Shown: positions 1 to 44,041 of the stretch, one piece after another
Numbering within the stretch: position 1 is the stretch's first letter
How the letters are laid out: each line of letters starts with the position of its first letter
Origin: a virus
Taxonomy: Duplodnaviria; Caudoviricetes
IMG/VR virus record: IMGVR_UViG_3300020440_000001
Location: 1-44,041 of that record
DNA length: 44,041 nucleotides
Reading direction: 5' to 3' (one strand)
Position numbers and translations under genes: made by a program
The notes under the pieces: generated by a model
What the model saw: the letters and a program-made list of their open reading frames with translations, nothing else
What the model was told of the DNA's origin: nothing
The model's database searches: none

Positions 1-77
1 GCGCAAACAACTCTTGCATGAGCTGCATGACATCTGACCTCATCACAACCATGTCCTCGTTGACCAAAGACTCAGGA
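1..77. repeat. 77-bp terminal direct repeat (copy 1), circular-assembly overlap
   Basis: Bases 1-77 are identical to 43965-44041. The repeat lies inside a coding sequence that stays in frame across the join. Confidence 0.97.
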
Positions 78-3000
78 TCAATGCCGGTGCGCTTAGCAAG
101 TTCTTGCGCCAGTTCTGGCTCGCTTGCCAAAGCTCTAAGAAACCCAGAAAGCAGCGCGTCTTGATCGCCAGAGAAGGCGTTACTGATGGCCTTCTTGACA
201 TCTACGTCACTTGCGGTGTCGGTGAACGTGTGCCATGATTCGTGTGCAATAACGCTACGAAGTGCATCGTTGACCCTGCCGGGCTGCTGCTGCAGCTGGC
301 CAGCGTGCACAAAGTAAATTGATGTGCCGTCAACAATAGATGCAAGGAAAGGTCGGTTGGCAAACTGTTCGCCGTCAACAAACAGGACCTTGATGCCTTG
401 TCTTGCCAGTCCGTCGGCAAGAGCTTGAGCTTCTTGGTTGGGGGTAGTAACTACTCTGCCATCAGCAAGGCGCGACTTCAAAGCCTTGCCCAAACGACTG
501 CCTTCAACCGGCTGCGCTACGCCTTTTTCTTGCGCCGTCTTGTCCGCATTGGCAGCCTCTTGGGCTGCTCCACGGGAGTATCTTTGCGGTTCCTGTCCTT
601 CTTCGTATTCTTCTTCTTCAATTTCTTCCTCTGGAGAAACAACAGGGGTCAGCTCCTGCTGCTCCTGTGCTGCCTCTTGTGCAACTTCATTCATCAACAG
701 ATCAAAACGATTCTGGATGTCGTTTTCTGTGTCGCCGCTCTGCTCAAGCACAGCAAAAATAAGGCTGCTGTTTTCTTCTGACAGATCACCTGCAACGATC
801 TCATCAAGGATGCGAGCAGCTTCGAGCTCAGCACCAACTGTGTCCATTCCGTCAGAGATCAAAAGGTCAACCAGTCGATCTTCAACGATTCCGAGACTGA
901 ACTGTACTGGGTCCGTTTCTTCAGTAGCTTCAGGCTCAGGTACAATCTCAGGGTCAGCGATTGCGTCCACGTCTGCACCAGCCATCTCCGAAGTAAGCGC
1001 CGCTTCTTCACGAGTCTGCACACGCTCCAGTGATTCACTGGCCAGCGAGGTGAGTTTACGGATGGTCTTGATATCAAGTGATTCAAAGAAGTCTGCGACC
1101 GTATCTTCCCCCATGGCTCGCGCTCTCTCAATGAGAGCCTGCTTGTTGACTTTGCCGCCGCTGATCAGCTTGGTTTCAATCATGAATTGCACAAGAGGTC
1201 TTGCAACCAAAGCCAATTCGACCTTGTTGGCCAGACGCATCTTGAGCTTGCCAATGCTCACATCTCTGCCGATGGGCGTCTTGCTGTCGCCAAACAAATC
1301 TTCAAGTCTAATTGCCCCACCATTGGCACGCATAGCATCACCGATGTCATTAAGCTGCTGCACCGTGTAGACAGGGTTGCCGTCACGATCACGCAACCGG
1401 CGGAGGAACGTGATGGCTTCTTCGGGGTTCGCCATTCCGTTGATCTGGTTGACAACGTAAAGGTACGCGCTGTTCAGAGCGCCACCATGGCTGGGTCCAC
1501 CGGCCAATTGCTGACGCCGCATCAGGCGGAAGTAGCCAGCCTGCACGTCCTGCAAATTAGATTTGGTTGCGGTCTCGTTGCTAACCGTGTCGTCATAGTT
1601 GAGCACGGTTACCTGATCACCCACAGCAATAGGGTTGTGCTTGATCAGCTCCATCATGGAGATGCCAGACGTCACCGGACCAGTTGGCGCACCCACAGCA
1701 AATGCAACAACTGCTTCTTTATAGAGCTGCTGCATGTATTCGTCAGACCAAAAGTCATTTAGCTTGTCTGGGTCTTGACGGTAGTACGCAAGGAATGCTC
1801 TGCGCAACACACTGTCCATAGACTCCTGCACAGATTCACGTACGCCACCAATTGCAGTTGCTACACCCGCACCAACTGCTGCTCGCCCAAGTGTGCGTGC
1901 TGCAAATGTGTCCATGTCGCGGGACATGATGTTGGCAATCATTGGGCCAAGACCGGGTGCCCGCCGCACCAGTCGGCCAAGTCCGCCAGTGGTTCGTTCG
2001 GTGATGAAGGTAATGCCTGCGGCAACCATGCCGTCTGACAAAGCTTTCTCTCTGCCCTCGTTGGAAAGCTCACCGTTCTCATCCACAAACCCAGCAGACT
2101 GGTAATACTTCTGCCGCTCTTGGTACACCATTGCACCGCTAAAGCCAGAACCTGTCACTGCAAAAGACAAAAGGCCCAGACCTACAGGGGCAGCCAGTAC
2201 GCCAGCCCCAACCTGCACAGTCATCTGCGCCAAGCCTTGGCCGATTGCGTAGGCGTAGGAATCTCGGTCAGCTGTTGAAAGCCTGATGTCTATCTGGCGC
2301 TCAATGTTGTCAAGAACATCTTGCGTCTTAGATTCCAAGTTCTTGAGTGTATAAGACACTGCCTTGAGAGCGCCCCCCGTCTTGTCTAGACCAAGGCGGT
2401 GTGCCACACGTGCATACGCATTGACAGGCTTTTCATTGACAGCCATGCCAAAAGCAGCCAGCTGGAAAGGAGCCGTTTGGGCAAAATTAACCGCGCCCTG
2501 AGTAGCTCGTTGCGCCCAAAAGCTGAAGTCGCTAAGGCCACGCATGTTTTCTGCGACGTATTGCCCAAACCGAGTGTCGCCCGGGGTGTACGACTCTGGG
2601 TCTGCAACCATGAAACGCTTCCGAGCATTGATTGCAAGCTCTTCTTCACGCCTTTGGAGTTCCTGCTCTTCAAGTGCAGCCAGAGATTTTGTCAAGTTGT
2701 CCGGATCAAGTGCCAGATCTTCTGGATCGAGCAGCCGCGCTGTGTACTGACCTGAATCAGAACTGTCTAGTGCTCGTGCAATACGCTGAAACTGCTCACG
2801 GTCAATGGTCTTATCATCAGGCAGCTGGTCAAGAACTGACTGGTAGCCCGGCAACATGCCCACTTCCTCTTTACGAACCGTGCCGTCTTCACGCTTAGTC
2901 TGCACGTTGACCATGACACCCTGCGTAAAATCAGGGGTAAGAAAGTTCTTGGCGTTGGGGTGCAGCTTGTAGCCACGGTTGAGAAACTGCTGCGGCCCAC

Positions 3001-3265
3001 GGCCAAACGTAATAGTTTCAGTCAGACCTTCACGCTGGATCTGGCCACCCTGAAACGCCAAACTGAAGTCGCGCGCAGCCCGGTTGGCCTGCATCTTTGC
3101 ATCAATTGCTTGACGAGCCTGCGCACCACGCGCCCTTGTTTGTTCGCGGGCATAGCGTGCTTGCACATCAGCCTGCTCAAGCAGGTTTTGGTCTACGCTG
3201 ATGTTGTTGAGGTCAGGCTGTTCGGGAAGCTCAGGAAGATTGCCAAATCCGGGGTTGGTGCTCAT
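1..3265 (-). CDS. N-terminal 1,088 codons of the giant polyvalent (probably virion-injected) protein; continues across the origin into 43964-36805
   Basis: ATG at 3265 (MSTNPGFGNLPELPEQ...), 3 nt after the upstream stop. Read by eye with no stop down to position 1, and in frame with the 36805..44031 ORF. Contains Gly/Ala-rich hydrophobic helices, an acidic linker, RYSRG (569-583) and HESWH (230-244). Missing from the ORF track, probably because it has no stop inside the window. Confidence 0.9.
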   Translation of the reverse strand, partial: MSTNPGFGNLPELPEQPDLNNISVDQNLLEQADVQARYAREQTRARGAQARQAIDAKMQANRAARDFSLAFQGGQIQREGLTETITFGRGPQQFLNRGYKLHPNAKNFLTPDFTQGVMVNVQTKREDGTVRKEEVGMLPGYQSVLDQLPDDKTIDREQFQRIARALDSSDSGQYTARLLDPEDLALDPDNLTKSLAALEEQELQRREEELAINARKRFMVADPESYTPGDTRFGQYVAENMRGLSDFSFWAQRATQGAVNFAQTAPFQLAAFGMAVNEKPVNAYARVAHRLGLDKTGGALKAVSYTLKNLESKTQDVLDNIERQIDIRLSTADRDSYAYAIGQGLAQMTVQVGAGVLAAPVGLGLLSFAVTGSGFSGAMVYQERQKYYQSAGFVDENGELSNEGREKALSDGMVAAGITFITERTTGGLGRLVRRAPGLGPMIANIMSRDMDTFAARTLGRAAVGAGVATAIGGVRESVQESMDSVLRRAFLAYYRQDPDKLNDFWSDEYMQQLYKEAVVAFAVGAPTGPVTSGISMMELIKHNPIAVGDQVTVLNYDDTVSNETATKSNLQDVQAGYFRLMRRQQLAGGPSHGGALNSAYLYVVNQINGMANPEEAITFLRRLRDRDGNPVYTVQQLNDIGDAMRANGGAIRLEDLFGDSKTPIGRDVSIGKLKMRLANKVELALVARPLVQFMIETKLISGGKVNKQALIERARAMGEDTVADFFESLDIKTIRKLTSLASESLERVQTREEAALTSEMAGADVDAIADPEIVPEPEATEETDPVQFSLGIVEDRLVDLLISDGMDTVGAELEAARILDEIVAGDLSEENSSLIFAVLEQSGDTENDIQNRFDLLMNEVAQEAAQEQQELTPVVSPEEEIEEEEYEEGQEPQRYSRGAAQEAANADKTAQEKGVAQPVEGSRLGKALKSRLADGRVVTTPNQEAQALADGLARQGIKVLFVDGEQFANRPFLASIVDGTSIYFVHAGQLQQQPGRVNDALRSVIAHESWHTFTDTASDVDVKKAISNAFSGDQDALLSGFLRALASEPELAQELAKRTGIDPESLVNEDMVVMRSDVMQLMQELFA

Positions 3266-3268
3266 GCT

Positions 3269-5239
3269 TTACTTTCTCCTGTTGCCAGTGGCAGCGTCGA
3301 TTAGCCCTGCTGTTGCCGGTGCTCTTTGTCGCAAGCCCTCTACGAATGCCCGGCCAACTGCTCCGTCTTCTTTTTCCCTTGCCAGTTGTTCCGCTTGGAA
3401 CTCAACCTCACGGCTTTGGGCTCGCTGCCCAGACTGCGCGTAGATCGTGAGCAGAGCGTCACCAATGCTCTGCAACTCTGCAGAGGTACCGCGAGCCAAC
3501 TCAGATGCTTGCAAGTAGCGGTCGTAGTCCTCTTGTGACACAATTTCTTCTTCAGATCCGGGAAGCGGCCTTCGGAACTTCGTTGGGTCTTTCTGCAGCG
3601 CGCGAATAGAAATGTCGTAGCCGCCTGTCATGGTGATCTTGCGACCCTGCTCAAGCTCTCGGCCCATCATGGTAAGAGGCAGCTCAGCATCATACTTGCC
3701 CTCGCCAACCTTTGGCGCTTCCTGAGTTGTGCGGTACTGAACGTCACGTCTTGGGGTTGATGTTGCAGCCAGTGATTGCGTAGTGAGAGCAGGTTGACTG
3801 CCCTCGTACATTGACAACACTTTTTCTTCGTCAGAGAGCAGATCGTATTCTCTGCGTGTGATGGGATTGGCTGAGCCGGGGTTGACAATCGTGCCTTGCT
3901 GGACTTCTCTAGCAATGGTGGCAGACAGCTTTTGCATCTGCGATTCCACAGAGATCAACATCATTTGTTGTTCAGCAGTTTGTTCGTTGTACATAGCAAT
4001 AGCTTCAGCACGACTGGTCAATGTGCCATCGGGCTTTTGCAACCCAGTCACGCTTTTGACAAACTGGTTGAACTTGTCATCAGACAGAATTTCCAAAAGA
4101 CCTTCGCGTCGCAAGTTTGCTCTGTCGTACGCCTGTTGTAGCGGGAGGACCACCTCCTGCACGTCCGCGTCAACGTTAAACTCTTTCATGCGCGCACGCA
4201 TAAAGTTTCGGTAATCCATCATTACTGGGCGCGTTGGTCCCATTGTTTTGTAATCACCGCCTGCGGCAAATTCATCGAATTGCTTTTGCGCTTCGAGCAT
4301 CTGCTTCGTGTACGCTTCGTACTGCCGCTGCATTTCTGTCTGCCCAGTCGGACTTGCTGGACTGTTTGCTCTTCGATCCGCCGACTGGGCAGATGCCTGA
4401 CCGCGCTGAGTAGCAGTGAGTTCACCCAGAGATTGTTCCAGCTTTACTGAATAGTTCTGCAAGTCTGTTGCAAAGCTTGCCTGCGCTTCTTGCATTCTTT
4501 GCTGCTGCTCTTGTTGGACCAGCTGCACCTGCTGCGTGCGCACTTGTTCTTCAAGACCACGCGCCTCAACTTGCAAATTTAGCAAAGCGTCTGCACGCAT
4601 TTCATCGTCGAGCGCTGTGTTGCTATTGATTGCGTCCAAGTCACGCTGGATCTTGGTAACTTTCTGTAAGACTTCAGCATCTCCAGACTGAGAAGCAAAA
4701 GACTTTGCCATACTAATGAGTGCTGGTATTGACTGGACCAAGGTTTTTTGGCCTTGGGTCGGTCCTGCAGCTCCTGCAGGAACAACGAATGCGTTGCGGT
4801 CAGCATTAAACTCAACGTCGGTGAATCTGCCAACTTCTGCGTCATAACGTGCAAACTTGCCGCCGTCCATTTTGACAATCTGATCGTCAGTGAGTCCAGT
4901 AGTAGACGGCATACCCGATGCGTCCTTGGGAACGTCAATAGGAATGTTGAGGTTTACCGGTTCTTTGGGCGCAGTGGGCCGCTGGGCAATATCTTCCGGC
5001 CTCATAAAACCGCCTGCATAAGTCTGCCTACTGGCTGTGCCGCCCTTCACATTTGCTGCACGCACCTCTTGTGCTACATTTTGTCTTGCAACTTTGGCGT
5101 CTTCGACCTCTTGCTGCATTGCAGTCAAGTCTTGTGTGCCTAGATCTCGCGCCTTGCGCAAGCGTACCCGAGCCTGCGTCAACGCTTGACTCATCTGCCG
5201 TGACTTGTCTTGCAGGCGCTTTTGCTCAGGTGTTGCCAT
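3269..5239 (-). CDS. Putative internal virion/ejection protein (656 aa, Gln/Ala-rich, coiled-coil)
   Basis: Long ORF with TAATG coupling to the upstream gene. Helical composition and position just before the giant protein. No catalytic motif seen. Confidence 0.65.
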   Translation of the reverse strand: MATPEQKRLQDKSRQMSQALTQARVRLRKARDLGTQDLTAMQQEVEDAKVARQNVAQEVRAANVKGGTASRQTYAGGFMRPEDIAQRPTAPKEPVNLNIPIDVPKDASGMPSTTGLTDDQIVKMDGGKFARYDAEVGRFTDVEFNADRNAFVVPAGAAGPTQGQKTLVQSIPALISMAKSFASQSGDAEVLQKVTKIQRDLDAINSNTALDDEMRADALLNLQVEARGLEEQVRTQQVQLVQQEQQQRMQEAQASFATDLQNYSVKLEQSLGELTATQRGQASAQSADRRANSPASPTGQTEMQRQYEAYTKQMLEAQKQFDEFAAGGDYKTMGPTRPVMMDYRNFMRARMKEFNVDADVQEVVLPLQQAYDRANLRREGLLEILSDDKFNQFVKSVTGLQKPDGTLTSRAEAIAMYNEQTAEQQMMLISVESQMQKLSATIAREVQQGTIVNPGSANPITRREYDLLSDEEKVLSMYEGSQPALTTQSLAATSTPRRDVQYRTTQEAPKVGEGKYDAELPLTMMGRELEQGRKITMTGGYDISIRALQKDPTKFRRPLPGSEEEIVSQEDYDRYLQASELARGTSAELQSIGDALLTIYAQSGQRAQSREVEFQAEQLAREKEDGAVGRAFVEGLRQRAPATAGLIDAATGNRRK

Positions 5240-6474
5240 TAGAGCTTACTCACTGAAAGGGAAGAAGAGGACTGTCGAACGCTGCCGCCGTATTTTTTGA
5301 GTGAAGTCACAGACACAATTGTACCTGCTGCACTTAGGTCAAGCTCCCCGCCATACACTTGAACATCGCCCATCCCAAGGAACTCTGCTCCAGTAGACGC
5401 CCGCGCCTTGGTCATGTCTACGCGACCACCGTAGATAATCATGTTGGGGTTTGAACCGCCCAAGTCAGCATCGCTTTCGTGTGCATACAAACCACCCAAA
5501 ACTCTAATGTCAGAACCCTGCTGGCCGCTCATCACGCCAGAATCCTTTGTGGTGAATCTGCCTGACCCACTCAGAATCAAAGATGACTTATTGGCTTTAG
5601 CGCTTGCAGACAGAGCAATAGATCCGCTGTCCTGCACAATGTGTCCTGTTTCTGTAGCAGTTGCAGGAATGGTAATGCTGCACGCCGGACTCACGCTGCT
5701 TACGGTGATGGGGCAACCTGCTGCTACTGTACCGCTGGCGTCAAGAGTAATGTTGCCAGACACATCTGCGCCTACCAAAGATACCTTGGACAGTGTGCCC
5801 TTGACCTTGAGAGTTGCATTGTTTTTCGTGACCGTGACAACTGGATAGATGCCCTCAAAATTGTAGTAGTAGCCGGAGCCCGCCAGCTCCAAAGACTCGG
5901 ACCCAGAACCAGACGCAGGGTCTGTGTCAATTTTGAGAGGGGCGGTGGATGTGCCAATGTTGCCCCTGTATCCTGACGCCACTGTGAGTTGCCGAAGTTC
6001 TATAGCAGATTGGTCAAGGCCATACAGCACGTCGAACGAGCCATCAGTGAAGTTCACCAAGTCATCGTCAATAGGCACGGCGCTGCCGCTCCAATTGGCT
6101 GCAGTATTCCAGTCGTTGGGCCCAGCATTGGCTGTCGGGTCAGCCACGGTGTAGGCTGTGCTGCCATCGTCAGTGACTGCAAGGTAAAAAGGTCGGCCAG
6201 CAACCTTGGCGGTCACTGTTACGGTGTCAGTCGAAACTGTAAAATCAACTTGATTGAACAAGCTGAGGGCGCTGCCGTCACACGCGGCTTGAACTGCCGC
6301 AGCCGTAGTGTTGTTATTAGTGTCTGCAACTGTGTGTGTGATTGCCTGCGTACTGCCGTCTTCAGCAGTCATTGTTACAGTGACCACGTCTGAAGCAGCC
6401 GAAGTGGTAAACCGAATTGTCTTGACCTGAGCCACGGCTGTGGCCCCACCGTTCCATCGTCTATAGTTAGGCAT
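5239..6474 (-). CDS. Virion structural protein, beta-rich tail spike/fibre-like (411 aa)
   Basis: Thr/Ser/Gly/Ala-rich. NDWNTAANW..SAVP..DD.V.F motif followed by beta-helix-like repeats. TAATG coupled. Confidence 0.6.
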   Translation of the reverse strand: MPNYRRWNGGATAVAQVKTIRFTTSAASDVVTVTMTAEDGSTQAITHTVADTNNNTTAAAVQAACDGSALSLFNQVDFTVSTDTVTVTAKVAGRPFYLAVTDDGSTAYTVADPTANAGPNDWNTAANWSGSAVPIDDDLVNFTDGSFDVLYGLDQSAIELRQLTVASGYRGNIGTSTAPLKIDTDPASGSGSESLELAGSGYYYNFEGIYPVVTVTKNNATLKVKGTLSKVSLVGADVSGNITLDASGTVAAGCPITVSSVSPACSITIPATATETGHIVQDSGSIALSASAKANKSSLILSGSGRFTTKDSGVMSGQQGSDIRVLGGLYAHESDADLGGSNPNMIIYGGRVDMTKARASTGAEFLGMGDVQVYGGELDLSAAGTIVSVTSLKKYGGSVRQSSSSLSVSKL

Positions 6475-6794
6475 TACTGAAGATACACCGAAATATTTGC
6501 AGACGGATCAGCGGCCCCGTCTGCAGTGGTTGTTTTGAATCGGATGCTGTGCACACCCGTGATATCAAATGCAAACTCTCCCGCATCGCTGGCGCTGAAA
6601 GTCTTGCTTGAGGCAACAAAATTGGTGCCGTCTGCAGAAAGCTGCAGAGTGGCAACACCAGAGCCAAGACTGTAGGACTTGTCTGGATCTGGGTATATGA
6701 CAGCACCGAGGCGAGTGTACCTCTGTGCGTCTTGTGTCATGCTCACATCATCAGGAGCCGTCAGATTTAGTATTAGGTTTGCTTGAATTCCCAT
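6474..6794 (-). CDS. Small beta-sandwich virion protein (106 aa)
   Basis: LQLSADGTNF...IRF motif typical of small phage jelly-roll structural proteins. Lies in the structural operon. Confidence 0.6.
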   Translation of the reverse strand: MGIQANLILNLTAPDDVSMTQDAQRYTRLGAVIYPDPDKSYSLGSGVATLQLSADGTNFVASSKTFSASDAGEFAFDITGVHSIRFKTTTADGAADPSANISVYLQ

Positions 6795-7020
6795 ACTTCA
6801 CAATCTTGTTTAGCTTGTGCTGCCTGCTACTGCAGCCGCAGCCTTTCTTCTTAAATCTTCGGAGCGGGGTCTTGTTTATTGTGGCTGCAACCGTATCTCC
6901 AAGGCCCAGTGGCTTGTTGAATCCATGTTTAATGCAGCCTTCGCAGATCCTGTCGGTTACAGAATATGCGCGGTTTAGGCCGCATTGGTCGCCGTCACGG
7001 TATTTGCAAATTTCAGTCAT
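6751..7020 (-). CDS. Small Cys-rich phage protein with GLGDTV...CGC..RQ..LN motif (89 aa)
   Basis: ATG at 7020 overlaps the upstream stop (ATGA). The motif is a recurrent uncharacterised phage family. Confidence 0.65.
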   Translation of the reverse strand: MTEICKYRDGDQCGLNRAYSVTDRICEGCIKHGFNKPLGLGDTVAATINKTPLRRFKKKGCGCSSRQHKLNKIVKYGNSSKPNTKSDGS

Positions 7021-8360
7021 ATTGAATAAACCTGTGTAACTCGCCATTCTGGTAGAGGAGCAGACCTTAGGTAATAAATCCCAAACAAGGTGCACTCATA
7101 AAAATATCCACCTACCACGTCTTCGCAGTCATCAGGCACTGGTACTTGGTACGGAGAATATGCGTAGTTGATGCCGGGGTTAATCAGGTCAGGGCAACAC
7201 GCGCCCTCTCCTTCGACTGATATTTCTCCTGTAGACAACGCTGTGCAGGGGTCGAAGTACAAGTGATAATCAAAACGTTGGGGGGCGCAGGGTGGATCAG
7301 TTATAACCGAGTAACAAACCGGAACACTGTCTGGGTATGAGCCGCTGCCCCGCGCCTTTGAGTCAAAAGTAAAAAAAGCTGTTTCAGGATATTGAGTAAA
7401 GCACGCAGGCGCAGTACCGTCGTGGTGCCCTTTGCAAACAAATCCGTCCGCTTGTGAACCTGCAGGATAATCGTTGTAGAACGCTCTCTCTGAGGCAATA
7501 ATCCTGAACCCGAAGCTAGTTCCTATTGGGTAGCTGTAAGAAATATTTGTGCCCGGCTGGTTAGGTATTTGAATTTCTGGTGGATACTCTTGACTCGGCA
7601 ATGTGGACGTTTGCTGGTATGTGTGTGAGGTGTAGCAAATTATGTTCGTTTGTCTGTTACTTATGGTAAAGCGGTCATAGTTCAGCAAACCCGGGACGTA
7701 TTCAAAATGTGATATTTGTTGCAGCTCTACGCTTAATACTCCAAACGGAATTTCGTAGAAGGCAATTCTGAACCCCTGAGAATCAGACACTTCAGCTTGC
7801 AAACTAGCAGGCAAAGCGTATTCCGGCGCAGTTCTGGCAATGCTGTCTTGGCCCCACCAATACACAAACGATCCAACCATGTGAAAAACTAAAAAGTTGT
7901 CAGAACAAAACGGAGGGAAAACAACAAGGCTGTTGGTCTCTGTAGGATTTGCAGCAATTGTCGCGCCAGTTACCCTGTGGTGCGGCATTGGTCCTAATGT
8001 AGCATCGGGATCACAAATGGCGAAAGAATACAGAAAACCACTAAGGTCCTCAGTTATTAAATTTACCTCGTCAACAGTGCCGCCCAGCTCCTGCGCTACC
8101 TCTTCTAAAGTTGCAGCTTCCACAAAATCGCCGAGCCGCCAGTATTGACCGCCCCAGACCCACTCGTATCCGTCAAGCCAGTCATTGGCTAATAGGTACT
8201 CCAGCGTCACCTCGTCAATCTGCACCACAAAAAAATCTGGAATGGTTCGCCAGCCGCGTCGATACCCCTCGGGGCAAACCTGTGGTTCGCAAACGTAAAA
8301 TCCTGCTGTAGCAGGCTCATCGCCACAGCAGCAGAGCAGGCTTATAGCCCCTTCGCTCAC
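7017..8360 (-). CDS. Cys-rich tail-associated protein (447 aa, N-terminal CCC)
   Basis: Long ORF with ATGA overlap. LLCCCGD N-terminus, aromatic- and Cys-rich, visibly more AT-rich than flanks. Possible receptor-binding protein. Confidence 0.6.
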   Translation of the reverse strand: MSEGAISLLCCCGDEPATAGFYVCEPQVCPEGYRRGWRTIPDFFVVQIDEVTLEYLLANDWLDGYEWVWGGQYWRLGDFVEAATLEEVAQELGGTVDEVNLITEDLSGFLYSFAICDPDATLGPMPHHRVTGATIAANPTETNSLVVFPPFCSDNFLVFHMVGSFVYWWGQDSIARTAPEYALPASLQAEVSDSQGFRIAFYEIPFGVLSVELQQISHFEYVPGLLNYDRFTISNRQTNIICYTSHTYQQTSTLPSQEYPPEIQIPNQPGTNISYSYPIGTSFGFRIIASERAFYNDYPAGSQADGFVCKGHHDGTAPACFTQYPETAFFTFDSKARGSGSYPDSVPVCYSVITDPPCAPQRFDYHLYFDPCTALSTGEISVEGEGACCPDLINPGINYAYSPYQVPVPDDCEDVVGGYFYECTLFGIYYLRSAPLPEWRVTQVYSI

Positions 8361-8935
8361 TCAGCACACTCAACTCTGACATCAGGCTTGACGTAAGTAA
8401 CTGCATACACAGAAGCTTCGCCATCTGAACCGCTAAAGGTCCACGCCTCTCGGACATTAGGGGCAGCAAAGTTGTCACTGCCGTCATCAAAGTAAAAGGT
8501 TACAAGGCAACCACTGGGCTCTAGGTCAACACCAGTGATTGTGCCTTCAGGTGGCTCGGTGTCCAAACCATGAAATACCAGTGGAGACTCCGGTGCAATT
8601 GCAGCGGCAAGTGAGTTGCTCACTTCAAACAATTGTGGTGCAGCTTTGAGCCAGTCGGGCAGTCTTTCAATGTCGCCTTCAATGCCGCGGTATTGCTCCA
8701 AAGCAAAGCGACGGCTGGACGGCCCAAAGCTGCAAGTAATTAGCTCATTGTCCCCGCTCACTATTTCGCACGGCAGGGTGATTCCAGAGACGCCTGCAGA
8801 GAAAGCAAGGCGGTCACCAAGGTAGCCGAGGTCCGCCGTGGTCTGGTCAAGAGTACGCCGCAACTCTTCAATACGATCTTCCAAGGATTGGATGTATTCA
8901 GAAAACCCGTCAGATAGTGGAAATGGGACTGTCAA
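8357..8935 (-). CDS. Hypothetical tail-region protein (192 aa, N-terminal coiled coil)
   Basis: Overlap-coupled ORF (TTGA) in the structural operon. Confidence 0.6.
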   Translation of the reverse strand: MTVPFPLSDGFSEYIQSLEDRIEELRRTLDQTTADLGYLGDRLAFSAGVSGITLPCEIVSGDNELITCSFGPSSRRFALEQYRGIEGDIERLPDWLKAAPQLFEVSNSLAAAIAPESPLVFHGLDTEPPEGTITGVDLEPSGCLVTFYFDDGSDNFAAPNVREAWTFSGSDGEASVYAVTYVKPDVRVECAE

Positions 8936-9819
8936 AGATCAAGATTCCAATTGCTTTGTTCATACTCGTCTGAAATTGCTACAGCAAATTCCAAAGCTTC
9001 ACCTGTGTCTTCGTCTTTAGAAGCGACATTGAATCCCTGCATGGGGAACTTGTTCTGGTCGTGGATCAGACTCAAGTTGTAGTTGTACATTAAAAGCTCT
9101 GGAGGAGTCTGGCCTGTTGGGTCGATTGTGCCAATGGTTTTTGCGTTTGACGTGACGCCTTCCAACAACAGTGTCCCTGCTGGAAACGAATAACCAGCAA
9201 ATGAAATTGCCATACTGTTTGTTTTACGTAGGTGGGGGCCATAAGTTTCGACTGGGTTCTGTCCAATTTGAGATCTGGCAATTTTAATACGCACGCAATT
9301 TCTTGGAAACTGCTTAGTCCGCAATGTTTGGATTTCCGATTTATCGACAAAGATAGCTGTGTCCCTGCCGTCAATGTAGGTTCCAAAAGGTAGGCCCCGA
9401 CTATAAGTTTTGCCGTCGCCATCAGGATTGGCAGCCTTTGTGTATACGGGTGTTGGATACGTAATGACCTCGTACGAGGCCACATTTGTGCCGTCGCCAA
9501 CTACGCTGCGACCGCCGTACTCAACAAACAACTCCACAAGATTGCGTGCAACCTGACGTCCTGTGATTCTTTTGATTGGCAGAAGAGTGTGCCCCGGGGA
9601 GAACTGCCTGCGTGGCTGCTCAGAAACGTATGCGTCAACCGCACGCCGGATCATCACGGGGCCATCAATGTTTGGGTTTACGTTGTCGGTGTCAACAACA
9701 ATCATGGCACGAACAGTACAGCTGTCGCCAAGCGTATCGTCGGTATAGACACACCGCGTGCCGTCGTAAATCGACTCACGTACGTTGCCAAAACCCGGTG
9801 CATTGCCTAAGCCACTCAC
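8932..9819 (-). CDS. Tail-tip/distal-tail-like protein (295 aa)
   Basis: GTGA-coupled, beta-rich, with a TNS..ISFAG..F.AGTLLLEG motif. Function inferred from gene order. Confidence 0.5.
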   Translation of the reverse strand: MSGLGNAPGFGNVRESIYDGTRCVYTDDTLGDSCTVRAMIVVDTDNVNPNIDGPVMIRRAVDAYVSEQPRRQFSPGHTLLPIKRITGRQVARNLVELFVEYGGRSVVGDGTNVASYEVITYPTPVYTKAANPDGDGKTYSRGLPFGTYIDGRDTAIFVDKSEIQTLRTKQFPRNCVRIKIARSQIGQNPVETYGPHLRKTNSMAISFAGYSFPAGTLLLEGVTSNAKTIGTIDPTGQTPPELLMYNYNLSLIHDQNKFPMQGFNVASKDEDTGEALEFAVAISDEYEQSNWNLDL

Positions 9820-10736
9820 GATTTCAGCTCCTCTGAGATCCGTCTCGGCAAGGTTTCAAGCAGTTCAATGATTTTCTGCGAACCATCTTGTCCGCCTGCA
9901 GCTGGCACCGCCTTGAACAACTCGGGTGCCTGCTCCGGTGTAAATATACTTTCCCCGGTTCTTTCCACCGCCTCTTCTGCCATCCTTGCAATTCTTTCTG
10001 GAGGCGGCGGCTGCTGCTGTTGCGGCTGTGGCTGTGCCGGTCTTTGAAAACCAGTACGTGGCAGCCGGGTGTCTGGGAAAGTTTGCGGAGAAATAGGCTG
10101 ACGCCCAGACGTGATTGGCGCGCGCTCTTGCGATGTACGAGCTGGGGGCGCTTCCACTTCAGCCTGTGGTTTTAGATCATCAGAAGCGCGAGGGGCCATG
10201 ATGCTTCCTTCGCGCTCTTCTTCAGTCATCCTCGGCAAATCAAAGACGGTGGGCTGTTCTCCAATAGGCTTGCCAGTAGCGGCGTTGTAGATGCCTGTGC
10301 CCAAATCTTTGAAGGCAGTGCCTATTGCGCCCGCTCCTTCAGCAACGCCTTTGACTGCATCCATGCCGAGCTTTGCAGCATGGCTAAAACTAAACTCAAA
10401 GAAGGGCTTAGCATCTATTTCCTGCTGAGCTTGTTCTTCTACAGATTGCTGGATAGCGTTGCGTTGATCGCGGACACGCGCAAGCATGTCCTCAGTTGAT
10501 TCACCCTGCCCCATGTTTGCGGCAAGCGTATCTATTCTCTTGTCTCTGGCCTCTATTTCAGCCTGTTCTTGAGCTTGACGCTGTGCAGCGCGTGCGAGAA
10601 TTGCTTCGAGATCTGCCTTCTGCTTGTCCTCAGGTGAAGACTCAGGCATAGATACGTCAGACGGATCTACATCTTTCAGTAGATCCATCTGACGTACAAC
10701 TTCTGCGTCATCCTGCGGTTCAGGTCGTTTTGCCAT
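9816..10736 (-). CDS. Hypothetical helical/disordered protein (306 aa), possibly a short tape-measure-like protein
   Basis: Coiled coil, amphipathic AVKGVAEGAGAIGTAFKDLGTGIYNA segment and Pro/Gln-rich linker. Follows the tube-like gene. Confidence 0.5.
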   Translation of the reverse strand: MAKRPEPQDDAEVVRQMDLLKDVDPSDVSMPESSPEDKQKADLEAILARAAQRQAQEQAEIEARDKRIDTLAANMGQGESTEDMLARVRDQRNAIQQSVEEQAQQEIDAKPFFEFSFSHAAKLGMDAVKGVAEGAGAIGTAFKDLGTGIYNAATGKPIGEQPTVFDLPRMTEEEREGSIMAPRASDDLKPQAEVEAPPARTSQERAPITSGRQPISPQTFPDTRLPRTGFQRPAQPQPQQQQPPPPERIARMAEEAVERTGESIFTPEQAPELFKAVPAAGGQDGSQKIIELLETLPRRISEELKS

Positions 10737-10752
10737 ACGCAGATCCTAACCT

Positions 10753-11238
10753 TTATGCTGAGATGTCGCCGCCTTGCAAGCCCTTGTCTGCAGCGAGCAT
10801 GGACTTCATTTGCAGTGCAACACCGACAACAGGCAATTTAGGGTCAAACTGGATCTGACACTGCGTAATAATGACAGGCATGTCTTGGAAGTCATGCTCG
10901 TTACTTGTGCCATAATTGCTGAACTTGAAGTCAAGACGAATATCAAGACTTGAACTAGTGCCGTCAATCTGCTGCGTCAAGTTTTGCAGCTGAACACCCT
11001 TGTCACCGAGCATTACGCCTTGCAGCGTAATGTCGTAGTAAGGCTTGTCGCCATGGTCGTACCGAACGGTAGTGTCACCACTGCCAGTGGTTTCCACAAC
11101 AGGCACGCTGCCGGTGAAAGTAGCCGATGTGACCTTGATAAAGAACTTAGCGCTGTCGCCAGAGCTAGAAGAAATAACCGCACCAGTAATACTTCCACTG
11201 GTGAGTGCGGTTCCGGGACGTGCTGGTGCGTATGCCAT
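10753..11238 (-). CDS. Tail-tube-like protein (161 aa)
   Basis: GGAG RBS. Size and alternating beta pattern (VVETTGSGD..RY..G...YDITLQG) resemble tail tube proteins. Confidence 0.45.
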   Translation of the reverse strand: MAYAPARPGTALTSGSITGAVISSSSGDSAKFFIKVTSATFTGSVPVVETTGSGDTTVRYDHGDKPYYDITLQGVMLGDKGVQLQNLTQQIDGTSSSLDIRLDFKFSNYGTSNEHDFQDMPVIITQCQIQFDPKLPVVGVALQMKSMLAADKGLQGGDISA

Positions 11239-11250
11239 TGGTTACTCCTA

Positions 11251-11487
11251 TCAGGTAGAAAGGGCAGTCCACGCGCTGTTGTTAGTACCACCGGCTTGGT
11301 GGTTGACATAAAGCATGGCGTTCCCCGCGCCGCCGTCAAGCCGCAAGTACAAGTAGGCGTCTACTTTGCTTGCGCCAGAGTCCGCAGGCACGCCGTTTCC
11401 GACAGCCAGCAGTGGCGCTACGAGGTCTCGTCCACCAGCAACGCTGGCAGATTCCAAAAGTTGTTGAACAATGTTATGTCCAGACAT
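11251..11487 (-). CDS. Small virion protein (78 aa)
   Basis: TAATG coupling. G.G.P.......LYLR.DGG....LYV...G....W motif seen in phage structural proteins. Confidence 0.65.
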   Translation of the reverse strand: MSGHNIVQQLLESASVAGGRDLVAPLLAVGNGVPADSGASKVDAYLYLRLDGGAGNAMLYVNHQAGGTNNSAWTALST

Positions 11488-12512
11488 TAGTATTGAACTC
11501 CATTTACGGTAACGCGGTTATCCTGAAGGTACCGGGACAAACGCGCGTCTGTAAACCCAGTGACTGTTCCAAACTCCGAAGGGTCCGCGTTGTACCCAAG
11601 AGTTTCTGATCGTGTGACCTGCCTGTCCATCTCAACACTGGCCGCAAGCCTACGCACATACGTTTCTGCATAGCCGTGTGGGGAGTTAGGGATGAAGAAC
11701 TGCTCAGCAATAGCCAAGCAAGAGGCAAGGATAGTTTCGCCGTGCAACGCGCCGCCCAAAGGAACGTTGTTGTCTGCAGTTAGGTTTGCAGGCTCATTGA
11801 TTTGCGTGTACTTCAGCCGGTAGGCTGCGTCTGGGATCGGGTACAAGTGCAAAACATGCCGCGTACCCTCTGTGGCACTTGTAGCGTTGAGTTGGGAGAT
11901 CGCTGCAACTCTTGGCTTATCGTCTCTGTCTTCGAGATATTGGAACATATCTCTAAGCTTGGCCTCTGACGTAATTTCGATGGTCAGGTCAGCCACGTTT
12001 GGGTCAGTGCCAAAATAAGTGTCATAGGTCAGCGGGCCGTCGATACCTGCAAACGCTGCAGGAAGCACATATGCACCGCTATAAAACACCTTGATAGTTC
12101 TTGAAGCGCCGTCCAGTCCAGTGCTTTCATTTATGGTGAATTGTGTAGCGCCGTCAATAGACGTAACTCGGCGCTTGACTGTGGTTGTGCCGTCTGAGAC
12201 TGTGATGTGTGAAATAGACACAACGTCTGTTGTGGACATGCCAGTGTTCAGCGAGCTGATACCAGTGCCGGATACTTGACCGGTGTGCTCAGAAGTAGGA
12301 GCGTAGGTGTCAATGCCTTCGACAGTACGCATGAACGACCAGCGGTGCGACACGCGCTCGCCCGGCAAAGGTTCTGGAGTATAGAACTGACGCAGGCCAC
12401 GCTTGACGCAGGCCACCACATCAACGTTGGCATCGCCAGTCGCATCGCGTCCGTAGCCGAGCGCTCGCCCAACTTCGTCATGCAGTTCGTCGTAGGTTAC
12501 TCCAATGCTCAT
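11487..12512 (-). CDS. Head-tail adaptor / tail tubular protein A-like (341 aa) with inserted beta domain
   Basis: N-terminal helix pair plus HRWSFM, Y.LP..F..IDG and LHLYPIPD..Y.L.Y motifs characteristic of podovirus-type adaptors. Confidence 0.65.
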   Translation of the reverse strand: MSIGVTYDELHDEVGRALGYGRDATGDANVDVVACVKRGLRQFYTPEPLPGERVSHRWSFMRTVEGIDTYAPTSEHTGQVSGTGISSLNTGMSTTDVVSISHITVSDGTTTVKRRVTSIDGATQFTINESTGLDGASRTIKVFYSGAYVLPAAFAGIDGPLTYDTYFGTDPNVADLTIEITSEAKLRDMFQYLEDRDDKPRVAAISQLNATSATEGTRHVLHLYPIPDAAYRLKYTQINEPANLTADNNVPLGGALHGETILASCLAIAEQFFIPNSPHGYAETYVRRLAASVEMDRQVTRSETLGYNADPSEFGTVTGFTDARLSRYLQDNRVTVNGVQY

Positions 12513-12835
12513 GGTGCAATGTAGACGTAAACGTCATAAGTCCCCGATGATCCGCCTGTGCCGCCGACATCTACCGTCAGCGTGCCTTGGACGGCAGTGC
12601 CACCCATATCGGTTTGCACAATTTGCTCCGTGCTGCCACTAGCCAACGCAGTTGGGGTGTAGTTGCCAACAATGTCAAGACCATTTGCATCTTTGATTGA
12701 CGCAAGAGTGAGGCTTGCACCACGGTTATTGTCGAGCAAAATCGAAACGACTGCCCCGAAATGCTCGTCAGATGTAGTGAAGGTTTGTGTGCTTGCAGGC
12801 ACAGATATTTTTACTGCATAAACTTCTGAACTCAT
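12509..12835 (-). CDS. Small beta-sandwich virion protein (108 aa)
   Basis: ATGA-coupled and beta-rich. Confidence 0.6.
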   Translation of the reverse strand: MSSEVYAVKISVPASTQTFTTSDEHFGAVVSILLDNNRGASLTLASIKDANGLDIVGNYTPTALASGSTEQIVQTDMGGTAVQGTLTVDVGGTGGSSGTYDVYVYIAP

Positions 12836-13662
12836 GATCTACCTACGCCCCAAGGCTGTGCCTTTTTGTATTTGTGATTATCTGTGTTAGCCAAAGTTTT
12901 CAAGCGGTCATGCTTAGCAAACTTGTAAGCCAAATAGCCCTCAACTGCTATTCTAGTGCTGTCTGGGATTGAATCACCCAGCATCACGACTGTTTCATAG
13001 TTCACAGTAGTCTGCGATTCGTTCGATGCTCCCGAATACGATCCAAGATGAACAGCGTCGTTTCCGGTGCTGGACAATTCTTCGGTAAACGAGTTGAGAG
13101 ATATCCCGTTGACTGTTGATGTCACGGTGTTACCTTTTCTGTGCAGTGTCCAAACAACACCGCCACCGTGAACGCCGCTGCTCCCATAAAATTCGTCGTA
13201 CCCATTTCCACTGTTCACACTCACAGTGCCGGAATCTTGTCCTATCGTTACCGTTCTCAAAAAAGTGCTGTAGTTAAATTGAAAAAGGCCGTAGCCAGAG
13301 GTAGGAGCATCCAAGTCAATTACAACAATGGTGTTTTCAAAATCGTTGACATTGGTGTCTTGGAACACGACCGCAAAAAGAAAATCTTGACCGTCAATAT
13401 CCATGAAGGCCAATCTGGTCATACCGCTGTCTGGCCCGAAAGCAACGCCTTTTAGTCCATTGATTAGCGCGGTTGAAATGGTGGGGTTTACGCTGCCGGA
13501 TTCAGCCAAATTTAGGTTATTGCCCGATTGGTCTTGCCATGTAGTTTGATCGTCACCAGTGTCACCGAGGCCGGTTTGGTTGTACCACGCATGCAAATTG
13601 GCATCGTCGCTGGGCGACCAAGCCTTAGAATAACTACAGGGCAAACAGGAGACTGCGACCAT
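12832..13662 (-). CDS. Concanavalin/LamG-like tail-fibre or head-fibre protein (~276 aa)
   Basis: WSPSD..NL.AW....W.DQSGN.....P......ING...V.F and VEGYLAYK motifs typical of this phage family. ATG at 13662 overlaps the upstream stop (TAATG). Confidence 0.65.
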   Translation of the reverse strand: MVAVSCLPCSYSKAWSPSDDANLHAWYNQTGLGDTGDDQTTWQDQSGNNLNLAESGSVNPTISTALINGLKGVAFGPDSGMTRLAFMDIDGQDFLFAVVFQDTNVNDFENTIVVIDLDAPTSGYGLFQFNYSTFLRTVTIGQDSGTVSVNSGNGYDEFYGSSGVHGGGVVWTLHRKGNTVTSTVNGISLNSFTEELSSTGNDAVHLGSYSGASNESQTTVNYETVVMLGDSIPDSTRIAVEGYLAYKFAKHDRLKTLANTDNHKYKKAQPWGVGRS

Positions 13663-13787
13663 TAGCGGACCTTGCTCATTACCCAATCAAACAGCGGGCG
13701 GCCAGTTACGGCTCCGACGACGTAGAAGAAGAAGAACGCTCCGGTGCTGGCGAAGAACGAGTCGATCCAAGCGGAAATAGAATCCAT
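13662..13787 (-). CDS. Small single-TM membrane peptide (41 aa, MDSISAWIDSFF...)
   Basis: 3' part of listed ORF 13662..14018. One hydrophobic helix; its stop is coupled to the next start. Confidence 0.5.
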   Translation of the reverse strand: MDSISAWIDSFFASTGAFFFFYVVGAVTGRPLFDWVMSKVR

Positions 13788-14191
13788 CTGTGTTTCCATA
13801 ATTTCCAGCCAGAACCAAGAACAGTTGCTGTCGCCACCACGCCGCTGGCTATCGCCGTGGGGAGAAGGATGTAGTCCGCGTAGCGCTCCACTATGAACGC
13901 CAGCAGAATCAGGGCTACCCCTGTAATCATCGGAACGGCCCCCTTGACCGGCAGGCCAATGAACCGTGTGACCGTCATCAAAATCAGGCCGCCCAGTATG
14001 GAAATCCCCCCGACCCAAACAAGTGGGTCGAGGGGAGTTGATAAAGGGGGAGGCATCAAAGCCTCCGGGGCTTTCGCCAAATTACTTAGCGGACTGGTCT
14101 TGCACGCTGCGAGACTCAAGAGCAGCAATGCGGATTTCGTGCTCCACACTGTGCTTAGCAAGCTTTTCAACTGTTCCATCAAGGCGCTCAA
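13706..14191 (-). CDS. Predicted lipoprotein with three TM helices (lysis-cassette membrane protein)
   Basis: Lipobox LLLLSLAA-C (Cys codon 14102-14104) followed by three hydrophobic segments. True start may be GTG 14149. Confidence 0.55.
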   Translation of the reverse strand: MSALMEQLKSLLSTVWSTKSALLLLSLAACKTSPLSNLAKAPEALMPPPLSTPLDPLVWVGGISILGGLILMTVTRFIGLPVKGAVPMITGVALILLAFIVERYADYILLPTAIASGVVATATVLGSGWKLWKHRWILFPLGSTRSSPAPERSSSSTSSEP

Positions 14192-14300
14192 TGCTCCTAG
14201 TTAAAGTTGCCATACTTGCTGAAAGTCGCGCAAACGCCCAAACAACCCCGCCAACCACAACAACAATGTTGCCTACTGCTAGCAGGATCTGCAAGTCCAT
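14082..14300 (-). CDS. Holin-like protein (72 aa; N-terminal TM plus coiled coil)
   Basis: TAATG coupling. One TM helix, then a heptad repeat ending HEIRIAALE. Confidence 0.55.
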   Translation of the reverse strand: MDLQILLAVGNIVVVVGGVVWAFARLSASMATLTRSIERLDGTVEKLAKHSVEHEIRIAALESRSVQDQSAK

Positions 14301-15067
14301 TACTTAGCAGTGCTTGAGCGTCCGAACACAGCCATCATGTAGTCAATGTACATTTCGGCTTGGGTTCCATTGGACTGAGCAACGAAAGTTGGGACCAGCA
14401 CAGAAGAGCTAGGCAAGTTGGATTCAACAGTGCCTTTCTTTTCTCCGTTGACCCAAAGGGTAGCAACGCCACTGCGGACAGAAATGCCAATGCGAGCAAA
14501 GTCGCTCACGCCAACACCGCTGTTTGCAGATGTATTCAGCTTCACAGCGGAAGACCCAGCAGCCTTTTTGGTGGTTCCGTCACAGGCAATCAGGGTGCCG
14601 TGGCCGGAATCACATTCAGCAGCAGTTGTGGTCAGACCGATGTACTGCACGTTGCTAACGATTGCATCTGAAGCAATCAAAGCGTCCGTGTTCTGAGCTG
14701 CCAGACCAACAAACATTTCGTCAGTGACGCTGTTTGTAGATCCGTCAGTCGAGAAGCGAACTCGTGCTTCAAACATATAATCGCCAGCTTCATCAGGCTC
14801 CAAGTGGCAGGTCAAGAATTGCAAGTTTGCACCTTGACCATCTGTCTGCGCACCGCCCGACAAAGCACCAATTCCAGCGTGCTGGAAGGAACCATCAGCG
14901 AGCAAAGCGAACGTGCCAGAGGTTGACTGCGTGACTACGAAATACTCAGTATCCGCAGCAGCAATGAACTGACTGTTGAAGTCCTCAAAATATTGCACTT
15001 GATTTCGTGGATCAGTGATTGGGAATGCAAAAGAACCCAATGCTCCACCATCGTATCGTACTGCCAT
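14300..15067 (-). CDS. Capsid decoration/minor virion protein (255 aa)
   Basis: Directly follows the major capsid gene. YFEDF motif and lectin-like beta-sandwich pattern. Confidence 0.6.
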   Translation of the reverse strand: MAVRYDGGALGSFAFPITDPRNQVQYFEDFNSQFIAAADTEYFVVTQSTSGTFALLADGSFQHAGIGALSGGAQTDGQGANLQFLTCHLEPDEAGDYMFEARVRFSTDGSTNSVTDEMFVGLAAQNTDALIASDAIVSNVQYIGLTTTAAECDSGHGTLIACDGTTKKAAGSSAVKLNTSANSGVGVSDFARIGISVRSGVATLWVNGEKKGTVESNLPSSSVLVPTFVAQSNGTQAEMYIDYMMAVFGRSSTAK

Positions 15068-15068
15068 G

Positions 15069-16133
15069 TTAGGACACCTTACTCAGCAAGAAGTTGCGGC
15101 GACGGTCAGTACACATGAAGTTGAGAGTGGAGTCCACGAACACCTGCATGGTGGTGTGCTGACCCGGAACTTGGGTCGGACCTTCTTCTCGCATGTACTC
15201 ACCAGAAAGGAACACGGGCTTGAGGACACCCCAGTTGATGCCGTACACGGGGTCGGTACCGTTGGTGGTGTCATCCTCAAGGTGTGGCACCCACATCACA
15301 GGTACTTGACGGAACATGAGTTGACCGTCTTTCGATGCAATGTCGTTGCCAAGGTTATCGTTCTGTGCTTCGAGGGCTTCCTCAAGGCGACCGATAACGT
15401 TGTAGTTGGTGTAGTAGCCATAGTTGCTGCCGGTGTTGTAGTCGGCAACTGGGACTGGTGGCTTGAAGTTGGTAAAGACAGATGCCTTACGCCACTTGCG
15501 GACAAGATCAGTCTTGTTGACTTGATCGTAGTCTGCAAAGTAGTTACGCCACGCAGAGTTGGCGGCCAAACTGGAGTCGATGCCAGCCGAGTCGGCAAAC
15601 TGCGAGCCGTCTTGGGCATATGGGTTCTTACCAGTAAAACCTTCGTCAGTGTTGGCACCCTTAGCAATGTGGTATGCGATACCGTATGGGTGGGTGGTGT
15701 CACTGGTTGACGGAGGGGCTTGCCAGAAGTTCTTTTCCATCAACTCTGCCAAGGAAATCATCGCATCAGTACGACGGATCTTGACAAGCTCGACGATGCG
15801 AGCTGGCGTTGCGTTGAATTGAACTTCACGACGCTCGAAAGCGTAGTTGGTGGTGCAGTGACGCCACGGAATGTTAGCCGTAGTCATCACGTCAGCAATG
15901 TTAACATTGTCACTCTCAAAGAGTCCAACGTTCTTGGCTGCACCGGATTGACTCAACATGATGTTGTACTGAATCGCGGTACCGGATTGATACTGAACCT
16001 TGTATTGGTCCAGCAACTTTCCAAGAGCGTGGTATTCTTGAAGCGTAGAGGCCAGTTCGGTGAACTTCAGCCGCCCCAAGTCCTTGAGGGTCACAGTAAT
16101 CAAATCAGCAATTTGATCGGCTTGTAGTGCCAT
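15069..16133 (-). CDS. Major capsid protein (354 aa, HK97 fold)
   Basis: Size, position after the scaffold gene, AAGGA RBS, and a typical podovirus-type MCP sequence pattern. Confidence 0.85.
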   Translation of the reverse strand: MALQADQIADLITVTLKDLGRLKFTELASTLQEYHALGKLLDQYKVQYQSGTAIQYNIMLSQSGAAKNVGLFESDNVNIADVMTTANIPWRHCTTNYAFERREVQFNATPARIVELVKIRRTDAMISLAELMEKNFWQAPPSTSDTTHPYGIAYHIAKGANTDEGFTGKNPYAQDGSQFADSAGIDSSLAANSAWRNYFADYDQVNKTDLVRKWRKASVFTNFKPPVPVADYNTGSNYGYYTNYNVIGRLEEALEAQNDNLGNDIASKDGQLMFRQVPVMWVPHLEDDTTNGTDPVYGINWGVLKPVFLSGEYMREEGPTQVPGQHTTMQVFVDSTLNFMCTDRRRNFLLSKVS

Positions 16134-16164
16134 TTGTGAATCCTTTTAGAAAAACCAGAGTCGC

Positions 16165-17076
16165 TTACTCTTCACCGCCGATACCGATGCCAGCCTCTTC
16201 CATATACTTCCGCACCGACAACCGAGCAGCCGCCTCCGGCGACTGTGGCTTGCCATGCTTCTGTGTAGGACGGCTAACAAACTTGCCTCGACGCTGGGCA
16301 ATTGTTGATTCAGTTGACGCATTTTTCGCTTCGACTACCTGCTCTGCAAAGAGAGAATTCAAGGCTCGATTAAACAAAGTCTTCTCGTCAGGCACCGCCT
16401 TATTTGAAGCTTCGTAACCACTAGCCAAGATGTTCATCTCTTCCAGAACCTGCACCCGACGCGCAAATTCGCCAGAATCACCAGCCAGAGATTCTGTCGA
16501 TCCGGTACCCAGCAGCGACTCGAAGCCGGGGCCTAAATCGGAGACAAAGGAGTCGAATTCCGATACGACTTCCTTCTCTGACTGGTTGTCAAGAAAGGTG
16601 TTGTACTGCCCAAGCTGGGCTTCCAAACCTTCAATACGCTCCCGATAGTGCGCGTCCATCTGCTCGATGACTGGCCGCATTTCGTCAGGAATGTTGTCAA
16701 GATCAAGAGACATCTCCTCTACTTCTTCAGGCTCGTTTTGTCGGCCTTCCAAAATGCGGAGAGTTCTTTCAAGTGATTCGACTGTGCCAAGTTCTTCGAT
16801 ATCAGAATCAGTCAAGCCAACTGCAGCTGCACGCTCAGCCAGTTCGTCAACCTCTGCATCGTCGATTTCCTCGACCTCATAGTATTCTTCTTCTTCGCCT
16901 TCTACGTCATCGTCGCAATCGCCGTCTGGGCAATCAGACTCGTCCTCCCCAATAAGTTCATCCGCCTTGTTGATAATGTACTCGTCAACACGCTCGGAGA
17001 GATCTTGCGAATCTTCGTCCATAACATCTTCAAACGATTCGACAGGTTCTTCAATTGGTTCTTGTTCTTGTGACAT
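16165..17076 (-). CDS. Capsid scaffolding protein (303 aa, very acidic)
   Basis: Acidic N-terminus, coiled coil, basic C-terminal segment. Immediately upstream of the MCP. Confidence 0.75.
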   Translation of the reverse strand: MSQEQEPIEEPVESFEDVMDEDSQDLSERVDEYIINKADELIGEDESDCPDGDCDDDVEGEEEEYYEVEEIDDAEVDELAERAAAVGLTDSDIEELGTVESLERTLRILEGRQNEPEEVEEMSLDLDNIPDEMRPVIEQMDAHYRERIEGLEAQLGQYNTFLDNQSEKEVVSEFDSFVSDLGPGFESLLGTGSTESLAGDSGEFARRVQVLEEMNILASGYEASNKAVPDEKTLFNRALNSLFAEQVVEAKNASTESTIAQRRGKFVSRPTQKHGKPQSPEAAARLSVRKYMEEAGIGIGGEE

Positions 17077-17098
17077 ATAGCCTCTCTAATTGTCGGAT

Positions 17099-17341
17099 TT
17101 ACCAAGTCTTGCAAGCCCAGTAGCCCGGGGTTGTTTTGTCTTTCTTTTGGTCGCAATTGTGCCGAGCACGGAAATTTTTGCGTCGGCCCGGGATGTTCTT
17201 TTTAATCTTCATGTTTGGATCGCCAAACCGGACGATCTTGACTTTGCCCCCGTCACGCACGTACACCTTGAACTTTTTAGGTCCACCGGGCGTACGCATA
17301 ATCTTGCCAATGGGCGGGTTCTTGGGCTTTTTCTCAGCCAT
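17099..17341 (-). CDS. Small basic phage protein (80 aa; FGDPNM...FRARH.C...YW.C..W family, DUF6321-like)
   Basis: Recognisable conserved motif. GGAGG RBS 8 nt before ATG 17341. Confidence 0.75.
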   Translation of the reverse strand: MAEKKPKNPPIGKIMRTPGGPKKFKVYVRDGGKVKIVRFGDPNMKIKKNIPGRRKNFRARHNCDQKKDKTTPGYWACKTW

Positions 17342-17696
17342 CTCCATAACCTCCGCTTCGGTCATGCAGGCCAAATGCTTTCAGATATTTAGCCCGGTGC
17401 CCCCTGCTGGTAAACAGTGGCCTTCCTGCGCCATCGTAATTAGTGGGCACTCCATTTTTTTCTGCGTGCCGCTTGTATTCGGGAATGTCGGACGGGTGGC
17501 AAGCCGCGCCTTCTGATGCAATAGGGTTGCGCCACAAATCGTTGACTGCCGAGTGGCCGCCCATCTCGACGTCAATGCGGCGCTTCAACGTTTCACCATC
17601 GGCAACAGGATTTTTGTCAAACTTCTCCATCTCGGAGATAGTCATAATCCGCTCGACAATGCTGCCGTCAGGTTTTTCGTAGCAATATGTTGGCAT
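17334..17696 (-). CDS. FmdB-like (MPTY.Y) protein downstream of portal (120 aa)
   Basis: MPTYCYE N-terminus, with the canonical zinc-ribbon cysteines absent. TAATG coupled. Confidence 0.65.
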   Translation of the reverse strand: MPTYCYEKPDGSIVERIMTISEMEKFDKNPVADGETLKRRIDVEMGGHSAVNDLWRNPIASEGAACHPSDIPEYKRHAEKNGVPTNYDGAGRPLFTSRGHRAKYLKAFGLHDRSGGYGDG

Positions 17697-19453
17697 TATC
17701 CAGTTGGCCTTTCTACCGCTGCAGCTTCAGATGGCTGCACGCCGGGTCCGTCTGACAGCAGCATACGCATCATTGCATCATCTTGGCCCCGAGGCGTTGC
17801 ACCGGGACGGTTTGTCCGCACGATTTCAGTCTGCTTTTGAGCTGGTGATTGCGCCTCAGCCTGCTGCTGTGGCTTCTCCACTCCGGTGAACATATCTGCA
17901 AGCTCAGGCAGTTGCGAGTATTTGGCAACCATCTGAATTAGCTTGGCACCATCAATAGACACACCTTGCTGCTGCATCGCAGGCAGCAGGGGTGCAATGA
18001 AGGTGTTCATAAGCTCGCGCATCGACTGCAGTTTTTCGCCGGGTGTCTGCGACAGGACGCTGTAAGGGTCGATGTCAAAGTTGAAATCAAAGAAGTCGGC
18101 CTCGATTTTGCCCCCTTGGAACACAAAGGGAACCTTGATATCTGTGCCCTCGACCGGCATCTCCAACTGCAGCTCAGAAAGATTGTCGTTGTAAATGAAG
18201 TGGCCCACCGCATTACAAACGCTGGCGGTAAAGTTCAATGCAGATTCCTGCATGTCCGACAGCCGCTGTGATGCGGACTCAGAAATCAACTTATCTTGTC
18301 CAACTGTGCCAGATTGCGGTCCAAGCCCGCCTAAGGCGTCAAGGTTGCCGCCGTAGTAGTTGAACAAGTTCTTGAGCTGCAGAATAAACGCAAGGTTCTG
18401 CTGGTCGATGCCACCAAACTTGTAGGTCTGAATGTTCTGCGGGTCATCCATACGGATAACTTCACCGTCAGCGCTGGTCTGTACGTTCTTTGCGTCCTGC
18501 TCTGCAGACCCACGGTAGCCAACAACATCTTTTTGGCGCTCAGCCTGCCGACCTAGCTTGCGGAATACGCGGTTGGCAAGGTCGTGCAAGTCAATCAGCG
18601 ATGCCACAGGTGGCAGTGGCATGGTGTTGCCGGGCACATCAGTAAAAGACAAGAAGTGATATGGCCCAGCCTCTGGACCATCCCACTCAATCTCTCTAAT
18701 TTTTCGCTCTGGCATTCCGTTTTCGCCAGCAGCAAAGGTGCAAATCTTGTTTTCTCTTGGTAGCCAAATCTCCCACAGCTCGGCCATATCAGAAGATTGC
18801 GCACCCGAGTAGACGTCTGACTGGCCAATAGCGGCAGCCCGCACGTCACCATCAGAGTTGTACATGGTCTTGCGAACCTCAGGGATGTCCTGCGGGTTGC
18901 GGTACAGATCTGACTCACGCAACGCTTCAATTGGCACTCGAAAACGGTGGCCCATGTACCCGCACTCAGTTAAGTCACGAGCGTTCATGTCGTGCACCCA
19001 ATCGTCTAGGTCCACAGTTTCTGCAAACGGCTGGCCGCCATCGTGCAAAAACCCTCGCATGGCTGCTTGTCTTGGCTCCGTAACCCCAACTTTGATAATG
19101 CCAATACTGAACAAAGCATCAATAACTGCAAGCCGGAGCGTCTTTGCAACCTGCATTTCGCCAAGCACATGGTTTAGAGCCAGCTCAAGCTTCGCAGCCT
19201 GCGGTGCAATAACTGCTGTGCGTCCTCTGACATTGACATGCGGCTTGTTTCCCACCAATTGACGGGAATAGGTGGAGATAAACAGCTCCAGCATGTTGAC
19301 CGGCACCCGATCACGGGAGCCACTGTCCGAATAGTTGCGACCAACAAACTCACGGATAGCCCGAACGCGCTTTTCGCGGTACGGCTGCAAGCGACGGCGG
19401 CTTGACTGTATAGACTTACGAAGTTTATCTATGTTATCTCCGTTATAGTTCAC
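17696..19453 (-). CDS. Portal protein (585 aa)
   Basis: Follows TerL (GTGA overlap). Size and motifs (IGIIKVG, ELWEIW, Gln-rich C-terminal barrel) are P22-like. Confidence 0.85.
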   Translation of the reverse strand: MNYNGDNIDKLRKSIQSSRRRLQPYREKRVRAIREFVGRNYSDSGSRDRVPVNMLELFISTYSRQLVGNKPHVNVRGRTAVIAPQAAKLELALNHVLGEMQVAKTLRLAVIDALFSIGIIKVGVTEPRQAAMRGFLHDGGQPFAETVDLDDWVHDMNARDLTECGYMGHRFRVPIEALRESDLYRNPQDIPEVRKTMYNSDGDVRAAAIGQSDVYSGAQSSDMAELWEIWLPRENKICTFAAGENGMPERKIREIEWDGPEAGPYHFLSFTDVPGNTMPLPPVASLIDLHDLANRVFRKLGRQAERQKDVVGYRGSAEQDAKNVQTSADGEVIRMDDPQNIQTYKFGGIDQQNLAFILQLKNLFNYYGGNLDALGGLGPQSGTVGQDKLISESASQRLSDMQESALNFTASVCNAVGHFIYNDNLSELQLEMPVEGTDIKVPFVFQGGKIEADFFDFNFDIDPYSVLSQTPGEKLQSMRELMNTFIAPLLPAMQQQGVSIDGAKLIQMVAKYSQLPELADMFTGVEKPQQQAEAQSPAQKQTEIVRTNRPGATPRGQDDAMMRMLLSDGPGVQPSEAAAVERPTG

Positions 19454-21162
19454 CAGTCATCCTTTGCTTTACGCTTTCGCTCTTTGACTTCCTGCCGTCG
19501 CCATGCCAATGTGCCGGGTTTCGCTTCTTCAGCTACCTGTATCTTCGGATTGGCTGAGGTTGCGCAAAGTTTGCTGCACAGGGCGTCGGCAATCACCCTA
19601 TCACCGTGGTTATCGCGGGCACCAGACGGATCGACCGCTGATCGTGACCGCGCGTGCACCAAACCACCGGTTTGCGAAAACACGTACTCTCTACATTCTC
19701 GGATTGCGGGCTGGCTCAAGTTGACAAAAGCCCCATCATTTAGCATTCGACGGTATTGACCAAGCAAAGCAATTTTTTCTTCTTTGCTACTAAACCATCC
19801 GGGAATTGTGGAGTATTTTGCTGCGACAGACTTGTCATTCTTCCGGAAATAGTAGTTGCCGTACCCGGTTTCCCGCACTGCGTCCCCGAAAACCCGCCCC
19901 GGGCCGTTGGCCTCCCACACCAAGAACGCCCCCGTGTCGCTAAGGCCCTTGAAGTACCGGCACATAGCCACACATACACGTGCCAGTTGATCAGGACGGA
20001 GGTTTGCCGAGCAAAACTCTGCGACTTTCCGACCCTCAACAGTAGCGACAGAGATAACAGAGTTACTAGACCCCGTTCCGGTAGCCACATCAACCCCGGC
20101 AACATAGTAAGTTTTCTGCGACGGATGGTCCTCACCCCAAATCCTCAGATCGCCAGCTGTGCCAAGCTCCGTAAATCCAAGCGGATTGCAAAATTCATCG
20201 AAATCCAGCGTGCCGCGCTTGGTTGAGGGGGTGCAGTTCTTTTCAAGGGTGTCGATGAGCTCTGGCGGAAAGTACAAATAGTCCGAACCGCCAAAGTCAA
20301 GGTCCAATTCCTGTGCAATTTCTACCGGGTGGGTACGCCTGCGCTTTTCTCTTTCGTACCACGGGCTAGTCCACTCTCCATCTTCGTCTTTAGTCAGTCC
20401 AACGTTCTTGCGAGGGTCTTGCGACCAGTGAAAACTCAGGACTTGGGTGCGGCCAGAGTGCACAATGTCGTAAAAACTGTTGCCGCTGCCCTTGGGTGTG
20501 CTCACAAACCACCGACTGTTCGAGGCATCAGCAGTTGCAGCCAACACAGCCTCTGAATTATCAACAGATGCAAACTCGTCGAGCGCAATGCAGGTCTTGC
20601 GGTCGCCCCGTGCAACGTCGCCAGTCGTAGATTCGCCAGTTATGGCACTGCCATTGTCTTCGTTAGTCAGTCGCAGCTTGGTTCTGGTGAAGTTTGGCAT
20701 CATCCAGCCCGGCAAATACTTCAGAAAAAAGTCAATCTTGCTAAACAGAGACGCAGAGTTGCCCGGGGAGTCCACCAAGCCCTCTTTACGGCTAACCAAA
20801 AGCAGCGATTTCATTGGCTTGAAGTGCCAATACCAAGCAAAAACCGTGGTCGTGAGCCAAGACGCCCCCATATCACGGGACTTCACCATGGCTAAGTCGT
20901 AGCCGTTGTCAATGCTGGCGCACATTTCAAGAATCGCTTGTTCTTGAAAGGGGTACAGAATAAACGGCCTGATGGATGGCTCTAGCCGTGGGTCAAGCGT
21001 GTACCCAAACACGTTGATGTAGAACAAAATGTCACGGTTGCAGAGTGCCCACAGGTCTGCCTGCACCTCATAGTTCTCTGCGGCCATCTCAAAAATCTGC
21101 CGACGAAACCTAACGTTCTCCACAGGATGGGTTGGAACTTTGTTTCCCAAAAGGACTGTCAT
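19450..21162 (-). CDS. terL: Terminase large subunit
   Basis: Walker A KSRDMGAS, Walker B IALDEFA, motif III VSTPKG, RNase H-like AGVDVATG and HGDRVIADAL. Start ATG 21162 or GTG 21183. Confidence 0.93.
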   Translation of the reverse strand: MTVLLGNKVPTHPVENVRFRRQIFEMAAENYEVQADLWALCNRDILFYINVFGYTLDPRLEPSIRPFILYPFQEQAILEMCASIDNGYDLAMVKSRDMGASWLTTTVFAWYWHFKPMKSLLLVSRKEGLVDSPGNSASLFSKIDFFLKYLPGWMMPNFTRTKLRLTNEDNGSAITGESTTGDVARGDRKTCIALDEFASVDNSEAVLAATADASNSRWFVSTPKGSGNSFYDIVHSGRTQVLSFHWSQDPRKNVGLTKDEDGEWTSPWYEREKRRRTHPVEIAQELDLDFGGSDYLYFPPELIDTLEKNCTPSTKRGTLDFDEFCNPLGFTELGTAGDLRIWGEDHPSQKTYYVAGVDVATGTGSSNSVISVATVEGRKVAEFCSANLRPDQLARVCVAMCRYFKGLSDTGAFLVWEANGPGRVFGDAVRETGYGNYYFRKNDKSVAAKYSTIPGWFSSKEEKIALLGQYRRMLNDGAFVNLSQPAIRECREYVFSQTGGLVHARSRSAVDPSGARDNHGDRVIADALCSKLCATSANPKIQVAEEAKPGTLAWRRQEVKERKRKAKDDW

Positions 21163-21511
21163 CGCGTAGCCACCGGTAAGCACGATACAACACCGTTGGA
21201 TCGTCCATCAACTGCCCAAGGGCCGTATTTGTGCTGCGTGTCAACAAACCCCGGACCCGACCAGTCTTGTGGCAGTGATCTATGCAAGTGTCATTCCTCT
21301 CCAGCGGAATCCGCGTCACTGGATCTAGGCCTAACTGCATCTCGAACATCTCCGCGAAGTCCAGCGGCGTCACCCCGTAGACCGTCTCCATCTTCACGAT
21401 GCGTCTGCATGAGCGGCACTCCGTTCGGCGATGCTTCTTGTTCTTGTGAAAGTAAATCTCCGGCAGCGTCTGCTGGCAGATTCGGCACTTCTTCGTCTTC
21501 CCGTGGCGCAT
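21110..21511 (-). CDS. Endonuclease VII-family (HNH-like) nuclease, probably a homing endonuclease
   Basis: IDHCHKTGRVRGLL...N.ALG...DD...L.RA..W signature plus an N-terminal CxxC/CxxC finger. Overlaps both flanking genes. Confidence 0.8.
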   Translation of the reverse strand: MRHGKTKKCRICQQTLPEIYFHKNKKHRRTECRSCRRIVKMETVYGVTPLDFAEMFEMQLGLDPVTRIPLERNDTCIDHCHKTGRVRGLLTRSTNTALGQLMDDPTVLYRAYRWLRDDSPFGKQSSNPSCGER

Positions 21512-21968
21512 CTAGCATTTGCTCCAATCGGCTTAGGAGTTCAAGACTCCTCACCCCATCATCGGAGTAACGGGCCTCTGCATCCAACTGCGACTTGGTT
21601 GGCATCAACTTCGTCCACATCGTGGCGTAAAAGGCAGAGGCATTTGATGGCGATGACTGGGCCCACTTGAGTAGCCCCACGGCACCCCGCGATGGCACAA
21701 CCTCCGCCGGTATATCGGCAGGCTGACACGCCGCGTACTCAAACACGAACTGACAAGCCTCGCGTTCAGAGCACCCACCTGTAGGGGCAGCGAGAACAAG
21801 ACGGCGATATGGATCGCCGCCACCATCAATTTTTGTATCAACAATCAACAGCGCCTTAGTTTCGCACATAGCAGGAGCCTCGCCCTGCTTCTTCAAGTGC
21901 TCGCGGATTTGATTGAACTGTTCCCACTTGCCCTCCCGAATCAAGCGGTCTTTAGTTTCTCTTTGCAT
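21291..21968 (-). CDS. Putative terminase small subunit (225 aa)
   Basis: Upstream of TerL. Helical, with ..N...FY..MW.KLMP segment resembling TerS-type proteins. Confidence 0.5.
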   Translation of the reverse strand: MQRETKDRLIREGKWEQFNQIREHLKKQGEAPAMCETKALLIVDTKIDGGGDPYRRLVLAAPTGGCSEREACQFVFEYAACQPADIPAEVVPSRGAVGLLKWAQSSPSNASAFYATMWTKLMPTKSQLDAEARYSDDGVRSLELLSRLEQMLDAPREDEEVPNLPADAAGDLLSQEQEASPNGVPLMQTHREDGDGLRGDAAGLRGDVRDAVRPRSSDADSAGEE

Positions 21969-21971
21969 AAA

Positions 21972-22214
21972 TTAGGCTCGACGTCCAGCTGCTTTCTTTT
22001 TTTGCATCTTCCAGCTGATCCTACCCGGTCCTGTTTTCTTTTTCTTGGCACTGTTGCATTGCGCCATGGTTGGGCGACAGGCTGGGTAGCCCGCTCTCTT
22101 CTCTCCTTTTTGCCGTCCGCAAGGCTTGCCAGTCTTGCAGTCTACCCAGCCCTTGCCCTTGTTCTGACCAAACCACTGCTTAAGTCCACCGCCAGTGTTT
22201 GCCATCCTAGCCAT
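21972..22214 (-). CDS. Small basic Cys protein (GLKQWF...WVD..TGKPCGR...YP.CRP), DUF5872 C-terminal-like
   Basis: Recognisable motif. Start ATG 22214 or 22205. Confidence 0.7.
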   Translation of the reverse strand: MARMANTGGGLKQWFGQNKGKGWVDCKTGKPCGRQKGEKRAGYPACRPTMAQCNSAKKKKTGPGRISWKMQKKKAAGRRA

Positions 22215-23238
22215 TGCAATCCCCCCATTCTGACAACACCTTGATGATGGCGTCAAAGCCATTGTTTGTCATGGGGTGGTACTTGAATGCAGCAACATCG
22301 CCAAGCACCTGCAGCAAATCTTGGAACCCAACCATGCCGTCTTCGTTCAAGTCTGAGGGGCACGAGTTGTCAGGGTAGTAGTTCACCGAGTACAGCGACG
22401 GTTCGCAGGGATGACCGTTGCCGCAAGCAAAGCGGACAACGCCGCCAGACGAGAAGTAATCGGGACCAGTAAACCGAGCGATGTGGAACGAACCGGGCCA
22501 CTTCTCGCTTTCCCAGTCAACGTCAGCATTCCACCGGATCAGATCACCGTAGTCGTTCTGTGATGGGGATGAGCAGCACTGTTCACCCACAATGGTTTCC
22601 CGGTGAGGCCAGAACTTCAACACAGGGGAATCCATCAGATCCTTGTGTTGCTGCTGCACCAATGGGTACTTGTACTGTTGGCTAATGCCGTCGCCGTACT
22701 TCTTGCCAAGAGGTCCGTGCAGAATCCATGAGTCACACCATGCGTACTCAAGATCAACAAGGTCGCCCGTCCTTGGGCAGCATCCCTGTGGTCCGTCGAA
22801 GTACCAGTTGACTGGGGTGAAGTTTGCACCCAGATACATCCACCGTTGGTATGGGTTGGATTGGATGCAGTTCCAATACTCTCCCGCTCCGGGACAAGTA
22901 ATCCCAGTGTCTATTAACCAGTAATCAATGCACTCTTGGCAGTTCTCTAGCCACGGGTACAGGTGGTCAGGTCGGCTGTTCTTGAAGATGTCACCCTCAA
23001 TAGCCCAACCAAACGCTCGTGTTGGCGACTCGCTGCCACGGGTGCTACCGATCATGTATGGACGGCGAGGATCACCGTTAGGGTACGAGAACTCTGGATC
23101 AAATCCTGTCTGGATATAGACATCGAACGTCCGACCAAAAGGGGTCAGACGTCCGAGGTCATCAATCCACATGGCAACAGAATCAGGGTCACTTGGTGGA
23201 CCTGCCCCCAGCATGCTTAGGCAAAGCAGGGCAATCAT
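22207..23238 (-). CDS. Secreted Cys/Trp-rich protein with C-terminal GC-type dockerin-like domain (343 aa)
   Basis: Hydrophobic N-terminal signal. C-terminus CPSDLNEDGMVGFQDLLQVL...VLSEWGDC matches the EF-hand dockerin-type tag. Confidence 0.75.
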   Translation of the reverse strand: MIALLCLSMLGAGPPSDPDSVAMWIDDLGRLTPFGRTFDVYIQTGFDPEFSYPNGDPRRPYMIGSTRGSESPTRAFGWAIEGDIFKNSRPDHLYPWLENCQECIDYWLIDTGITCPGAGEYWNCIQSNPYQRWMYLGANFTPVNWYFDGPQGCCPRTGDLVDLEYAWCDSWILHGPLGKKYGDGISQQYKYPLVQQQHKDLMDSPVLKFWPHRETIVGEQCCSSPSQNDYGDLIRWNADVDWESEKWPGSFHIARFTGPDYFSSGGVVRFACGNGHPCEPSLYSVNYYPDNSCPSDLNEDGMVGFQDLLQVLGDVAAFKYHPMTNNGFDAIIKVLSEWGDCNG

Positions 23239-23393
23239 TTCTTCTTCTTGCCCTTCTTCCAGCCCCCACCCTTGCTCTTGTACAGCTTAGACGCATACCC
23301 GTTGGCGTAAGCAGAAGGGTACACCTTGTACTTACGCTTTGCTGCTGCCTTTGCCGCTGCCCAAAGCTTTGGGTTGGTTGGAACGTTTGCCAT
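23235..23393 (-). CDS. 52-aa basic protein MANVPTNPKLWAAAKAAAKRKYKVYPSAYANGYASKLYKSKGGGW..., DUF5872 N-terminal-like
   Basis: Translated by hand (below the ORF-track cutoff). TAATG and ATGA couplings at both ends. YPSAYA...YK..GG motif. Confidence 0.8.
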   Translation of the reverse strand: MANVPTNPKLWAAAKAAAKRKYKVYPSAYANGYASKLYKSKGGGWKKGKKKK

Positions 23394-23749
23394 TACTTGT
23401 TCTTTTTCTTGGCTTGGAGCTTTTTGACTTTAGCTCTAGCTTTCTCCCTTTTTTCGTACGTCCCATCTGCTTCGAGTTCTTTTCTTCGCAAACGTTCTGC
23501 GTTGTATGCACGGTTAGCTTCAAGTCGGGTCTGGCCGCGCACCTTACCTGATTTTGTCCGAACGCCACTACCTTCGGCCAAATCTCCCTCTCTTGACTTA
23601 CGGTCTCTTTTGTCAAATGGCAAGCTTACGCGCTTCCCTAAATTCTCATATGTAGTAGGGGCGTTGATTTTCTTGTCGGCCTTAGACGCCTTTTTCTTCA
23701 GGCGCTTGATTGCCTTTCCCATCTTTACGCTTTTCTTTCCCATTGCCAT
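23393..23749 (-). CDS. Lys/Arg-rich basic protein (118 aa)
   Basis: Stop coupled to the next start. Very basic; possibly DNA-condensing. Confidence 0.6.
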   Translation of the reverse strand: MAMGKKSVKMGKAIKRLKKKASKADKKINAPTTYENLGKRVSLPFDKRDRKSREGDLAEGSGVRTKSGKVRGQTRLEANRAYNAERLRRKELEADGTYEKREKARAKVKKLQAKKKNK

Positions 23750-24269
23750 GCTTTTTCTCGCTTTCTCTGCGTTGTTTTAAATCGCCAAGAGTTTCACTTG
23801 GTACGTTTTTGTAATAACCCTGACCCTCTAATAGTCGGGAGAAGTCGTTGAGCTTGCTTAGCCGCTGCACAAACACCATGGCATACGGCTTCTCGATTAC
23901 TCTTCCCCATCTTTCTGGGTCAGAAGCAGGATCTTCCGATTCCATTTTGCTGGGGACAAAAGGGATGAGAACGAGATCACGGTCCACCAGACGCGGGTTG
24001 ACCACATCACAGTACTGCTCCATGCCCGGCCAAGATGTGCTGGGATCGACCGCAACAATCCGCAAGTCGTAATCGTCCGACCAGCTCTGCGCAATCTTGT
24101 CCACCATGTCCGGTCCGCCAATCGTTACCGTTACCTTGGCGTTGACCCAAGCTTTCGCTGCGAACGGACAGGGCTTGCTGCCGCCGTAGTACTCGCTGGG
24201 CTGGTCGAGATAGCCGAAGATCCAGTTCTGAATCTCGCGCTCCACGTTGTTGATGTTGAACTCTGCCAT
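23682..24269 (-). CDS. DUF1415-like protein (CPFA motif), first gene of the late operon
   Basis: WI...L..P.......PCPFA.KAW and Y.MVFVQRLSKL..FS..L...GYY motifs. Likely start ATG 24269 (MAEFNINN). Confidence 0.65.
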   Translation of the reverse strand: MAEFNINNVEREIQNWIFGYLDQPSEYYGGSKPCPFAAKAWVNAKVTVTIGGPDMVDKIAQSWSDDYDLRIVAVDPSTSWPGMEQYCDVVNPRLVDRDLVLIPFVPSKMESEDPASDPERWGRVIEKPYAMVFVQRLSKLNDFSRLLEGQGYYKNVPSETLGDLKQRRESEKKHGNGKEKRKDGKGNQAPEEKGV

Positions 24270-24307
24270 ACACCTAACATAGCATCGGGTCTTAAAACTG
24301 GGTCTTA
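24270..24307 (-). promoter_or_regulatory. Candidate leftward (late) extended -10 promoter with upstream direct repeat
   Basis: On the minus strand, TGC-TATGTT (24284-24276) lies 6 nt before ATG 24269. TAAGACCC occurs twice upstream (24287-24294, 24300-24307). Confidence 0.35.
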
Positions 24308-24576
24308 CCCAACTTAACACCCCAAAATGCCTCGTATATTTTTGGGGGCTATGTATTACAAAAGCAGCCGGGGGGTCCGGTTCGGAGCGGGGGCGGCGGA
24401 TTCGTGTTTGGTCCCGTTCCTGCTCAGTCCCGGGGCCGCTGCAGGCCCTGCGGCAGGATTTGGGCGGGGCGTATCGGCACGGTTGCGCCCCCGTGCGCTG
24501 CAGTTACTGCAGCAGCAGCCCAACGCAGGAGCCGCAGCCGCGCCGGGGCATTCAAGAGACAGCAACAGGACCAAAT

Positions 24577-24632
24577 CCAACCCCGGCAGCAAGCCCAACC
24601 CCGGCAGCCGTCCCAACGCCAGCCCCAACCGC
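24577..24632. repeat. Imperfect 18-bp tandem repeats (CCAACCCCGGCAGC core) in the divergent intergenic region
   Basis: CCAAC starts at 24577, 24595, 24613 and 24625. The first two units share 14 identical bases. Confidence 0.55.
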
Positions 24633-24694
24633 TGCTGCAGTCTTATCGTCGGAAGATGCCAAAATGCGGCGGGGCGGGTGCAATATGCGGCAGC

Positions 24695-24755
24695 AAAATA
24701 TTTTGCAAAATTTCCTACATTGACTGTTGCAGGGGGGCGGATGTGTCGATACAGT
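24695..24755 (+). promoter_or_regulatory. sigma70-type early promoter with UP element
   Basis: TTGCAG (24727-24732), 17-nt spacer, TACAGT (24750-24755). A/T tract AAAATATTTTGCAAAATTT upstream in otherwise GC-rich DNA. Confidence 0.65.
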
Positions 24756-24761
24756 AGACGC

Positions 24762-24783
24762 GCCCCTTGGGGTTTCTTTGACA
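24762..24783 (+). promoter_or_regulatory. boxB/boxA-like antitermination element
   Basis: Short hairpin GCCCC-TT-GGGGT followed by TTTCTTTGACA, resembling rrn/nut boxA, right after the predicted transcription start. Confidence 0.4.
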
Positions 24784-25320
24784 TCTCGACCCATGACCGC
24801 GAGCAGTTGCGGGGGCGGCAGGCCACAAGCCGTCCTTCGGGGCACCCCCCGCTTCTGCAGACAATGTTGGGAACACCACCCCCGGACATTCACTGCAGAA
24901 TGGCCGGAAGTTGCAGCGGGCGGCACCCATAGCACAGTGCCACCGCCAACACGCATAAGTAGTCGAGACGCAACGGAGCCGCAGGCTCAAACGCCCGACC
25001 GATCCACCGCCACCCAACATTGGCAGGCATCCCGCGAGGATGCCGCAGCAGCCAATACGACCGGCGATACCCAAGGATTCGCGGGAAGCATTCAAGACCG
25101 AAGGCCGCAGGCATGCGAGCCTCATTCGGTCGAAACGACGAAACGCCCCCCGGGGCACGTGTTGGAATCCGCTACGGCAGGGGAAAGCGTTGGCCGTTGG
25201 AATACGGCACGGTGCACCGACTGTCGGATACGTCCGGGACAGTCGGAGCCGACACAAGAGACAACGCTGCAGGCGGGACGGAGTTAGCCGACTCTCCCAA
25301 AAAGCCTTAATTCGGATACC
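24762..25320 (+). ncRNA. Putative large structured non-coding RNA (~560 nt), class not recognised
   Basis: More than 15 nested helices, including perfect 10-, 9- and 7-bp stems and UUCG/UACG tetraloops. Overlapping ORFs have no RBS or protein-like character. Lies directly downstream of a promoter. Confidence 0.65.
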
Positions 25321-25344
25321 GGATCATTCAACCAACCAACCGAC

Positions 25345-25411
25345 GCCGCCGCCCCTTACCGGGGGCGGTTGGCTTTCCCCCTGCAATGCCGCAGGGGCAT
25401 CCAAAGGAGGG
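25345..25411 (+). promoter_or_regulatory. Two-hairpin leader motif, copy 1, plus RBS
   Basis: GCC-GCCGCCCC-T-TACC-G-GGGGCGGT-T-GGC, then TTTC, then hairpin CCCCTGC/GCAGGGG and CAAAGGAGGG. Confidence 0.6.
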
Positions 25412-25417
25412 TTTAAC

Positions 25418-25714
25418 ATGACCCGAAAAGATTTCCAATTGATTGCCGATGCATTGGCATGGGCTACCCCAGTCATCGACATTTCCGAGCCGGTCGATGC
25501 CCGGACAACGGGGATGATTGCAACGTGGGTGGCATCCGTTAATGAAATGGCGTCGCACCTGCGAAACGACAATCCGCGATTCGACATGGACCGATTCTTC
25601 AAAGCGTGCACGATAAACACGTCTTGGTGCAATCGCTTCGCTATCAGCCTGCCGATGACCAATTCGTATGGAAGAATCGACTGGCTGCCCGCACATGAGC
25701 CGGTGCAAGCCTAA
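25418..25714 (+). CDS. Early phage protein of the MTRKDF..IA...NPRFD..RF..AC family (98 aa)
   Basis: Strong AAGGAGG RBS before ATG 25418. Recurrent phage motif. Confidence 0.8.
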   Translation: MTRKDFQLIADALAWATPVIDISEPVDARTTGMIATWVASVNEMASHLRNDNPRFDMDRFFKACTINTSWCNRFAISLPMTNSYGRIDWLPAHEPVQA

Positions 25715-25721
25715 CCACCCA

Positions 25722-25856
25722 CCCGCAGCCCCTACCGGGGCTGTTGGGCTTTCACTGACACCCGTTGTCAGTTTGCAGCAGCAGCCGCTTGCACCGTGCA
25801 GGCAATGCTGCTAAGATTCGCAAGCCGGGCTAGTCCGGCAGTATTTCAAAGGAGGG
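25722..25856 (+). promoter_or_regulatory. Two-hairpin leader motif, copy 2, plus further hairpins and RBS
   Basis: CCC-GCAGCCCC-TACC-GGGGCTGT-T-GGG, then CTTTC, then ACTGACA/TGTCAGT. Further stems (e.g. GCCGG/CCGGC 25824-25839) and CAAAGGAGGG. Confidence 0.6.
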
Positions 25857-25860
25857 CAAC

Positions 25861-27489
25861 ATGCCCAAGATTCGCAAAAAGTCAACCGCTTCCTATCGTG
25901 CAGACGTTCGCAGTCTGCCCAACTACAGCGGCACCGCATGGAACGATCTCCGTGCAGCCGAGTGTCGGCAGGTGCTAACGATGTCGCAATTCTGCGGCCT
26001 GCGAGACGCACACTTATTGCGCGTCATTATGGCCCGTCCGCTCGGCTATTGGCCCAAGAATATGACCAAGGGCAGCGGCAGCGGAGTAGGGCAGAAGCCT
26101 ATCCCGGGCCAAGCCCCCACCGCTGAACAGCAAGAATGGATGCGGAAGCGCCGTGATGGGACGGGCGTGCCTTCCAGCCTGCTGCGGAAGTGCGGCGTGC
26201 TTGACGCACCGCTTGACGCTATCGCCAAGTCGAGCACCCGCTCATTCGGCTCGGCTGCAGCCAACAATGTCGAGCAGGGCAGCGAATCCGGCGGTGCACC
26301 CGAGCAGGAATCTGCCCCGGCTCCCGGCAACGGTGAGGGTGGCGGCGAGCCGACATCCGAGAAAATGCTTGAGGCTGAGCAGCAGCGGATTTATGCAGCC
26401 GAAAGGCGAGAGAATGCAGCCGCAGCACGTGCAGCAGCAGCCACAGCCATTGAGCAGGGCAATATGGCAGAAGCAGCCGAGCAGGCCAACCACGCAGTCC
26501 ACGAAGAAAAGGTTGCCGAGCAGAACGAACGTTGTGCCGAGAGTCTTGAGGCTGAGGCCAAGGCCGAAGCAGAAGCAGAAGCAGCAGCAGCAGCCGAAGC
26601 AGCAGCAGCCGAGCAGCGTGCAGCGGCTGCAGCCAAGACGGGCTGGTTTGCCGTCCTGCAGGAAGCGCGCAAGCGTGCCGATCAAGACCCCGATGGTGGG
26701 CGGGTCATCTCAACCCGCACCATGGGCGGCGTTGCCCGCATGGTTGCCGATGGTGCAAGCCGTGCACAGGTCATCGACGCCCTCACGCAATCGTGGGAGC
26801 CGGAAGAAATCGCCAAGGTCTACGGGCACATTGATGAGGGTGCTGCGGTTGCTGAACGCCGACGTGACCGTCAACCGCTGCAGCCCATTGGCGACTGGCA
26901 GCACGTGATCGACGATGCGGTGCAGCGTTGCCCCACCAACCTGCTCGACTTCCCACACGATCAACTGCCCAACATGCTCGACCGACTGCAGCACGGGCAA
27001 GTGTGGATTGTCGGCCCGACCGGCTCGGGCAAGACGTACGCCGCTAAGCAGGCTGCGGCGGTGCTCGATCAACCCTGCAATCTTGTGTCCTGCGGTGAGG
27101 AATTGATGCTGCAGCAATTGGTGGGTGCACGTGATGCCCACGGTGTGTTCCACACCGGCCCATTGCTGGATGCATACGAGAATGGCGGCATCATCATCCT
27201 TGACGAATTCGACAAGTGTGACCCCGGTGTGTCGGGTGCATGCAATGCGTTCCTCAACCGTGACCCCGAGATTGCAGTCACCGACCGAGCCGAGCAGCCG
27301 GTTGCCAAGATGCACCCCGACTTCCGGGTGGTCATTGCAACCAACACGTTCGGCAACGGCTCGGATGGGCAGTACCTTGTGCAGCAGCAGTCACTCGACT
27401 TGGTTGCACGCTTCGAGCACCCCGGTCTGCAGATGTTCGTCGGCTACTCCGATGCAGTCGAGCGCAACATCCTTGGGGAGATTGCCTAA
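25861..27489 (+). CDS. MoxR/CbbQ/CobS-like AAA+ ATPase (542 aa) with long N-terminal extension
   Basis: Walker A GPTGSGKT (27013-27036), Walker B IIILDEFD, sensor I VIATNTFG, ARF arginine finger. AAGGAGG RBS. Confidence 0.88.
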   Translation: MPKIRKKSTASYRADVRSLPNYSGTAWNDLRAAECRQVLTMSQFCGLRDAHLLRVIMARPLGYWPKNMTKGSGSGVGQKPIPGQAPTAEQQEWMRKRRDGTGVPSSLLRKCGVLDAPLDAIAKSSTRSFGSAAANNVEQGSESGGAPEQESAPAPGNGEGGGEPTSEKMLEAEQQRIYAAERRENAAAARAAAATAIEQGNMAEAAEQANHAVHEEKVAEQNERCAESLEAEAKAEAEAEAAAAAEAAAAEQRAAAAAKTGWFAVLQEARKRADQDPDGGRVISTRTMGGVARMVADGASRAQVIDALTQSWEPEEIAKVYGHIDEGAAVAERRRDRQPLQPIGDWQHVIDDAVQRCPTNLLDFPHDQLPNMLDRLQHGQVWIVGPTGSGKTYAAKQAAAVLDQPCNLVSCGEELMLQQLVGARDAHGVFHTGPLLDAYENGGIIILDEFDKCDPGVSGACNAFLNRDPEIAVTDRAEQPVAKMHPDFRVVIATNTFGNGSDGQYLVQQQSLDLVARFEHPGLQMFVGYSDAVERNILGEIA

Positions 27490-27605
27490 TGCACCGTCAC
27501 AAGACCAACGGCCAACGCCGCACCGTCGTCAATTGGGGCGGCGGTGGCAAGCCCAAACGATCCAAGTCCAAGTCCAACCCCAAGCCAAGGAGGCACAAGA
27601 AATGA
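27489..27605 (+). CDS. 38-aa highly basic peptide MHRHKTNGQRRTVVNWGGGGKPKRSKSKSNPKPRRHKK
   Basis: Hand-translated. Fills the gap exactly, with TAATG and ATGA couplings. Confidence 0.5.
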   Translation: MHRHKTNGQRRTVVNWGGGGKPKRSKSKSNPKPRRHKK

Positions 27606-28492
27606 TTGACCATTACAACATCGACCGCAATGCGGCACCCGGATCTATCCCACACCGCAAGAATCGGGGCACCCCCGGCAGCGGGTATATCGTCCGGCAT
27701 TGGGATAACAGTGCCGACCTCATTCACTGCAGTGAACGCTTCGACTTCCAGCCCGGGCACAAGCACGTCAAGACCGAGCGCGAGTGGTGTCTTGGCGAGC
27801 ACGCCGATGAGCCCACGGCCAAGGCCGCGCTGTCTGCCGGGGACGTGCATGATTCCACCATGCAAATGTACACCGATGCCCGCAAGCGCTTCAGTGGTGC
27901 ATTTGCCAAGGTGACGGGCGAGCATGCCAAGGTATCGGGCAAGCGGCGCAAGCGGCGCAACCCCTACGCTGGGCAACTGAACGTGCAGCGGTTCCTTGCA
28001 GGGGATGCCAAGCCCTTCACTCAGCGCAGCCGTCGCACCCAATCACCCAAGATCCGCATCGGATTCCGCAACAACGGCAACGGCCATGTCGATTCAGCTC
28101 AAATGGCGCAGTGTGCGGCCAATGCTGCAGCGGTTGCACAACTGCTCTTCGACAAGGGCTTTGCTGTTGATGTCTCTGCTCTCATCGGCACAAAGATCAA
28201 CGGCGTGTTCGACTGCGACATCGTGCGGCTGCACACTGCAGGGCACCGGCTCGATGCCAAGCGGCTGCTATCCATTGGCCACCCGGGCATGCACCGAGTG
28301 TGGGCGAGGGACATCCGAGCGCAGAACCATGACCAATCTGCCAGCGGGTTCGGCTCATCGGTCAACCCGCCGCATGATTTGATTGCCGAAAACTTCGACA
28401 TCTTTCTCAACATCGACGGCGAGCAGTCCGATGTAATCCAGCAAGTCGAGGGCCTGCTCGGCAAGATCAAGGAGGGCAAACTCAATGCTTGA
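27602..28492 (+). CDS. VWA-like partner of the AAA+ ATPase (296 aa)
   Basis: AAGGAGG RBS, ATG 27602. G.LNV.RFLAG..KPF, L...G..V.V and HP.M.R motifs typical of phage MoxR-associated VWA-like proteins. MIDAS appears degenerate. Confidence 0.65.
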   Translation: MIDHYNIDRNAAPGSIPHRKNRGTPGSGYIVRHWDNSADLIHCSERFDFQPGHKHVKTEREWCLGEHADEPTAKAALSAGDVHDSTMQMYTDARKRFSGAFAKVTGEHAKVSGKRRKRRNPYAGQLNVQRFLAGDAKPFTQRSRRTQSPKIRIGFRNNGNGHVDSAQMAQCAANAAAVAQLLFDKGFAVDVSALIGTKINGVFDCDIVRLHTAGHRLDAKRLLSIGHPGMHRVWARDIRAQNHDQSASGFGSSVNPPHDLIAENFDIFLNIDGEQSDVIQQVEGLLGKIKEGKLNA

Positions 28493-28787
28493 ATTAGAAT
28501 GGGATGACTGGTGCAGATACCTGTCCATCCAAAAGACCAAGAAGGCGCACGACTGCGTGCAAGCCATCACTCTCCCGGTGTACCACGTGCCCCGGGAGGT
28601 GATGGACCAGCGTGATCTAAGGGCCACTTACTATTGGGAAGATTGCCCGGACCATGCATCCACCAGCGACTACTGGTCGTGGTGCCTAGAACGTGGGCAC
28701 AACCTTGTATCCGAGGGGTTGAACCCCACGGCGGCGCATGCTACAATCAACCAACAAAGGAGGCACCCATGCCCAAAATCAAAGTGA
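28485..28787 (+). CDS. Hypothetical early protein (100 aa)
   Basis: GGAGG RBS; overlap-coupled. Confidence 0.55.
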   Translation: MLELEWDDWCRYLSIQKTKKAHDCVQAITLPVYHVPREVMDQRDLRATYYWEDCPDHASTSDYWSWCLERGHNLVSEGLNPTAAHATINQQRRHPCPKSK

Positions 28788-29077
28788 CAAAGAAACAGTA
28801 CGCCCAAGTAGTGGAAACGACCGTGGCCTACATCGAAGTTCCCGAGGGCCGTGACCCCAAGGACTTCATGGAAGACATCGACTGCGACATGCTCCACGAG
28901 GAGCCGCTACAGGCCGCCGAGGACGCCGCTTACATCCAGTACGACAATGATGACCCCGAGGACGGGCCAGTGGCCAGAGAGCGGGAAGTGTTTGTGGGCT
29001 CCGAACAATGCACCCGGGATTATGAGTGGTGCGACAACGTCTATAACGGCGACGAAGAAATGGAGGTGGTCGAATGA
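28769..29077 (+). CDS. Acidic early protein (102 aa)
   Basis: AAGGAGG RBS before ATG 28769. Very D/E-rich. Confidence 0.7.
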   Translation: MPKIKVTKKQYAQVVETTVAYIEVPEGRDPKDFMEDIDCDMLHEEPLQAAEDAAYIQYDNDDPEDGPVAREREVFVGSEQCTRDYEWCDNVYNGDEEMEVVE

Positions 29078-29145
29078 TTGACCCCACCTATCCCGATGAC
29101 CTTGATCCCAACAACCCCGAGAACTACGAGGAGATTTCCAAATGA
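29074..29145 (+). CDS. 23-aa acidic mini-ORF MIDPTYPDDLDPNNPENYEEISK
   Basis: GGAGG RBS at 29062-29066 and ATGA overlaps at both ends. Confidence 0.45.
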   Translation: MIDPTYPDDLDPNNPENYEEISK

Positions 29146-29777
29146 GTAAACCAGCACAATCCCTTACACACTACGTCGAGCACCTGATCGACAACGCATC
29201 CGAGTACCTTGACTTTCGTGACGTGCTCATCGCAGCAATGCACCTTGGCCTAGCCCAGCAATTCCGAGACAACGGGGGCAGCACCCCCGAGGAGGATGCC
29301 AAGGCTATGTTCAAACTGATGTCCGCACCTGACCATGTGAAGTGCGCGTACACAATCAACACGTTCGCGTCACTCATCGCCAGCCGTGACCGTTGCACCG
29401 CTCGCCAGCATGAGTCGTATGCCGACACCATGCGTGACTTCATTGCGGAGTCAAAGACTCGTGACGCTACGCCCGAGGAGATGCGTGAGCAACTTGGGCA
29501 TTGGATGCACAAGATGCAGCGGTTCGCAGCGGAGGATCAAGAGTCTCACGACTCAACAGCCAAGGTTGCGGTGGCGTCGGCAGCCAACAGTTTCTCCGAC
29601 TTCACCATGGCTTGCAAGGATCACCTTGCGCACGTGCTGGCGCAGTACGCTGCGAACCACGTGCGTGAGGCCGAGGATATTGATACTGATCGAATGATTG
29701 AAGGGGCGAAGGTCGCCCACGATGAAGCCCAGCACCACGTCGAAGTGGTGCGCATTCTTATGGAGGGAAACCAATGA
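29142..29777 (+). CDS. Hypothetical all-helical early protein (211 aa)
   Basis: GAGGAG RBS; coupled ORF. Confidence 0.7.
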   Translation: MSKPAQSLTHYVEHLIDNASEYLDFRDVLIAAMHLGLAQQFRDNGGSTPEEDAKAMFKLMSAPDHVKCAYTINTFASLIASRDRCTARQHESYADTMRDFIAESKTRDATPEEMREQLGHWMHKMQRFAAEDQESHDSTAKVAVASAANSFSDFTMACKDHLAHVLAQYAANHVREAEDIDTDRMIEGAKVAHDEAQHHVEVVRILMEGNQ

Positions 29778-30196
29778 ACATCGCAACTTTTATTGCAACT
29801 CTTGCAGCAAACAGTGAACTGGTTGCACCACCGTATGAGCACGCCCTTGAGCGTGCCATACACGTGGTGGAATCGAGCGGGCAACTGACCGGGGATCGTC
29901 CGATCCTTGGTGACTGGTGCCCACACCGTGGGGTCTACCTTTCACGGGGCCCCCTGCAAATTAGTGAAGCGGCGTGGATCGACGCCAGCATGCCCGGCAA
30001 GTACGAAGATGTTGACGATCTGCAGTACAGCCTGCGGGTATTCCGCAGGTACATGGCAAGGTACGCAACCGAGCGCAGGCTCGGGCGCAAGCCAACGCTA
30101 GAAGATCAAGCCCGTATCTGGAATGGTGGCCCCAACGGCTACAAGCGTGCCGCCACCAATGGTTATTGGAGCAAAGTGAAGGAGGCCCTCAAATGA
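29774..30196 (+). CDS. Invertebrate-type (destabilase-like) lysozyme (140 aa)
   Basis: AI..VES, GD...S.GPLQIS...W.DA and ARIWNGGPNG......YW.KV signatures. Confidence 0.8.
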   Translation: MNIATFIATLAANSELVAPPYEHALERAIHVVESSGQLTGDRPILGDWCPHRGVYLSRGPLQISEAAWIDASMPGKYEDVDDLQYSLRVFRRYMARYATERRLGRKPTLEDQARIWNGGPNGYKRAATNGYWSKVKEALK

Positions 30197-30870
30197 GCGC
30201 CGTCATCTATGCAAGAGTATCCCCACGCCCCGAGCCGGGGCACGCCAGCATCGCACTCCAAGTGGAGGAGTGCGAACGCTGGTGCGGGGAGAACAACGTC
30301 GTTGTCGATAGCATTCACACCGATCAAGGGTTTAGCGGTGCTGACCCTGATCGGCCCGGACTATGGGAGGCGGTGGATGAACTTGGCCGGGGCACCATCC
30401 TGCTGGTGCACAAGCTCGACCGTCTCGCACGTGATGTCTATCTTTCTGAAGGCATTCACCGTGAGGTTGAGAAGTGCCGCGCCCGTGTTCATGCGGTGCA
30501 CGGTGGTGCGGTGGAGAACACACCCGAAGGCAAGATGGTGCGGCAGATTCTCGACGCTGCTGCTGAGTATGAACGCCGGGTCATCAAGGCTCGCACGTCC
30601 GCAGCCATGAAGCGGCACCAACGTGAGGGCAGGCGTATGTCGAATCAGCCACCGTTCGGCATGATGCTTGACCCGGAAGATGCCGGGATGCTCATCGCCT
30701 GCCCGCATGAGCAGGCTGCGATCTCATTGGTCCACAACATGCGGGTCGCAGGCAAAGGGTACAAGGCCATTGCCAATTCCCTCAATCAGTCGGGGATCCC
30801 GGCTCGGGGTCGGCAGTGGTATGCGTCCTCTGTTCGTGCGATCCTTTCTCATCAGCACGTGCCTGCATGA
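30193..30870 (+). CDS. Serine recombinase (resolvase catalytic domain plus short C-terminal recombinase domain, 225 aa)
   Basis: IYARVS, D.G.SG...DRPGL, KLDRLAR, AEYER..I..RT, PFG and IA..LN..GIP..G..W motifs. GGAGG RBS. Confidence 0.92.
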   Translation: MSAVIYARVSPRPEPGHASIALQVEECERWCGENNVVVDSIHTDQGFSGADPDRPGLWEAVDELGRGTILLVHKLDRLARDVYLSEGIHREVEKCRARVHAVHGGAVENTPEGKMVRQILDAAAEYERRVIKARTSAAMKRHQREGRRMSNQPPFGMMLDPEDAGMLIACPHEQAAISLVHNMRVAGKGYKAIANSLNQSGIPARGRQWYASSVRAILSHQHVPA

Positions 30871-31174
30871 TGCGGGCTAGGTCGGGCAAGTGGGTGGCCC
30901 TGCACAGGGTCATCCACTGTCCGCCGTTTGATCTCATAAATACCACAGGCGTGAGTCCATCCTTGGCATCCGACTCCGCCTGCTCCAAGAATCGTTCCGC
31001 TGCTATGCGTTGAACGAACTTGACCTCAACCCACAACTCAGCATCGACAACTACATCAGGATCAATTGCTCCGCTGGATTGACGCGAGCGGTGTGCAGAG
31101 AATCCGAATTGCTCCAGCAGTTTGCAAACTTCTCGCTCGCCACGCTTGCCCTTCTCTCTCTGCATCTTACCCAT
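30782..31174 (-). CDS. Holliday-junction-resolvase-like PD-(D/E)XK nuclease
   Basis: MGK.QR.KGKRGERE...PDV.....VEVK motif. Start ATG 31174. Confidence 0.75.
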   Translation of the reverse strand: MGKMQREKGKRGEREVCKLLEQFGFSAHRSRQSSGAIDPDVVVDAELWVEVKFVQRIAAERFLEQAESDAKDGLTPVVFMRSNGGQWMTLCRATHLPDLARIMQARADEKGSHEQRTHTTADPEPGSPTD

Positions 31175-31316
31175 CGGGCTTGTCCGGATGGTACACCACG
31201 ACTGTTGCACCACACTCGGCACAGTGCAGGTTCGTCTCGATCAGGTAATCATCTTCTGGCTCTGCATCATGGTCCCCGCCCCATATCAATTCGCCTTGGC
31301 AAAGGTAGCAATTCAT
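31167..31316 (-). CDS. 49-aa zinc-ribbon protein MNCYLCQGELIWGGDHD...NLHCAECGATVVVY
   Basis: Hand-translated. ATGA overlap; CxxC...CxxC; ELIWGGDHD motif recurrent in aquatic phages. Confidence 0.75.
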   Translation of the reverse strand: MNCYLCQGELIWGGDHDAEPEDDYLIETNLHCAECGATVVVYHPDKPDG

Positions 31317-31753
31317 TTGATCTCTCCGAAGTGTGAATTAGGAATCATGTAGCACGGCTCGATGTCGCCGCCGTCTCTAGTTTGCACCGTGCGTCCGCCG
31401 TGCACCAACTTGGCGTGCAGGTGTATGTCCCCAAGCCGTGCATAGTGCAGGCGTCCATCGTTGGTGGCCACCACAAACAGGGTTGGCAAACCAAGTGCGT
31501 CTGCGTAGTTTGCAGCAGTGAGAACTTTGCTCATGGATATCATTACGGTGGGGTACTGACCCCATCGCATGTGCCTCGCCTTGATCTCCACGAACCCAGC
31601 GATTTCCCCGTCACGCACCACTGCGTAGTCCATGCGGTAAGAGATGGGCAACTTCTGATACTCGCCACCCCACGCAGCAGCCAGCCTCTTGACTACCTGC
31701 TGCTCGTTGTTGCGGTCGCCGCTTGATTCATACATCGGCCTCGTCATCGTCAT
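31313..31753 (-). CDS. PD-(D/E)XK-fold nuclease-like protein
   Basis: RPMYE...D..NE, Y.MDY and FVEIK.R motifs. Confidence 0.7.
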   Translation of the reverse strand: MTMTRPMYESSGDRNNEQQVVKRLAAAWGGEYQKLPISYRMDYAVVRDGEIAGFVEIKARHMRWGQYPTVMISMSKVLTAANYADALGLPTLFVVATNDGRLHYARLGDIHLHAKLVHGGRTVQTRDGGDIEPCYMIPNSHFGEIK

Positions 31754-31919
31754 CCTCCTCTTCTACTGATCCATCGGTGTCCTCGTACTCATTCCAAACG
31801 TCAAGAGTCACCCGGAGCATGACACCCATCAGGGCGTACACATCCATGTCATCGAACTCAACCGTCCAGTATTTGATACGGCCCATGATCTCTTCATACA
31901 GTTTGTCTGCGCTGTTCAT
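31728..31919 (-). CDS. Small acidic protein (63 aa)
   Basis: ATGA-coupled to primase; acidic tail. Confidence 0.6.
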   Translation of the reverse strand: MNSADKLYEEIMGRIKYWTVEFDDMDVYALMGVMLRVTLDVWNEYEDTDGSVEEEDDDDEADV

Positions 31920-32722
31920 ACGTTGCTTGCCTGCTCAATCAATATGTCCAACTGCTGCCGGGACAACCCGCCAACTACCCATTCTTTTGCATCAGTACAT
32001 GAGCCACGTGGCTCCACGATCTTGACCTGCTTGGTCTTCACCTTCAGGGTCTTGGCCACCGACTCTGCACCGTCGATGCCGGGCTTGTCCTTGTCGGGGA
32101 TGAGCACGATCTGGTTCTTCCAGCTCACCAACTCATATAGATACTTGGTGCCACCGTTACAGGATGGCCTACCCACCACGTTGTACCCAAGTGTGTGCAA
32201 CGCTGCCGCATCTGTTGGCCCTTCTGCCACAAGTAGCAAGCCACTTGAACAGTCTGCACCGTGCATGAACAAGCCCGACCTGCTGCCCTTGACCGACAAC
32301 TTGCGACCATTGGGGTATCGCAGCCGCACGCCGATCACCTTCCCACTTGCATCGTGCATGGGAAAAGTGTACGCACCCTTGGCTTGGCTCCACCCCATGC
32401 GGAAAGCACGAAGTGAATCTTGCGGCAACTGCAGGTCGTTCGCCATGAACTCCCACTGGTGTGGTGCCATGGCCTGTTCACACTTCAGCACGCCAGCCTC
32501 CCAGTCAATGTTGCATTCCTCCTGCACCGGCAGTGCTGGTACAGGTGGGGCAAACATCTCTCCGCTTGGTCGGTGCAGCCAGCCCGCATCACCAAGGCTT
32601 CTTTCCGACGGAACCCTCGGGCAGATCACCGCCGTCCCGTCTTTGCTCACCATGCACCAATCTGGTTTGTTGCATATCGGGCACGGATTTGTCTTGCTCA
32701 CTCTGATCCATTCCGAACTCAT
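31916..32722 (-). CDS. DNA primase (Zn-binding domain plus TOPRIM, 268 aa)
   Basis: PCPIC.KPDWC...VIC.R zinc domain, FPM.D..G.VIG...R, VAEGPTDAAAL and PDKD.PG..GA. Confidence 0.88.
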   Translation of the reverse strand: MSSEWIRVSKTNPCPICNKPDWCMVSKDGTAVICPRVPSERSLGDAGWLHRPSGEMFAPPVPALPVQEECNIDWEAGVLKCEQAMAPHQWEFMANDLQLPQDSLRAFRMGWSQAKGAYTFPMHDASGKVIGVRLRYPNGRKLSVKGSRSGLFMHGADCSSGLLLVAEGPTDAAALHTLGYNVVGRPSCNGGTKYLYELVSWKNQIVLIPDKDKPGIDGAESVAKTLKVKTKQVKIVEPRGSCTDAKEWVVGGLSRQQLDILIEQASNV

Positions 32723-32924
32723 TGTCGATCATGTCCTCCGGGATGCCATGACTGCGCATCCAAACGCGGACGTCCTCGATCAAGACCCGCCGGTGCCCGC
32801 TGCCCGGTAGTCGATATCCCTTTAGGTTGCCACGGTCAATCTCTCGGATCACGGTCTGCTGCGAGCAGCGTGCAAGCTCTGCGATTTCACCAGTGGTCAG
32901 GTAGTCACGTTCATTCGTACTCAT
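32589..32924 (-). CDS. Excisionase/MerR-like (HTH_17) DNA-binding protein
   Basis: YLTTGEIAELARCSQQTVIREIDRGNLKGYRLPGSGHRRV...MRSHGIP. The tail overlaps primase by 134 nt. Confidence 0.85.
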   Translation of the reverse strand: MSTNERDYLTTGEIAELARCSQQTVIREIDRGNLKGYRLPGSGHRRVLIEDVRVWMRSHGIPEDMIDNEFGMDQSEQDKSVPDMQQTRLVHGEQRRDGGDLPEGSVGKKPW

Positions 32925-33216
32925 TGAAGTCAATGCCTCTTTGTTCTAGTTGTATCCACCTGTTTTTCCCATCTATTCTCCGGCGTATTGCACCGTGCAA
33001 ACGCCTGTGTTTGTAGTGCACATCCTGCGTAATGATCAACGTCAAGAAGCGGGACAGTGAACCTTTGTTTGGATCAAACCTGCGGTCGTATGCAGGCCGT
33101 GCAATTTGGTAGAACTCACTGACAATCTCGTCCACCTCCCACAATGGGAAGCGGTGGCTGTATCTCTGTGCAAGGAAATACAGTAGCCCGAGGTGTTCAT
33201 CTAGTGGGTGACTCAA
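32911..33216 (-). CDS. Sigma-70 region-2-like protein (101 aa)
   Basis: HLGL...LA.RY......DEIVSE......AY.RRFDP.KGS...F pattern. No region 4. TTG start. Confidence 0.55.
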   Translation of the reverse strand: MSHPLDEHLGLLYFLAQRYSHRFPLWEVDEIVSEFYQIARPAYDRRFDPNKGSLSRFLTLIITQDVHYKHRRLHGAIRRRIDGKNRWIQLEQRGIDFNEYE

Positions 33217-34837
33217 TCTTCCATCCGTTGTCCGCTAGGTCTTGGATCATCCTTGCCGCTACCGCCGAGGACACATCGGTGGGAAGACCATACTTCTTGA
33301 GCAGCGCCTCTTGCTTGAGAGAAGCCTTGCCCAGTTTACGCCGCATCATAATCTGTCCAATCAGAGAGCCTGCTTGCTTGCGGGTCAACCCTTCAGGGTC
33401 AACACCTTGGTTAGCAAGGAAAGTCATCTGCTTGGTGGTAGCCATGTCTACTTTCTGTGACGGCTGCACCGGGGCGTAGCCCATGTCATCAAACGGACTG
33501 ATGCTTCGGCTGGTGTAGGTCGAAGCCAACTTCAACTTGGCCCGCTTCAACTTCTCCTGCTCGGCTGCCTCTGCAGATTCCTTCGCGGCTTCCTCTTGAA
33601 TGCGGGCCTTCTCCATTTCTTCGATTGGGTCAAGCAAATCACCTGCGGTAGCCATCTCTGCTGCTCGTGCGGGCAAGTCCTTTGCATCGTCGCCAGCCAA
33701 CACATCAAAAGTGGTAATAAGCCTGTGCCTACCAGCGTTGCCCTTGAAGTCGAGCACCATCAGGTCAGGTTTATTCGACGCTGCTATGAGATCCCTGCGG
33801 ATCGTCGCTGACGAATCGTATGGGAGGGAAACCGTCGGCCTCGTCCCCCGCCCTACGCATTGCGTGTACTTCGCTCGAACCTTGGTCGCCGTCATCATGC
33901 ACACTGCAGCGACGGGCGGCGCGTCGAAGCCCTCCACTAGCACTTGCACATTCACTACAAACTGAACTGTCCCGCCCGCAAATTGCGCAAGCAATTCTCT
34001 TCGCTCTTCGGATGGCGTCTTCCCAGATACCCATGCTGCTGCTCCCGGCTTATGCCTGTTGATGATGTCGCAGATCAGGCGGGCCTGCCGCACTGTGCCT
34101 GCAAAAATAATTGTTTGTCTGTCCCCAACCAACTCCAGTGTGGGGTGCACCATGCCGTGCAGGTTCTTCTCTTCTTCCAGAATCTCAGCCAACTCTGCGC
34201 CGCACAACTCGCCGCCAACTGTCTTCACCTTAGAGTAGTCAAGCGTGCCAACCTGCACGAACCGCTGCTTGATAGGTACAAGCCAGCCGTCATTGATGCC
34301 GTCCAAGATGTTGTATTCGTACGAGCAGGTGTCGAACACGTTGTGCATACCGACCCTATCTCCACGGTCAGGTGTGGCTGTCACCCCTACTAACTTCAGG
34401 CGTGGGTTGCCATCCTGCATGTACTTGATGAACTCACGGTACGACGAGCTTGCCGCGTGGTGTGCCTCGTCAATCAGCAGCAGGTTGAAATCCTTGGGGT
34501 CAAACTTAGTGTACCGCTTGATGCCCAGCGGCCCGGACACCAACGACTGGATACTTGCAATGACAATCTTGTCAAAGCACTCGCTCTTCTGCTCTGCTTT
34601 CTCAATGCCGGGGATGACCCCGATGGTATCCATGATCCTCTTCTCGGGCTGACGGATCAACTCATCACGATGCGCAACAAGCATGGCCCTGCCGCCACGT
34701 GATATGCACGATCGGATCATCTCGATCATCACCACGGTCTTGCCAAGACCAGTAGCCATGCTGATCAGCGTGCTGCTGTGCTCAACAAGATCAGAGCGAC
34801 AGGCGGCGACTGCCTCCTCTTGGTAATCACGGAGCAT
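33197..34837 (-). CDS. Superfamily II (DExH) helicase (546 aa)
   Basis: LRDYQ Q-motif, ATGLGKT, LIDEAHH, TATP, EGFD.P and Q.VGRG.R. AGGAG RBS before ATG 34837. Confidence 0.92.
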   Translation of the reverse strand: MLRDYQEEAVAACRSDLVEHSSTLISMATGLGKTVVMIEMIRSCISRGGRAMLVAHRDELIRQPEKRIMDTIGVIPGIEKAEQKSECFDKIVIASIQSLVSGPLGIKRYTKFDPKDFNLLLIDEAHHAASSSYREFIKYMQDGNPRLKLVGVTATPDRGDRVGMHNVFDTCSYEYNILDGINDGWLVPIKQRFVQVGTLDYSKVKTVGGELCGAELAEILEEEKNLHGMVHPTLELVGDRQTIIFAGTVRQARLICDIINRHKPGAAAWVSGKTPSEERRELLAQFAGGTVQFVVNVQVLVEGFDAPPVAAVCMMTATKVRAKYTQCVGRGTRPTVSLPYDSSATIRRDLIAASNKPDLMVLDFKGNAGRHRLITTFDVLAGDDAKDLPARAAEMATAGDLLDPIEEMEKARIQEEAAKESAEAAEQEKLKRAKLKLASTYTSRSISPFDDMGYAPVQPSQKVDMATTKQMTFLANQGVDPEGLTRKQAGSLIGQIMMRRKLGKASLKQEALLKKYGLPTDVSSAVAARMIQDLADNGWKIESPTR

Positions 34838-35129
34838 CCCGCAACTCCTGAGGAACGAGGACCTTGATACGGAACTCGTTAGTCCATCCACTACCGCCGC
34901 ACGCCCGGCAGCCGCGCCCGTCGCAGAACTTGCAAAGAGTTTCAGGCCGTGCCCAACTGAGCAATTGCATCAGTCGGTGGTGCACAAGTTTGAACTCTTC
35001 CGCGTCCTGTCTGGAGAACATGGCGGGGGCATGCTTGTGTAGCTTCTCCGCCTGCTCGTCCATATTGTCCAGCCGTTGGATCATATAGTCCACGTACTGT
35101 CTTACTTTGTCTCCATCCATCTTATCCAT
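34827..35129 (-). CDS. Hypothetical protein with CxxCxGxG/CxxCxGxG zinc finger (~100 aa)
   Basis: CKFCDGRGCRACGGSG. First gene of the replication operon. Confidence 0.7.
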   Translation of the reverse strand: MDKMDGDKVRQYVDYMIQRLDNMDEQAEKLHKHAPAMFSRQDAEEFKLVHHRLMQLLSWARPETLCKFCDGRGCRACGGSGWTNEFRIKVLVPQELRDAP

Positions 35130-35197
35130 GCCGGGCAAAGTACCAAGTCTTACAGCAGGCGTGAGGATTATTTTCCAATTTTTCTACCCACCCCCCC

Positions 35198-35256
35198 TTG
35201 ACAAGTTGTACCCCTGCTCTGGTATAACCCCTAACAGCACCCCAGTCATAAGGAGG
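35198..35256 (+). promoter_or_regulatory. sigma70-type promoter and RBS for the recombination operon
   Basis: TTGACA 35198-35203; TGG-TATAAC (extended -10, 35223-35228; the 19-nt spacer is long); AAGGAGG 35250-35256. Confidence 0.55.
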
Positions 35257-35262
35257 AATCTA

Positions 35263-36093
35263 GTGCTACAGCAGTTAGATGAAGATGTTTATCGTGGCCT
35301 GAAACACATGAACCAATCGGTTCTGAAGAATGGCCTGAGATCAATGCAGCACCTGCGCGCAGCAGTAAATGGTGAGCTGCCTTACAAGGAGACACCTGCT
35401 CTTGCCTTCGGGACACTGGTACACACCGTGGTTCTTGAGCCGGACTTGGCAACCGAGATGTATGCCCTTGCTCCAAAGGTTGACCGTCGAACCAAGGCGG
35501 GTAAGCAAGAGTGGGAAGACTTCTCCCGTGTCCATGCTGACAAGACGCCAGTGACATCCGAGGACTGGAACAAGGCGTGGGCAATGCGTGAACAGGTCAT
35601 GGCTCACCCATCAGCAGCACACATTCTCAACCGCAAGAATGCCAAGGTTGAGCACGCTGCTATCTGGGCTGACCAAGAGACTGGTATCTCATGCAAAGCC
35701 AAGATCGACTTCTTTGCCCCGGGCAAGGGAAAGCAGAAGCCAATCATCGCAGACCTCAAGACCACTATGGATGCAGGGCCACGCTCGTTCGCCAAGTCCA
35801 TTGCGTCTTTCAACTATCACATGCAGCAGGCTTTCTATACAGATGGGGTAGCCCAATGCGAGAACAGACACTGCCGATTCATCTTCATTGCTGTTGAGAA
35901 AGAAGCCCCGCACGCTGTCGGTGTGTATGAACTGGGCGAAGAGGCAGCAGAGGCCGGAAGAAAAACTTACAGAAATCTGCTAAGGCAGTGGAAATCTTGT
36001 CTTGAGTCTGGTACATTTACTGGATACGGGGACGGAGTAGAAACTCTGGACTTGCCTGAGTGGGCCAAGTCCGACCCCAACCTAATCATTTGA
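35263..36093 (+). CDS. RecE/exonuclease VIII-like PD-(D/E)XK nuclease (DUF3799-like)
   Basis: S.LK, TPAL.FGT..H..VLEP, DRRTKAGK, CKAKID, DLKTT, Y..Q.AFY and FIAVEK.AP motifs. GTG start after RBS. Confidence 0.9.
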   Translation: MLQQLDEDVYRGLKHMNQSVLKNGLRSMQHLRAAVNGELPYKETPALAFGTLVHTVVLEPDLATEMYALAPKVDRRTKAGKQEWEDFSRVHADKTPVTSEDWNKAWAMREQVMAHPSAAHILNRKNAKVEHAAIWADQETGISCKAKIDFFAPGKGKQKPIIADLKTTMDAGPRSFAKSIASFNYHMQQAFYTDGVAQCENRHCRFIFIAVEKEAPHAVGVYELGEEAAEAGRKTYRNLLRQWKSCLESGTFTGYGDGVETLDLPEWAKSDPNLII

Positions 36094-36103
36094 GGATCAT
36101 CCC

Positions 36104-36472
36104 ATGGATATTCAATCAGCATTCCCATCCCGCTACATGAAAGCCGCCGATCTGCCTCAGCCCAAGACCCTCACCATCCGTGGTGTTGAGATTGAGCGAA
36201 TGCAGGATGGCACCCAGAAGCCAGCCGTGTCGTTCCACGAGTCGGAACAACTGTTCATCTTGAACAAGACCAATGCCAATGCACTCGAAGCGTTGTATGG
36301 TCGAGATACAAACTTCTGGGCCAACCAGCGGGTCACTCTCTATCAAGCGGAAGCCGAGTTCCAAGGCCGACGCATCCCCTGCATTCGTTGCCAACAGCCT
36401 GAAGCGGCACCAGCCACACCGGCACCAGCCGCTGCACCTTCTCCCACAAATCAAGGCGAAGTTCCTTTCTAA
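36104..36472 (+). CDS. Single-stranded DNA-binding-like protein (122 aa)
   Basis: FPS.Y.KAADL...LNKTNA..L...YG.DT..W family. Pro/Ala linker and EVPF C-terminal tip. Confidence 0.7.
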   Translation: MDIQSAFPSRYMKAADLPQPKTLTIRGVEIERMQDGTQKPAVSFHESEQLFILNKTNANALEALYGRDTNFWANQRVTLYQAEAEFQGRRIPCIRCQQPEAAPATPAPAAAPSPTNQGEVPF

Positions 36473-36491
36473 TCTCCTTGCTATCTCCCCA

Positions 36492-36524
36492 GTCCCCGGG
36501 GGTTATCCACCTACCCCCGGGGAC
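36492..36524. other. GC-rich 11-12-bp inverted repeat with a DnaA-box-like sequence in the loop
   Basis: GTCCCCGGGGG (36492-36502) pairs with CCCCCGGGGAC (36514-36524). TTATCCACC lies between them. Confidence 0.6.
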
Positions 36525-36532
36525 ACTTCTCT

Positions 36533-36757
36533 ATGACAGAACCAGTAGCGGCGTGGCATAAAAGGCTAAGCGAAGACGAGCTTGCCAAAGTGACAATCGA
36601 CCCTGATTGTCCTCGGTGCGGATCTGACCAGCAAAGTCATATCGGCTCCTACATACAAGGTTACTCTCGCAAGAACGTAATTGAAACCGTATACTTTACT
36701 TGCAAAGAATGCGGCCATACACACAAAGCGCACGAGTTAGTGTGCGACAGAATGTGA
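36533..36757 (+). CDS. Zinc-ribbon protein (74 aa)
   Basis: CPRCGS...YFTCKECGH. Weak RBS. Confidence 0.55.
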   Translation: MTEPVAAWHKRLSEDELAKVTIDPDCPRCGSDQQSHIGSYIQGYSRKNVIETVYFTCKECGHTHKAHELVCDRM

Positions 36758-36769
36758 CCTCCCTCCTTG

Positions 36770-36806
36770 GCCCCCAGCCGTTTCGCATAGGCTGGGGGCT
36801 TTTTTT
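36770..36806 (+). terminator. Rho-independent terminator between convergent operons
   Basis: GCCCCCAGCC (36770-36779) / GGCTGGGGGC (36790-36799) followed by a T7 run. Confidence 0.85.
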
Positions 36807-39800
36807 ATTTCTCAAGCTTTTCGCGCTGGAGGGCACGAGTTGCGGCCCGCATAATCTGGACACGCACTGCTGCCTCACCCATCTGCCCAAGCGGGACATC
36901 TCTGTCTGTGAACCGAAGAGTTTCCAGTTGCTTGTCGAGCGCACCTTCTTTGATGTCGTACGGCCTGAATATGCCGTCCACCAAATCAGCTGACAGATTC
37001 TCACTGACATAGTTTGCCTGCAGAATTTGCCTGAGCTCACCATCAGTGATGCCAAACGCACGCATCCTGCGCACGTGCCCGAACAGTTGCTTCTGCAGTG
37101 CACGGCGGTTGCCGTTGTAGTATTGCACGGCTGCCTGCAAATCTTCCCGAGACACCTCGCCCTGCCGTTGTGCAACACGGTTCATTCGTGCACGCAACTC
37201 ACGGTCTAGCCGATTGAACTCAGACACCTTGAACATGAACGCCTGATTCGGGTTGATGGTTTCAAACTTGAAGCCGCTGAGCAACTGCATGATTTGCGAG
37301 CCCATGTCATATCGCTTGCCGTAGTCATCAACGTGCCCATCTGCTGCAAGAATCAAACGCTCAACAGTCTTGACGGTACCCGGCATGGTTGCACCCATGA
37401 GGTGCTGGATAGCCTGACTGATCTGCGACGCCTTGGTTGAGCCCGGGTCATACAGCGGACGCCCAAGTTCATCTTGCCCACGAACGATGTCGTAGATTGC
37501 AGAGTAGCCAATCTCCTTGCCGATAAACGGGCGGAAGATATTCTCAACTGCAGAGATCAACCGATCCTGCACAGCTTCGTCATCTCGCGCAAGCAGTGCA
37601 AGGAATGGCTGCCGGAAGTAAACGAACGGATCAACGTACCCGTAGTTTACGAATGAAAGATCGCCACCTTCTTGACGGTAGAACAAGAGCACCGAGTCCT
37701 TGTTCCAAAATGGCAGCATGCCACGGACGGCGCGCTCTTCTTCTTCATCTACACCCGAGATGCTGCGCATTGCAGCAGCCAAGATTGTTGGCAGCACCAT
37801 CATCATTCCCATGCCAGCCACGCGCTGCTGTCCAATCTTCCGCTTCATTGGGTTGTCGCTTGCGAGCTCCGCTCTTGCAATGTTGATGCGCCCAATAGAT
37901 GTGCGGATCAACTCTGAAGTAAAGGACGGGAACGTGCCAAAGAATGGAATGTTGCGCAGAGCCTTGACTGCCTCAGGCACACGGTCATAGTTAGGCAGCG
38001 TGTTGGACACAATCTCTGCAGCCTCGACCGCCATTGCATCCTCACTCTTCGTGCCGCCGTAAGCTGCACGCAACCGTGCAAGCTCGATGTCGTAGGCCAG
38101 CACCTTGAAGAAGTCATCTTCTGCCTTGTAGGTAGATGCAAATCCATCAAGAGTTTTCTTGGTCAGACGGCCTGCTTCGCCAAGCCCTTCCATGAATTGC
38201 TCCATCGTGCCATCGCCACCACGCTGCCACATGGCTTCGACTTCGCGGAAGTCACTGGTGTTGACAACACCAAGCTCAAGCAGATCCTGATACCTACGTT
38301 GCGACTCTGCACGGTTGACACCAAAGATGCCGTTGCCTGCAGTAACAGTGAAGTAGGCTTCCTTGATTGACTTGCCTGAGTTAAAGATGTCAGTCAGGTA
38401 CCCGTTGGCAGCCATGAAGGAAAGGTTGCCGACCACGTTGCGCACCTGTGTCTCAACAGACAGCACGGTCTTGCCGAACTTGACGGCAGAGTTGAACCGC
38501 AACGCCAGCCGGATGAGCGGGTTCATTGCAGAGTCGTTGTTCGCAGCTTTAGTAATCAGCTCGATAGACTCTTTCATTTCAGGCGTGGCATACAAACCTC
38601 TGAACGGACTGACTGGATCAGACACGTCAAGGTTGTCAAATGGCACCAGACCTTCTGGCCGGTTGGGCTCAGTGCCATAGAAGAGGAACCCTTCTTTCAA
38701 GCCATTCTGCACCAGACTCTGATTGAACCTGAAAGTCTCCAGCGAACGGATCATCTTGGTGACTGAGTTGGCGTAGTTCACCATGGGGTCCGTGCCTTCG
38801 CCAAGGAATGCACGGTACGCCTGCACCAGTTCGTTGTTACCCTCGTAGTCAAACTGGTTGAGCTTGTCACGCTCACGCATCAAGCGCCCAGTCTTCCGCT
38901 CGTAGGTCTTACGCCTGATCTTCTTGGCGGCAAACAAATCATCAAGCTTGATCTGCTCTTCATCCAGAGCCGCGAGTTCCTTCTGCTTGTCCCGCTCAAC
39001 AAGTTTGCGACGCATGAAGATAGAGTTTGCAGCACCGTCACCCATGGCTGCAGCAAATGCCATAGGTGAATCACTACTGCTTGCACGGTACAAGATGTCA
39101 TCCATCAACTGGTTGATGACGGCACCGCGCTGCTCCACACCGATATGCCGTGGGTTGCGCTTGCCGTCAGGCAGGAACTGCGGTTCCTTTGCAGCCTGTT
39201 CAAAGAAATCTTTGTACGCATTATGCAGGGCCGCGCGCATCCTGCTGCGAACTTCAGGCTCTACCTTCTTCGACCAGTCTGGATCAGAGAATGCCTCATA
39301 CCTTCGGGTCATGTAGAAACCAATGTTGTCTTCGATGACACCAACCATCTCTTCAGACACCATGTCATTTTCATTTGCAATTCGTCTGGAGAGATTGTCA
39401 ATGTGCTGTCGCATGCTCTTGACAATTTCACGCATGTCTGGCGTGATGTTCATGGAGGTAGGCGCAGTGTCAATTTCGTGCACTGGCATCTGCAGCAACC
39501 TGTTGACATCACCCATTGCCTGCTCACGCTCAGAACCCTTGCGGAACTTCTTCGCAATGCCACGCCATACCTGTTGGTTGAGCTTGGTTGCACGGTCAAT
39601 CTCTGCACCGATCCTGCCATCTTTCTCAACAGACTTGCGGAGCACGGAAGCGGGGACGCCACGCTGGTACGTGAGGTTCTTGACGGAAAGTCGCTTGACT
39701 TTCTTTGCTACAGTCTTGAGCTCCTTGCTGGTCAGTGCAGCAACTTCGCTAAGACCACGACTGTATGCAATGTTGACATCGTTGGTCATGCGGCCATCGC

Positions 39801-42800
39801 CTACTGCAGAGTACAACTGCTTAGAGTCGATAGCGATGTAACTGTATGAGTCAGGGTTGACGATGACTTCGGGGTACTTGCGTGCGAAGTCTTTCAGAGC
39901 CTTACGAATATTTGCGTCGCTGATGATGTAGCGTCCTGCAATTTTGGACCCAAGAGTGCCCTTTTTCTCGGGCAGTTGCCGCTTCATCAAGTCTTTAATT
40001 TTGGAGTAGTCTTCTTCTACTCTGTAGAAATCAGCGTACGCCTCCATATACTCTCTTGACTTCTTGTCGCCTTTCATTCGGTCAAGAGTTTCATTTAGCC
40101 GGTTGGTGTATGCAGAGTAGTCCACCCCCGGCTCATACCTGTTCAGGTATCGCACACCGTCGAAGCCTAGGTCTTTGAGAATGAACTGCATAAACTCGGG
40201 GTCCATGAAATCAACTCTGCGCAATGCCATGTAATCAACGCCCGAGTATTGCTCTGCGAGACTTTCAAAGTATGCTTCATATGAGCCATGCACACTGAGA
40301 ATCTGCTTGTGCCTAGCCGTATGGTTCTTTTTGATCTCTGTCTCCAAAGAATCCATAAGAGAATCCAAGTGCCAAGTCATTAGGTCCGGCAGAGTTACTG
40401 GGTTGCGGATGTCCGCATACAAAGCGTATACGCGGGGGTTGCTGAAGGTCCGCACATCACCCGAAAAGCCCTCTGCAATCTTTGGGTTGTCAGAAAGGTG
40501 TATGCCGATCTGACTGAAGTTCGGGTTAAACATCAAAGGATCGTCGAAAGTTCTTCTTGTCCCGTGATACAAAATGTCCTTGACCTTGCTCTCGCCCATT
40601 GCAGCCCTGAACCGTTTGGTGCGGCGCAGGTTGGAAATGATACGAGACGGGTCAACTTCGTTGCCTGCGAAGTAATGGTTAGCCGGATCAATTTCCATGC
40701 CACGGCTGTAGCGTTTGCCGTCCTTGATCTCTTTGACTAGCTCTTGGATTGCTTGCCGCTTTGGTTTGCGTGCAATGACAACACCATTCTTGCCGCCGAC
40801 CAGCTCCACTTCTTCAAAGTACTTCTCAATCTCAGGCATGTAGAAAGTGGCATCCTCCGCCACTTGGTAAGACTCGCCGCGCATGGTCTCACCCTTCTTA
40901 CCTGAGTTATACATGGTGAAGTAGGCAACGCCATCCCGCTTGATAGCGTCAGCAGCCTGTGCAATCACTGGCTCACGATCATCCTTGTACTGGATAGTGT
41001 TGAGCACATTAGAAACTGTAGAGGTGTCGGTCTGTCCGCCCCGCAGCAAAGCTGCAGCTTTGCGGTTGTGCTCAAGAGATCTGTTAAAAGGATCGTAAAC
41101 AATGTTGTTGACCTTGTATCTCTTCTTCATCTCCTTAGTGATATGGTCATGCTTGCCGCCACCAATGTCTGCGTTTGTGCCGCCTGACTTGAAGACAACC
41201 TTGCCTTCATACTTGGCGTTCATAAGTTGCGGCATGTTTGCAATGTGTGCAATGGATGTACCAGCAGAGCCAATGTCTTGATCTTTGATTGGGCCTTCTG
41301 GATTCCAGAGGCGTGCAGTTCCTCGGCTGAATCGCACGCCCGTTTTTGGGTTACGTGATTCGGTAAGGTTCATTATCGACAGCATGTCGCTGGCATAAAC
41401 ACTGTCCTGTGTAAGCTCATACAAAATCTTTGTGCCGTCTGCAGCTGGACGATACAGAGGGTGGTTGAGCTGCATCTCCCTTACTTTTTTGAGGGAATCT
41501 CTTACCCTCAACAGCGGCTCAGGCTTTGGCCCTTTGTCAAAGCCATAGGCCTTATGCAAGCGTTTAAAGAAAGCAATTGTATTCGAGTCCGAGTTCATCT
41601 CAGCAACGTACTCGGTCACGTTTGTAAGGCCGTAAACAAGAGCGCCTGCACGACCCATGCCGCTAAGAGATTGTCCAGTCGTTACAAACTCAAGCGCAGA
41701 TGAACCGGGAAAACCCTTGTTGTTATTGTAGAAATCCTGAGCCTCAGTAATAAGTGTTCGTTGCGTGATTTCTGCTGGCCCCAAATCATCTTTCGTCAGG
41801 TCGAAAATGTTGGGCACTTTGACAATATGGTCGTGATTCGCCGCTGCCAAAGTCAAAATGTAAGAGTTTGCCAAGTCAATGGTCGAAAGGTAGCTGACCA
41901 TATCTTCGATGTCTTGATACGAGCTTTGGTCCGCAACCTCAAGCATTCGTATTCGTGTATCAATTTGTTTCTGATGAAACTCTCTTTTGATTTCAAGCTC
42001 GTTTCGTATATTTTGTAAGTCTCCTCTTCTCCTCAAGTGGCCGCCATCACCCCGATAGTCTTCGAGCATCTCAACGAGCTTCGGTCCAAAATCTAGATAG
42101 GCTCTGGCAAACATACCGTTGAGAGCCTCTCGCATTTCGTTGTGCGTGTAAGCGTGGGTTGCTTCATGCAGCACTGTCTTCAAGTGCGGCAGTAGTTTTC
42201 TGTATGCCGTGCTTGAGTCTGTGTATGTCACCTGCAAGTTGGCCTTAGACGTGTTTTCCAAAGCCTTAGTGCCAGTGTTTACATTGCCTGTCATCGACTC
42301 AAGACGAAGACCCGGCTGGAAAAAGCCTGCCGTTTTTGACTGTGCTGGTCCGAGCATTCTTGGCGTGAAGTAAATTACTTGATTTTGCAGCTGAGTGGGA
42401 GCAAAGTATGAGAAGTCTTCAAGCTTAGCAGCAATGTACGGGTCAATTTCCCTGATGATTTCAAGGGGCCTACCTGACACCAGTTCGCTAGCACGCACCG
42501 TGTAGCCCAGAGTTCCTTGCAGCTCAACCATCATGTCGGCATACATCAGGTTGCTGATAGAGCCGCCCGGCTCGCCCCCTCGCATCTGCATCCGGCTGAT
42601 GTGGCGGTCAATAATTTCGGTTGCCCTCTTTCGCAGTATTGACGATTGACCATCTAGCAGATCTTCCTGCAAAAAGTAACTTCCCAAAGGATCGTCCACG
42701 AGATCGTCAATAGCGCCTATTGCGCGCTCGCGCGTCTCTTGTCTTATCTGAATAAAATCTGTGTCATCAGAAAGACGGTCGTGATTTTGCGCCGCAAAGT

Positions 42801-44041
42801 CAGCGTGCTGCTCACGAGCGGCAGAAAAGATATGATGGAGAATATACTGAGCAGTAACAGTCTTGCCCTCTTCATACATCTTGGAGCCATAGACAGTCTC
42901 AGCGTTGAAGAAGTTTTCGTTCTCGGAATCAACACCACCAAACAGGCCAGCCATTCTCGAACGGGTTTCCATATCCCCAAAGAAGAATGGTTCATACCCA
43001 AGGTCAACACTTCGGCCACGGCTAAACCGTGGGTCTTGCAAGACCTCATCAATAGTTGATGGTGCATCCAAGATCTCTTGGTCAATACCCAATGCCTTGC
43101 CGCCAAGGCCCATGCCTCGCGTCAGATCCTTAGTGCCCGTGCGTTCGTTGTAAGCCTCAGTCTCACGCCGACGCATCATCATCTGTTCGAGACGTGTCTT
43201 GCCCTCTGGATCAGAATCAGTCGGGGTGAACACTGCGCGTGTTCTCTCCAGCATCTTCTCAAACGCACGGCGGCGACCAGCTTTGTCCGGTGCAAACCGC
43301 CGTGCCTTACGCACACCCTTGCCAAAAATCTGTTCCATTCGCTGCGGTACTGACGCCACGTCAGAAGCCAGACCGCCGAACGGGCTGTCAACTACGCTTT
43401 GAGCAGCAGCGGTTCCGAATGCAACAGCACCACGGCCAAGTGCGCGGCCACCACGAACAGCAGCTTCCGCACCAACTACAGTCCCAGCAGCAGCGGCGTT
43501 AGTTGCAGCTTTGCCAGCCGCGTAACCCATGCGGCGCAGGTCTTGCCCGTACAGTTGCAGACCCTCAACTGTATCTGCAAACTGCTCCTTCATTTCCTCA
43601 ACAGCTGCACCAGTGAGTCGCTTTGTTTTCTGCAAGACCTCTTGGGCCCGGGAAGACTCGGGGTCTTGCGCAATAGATGGGTCTGCGGCACCAGCCAAGA
43701 TCTCTGCGATTTGTCGGTACCGACCAATAGCTTGGAAGTTTTGCTCAAAGGATCGAAGACCCATGTTCTCCATCACCCCAAGAATCCACCGCTCCACGTC
43801 AGCGTATTCCATGCCACTCGTGAATTCTGCAAACATGCGCTGCGCTTCCGCAGGGTTTGCTGCAAGAATATTCTCAATGTAGTAGGCCATGGTTTCTTCA
43901 AGCAGACGGTTGGTTGCCCCGTCGTTTGCAAGTGGCAAGCTCATGTCCCATCGGTAATTGGACAGCGCAAACAACTCTTGCATGAGCTGCATGACATCTG
44001 ACCTCATCACAACCATGTCCTCGTTGACCAAAGACTCAGGA
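36805..44041 (-). CDS. C-terminal part of the giant polyvalent protein (full length ~3,474 aa): zincin metallopeptidase, SAM-methyltransferase-like, ADP-ribosyltransferase-like and LPD38-like regions
   Basis: HEATH (42154-42168) plus YGLTNVTEYVAE; DIGGG...YDPFN...SNVLN; YHGT (40558-40569)...GIHLS...GFDGV.Y; C-terminal helical region typical of injected polyvalent proteins. The ORF has no true start in this segment. Confidence 0.9.
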   Translation of the reverse strand, partial: PESLVNEDMVVMRSDVMQLMQELFALSNYRWDMSLPLANDGATNRLLEETMAYYIENILAANPAEAQRMFAEFTSGMEYADVERWILGVMENMGLRSFEQNFQAIGRYRQIAEILAGAADPSIAQDPESSRAQEVLQKTKRLTGAAVEEMKEQFADTVEGLQLYGQDLRRMGYAAGKAATNAAAAGTVVGAEAAVRGGRALGRGAVAFGTAAAQSVVDSPFGGLASDVASVPQRMEQIFGKGVRKARRFAPDKAGRRRAFEKMLERTRAVFTPTDSDPEGKTRLEQMMMRRRETEAYNERTGTKDLTRGMGLGGKALGIDQEILDAPSTIDEVLQDPRFSRGRSVDLGYEPFFFGDMETRSRMAGLFGGVDSENENFFNAETVYGSKMYEEGKTVTAQYILHHIFSAAREQHADFAAQNHDRLSDDTDFIQIRQETRERAIGAIDDLVDDPLGSYFLQEDLLDGQSSILRKRATEIIDRHISRMQMRGGEPGGSISNLMYADMMVELQGTLGYTVRASELVSGRPLEIIREIDPYIAAKLEDFSYFAPTQLQNQVIYFTPRMLGPAQSKTAGFFQPGLRLESMTGNVNTGTKALENTSKANLQVTYTDSSTAYRKLLPHLKTVLHEATHAYTHNEMREALNGMFARAYLDFGPKLVEMLEDYRGDGGHLRRRGDLQNIRNELEIKREFHQKQIDTRIRMLEVADQSSYQDIEDMVSYLSTIDLANSYILTLAAANHDHIVKVPNIFDLTKDDLGPAEITQRTLITEAQDFYNNNKGFPGSSALEFVTTGQSLSGMGRAGALVYGLTNVTEYVAEMNSDSNTIAFFKRLHKAYGFDKGPKPEPLLRVRDSLKKVREMQLNHPLYRPAADGTKILYELTQDSVYASDMLSIMNLTESRNPKTGVRFSRGTARLWNPEGPIKDQDIGSAGTSIAHIANMPQLMNAKYEGKVVFKSGGTNADIGGGKHDHITKEMKKRYKVNNIVYDPFNRSLEHNRKAAALLRGGQTDTSTVSNVLNTIQYKDDREPVIAQAADAIKRDGVAYFTMYNSGKKGETMRGESYQVAEDATFYMPEIEKYFEEVELVGGKNGVVIARKPKRQAIQELVKEIKDGKRYSRGMEIDPANHYFAGNEVDPSRIISNLRRTKRFRAAMGESKVKDILYHGTRRTFDDPLMFNPNFSQIGIHLSDNPKIAEGFSGDVRTFSNPRVYALYADIRNPVTLPDLMTWHLDSLMDSLETEIKKNHTARHKQILSVHGSYEAYFESLAEQYSGVDYMALRRVDFMDPEFMQFILKDLGFDGVRYLNRYEPGVDYSAYTNRLNETLDRMKGDKKSREYMEAYADFYRVEEDYSKIKDLMKRQLPEKKGTLGSKIAGRYIISDANIRKALKDFARKYPEVIVNPDSYSYIAIDSKQLYSAVGDGRMTNDVNIAYSRGLSEVAALTSKELKTVAKKVKRLSVKNLTYQRGVPASVLRKSVEKDGRIGAEIDRATKLNQQVWRGIAKKFRKGSEREQAMGDVNRLLQMPVHEIDTAPTSMNITPDMREIVKSMRQHIDNLSRRIANENDMVSEEMVGVIEDNIGFYMTRRYEAFSDPDWSKKVEPEVRSRMRAALHNAYKDFFEQAAKEPQFLPDGKRNPRHIGVEQRGAVINQLMDDILYRASSSDSPMAFAAAMGDGAANSIFMRRKLVERDKQKELAALDEEQIKLDDLFAAKKIRRKTYERKTGRLMRERDKLNQFDYEGNNELVQAYRAFLGEGTDPMVNYANSVTKMIRSLETFRFNQSLVQNGLKEGFLFYGTEPNRPEGLVPFDNLDVSDPVSPFRGLYATPEMKESIELITKAANNDSAMNPLIRLALRFNSAVKFGKTVLSVETQVRNVVGNLSFMAANGYLTDIFNSGKSIKEAYFTVTAGNGIFGVNRAESQRRYQDLLELGVVNTSDFREVEAMWQRGGDGTMEQFMEGLGEAGRLTKKTLDGFASTYKAEDDFFKVLAYDIELARLRAAYGGTKSEDAMAVEAAEIVSNTLPNYDRVPEAVKALRNIPFFGTFPSFTSELIRTSIGRINIARAELASDNPMKRKIGQQRVAGMGMMMVLPTILAAAMRSISGVDEEEERAVRGMLPFWNKDSVLLFYRQEGGDLSFVNYGYVDPFVYFRQPFLALLARDDEAVQDRLISAVENIFRPFIGKEIGYSAIYDIVRGQDELGRPLYDPGSTKASQISQAIQHLMGATMPGTVKTVERLILAADGHVDDYGKRYDMGSQIMQLLSGFKFETINPNQAFMFKVSEFNRLDRELRARMNRVAQRQGEVSREDLQAAVQYYNGNRRALQKQLFGHVRRMRAFGITDGELRQILQANYVSENLSADLVDGIFRPYDIKEGALDKQLETLRFTDRDVPLGQMGEAAVRVQIMRAATRALQREKLEK
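43965..44041. repeat. 77-bp terminal direct repeat (copy 2)
   Basis: Identical to 1-77. Confidence 0.97.

Follow-up and report, generated by a model that had tools for sequence, protein, structure and literature searches.

Few RNA classes of phages and bacteria have been described that combine large size with great structural complexity, and the phage-borne ROOL and GOLLD families among them are still without a function. According to the accessible parts of their descriptions, ROOL RNAs are carried by phages, are about 580 nt long and form six multistem junctions with few universally fixed bases (PMC5737381, PMC12286853), GOLLD is a large ornate phage RNA with marine members, size variants above 800 nt and both conserved and variable parts (PMC12286853), and variable linkers occur in the two families (PMC12286853). 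The same literature, in its available text, describes large bacterial RNAs as often catalytic (PMC5737381). Other phage RNAs act in cis. As far as the accessible portions of the reports go, put suppresses both pausing and termination in the early genes of phages (PMC9378689), and the conAn2 regions, which span 260-600 bp, are much larger than put and poorly conserved in sequence, and need an upstream conAn1 gene (PMC8191782). Finally, a survey of IMG/VR, in its available parts, lists candidate structured RNAs of viruses and phages that are covarying, intergenic and 29-151 nt long (PMC10690425).

The window analyzed here, the whole stretch of 44,041 nucleotides, is a virus record of 44,041 bp that IMG/VR classes as complete with direct terminal repeats. 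From ~24270 the leftward arm carries the genes for structure and packaging (portal, large terminase, capsid), and the rightward arm from 25418 comprises a small gene, a CobS-like AAA+ gene, a lysozyme-like gene and a serine recombinase. In the space between, an earlier note had proposed an undescribed large structured plus-strand phage RNA heading the predicted early transcript, and covariation, the lack of a coding signal, a conserved promoter and the lack of any Rfam match support this proposal. Altogether, sequence comparison indicates that the element is a new family of large structured phage RNA, an object of a known kind that fails every Rfam model. The locus is laid out as follows.

24313-24355, no strand: conserved 43-bp DNA motif at the late-arm foot, immediately outside what is probably the genome end; in 6/6 relatives and in L001 and L031, with a variant in L068
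24351-24730, no strand: probable packaged-DNA end, putative short terminal repeat or pac-proximal region; non-coding sequence containing short internal repeats
24727-24755, plus strand: sigma70-type early promoter, TTGCAG-17-TACAGT (-35 at 24727-32, 17-nt spacer, -10 at 24750-55)
24762-25324, plus strand: large structured non-coding RNA of ~563 nt, with 26 predicted helices and six predicted multi-way junctions
25325-25376, plus strand: A/C-rich linker and GC hairpin (25345-73) with a 3-U tail, folding in 4/4 close sequences; candidate 3' end or processing site
25418-25714, plus strand: first early protein gene, 98 aa, of no family; RBS at 25403-10, codon periodicity p = 0.0005
25722-25860, plus strand: second hairpin copy and a structured leader (z = -4.06) that is also kept in L001 and L032
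25861-27489, plus strand: CobS-like AAA+ gene, with CobS-like and AAA_5 matches

The element is known from seven distinct sequences. Four are close, namely the window and the homologues L001, L031 and L032 (clade A), which were reached via neighboring proteins; L029 and L030 are identical to the window. The other three, L015, L016 and the complete genome G001 (the same as L021), form a distant clade with a terminase identity of 81-82%. The habitat is marine, as judged from the runs holding at least half of the window, small-share runs being left out, and the closest cultured terminase relative shares at most 26% identity. Because GTDB genomes with Planctomycetota labels account for 8 of the first 10 and 17 of the 53 terminase-bearing loci, and because a 343-aa phage protein (22207-23238, minus strand) resembles dockerin-bearing clusters from Planctomycetota and Bacteroidota (one cluster is mostly planctomycete), the host is probably a member of the Planctomycetota, which is a lead short of proof. 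This 343-aa protein is 77-82% identical in relatives, above its neighbors. Elsewhere, a 2,408-aa virion protein (36805-44031, minus strand) has a weak ART-PolyVal match (E = 1.4e-5, under the curated cut-off) and is possibly an injected polyvalent protein.

The strongest support for the RNA comes from covariation among the close sequences, in which the element is 82-90% identical pairwise. The pairs put to the test were the 93 of the first reading, fixed before any homologue was seen, hence the test is non-circular. Over the three relatives they give 279 cells, of which 211 are unchanged, 24 changed on both sides and still paired, 11 changed on one side and still paired, 21 broken and 12 gapped. 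The 24 two-sided compensatory changes compare with 3.3 expected and with a maximum of 11 in 5,000 column permutations, so that the covariation sought in homologues after the earlier note was indeed found. The window's own minimum-energy structure gives a similar result (22 two-sided changes versus 4.0 expected), and a consensus structure of 162 pairs keeps 98.6% of 638 cells paired, with two-sided changes in 24 pairs, although this structure comes from the very alignment on which it is tested and is in part circular. Helices that do not vary among the four sequences give no evidence of covariation. Hairpins are also cleanly lost or gained, by a 17-nt deletion and a 16-nt insertion in the close sequences and by a 108-nt insertion in G001, and conservation of the element (82-90%) exceeds that of the small gene (73-81%) and of the left gene (74%). 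On these comparisons, the fold of the element is under selection.

Folding energies point the same way. The plus strand of the window element reaches -228 kcal/mol (z = -3.57, with 0/100 shuffles as good), in line with the structured RNA that the earlier note had proposed to check by z-score, compared with z = -2.13 for the minus strand. With 20 shuffles each, the plus strands of the close relatives score z -2.7 to -3.2, in 4/4 close sequences z is lower for the plus than for the minus strand, and ten 560-nt windows of the genome set a plus-strand background of +1.2 to -2.5. The domains of the predicted structure, all on the plus strand, are the following.

24803-24858, plus strand: 5' branched domain, a long stem with two inner hairpins, showing wobble and compensatory changes
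24910-25178, plus strand: long-range helices 24910-18/25170-78 and 24946-53/25158-65 around the central domains, with alignment pair probabilities of 0.86 and 0.97
24976-24988, plus strand: optional hairpin, lost by the 17-nt deletion in 2/3 relatives and compensated in the third
24994-25085, plus strand: core domain common to the distant elements, with an invariant bulged helix, a covarying 4-bp helix (25008-11/25063-66) and inner hairpins
25096-25156, plus strand: two hairpins in the longest invariant runs, with the 16-nt insertion site (L031) between them
25186-25268, plus strand: 3' three-way domain whose 6-nt loop at 25198 and UNCG loop at 25229 are invariant; two-sided changes occur in five pairs
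25272-25324, plus strand: variable 3' hairpin (the most divergent, compensated) and a final invariant hairpin

The helix coordinates of the first reading were accurate (7/7 of those checked first were correct, and all 16 helices, making up the 93 pairs, were located), but two of its helices are probably wrong. The 24862/25013 helix, described as perfect and long-range, holds 9 of the 21 broken cells, with 3, 2 and 4 of its 10 pairs broken in the three relatives, and it overlaps a covarying helix at 25019-24/25051-56. The 25075/25165 helix holds 2 of the 21, has one pair broken in 2/3 relatives and competes with a core helix common to the distant phages. Of the UNCG loops claimed, the one at 25229 stands in 4/4 sequences, and the one at 24836 occurs in 2/4 only. 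The alignment instead favors the two long-range helices 24910-18/25170-78 and 24946-53/25158-65, absent from the first reading, which stay paired in 100% and 97% of cells; their only changes are one-sided and of the G-U type. Several of the six predicted junctions are supported by invariant pairs only, and at the 5' end an alternative four-way junction is indistinguishable in energy from the RNAalifold version. A single 4-bp pseudoknot candidate was found among the unpaired columns, four sequences giving this search little power. Since 67% of the unpaired columns are invariant, compared with 76% of the paired ones, the pattern suggests tertiary or ligand contacts. A UGGAA stretch recurs at 25162-68 and 25198-203 and is absent from the distant form; we take these stretches to resemble T-loops, as a lead only. 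A perfect 10-nt palindrome at 25210-25219, invariant in the four close sequences, could let copies of the RNA pair with each other.

That the element might instead be a hidden protein gene, or a GC-rich sequence folding by chance, is extremely improbable and already largely refuted. Stop-free minus-strand frames of 168-187 codons do run through all four close sequences and local 150-nt folding is modest in the 5' half, but the long frames are explained by the low T content (14%), the element has indels of 1, 16 and 17 nt that put its frames out of register, and none of the five ORFs overlapping it has a PHROG match. Variable sites are spread evenly over codon positions (50/44/47, p = 0.83), whereas the three flanking genes show clear codon periodicity (p = 0.0005, 7e-5 and 0.003); the coding-potential check proposed with the earlier reading went against a gene. 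The strand of that RNA was also read correctly, since among variable pairs G-U types outnumber A-C types 18 to 3 (a count in which two hand-set helices are displaced by one column) and the plus-strand fold is the better one in 4/4. The same two observations weigh against a role at the DNA level, in which single-stranded hairpins would serve ejection or packaging. Adjacency to the probable genome end and some perfect palindromes speak for such a role, which we consider very improbable, as the fold also begins at the predicted transcription start and is multi-branched over 270-420 nt. The element is thus, by these counts, non-coding and plus-stranded.

None of the RNA classes compared accounts for the fold. 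In Rfam the best match of the window has E = 0.79, far under the gathering scores, and neither close nor distant elements gave a useful match, the ROOL and GOLLD models included (relatives searched to E = 1, the window to E = 10 for ROOL); the novelty claimed for the RNA is thereby kept. The earlier note had seen no hallmark of tmRNA, RNase P or group I/II introns, and Rfam, ARAGORN (0 tRNA, 0 tmRNA) and a motif search agree: intron, RNase P and hammerhead hallmark motifs, taken from general knowledge, are lacking in the four close sequences, no interrupted gene surrounds the element and group I and group II intron features are missing, and RNase P has neither an Rfam match nor the conserved regions that form P4. 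A cobalamin riboswitch, tried on account of the CobS-like gene, found no Rfam match and no B12-box motifs. A CsrB-like GGA sponge was rejected, as each close sequence has 1-3 ANGGA motifs, mostly in predicted stems, and so was a group I P7-like reading of the distant core, the motif of which is not kept. Hence the "ribozyme-like fold" floated as a function finds no backing in a known ribozyme class. A new catalytic RNA, whether it processes itself or acts on other RNA, would suit a large multi-junction molecule with many invariant unpaired bases, large bacterial RNAs often being catalytic in the accessible part of that literature (PMC5737381), but with no ribozyme or intron match in Rfam, no hallmark motif in the four close sequences and no interrupted gene we hold it to be quite improbable.

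The position of the element bears directly on its role. Contigs start exactly at 24351 in runs X5, X6 and X7 (3/8 runs, from three studies), and sequencing depth past this point rises to 9.8 from 2.4-4.0 in X5 and to 10 from 3.4 in X7, X6 showing no clear rise; the roughly threefold depth in two runs extends to 24560 and 24730. The other 5/8 runs have no contig start at 24351, and contigs of two of these five span the site. Because the contigs of three studies start there and a conserved motif adjoins, we read 24351 as a physical genome end, probably either a pac site or the end of packaged DNA that bears a short terminal repeat. The motif at 24313-24355, a variant of which is kept in L068 at 65% TerL identity, would be a terminase site or a late promoter. 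No codon periodicity was detected in 24351-24730. Short direct repeats occupy 24400-24660, including a motif at ~24642-24655 that is common to the distant clade, where a related word occurs three times; these repeats are possible protein-binding sites in the terminal region.

If 24351 opens a terminal repeat, the promoter and the RNA are the first unique sequence at the left end. The promoter at 24727-24755 follows an AT-rich stretch, predicts a start at ~24762 and keeps its 17-nt spacer identical in 4/4 close homologues, although it was absent from the list of a strict consensus scan. The distant-clade element is headed by a promoter nearer the sigma70 consensus, and G001 has two further strong promoters downstream. 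The left end of T7 carries a terminal repeat, host-polymerase promoters and the anti-restriction gene 0.3. Our locus shares the order of probable genome end, host-type promoter and first product, but its first product would be an RNA, and by analogy with T7-type phages the left end would enter the cell first.

This location, a divergence point beside a probable genome end, would also suit a replication primer or R-loop RNA like ColE1 RNA II, priming near the genome end. ColE1 RNA II is about 555 nt long, close to the length of the promoter-driven element. The phage, however, encodes its own primase and helicase, cumulative GC skew has no clear turning point at the element, no AT-rich unwinding stretch lies downstream and the distant form is 0.9-1.0 kb long; we consider priming improbable.

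In L015, L016 and G001 the same slot holds a 0.9-1.0-kb gene-free stretch preceded by a strong sigma70 consensus. A profile built from the close four matches G001 with E = 2.7e-5 (search of 132 loci, 1.68 Mb), and the part common to both forms is ~100 nt, corresponding to 24994-25085, within which all four pairs of the 4-bp helix 25008-11/25063-66 change on both sides across the seven sequences. The distant form shows compensation of its own (12, 5 and 10 changes versus 2.4, 0.8 and 2.0 expected), and its conservation is uneven, with 94-97% in the 5' part, 58-83% in a variable stretch and 96-100% at the 3' end; structural genes of G001 match those of L015 and L016 at 83-84%, compared with 94-97% for the 5' part of the element. 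Folding energy is less uniform: the L015 and L016 elements are no more stable than their shuffles (z -0.17 and +0.06), and the G001 element (z = -2.99) includes a long inserted hairpin. This 108-nt insertion is an almost perfect inverted repeat of ~33 bp whose ends carry a short duplication, and looks like a miniature mobile element. The alignments thus indicate a second, larger form that keeps a ~100-nt core.

Beyond these seven sequences the family is, on present data, narrow. Searches of phages at 65% terminase identity or less and of host-class genomes gave no match to the element; a covariance model of the core recovered only its own training members in 100 sources (1.23 Mb), one match of E = 0.39 in five genomes and 0/151 in genomes of the putative host class, the last search having no positive control. 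BLAST of the element against 301 genomes of that class gave two short matches, rejected as CRISPR spacers because no repeat array flanks them, and GenBank phages gave only chance matches of 37 nt and 41 nt. Exact-motif scans of IMG/VR returned one relative and L004, the latter by a single motif with no wider similarity. Of the 15 loci found with the core pattern, 4 were known and 11 proved unlike the element on reading, and of 12 found with the terminus-motif pattern, 7 were known and 5 unrelated.

Other early-arm folds were also seen. L068 carries a different non-coding fold of ~440 nt (5135-5575, minus strand, z = -7.1) behind a 135-aa gene, which ends in a tRNA-like fold without a D arm and has no Rfam match at gathering score and none to the core model; three hairpin copies with the same loop-proximal sequence also lie in its early intergenic spaces (~6070, 5510 and 4220, minus strand), parallel to the window hairpins at 25345 and 25722. 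In L086, L079 and L085, more distant members of the family, strongly folded windows follow one another in the early direction upstream of TerL, where coding overlap is possible. The folding survey behind this last observation covered 17 loci besides the window; it failed to pick up the known L016 element and is insensitive.

Downstream of the RNA, the hairpin at 25345-73 was not scored as a terminator, and no canonical terminator follows the element. A second copy of this GC hairpin follows the stop codon of the next gene; because the same hairpin type closes both, the RNA and the gene look as if they were units of one transcript. The 98-aa product has no PHROG or Pfam match and 10 proteins at E <= 0.001, its own sequence included, and one X11 contig skips 25406-25677, most of its gene. 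The CobS-like protein has a long N-terminal part rich in alanine and glutamate, and the overlapping frame 27486-28492, whose start is probably later than that of the listed ORF, may encode its VWA-type partner, with no family match. Among the 20 runs listed, one is of RNA (a share of 0.05), with a single contig at 23500-24126; as contigs show presence and not absence, it is no evidence either way on transcription of the element.

Tentatively, and at less than even confidence, we favor a stand-alone RNA of the GOLLD/ROOL type, released from the early transcript and acting in trans on a host protein. Host RNA polymerase would transcribe it at once as the first early RNA, the hairpin at ~25345-25376 would allow its release from the early message, and the free RNA would act in trans as a compact protein-binding decoy or scaffold in host takeover, with the invariant core and the many invariant unpaired bases as binding surface and the peripheral hairpins exchangeable. 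Transcription, separate release, first entry into the cell and protein binding are steps that we infer. Counting for this reading are (i) the covariation (24 versus 3.3), the conservation above that of neighboring genes and the clean hairpin swaps, (ii) the conserved ends and variable stretch of the distant form, reminiscent of the variable linkers in the available account of ROOL and GOLLD (PMC12286853), (iii) the downstream gene, which differs in the distant clade and is skipped in the X11 contig, (iv) the hairpin type shared by RNA and next gene, and (v) a size and six junctions as in ROOL, in the accessible part of its description (PMC5737381). Against it count the lack of a canonical terminator, with downstream genes that seem to need read-through from the same promoter, the single 4-bp pseudoknot candidate and missing tRNA genes, unlike ROOL and GOLLD, in a sample of seven sequences, and the two of three distant elements that fold like shuffles.

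Read-through is the core of the main rival, a cis-acting antiterminator or elongation element that would bind the elongating host polymerase and carry it past early-arm hairpins and Rho sites, like HK022 put or conAn2. The element lies directly behind the first early promoter in both clades, without a terminator of its own, and is followed by short-U-tail hairpins and C-rich linkers; moreover, conAn2 regions are 260-600 bp long and poorly conserved (PMC8191782) and put acts in early genes (PMC9378689), as stated in the accessible parts of these papers. Its targets, however, are scarce: terminator-like sites in 24700-37000 number 8 versus 10.6 by chance, with only 2 on the plus strand of the early arm. 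In addition, G001 has its two extra downstream promoters, no conAn1-like gene is found, and the central helices close only after ~420 nt. We regard this mechanism as possible but rather unlikely.

A bolder extension of the trans-acting RNA, which we put forward as speculative and unlikely, would make an RNA-only host-takeover or anti-defense factor the first product of the family: a ~100-nt core in exchangeable scaffolds of 0.56-1.0 kb, delivered from the first unique DNA into a planctomycete cell, in the slot of an early anti-restriction protein. In any case, the place behind the first promoter at a probable genome end restricts the likely roles to taking over the host at once or controlling early transcription. 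The source is an uncultured phage group, probably of planctomycete hosts; the RNA can be made in vitro without the phage.

In the literature searched, outside subscription papers, no description of this RNA was found. The IMG/VR candidates resemble the element in being covarying, intergenic and of the same source but are, in the available text, only 29-151 nt long (PMC10690425); three supplements of that survey hold no match to two contig-id numbers and three motif strings, and a fragment of the element could be among its large alignments, which lay outside this comparison. HK022 put and conAn2, in their accessible descriptions, are comparable as structured nascent RNAs near the head of a long operon, conAn2 also in length (260-600 bp), and the element has the position of put just 3' of an early phage promoter; it differs from conAn in having no conAn1-like gene between promoter and RNA, and its early arm offers read-through targets only as a chance-level terminator count and two hairpins with 3-U tails. 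Like the element, ROOL is a phage-borne RNA of similar size (~580 versus 563 nt) with six junctions, few universally fixed bases and a variable linker; as far as its available description goes, ROOL has three pseudoknots and often lies beside tRNA genes, whereas the element has one 4-bp candidate (from four sequences of little power) in a genome with 0 tRNA genes, matches no ROOL model and sits behind the first early promoter at a probable genome end. GOLLD, in the accessible account, shares the size variants (compare the 0.9-1.0-kb form) and the combination of a conserved part with variable ones, but rises during lysis and conserves its 3' region, whereas the element has a central or 5' shared core, an early-type position, no Rfam match in either size form and no neighboring tRNAs. 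Members of ROOL and GOLLD are abundant discrete RNAs that assemble into multimers made of RNA only. Because both forms match no Rfam model, the element is not ROOL or GOLLD by those models, though by analogy it may work like them. Beside these two families, it adds a further one with covariation support, in two sizes whose small common core points to the seat of activity.
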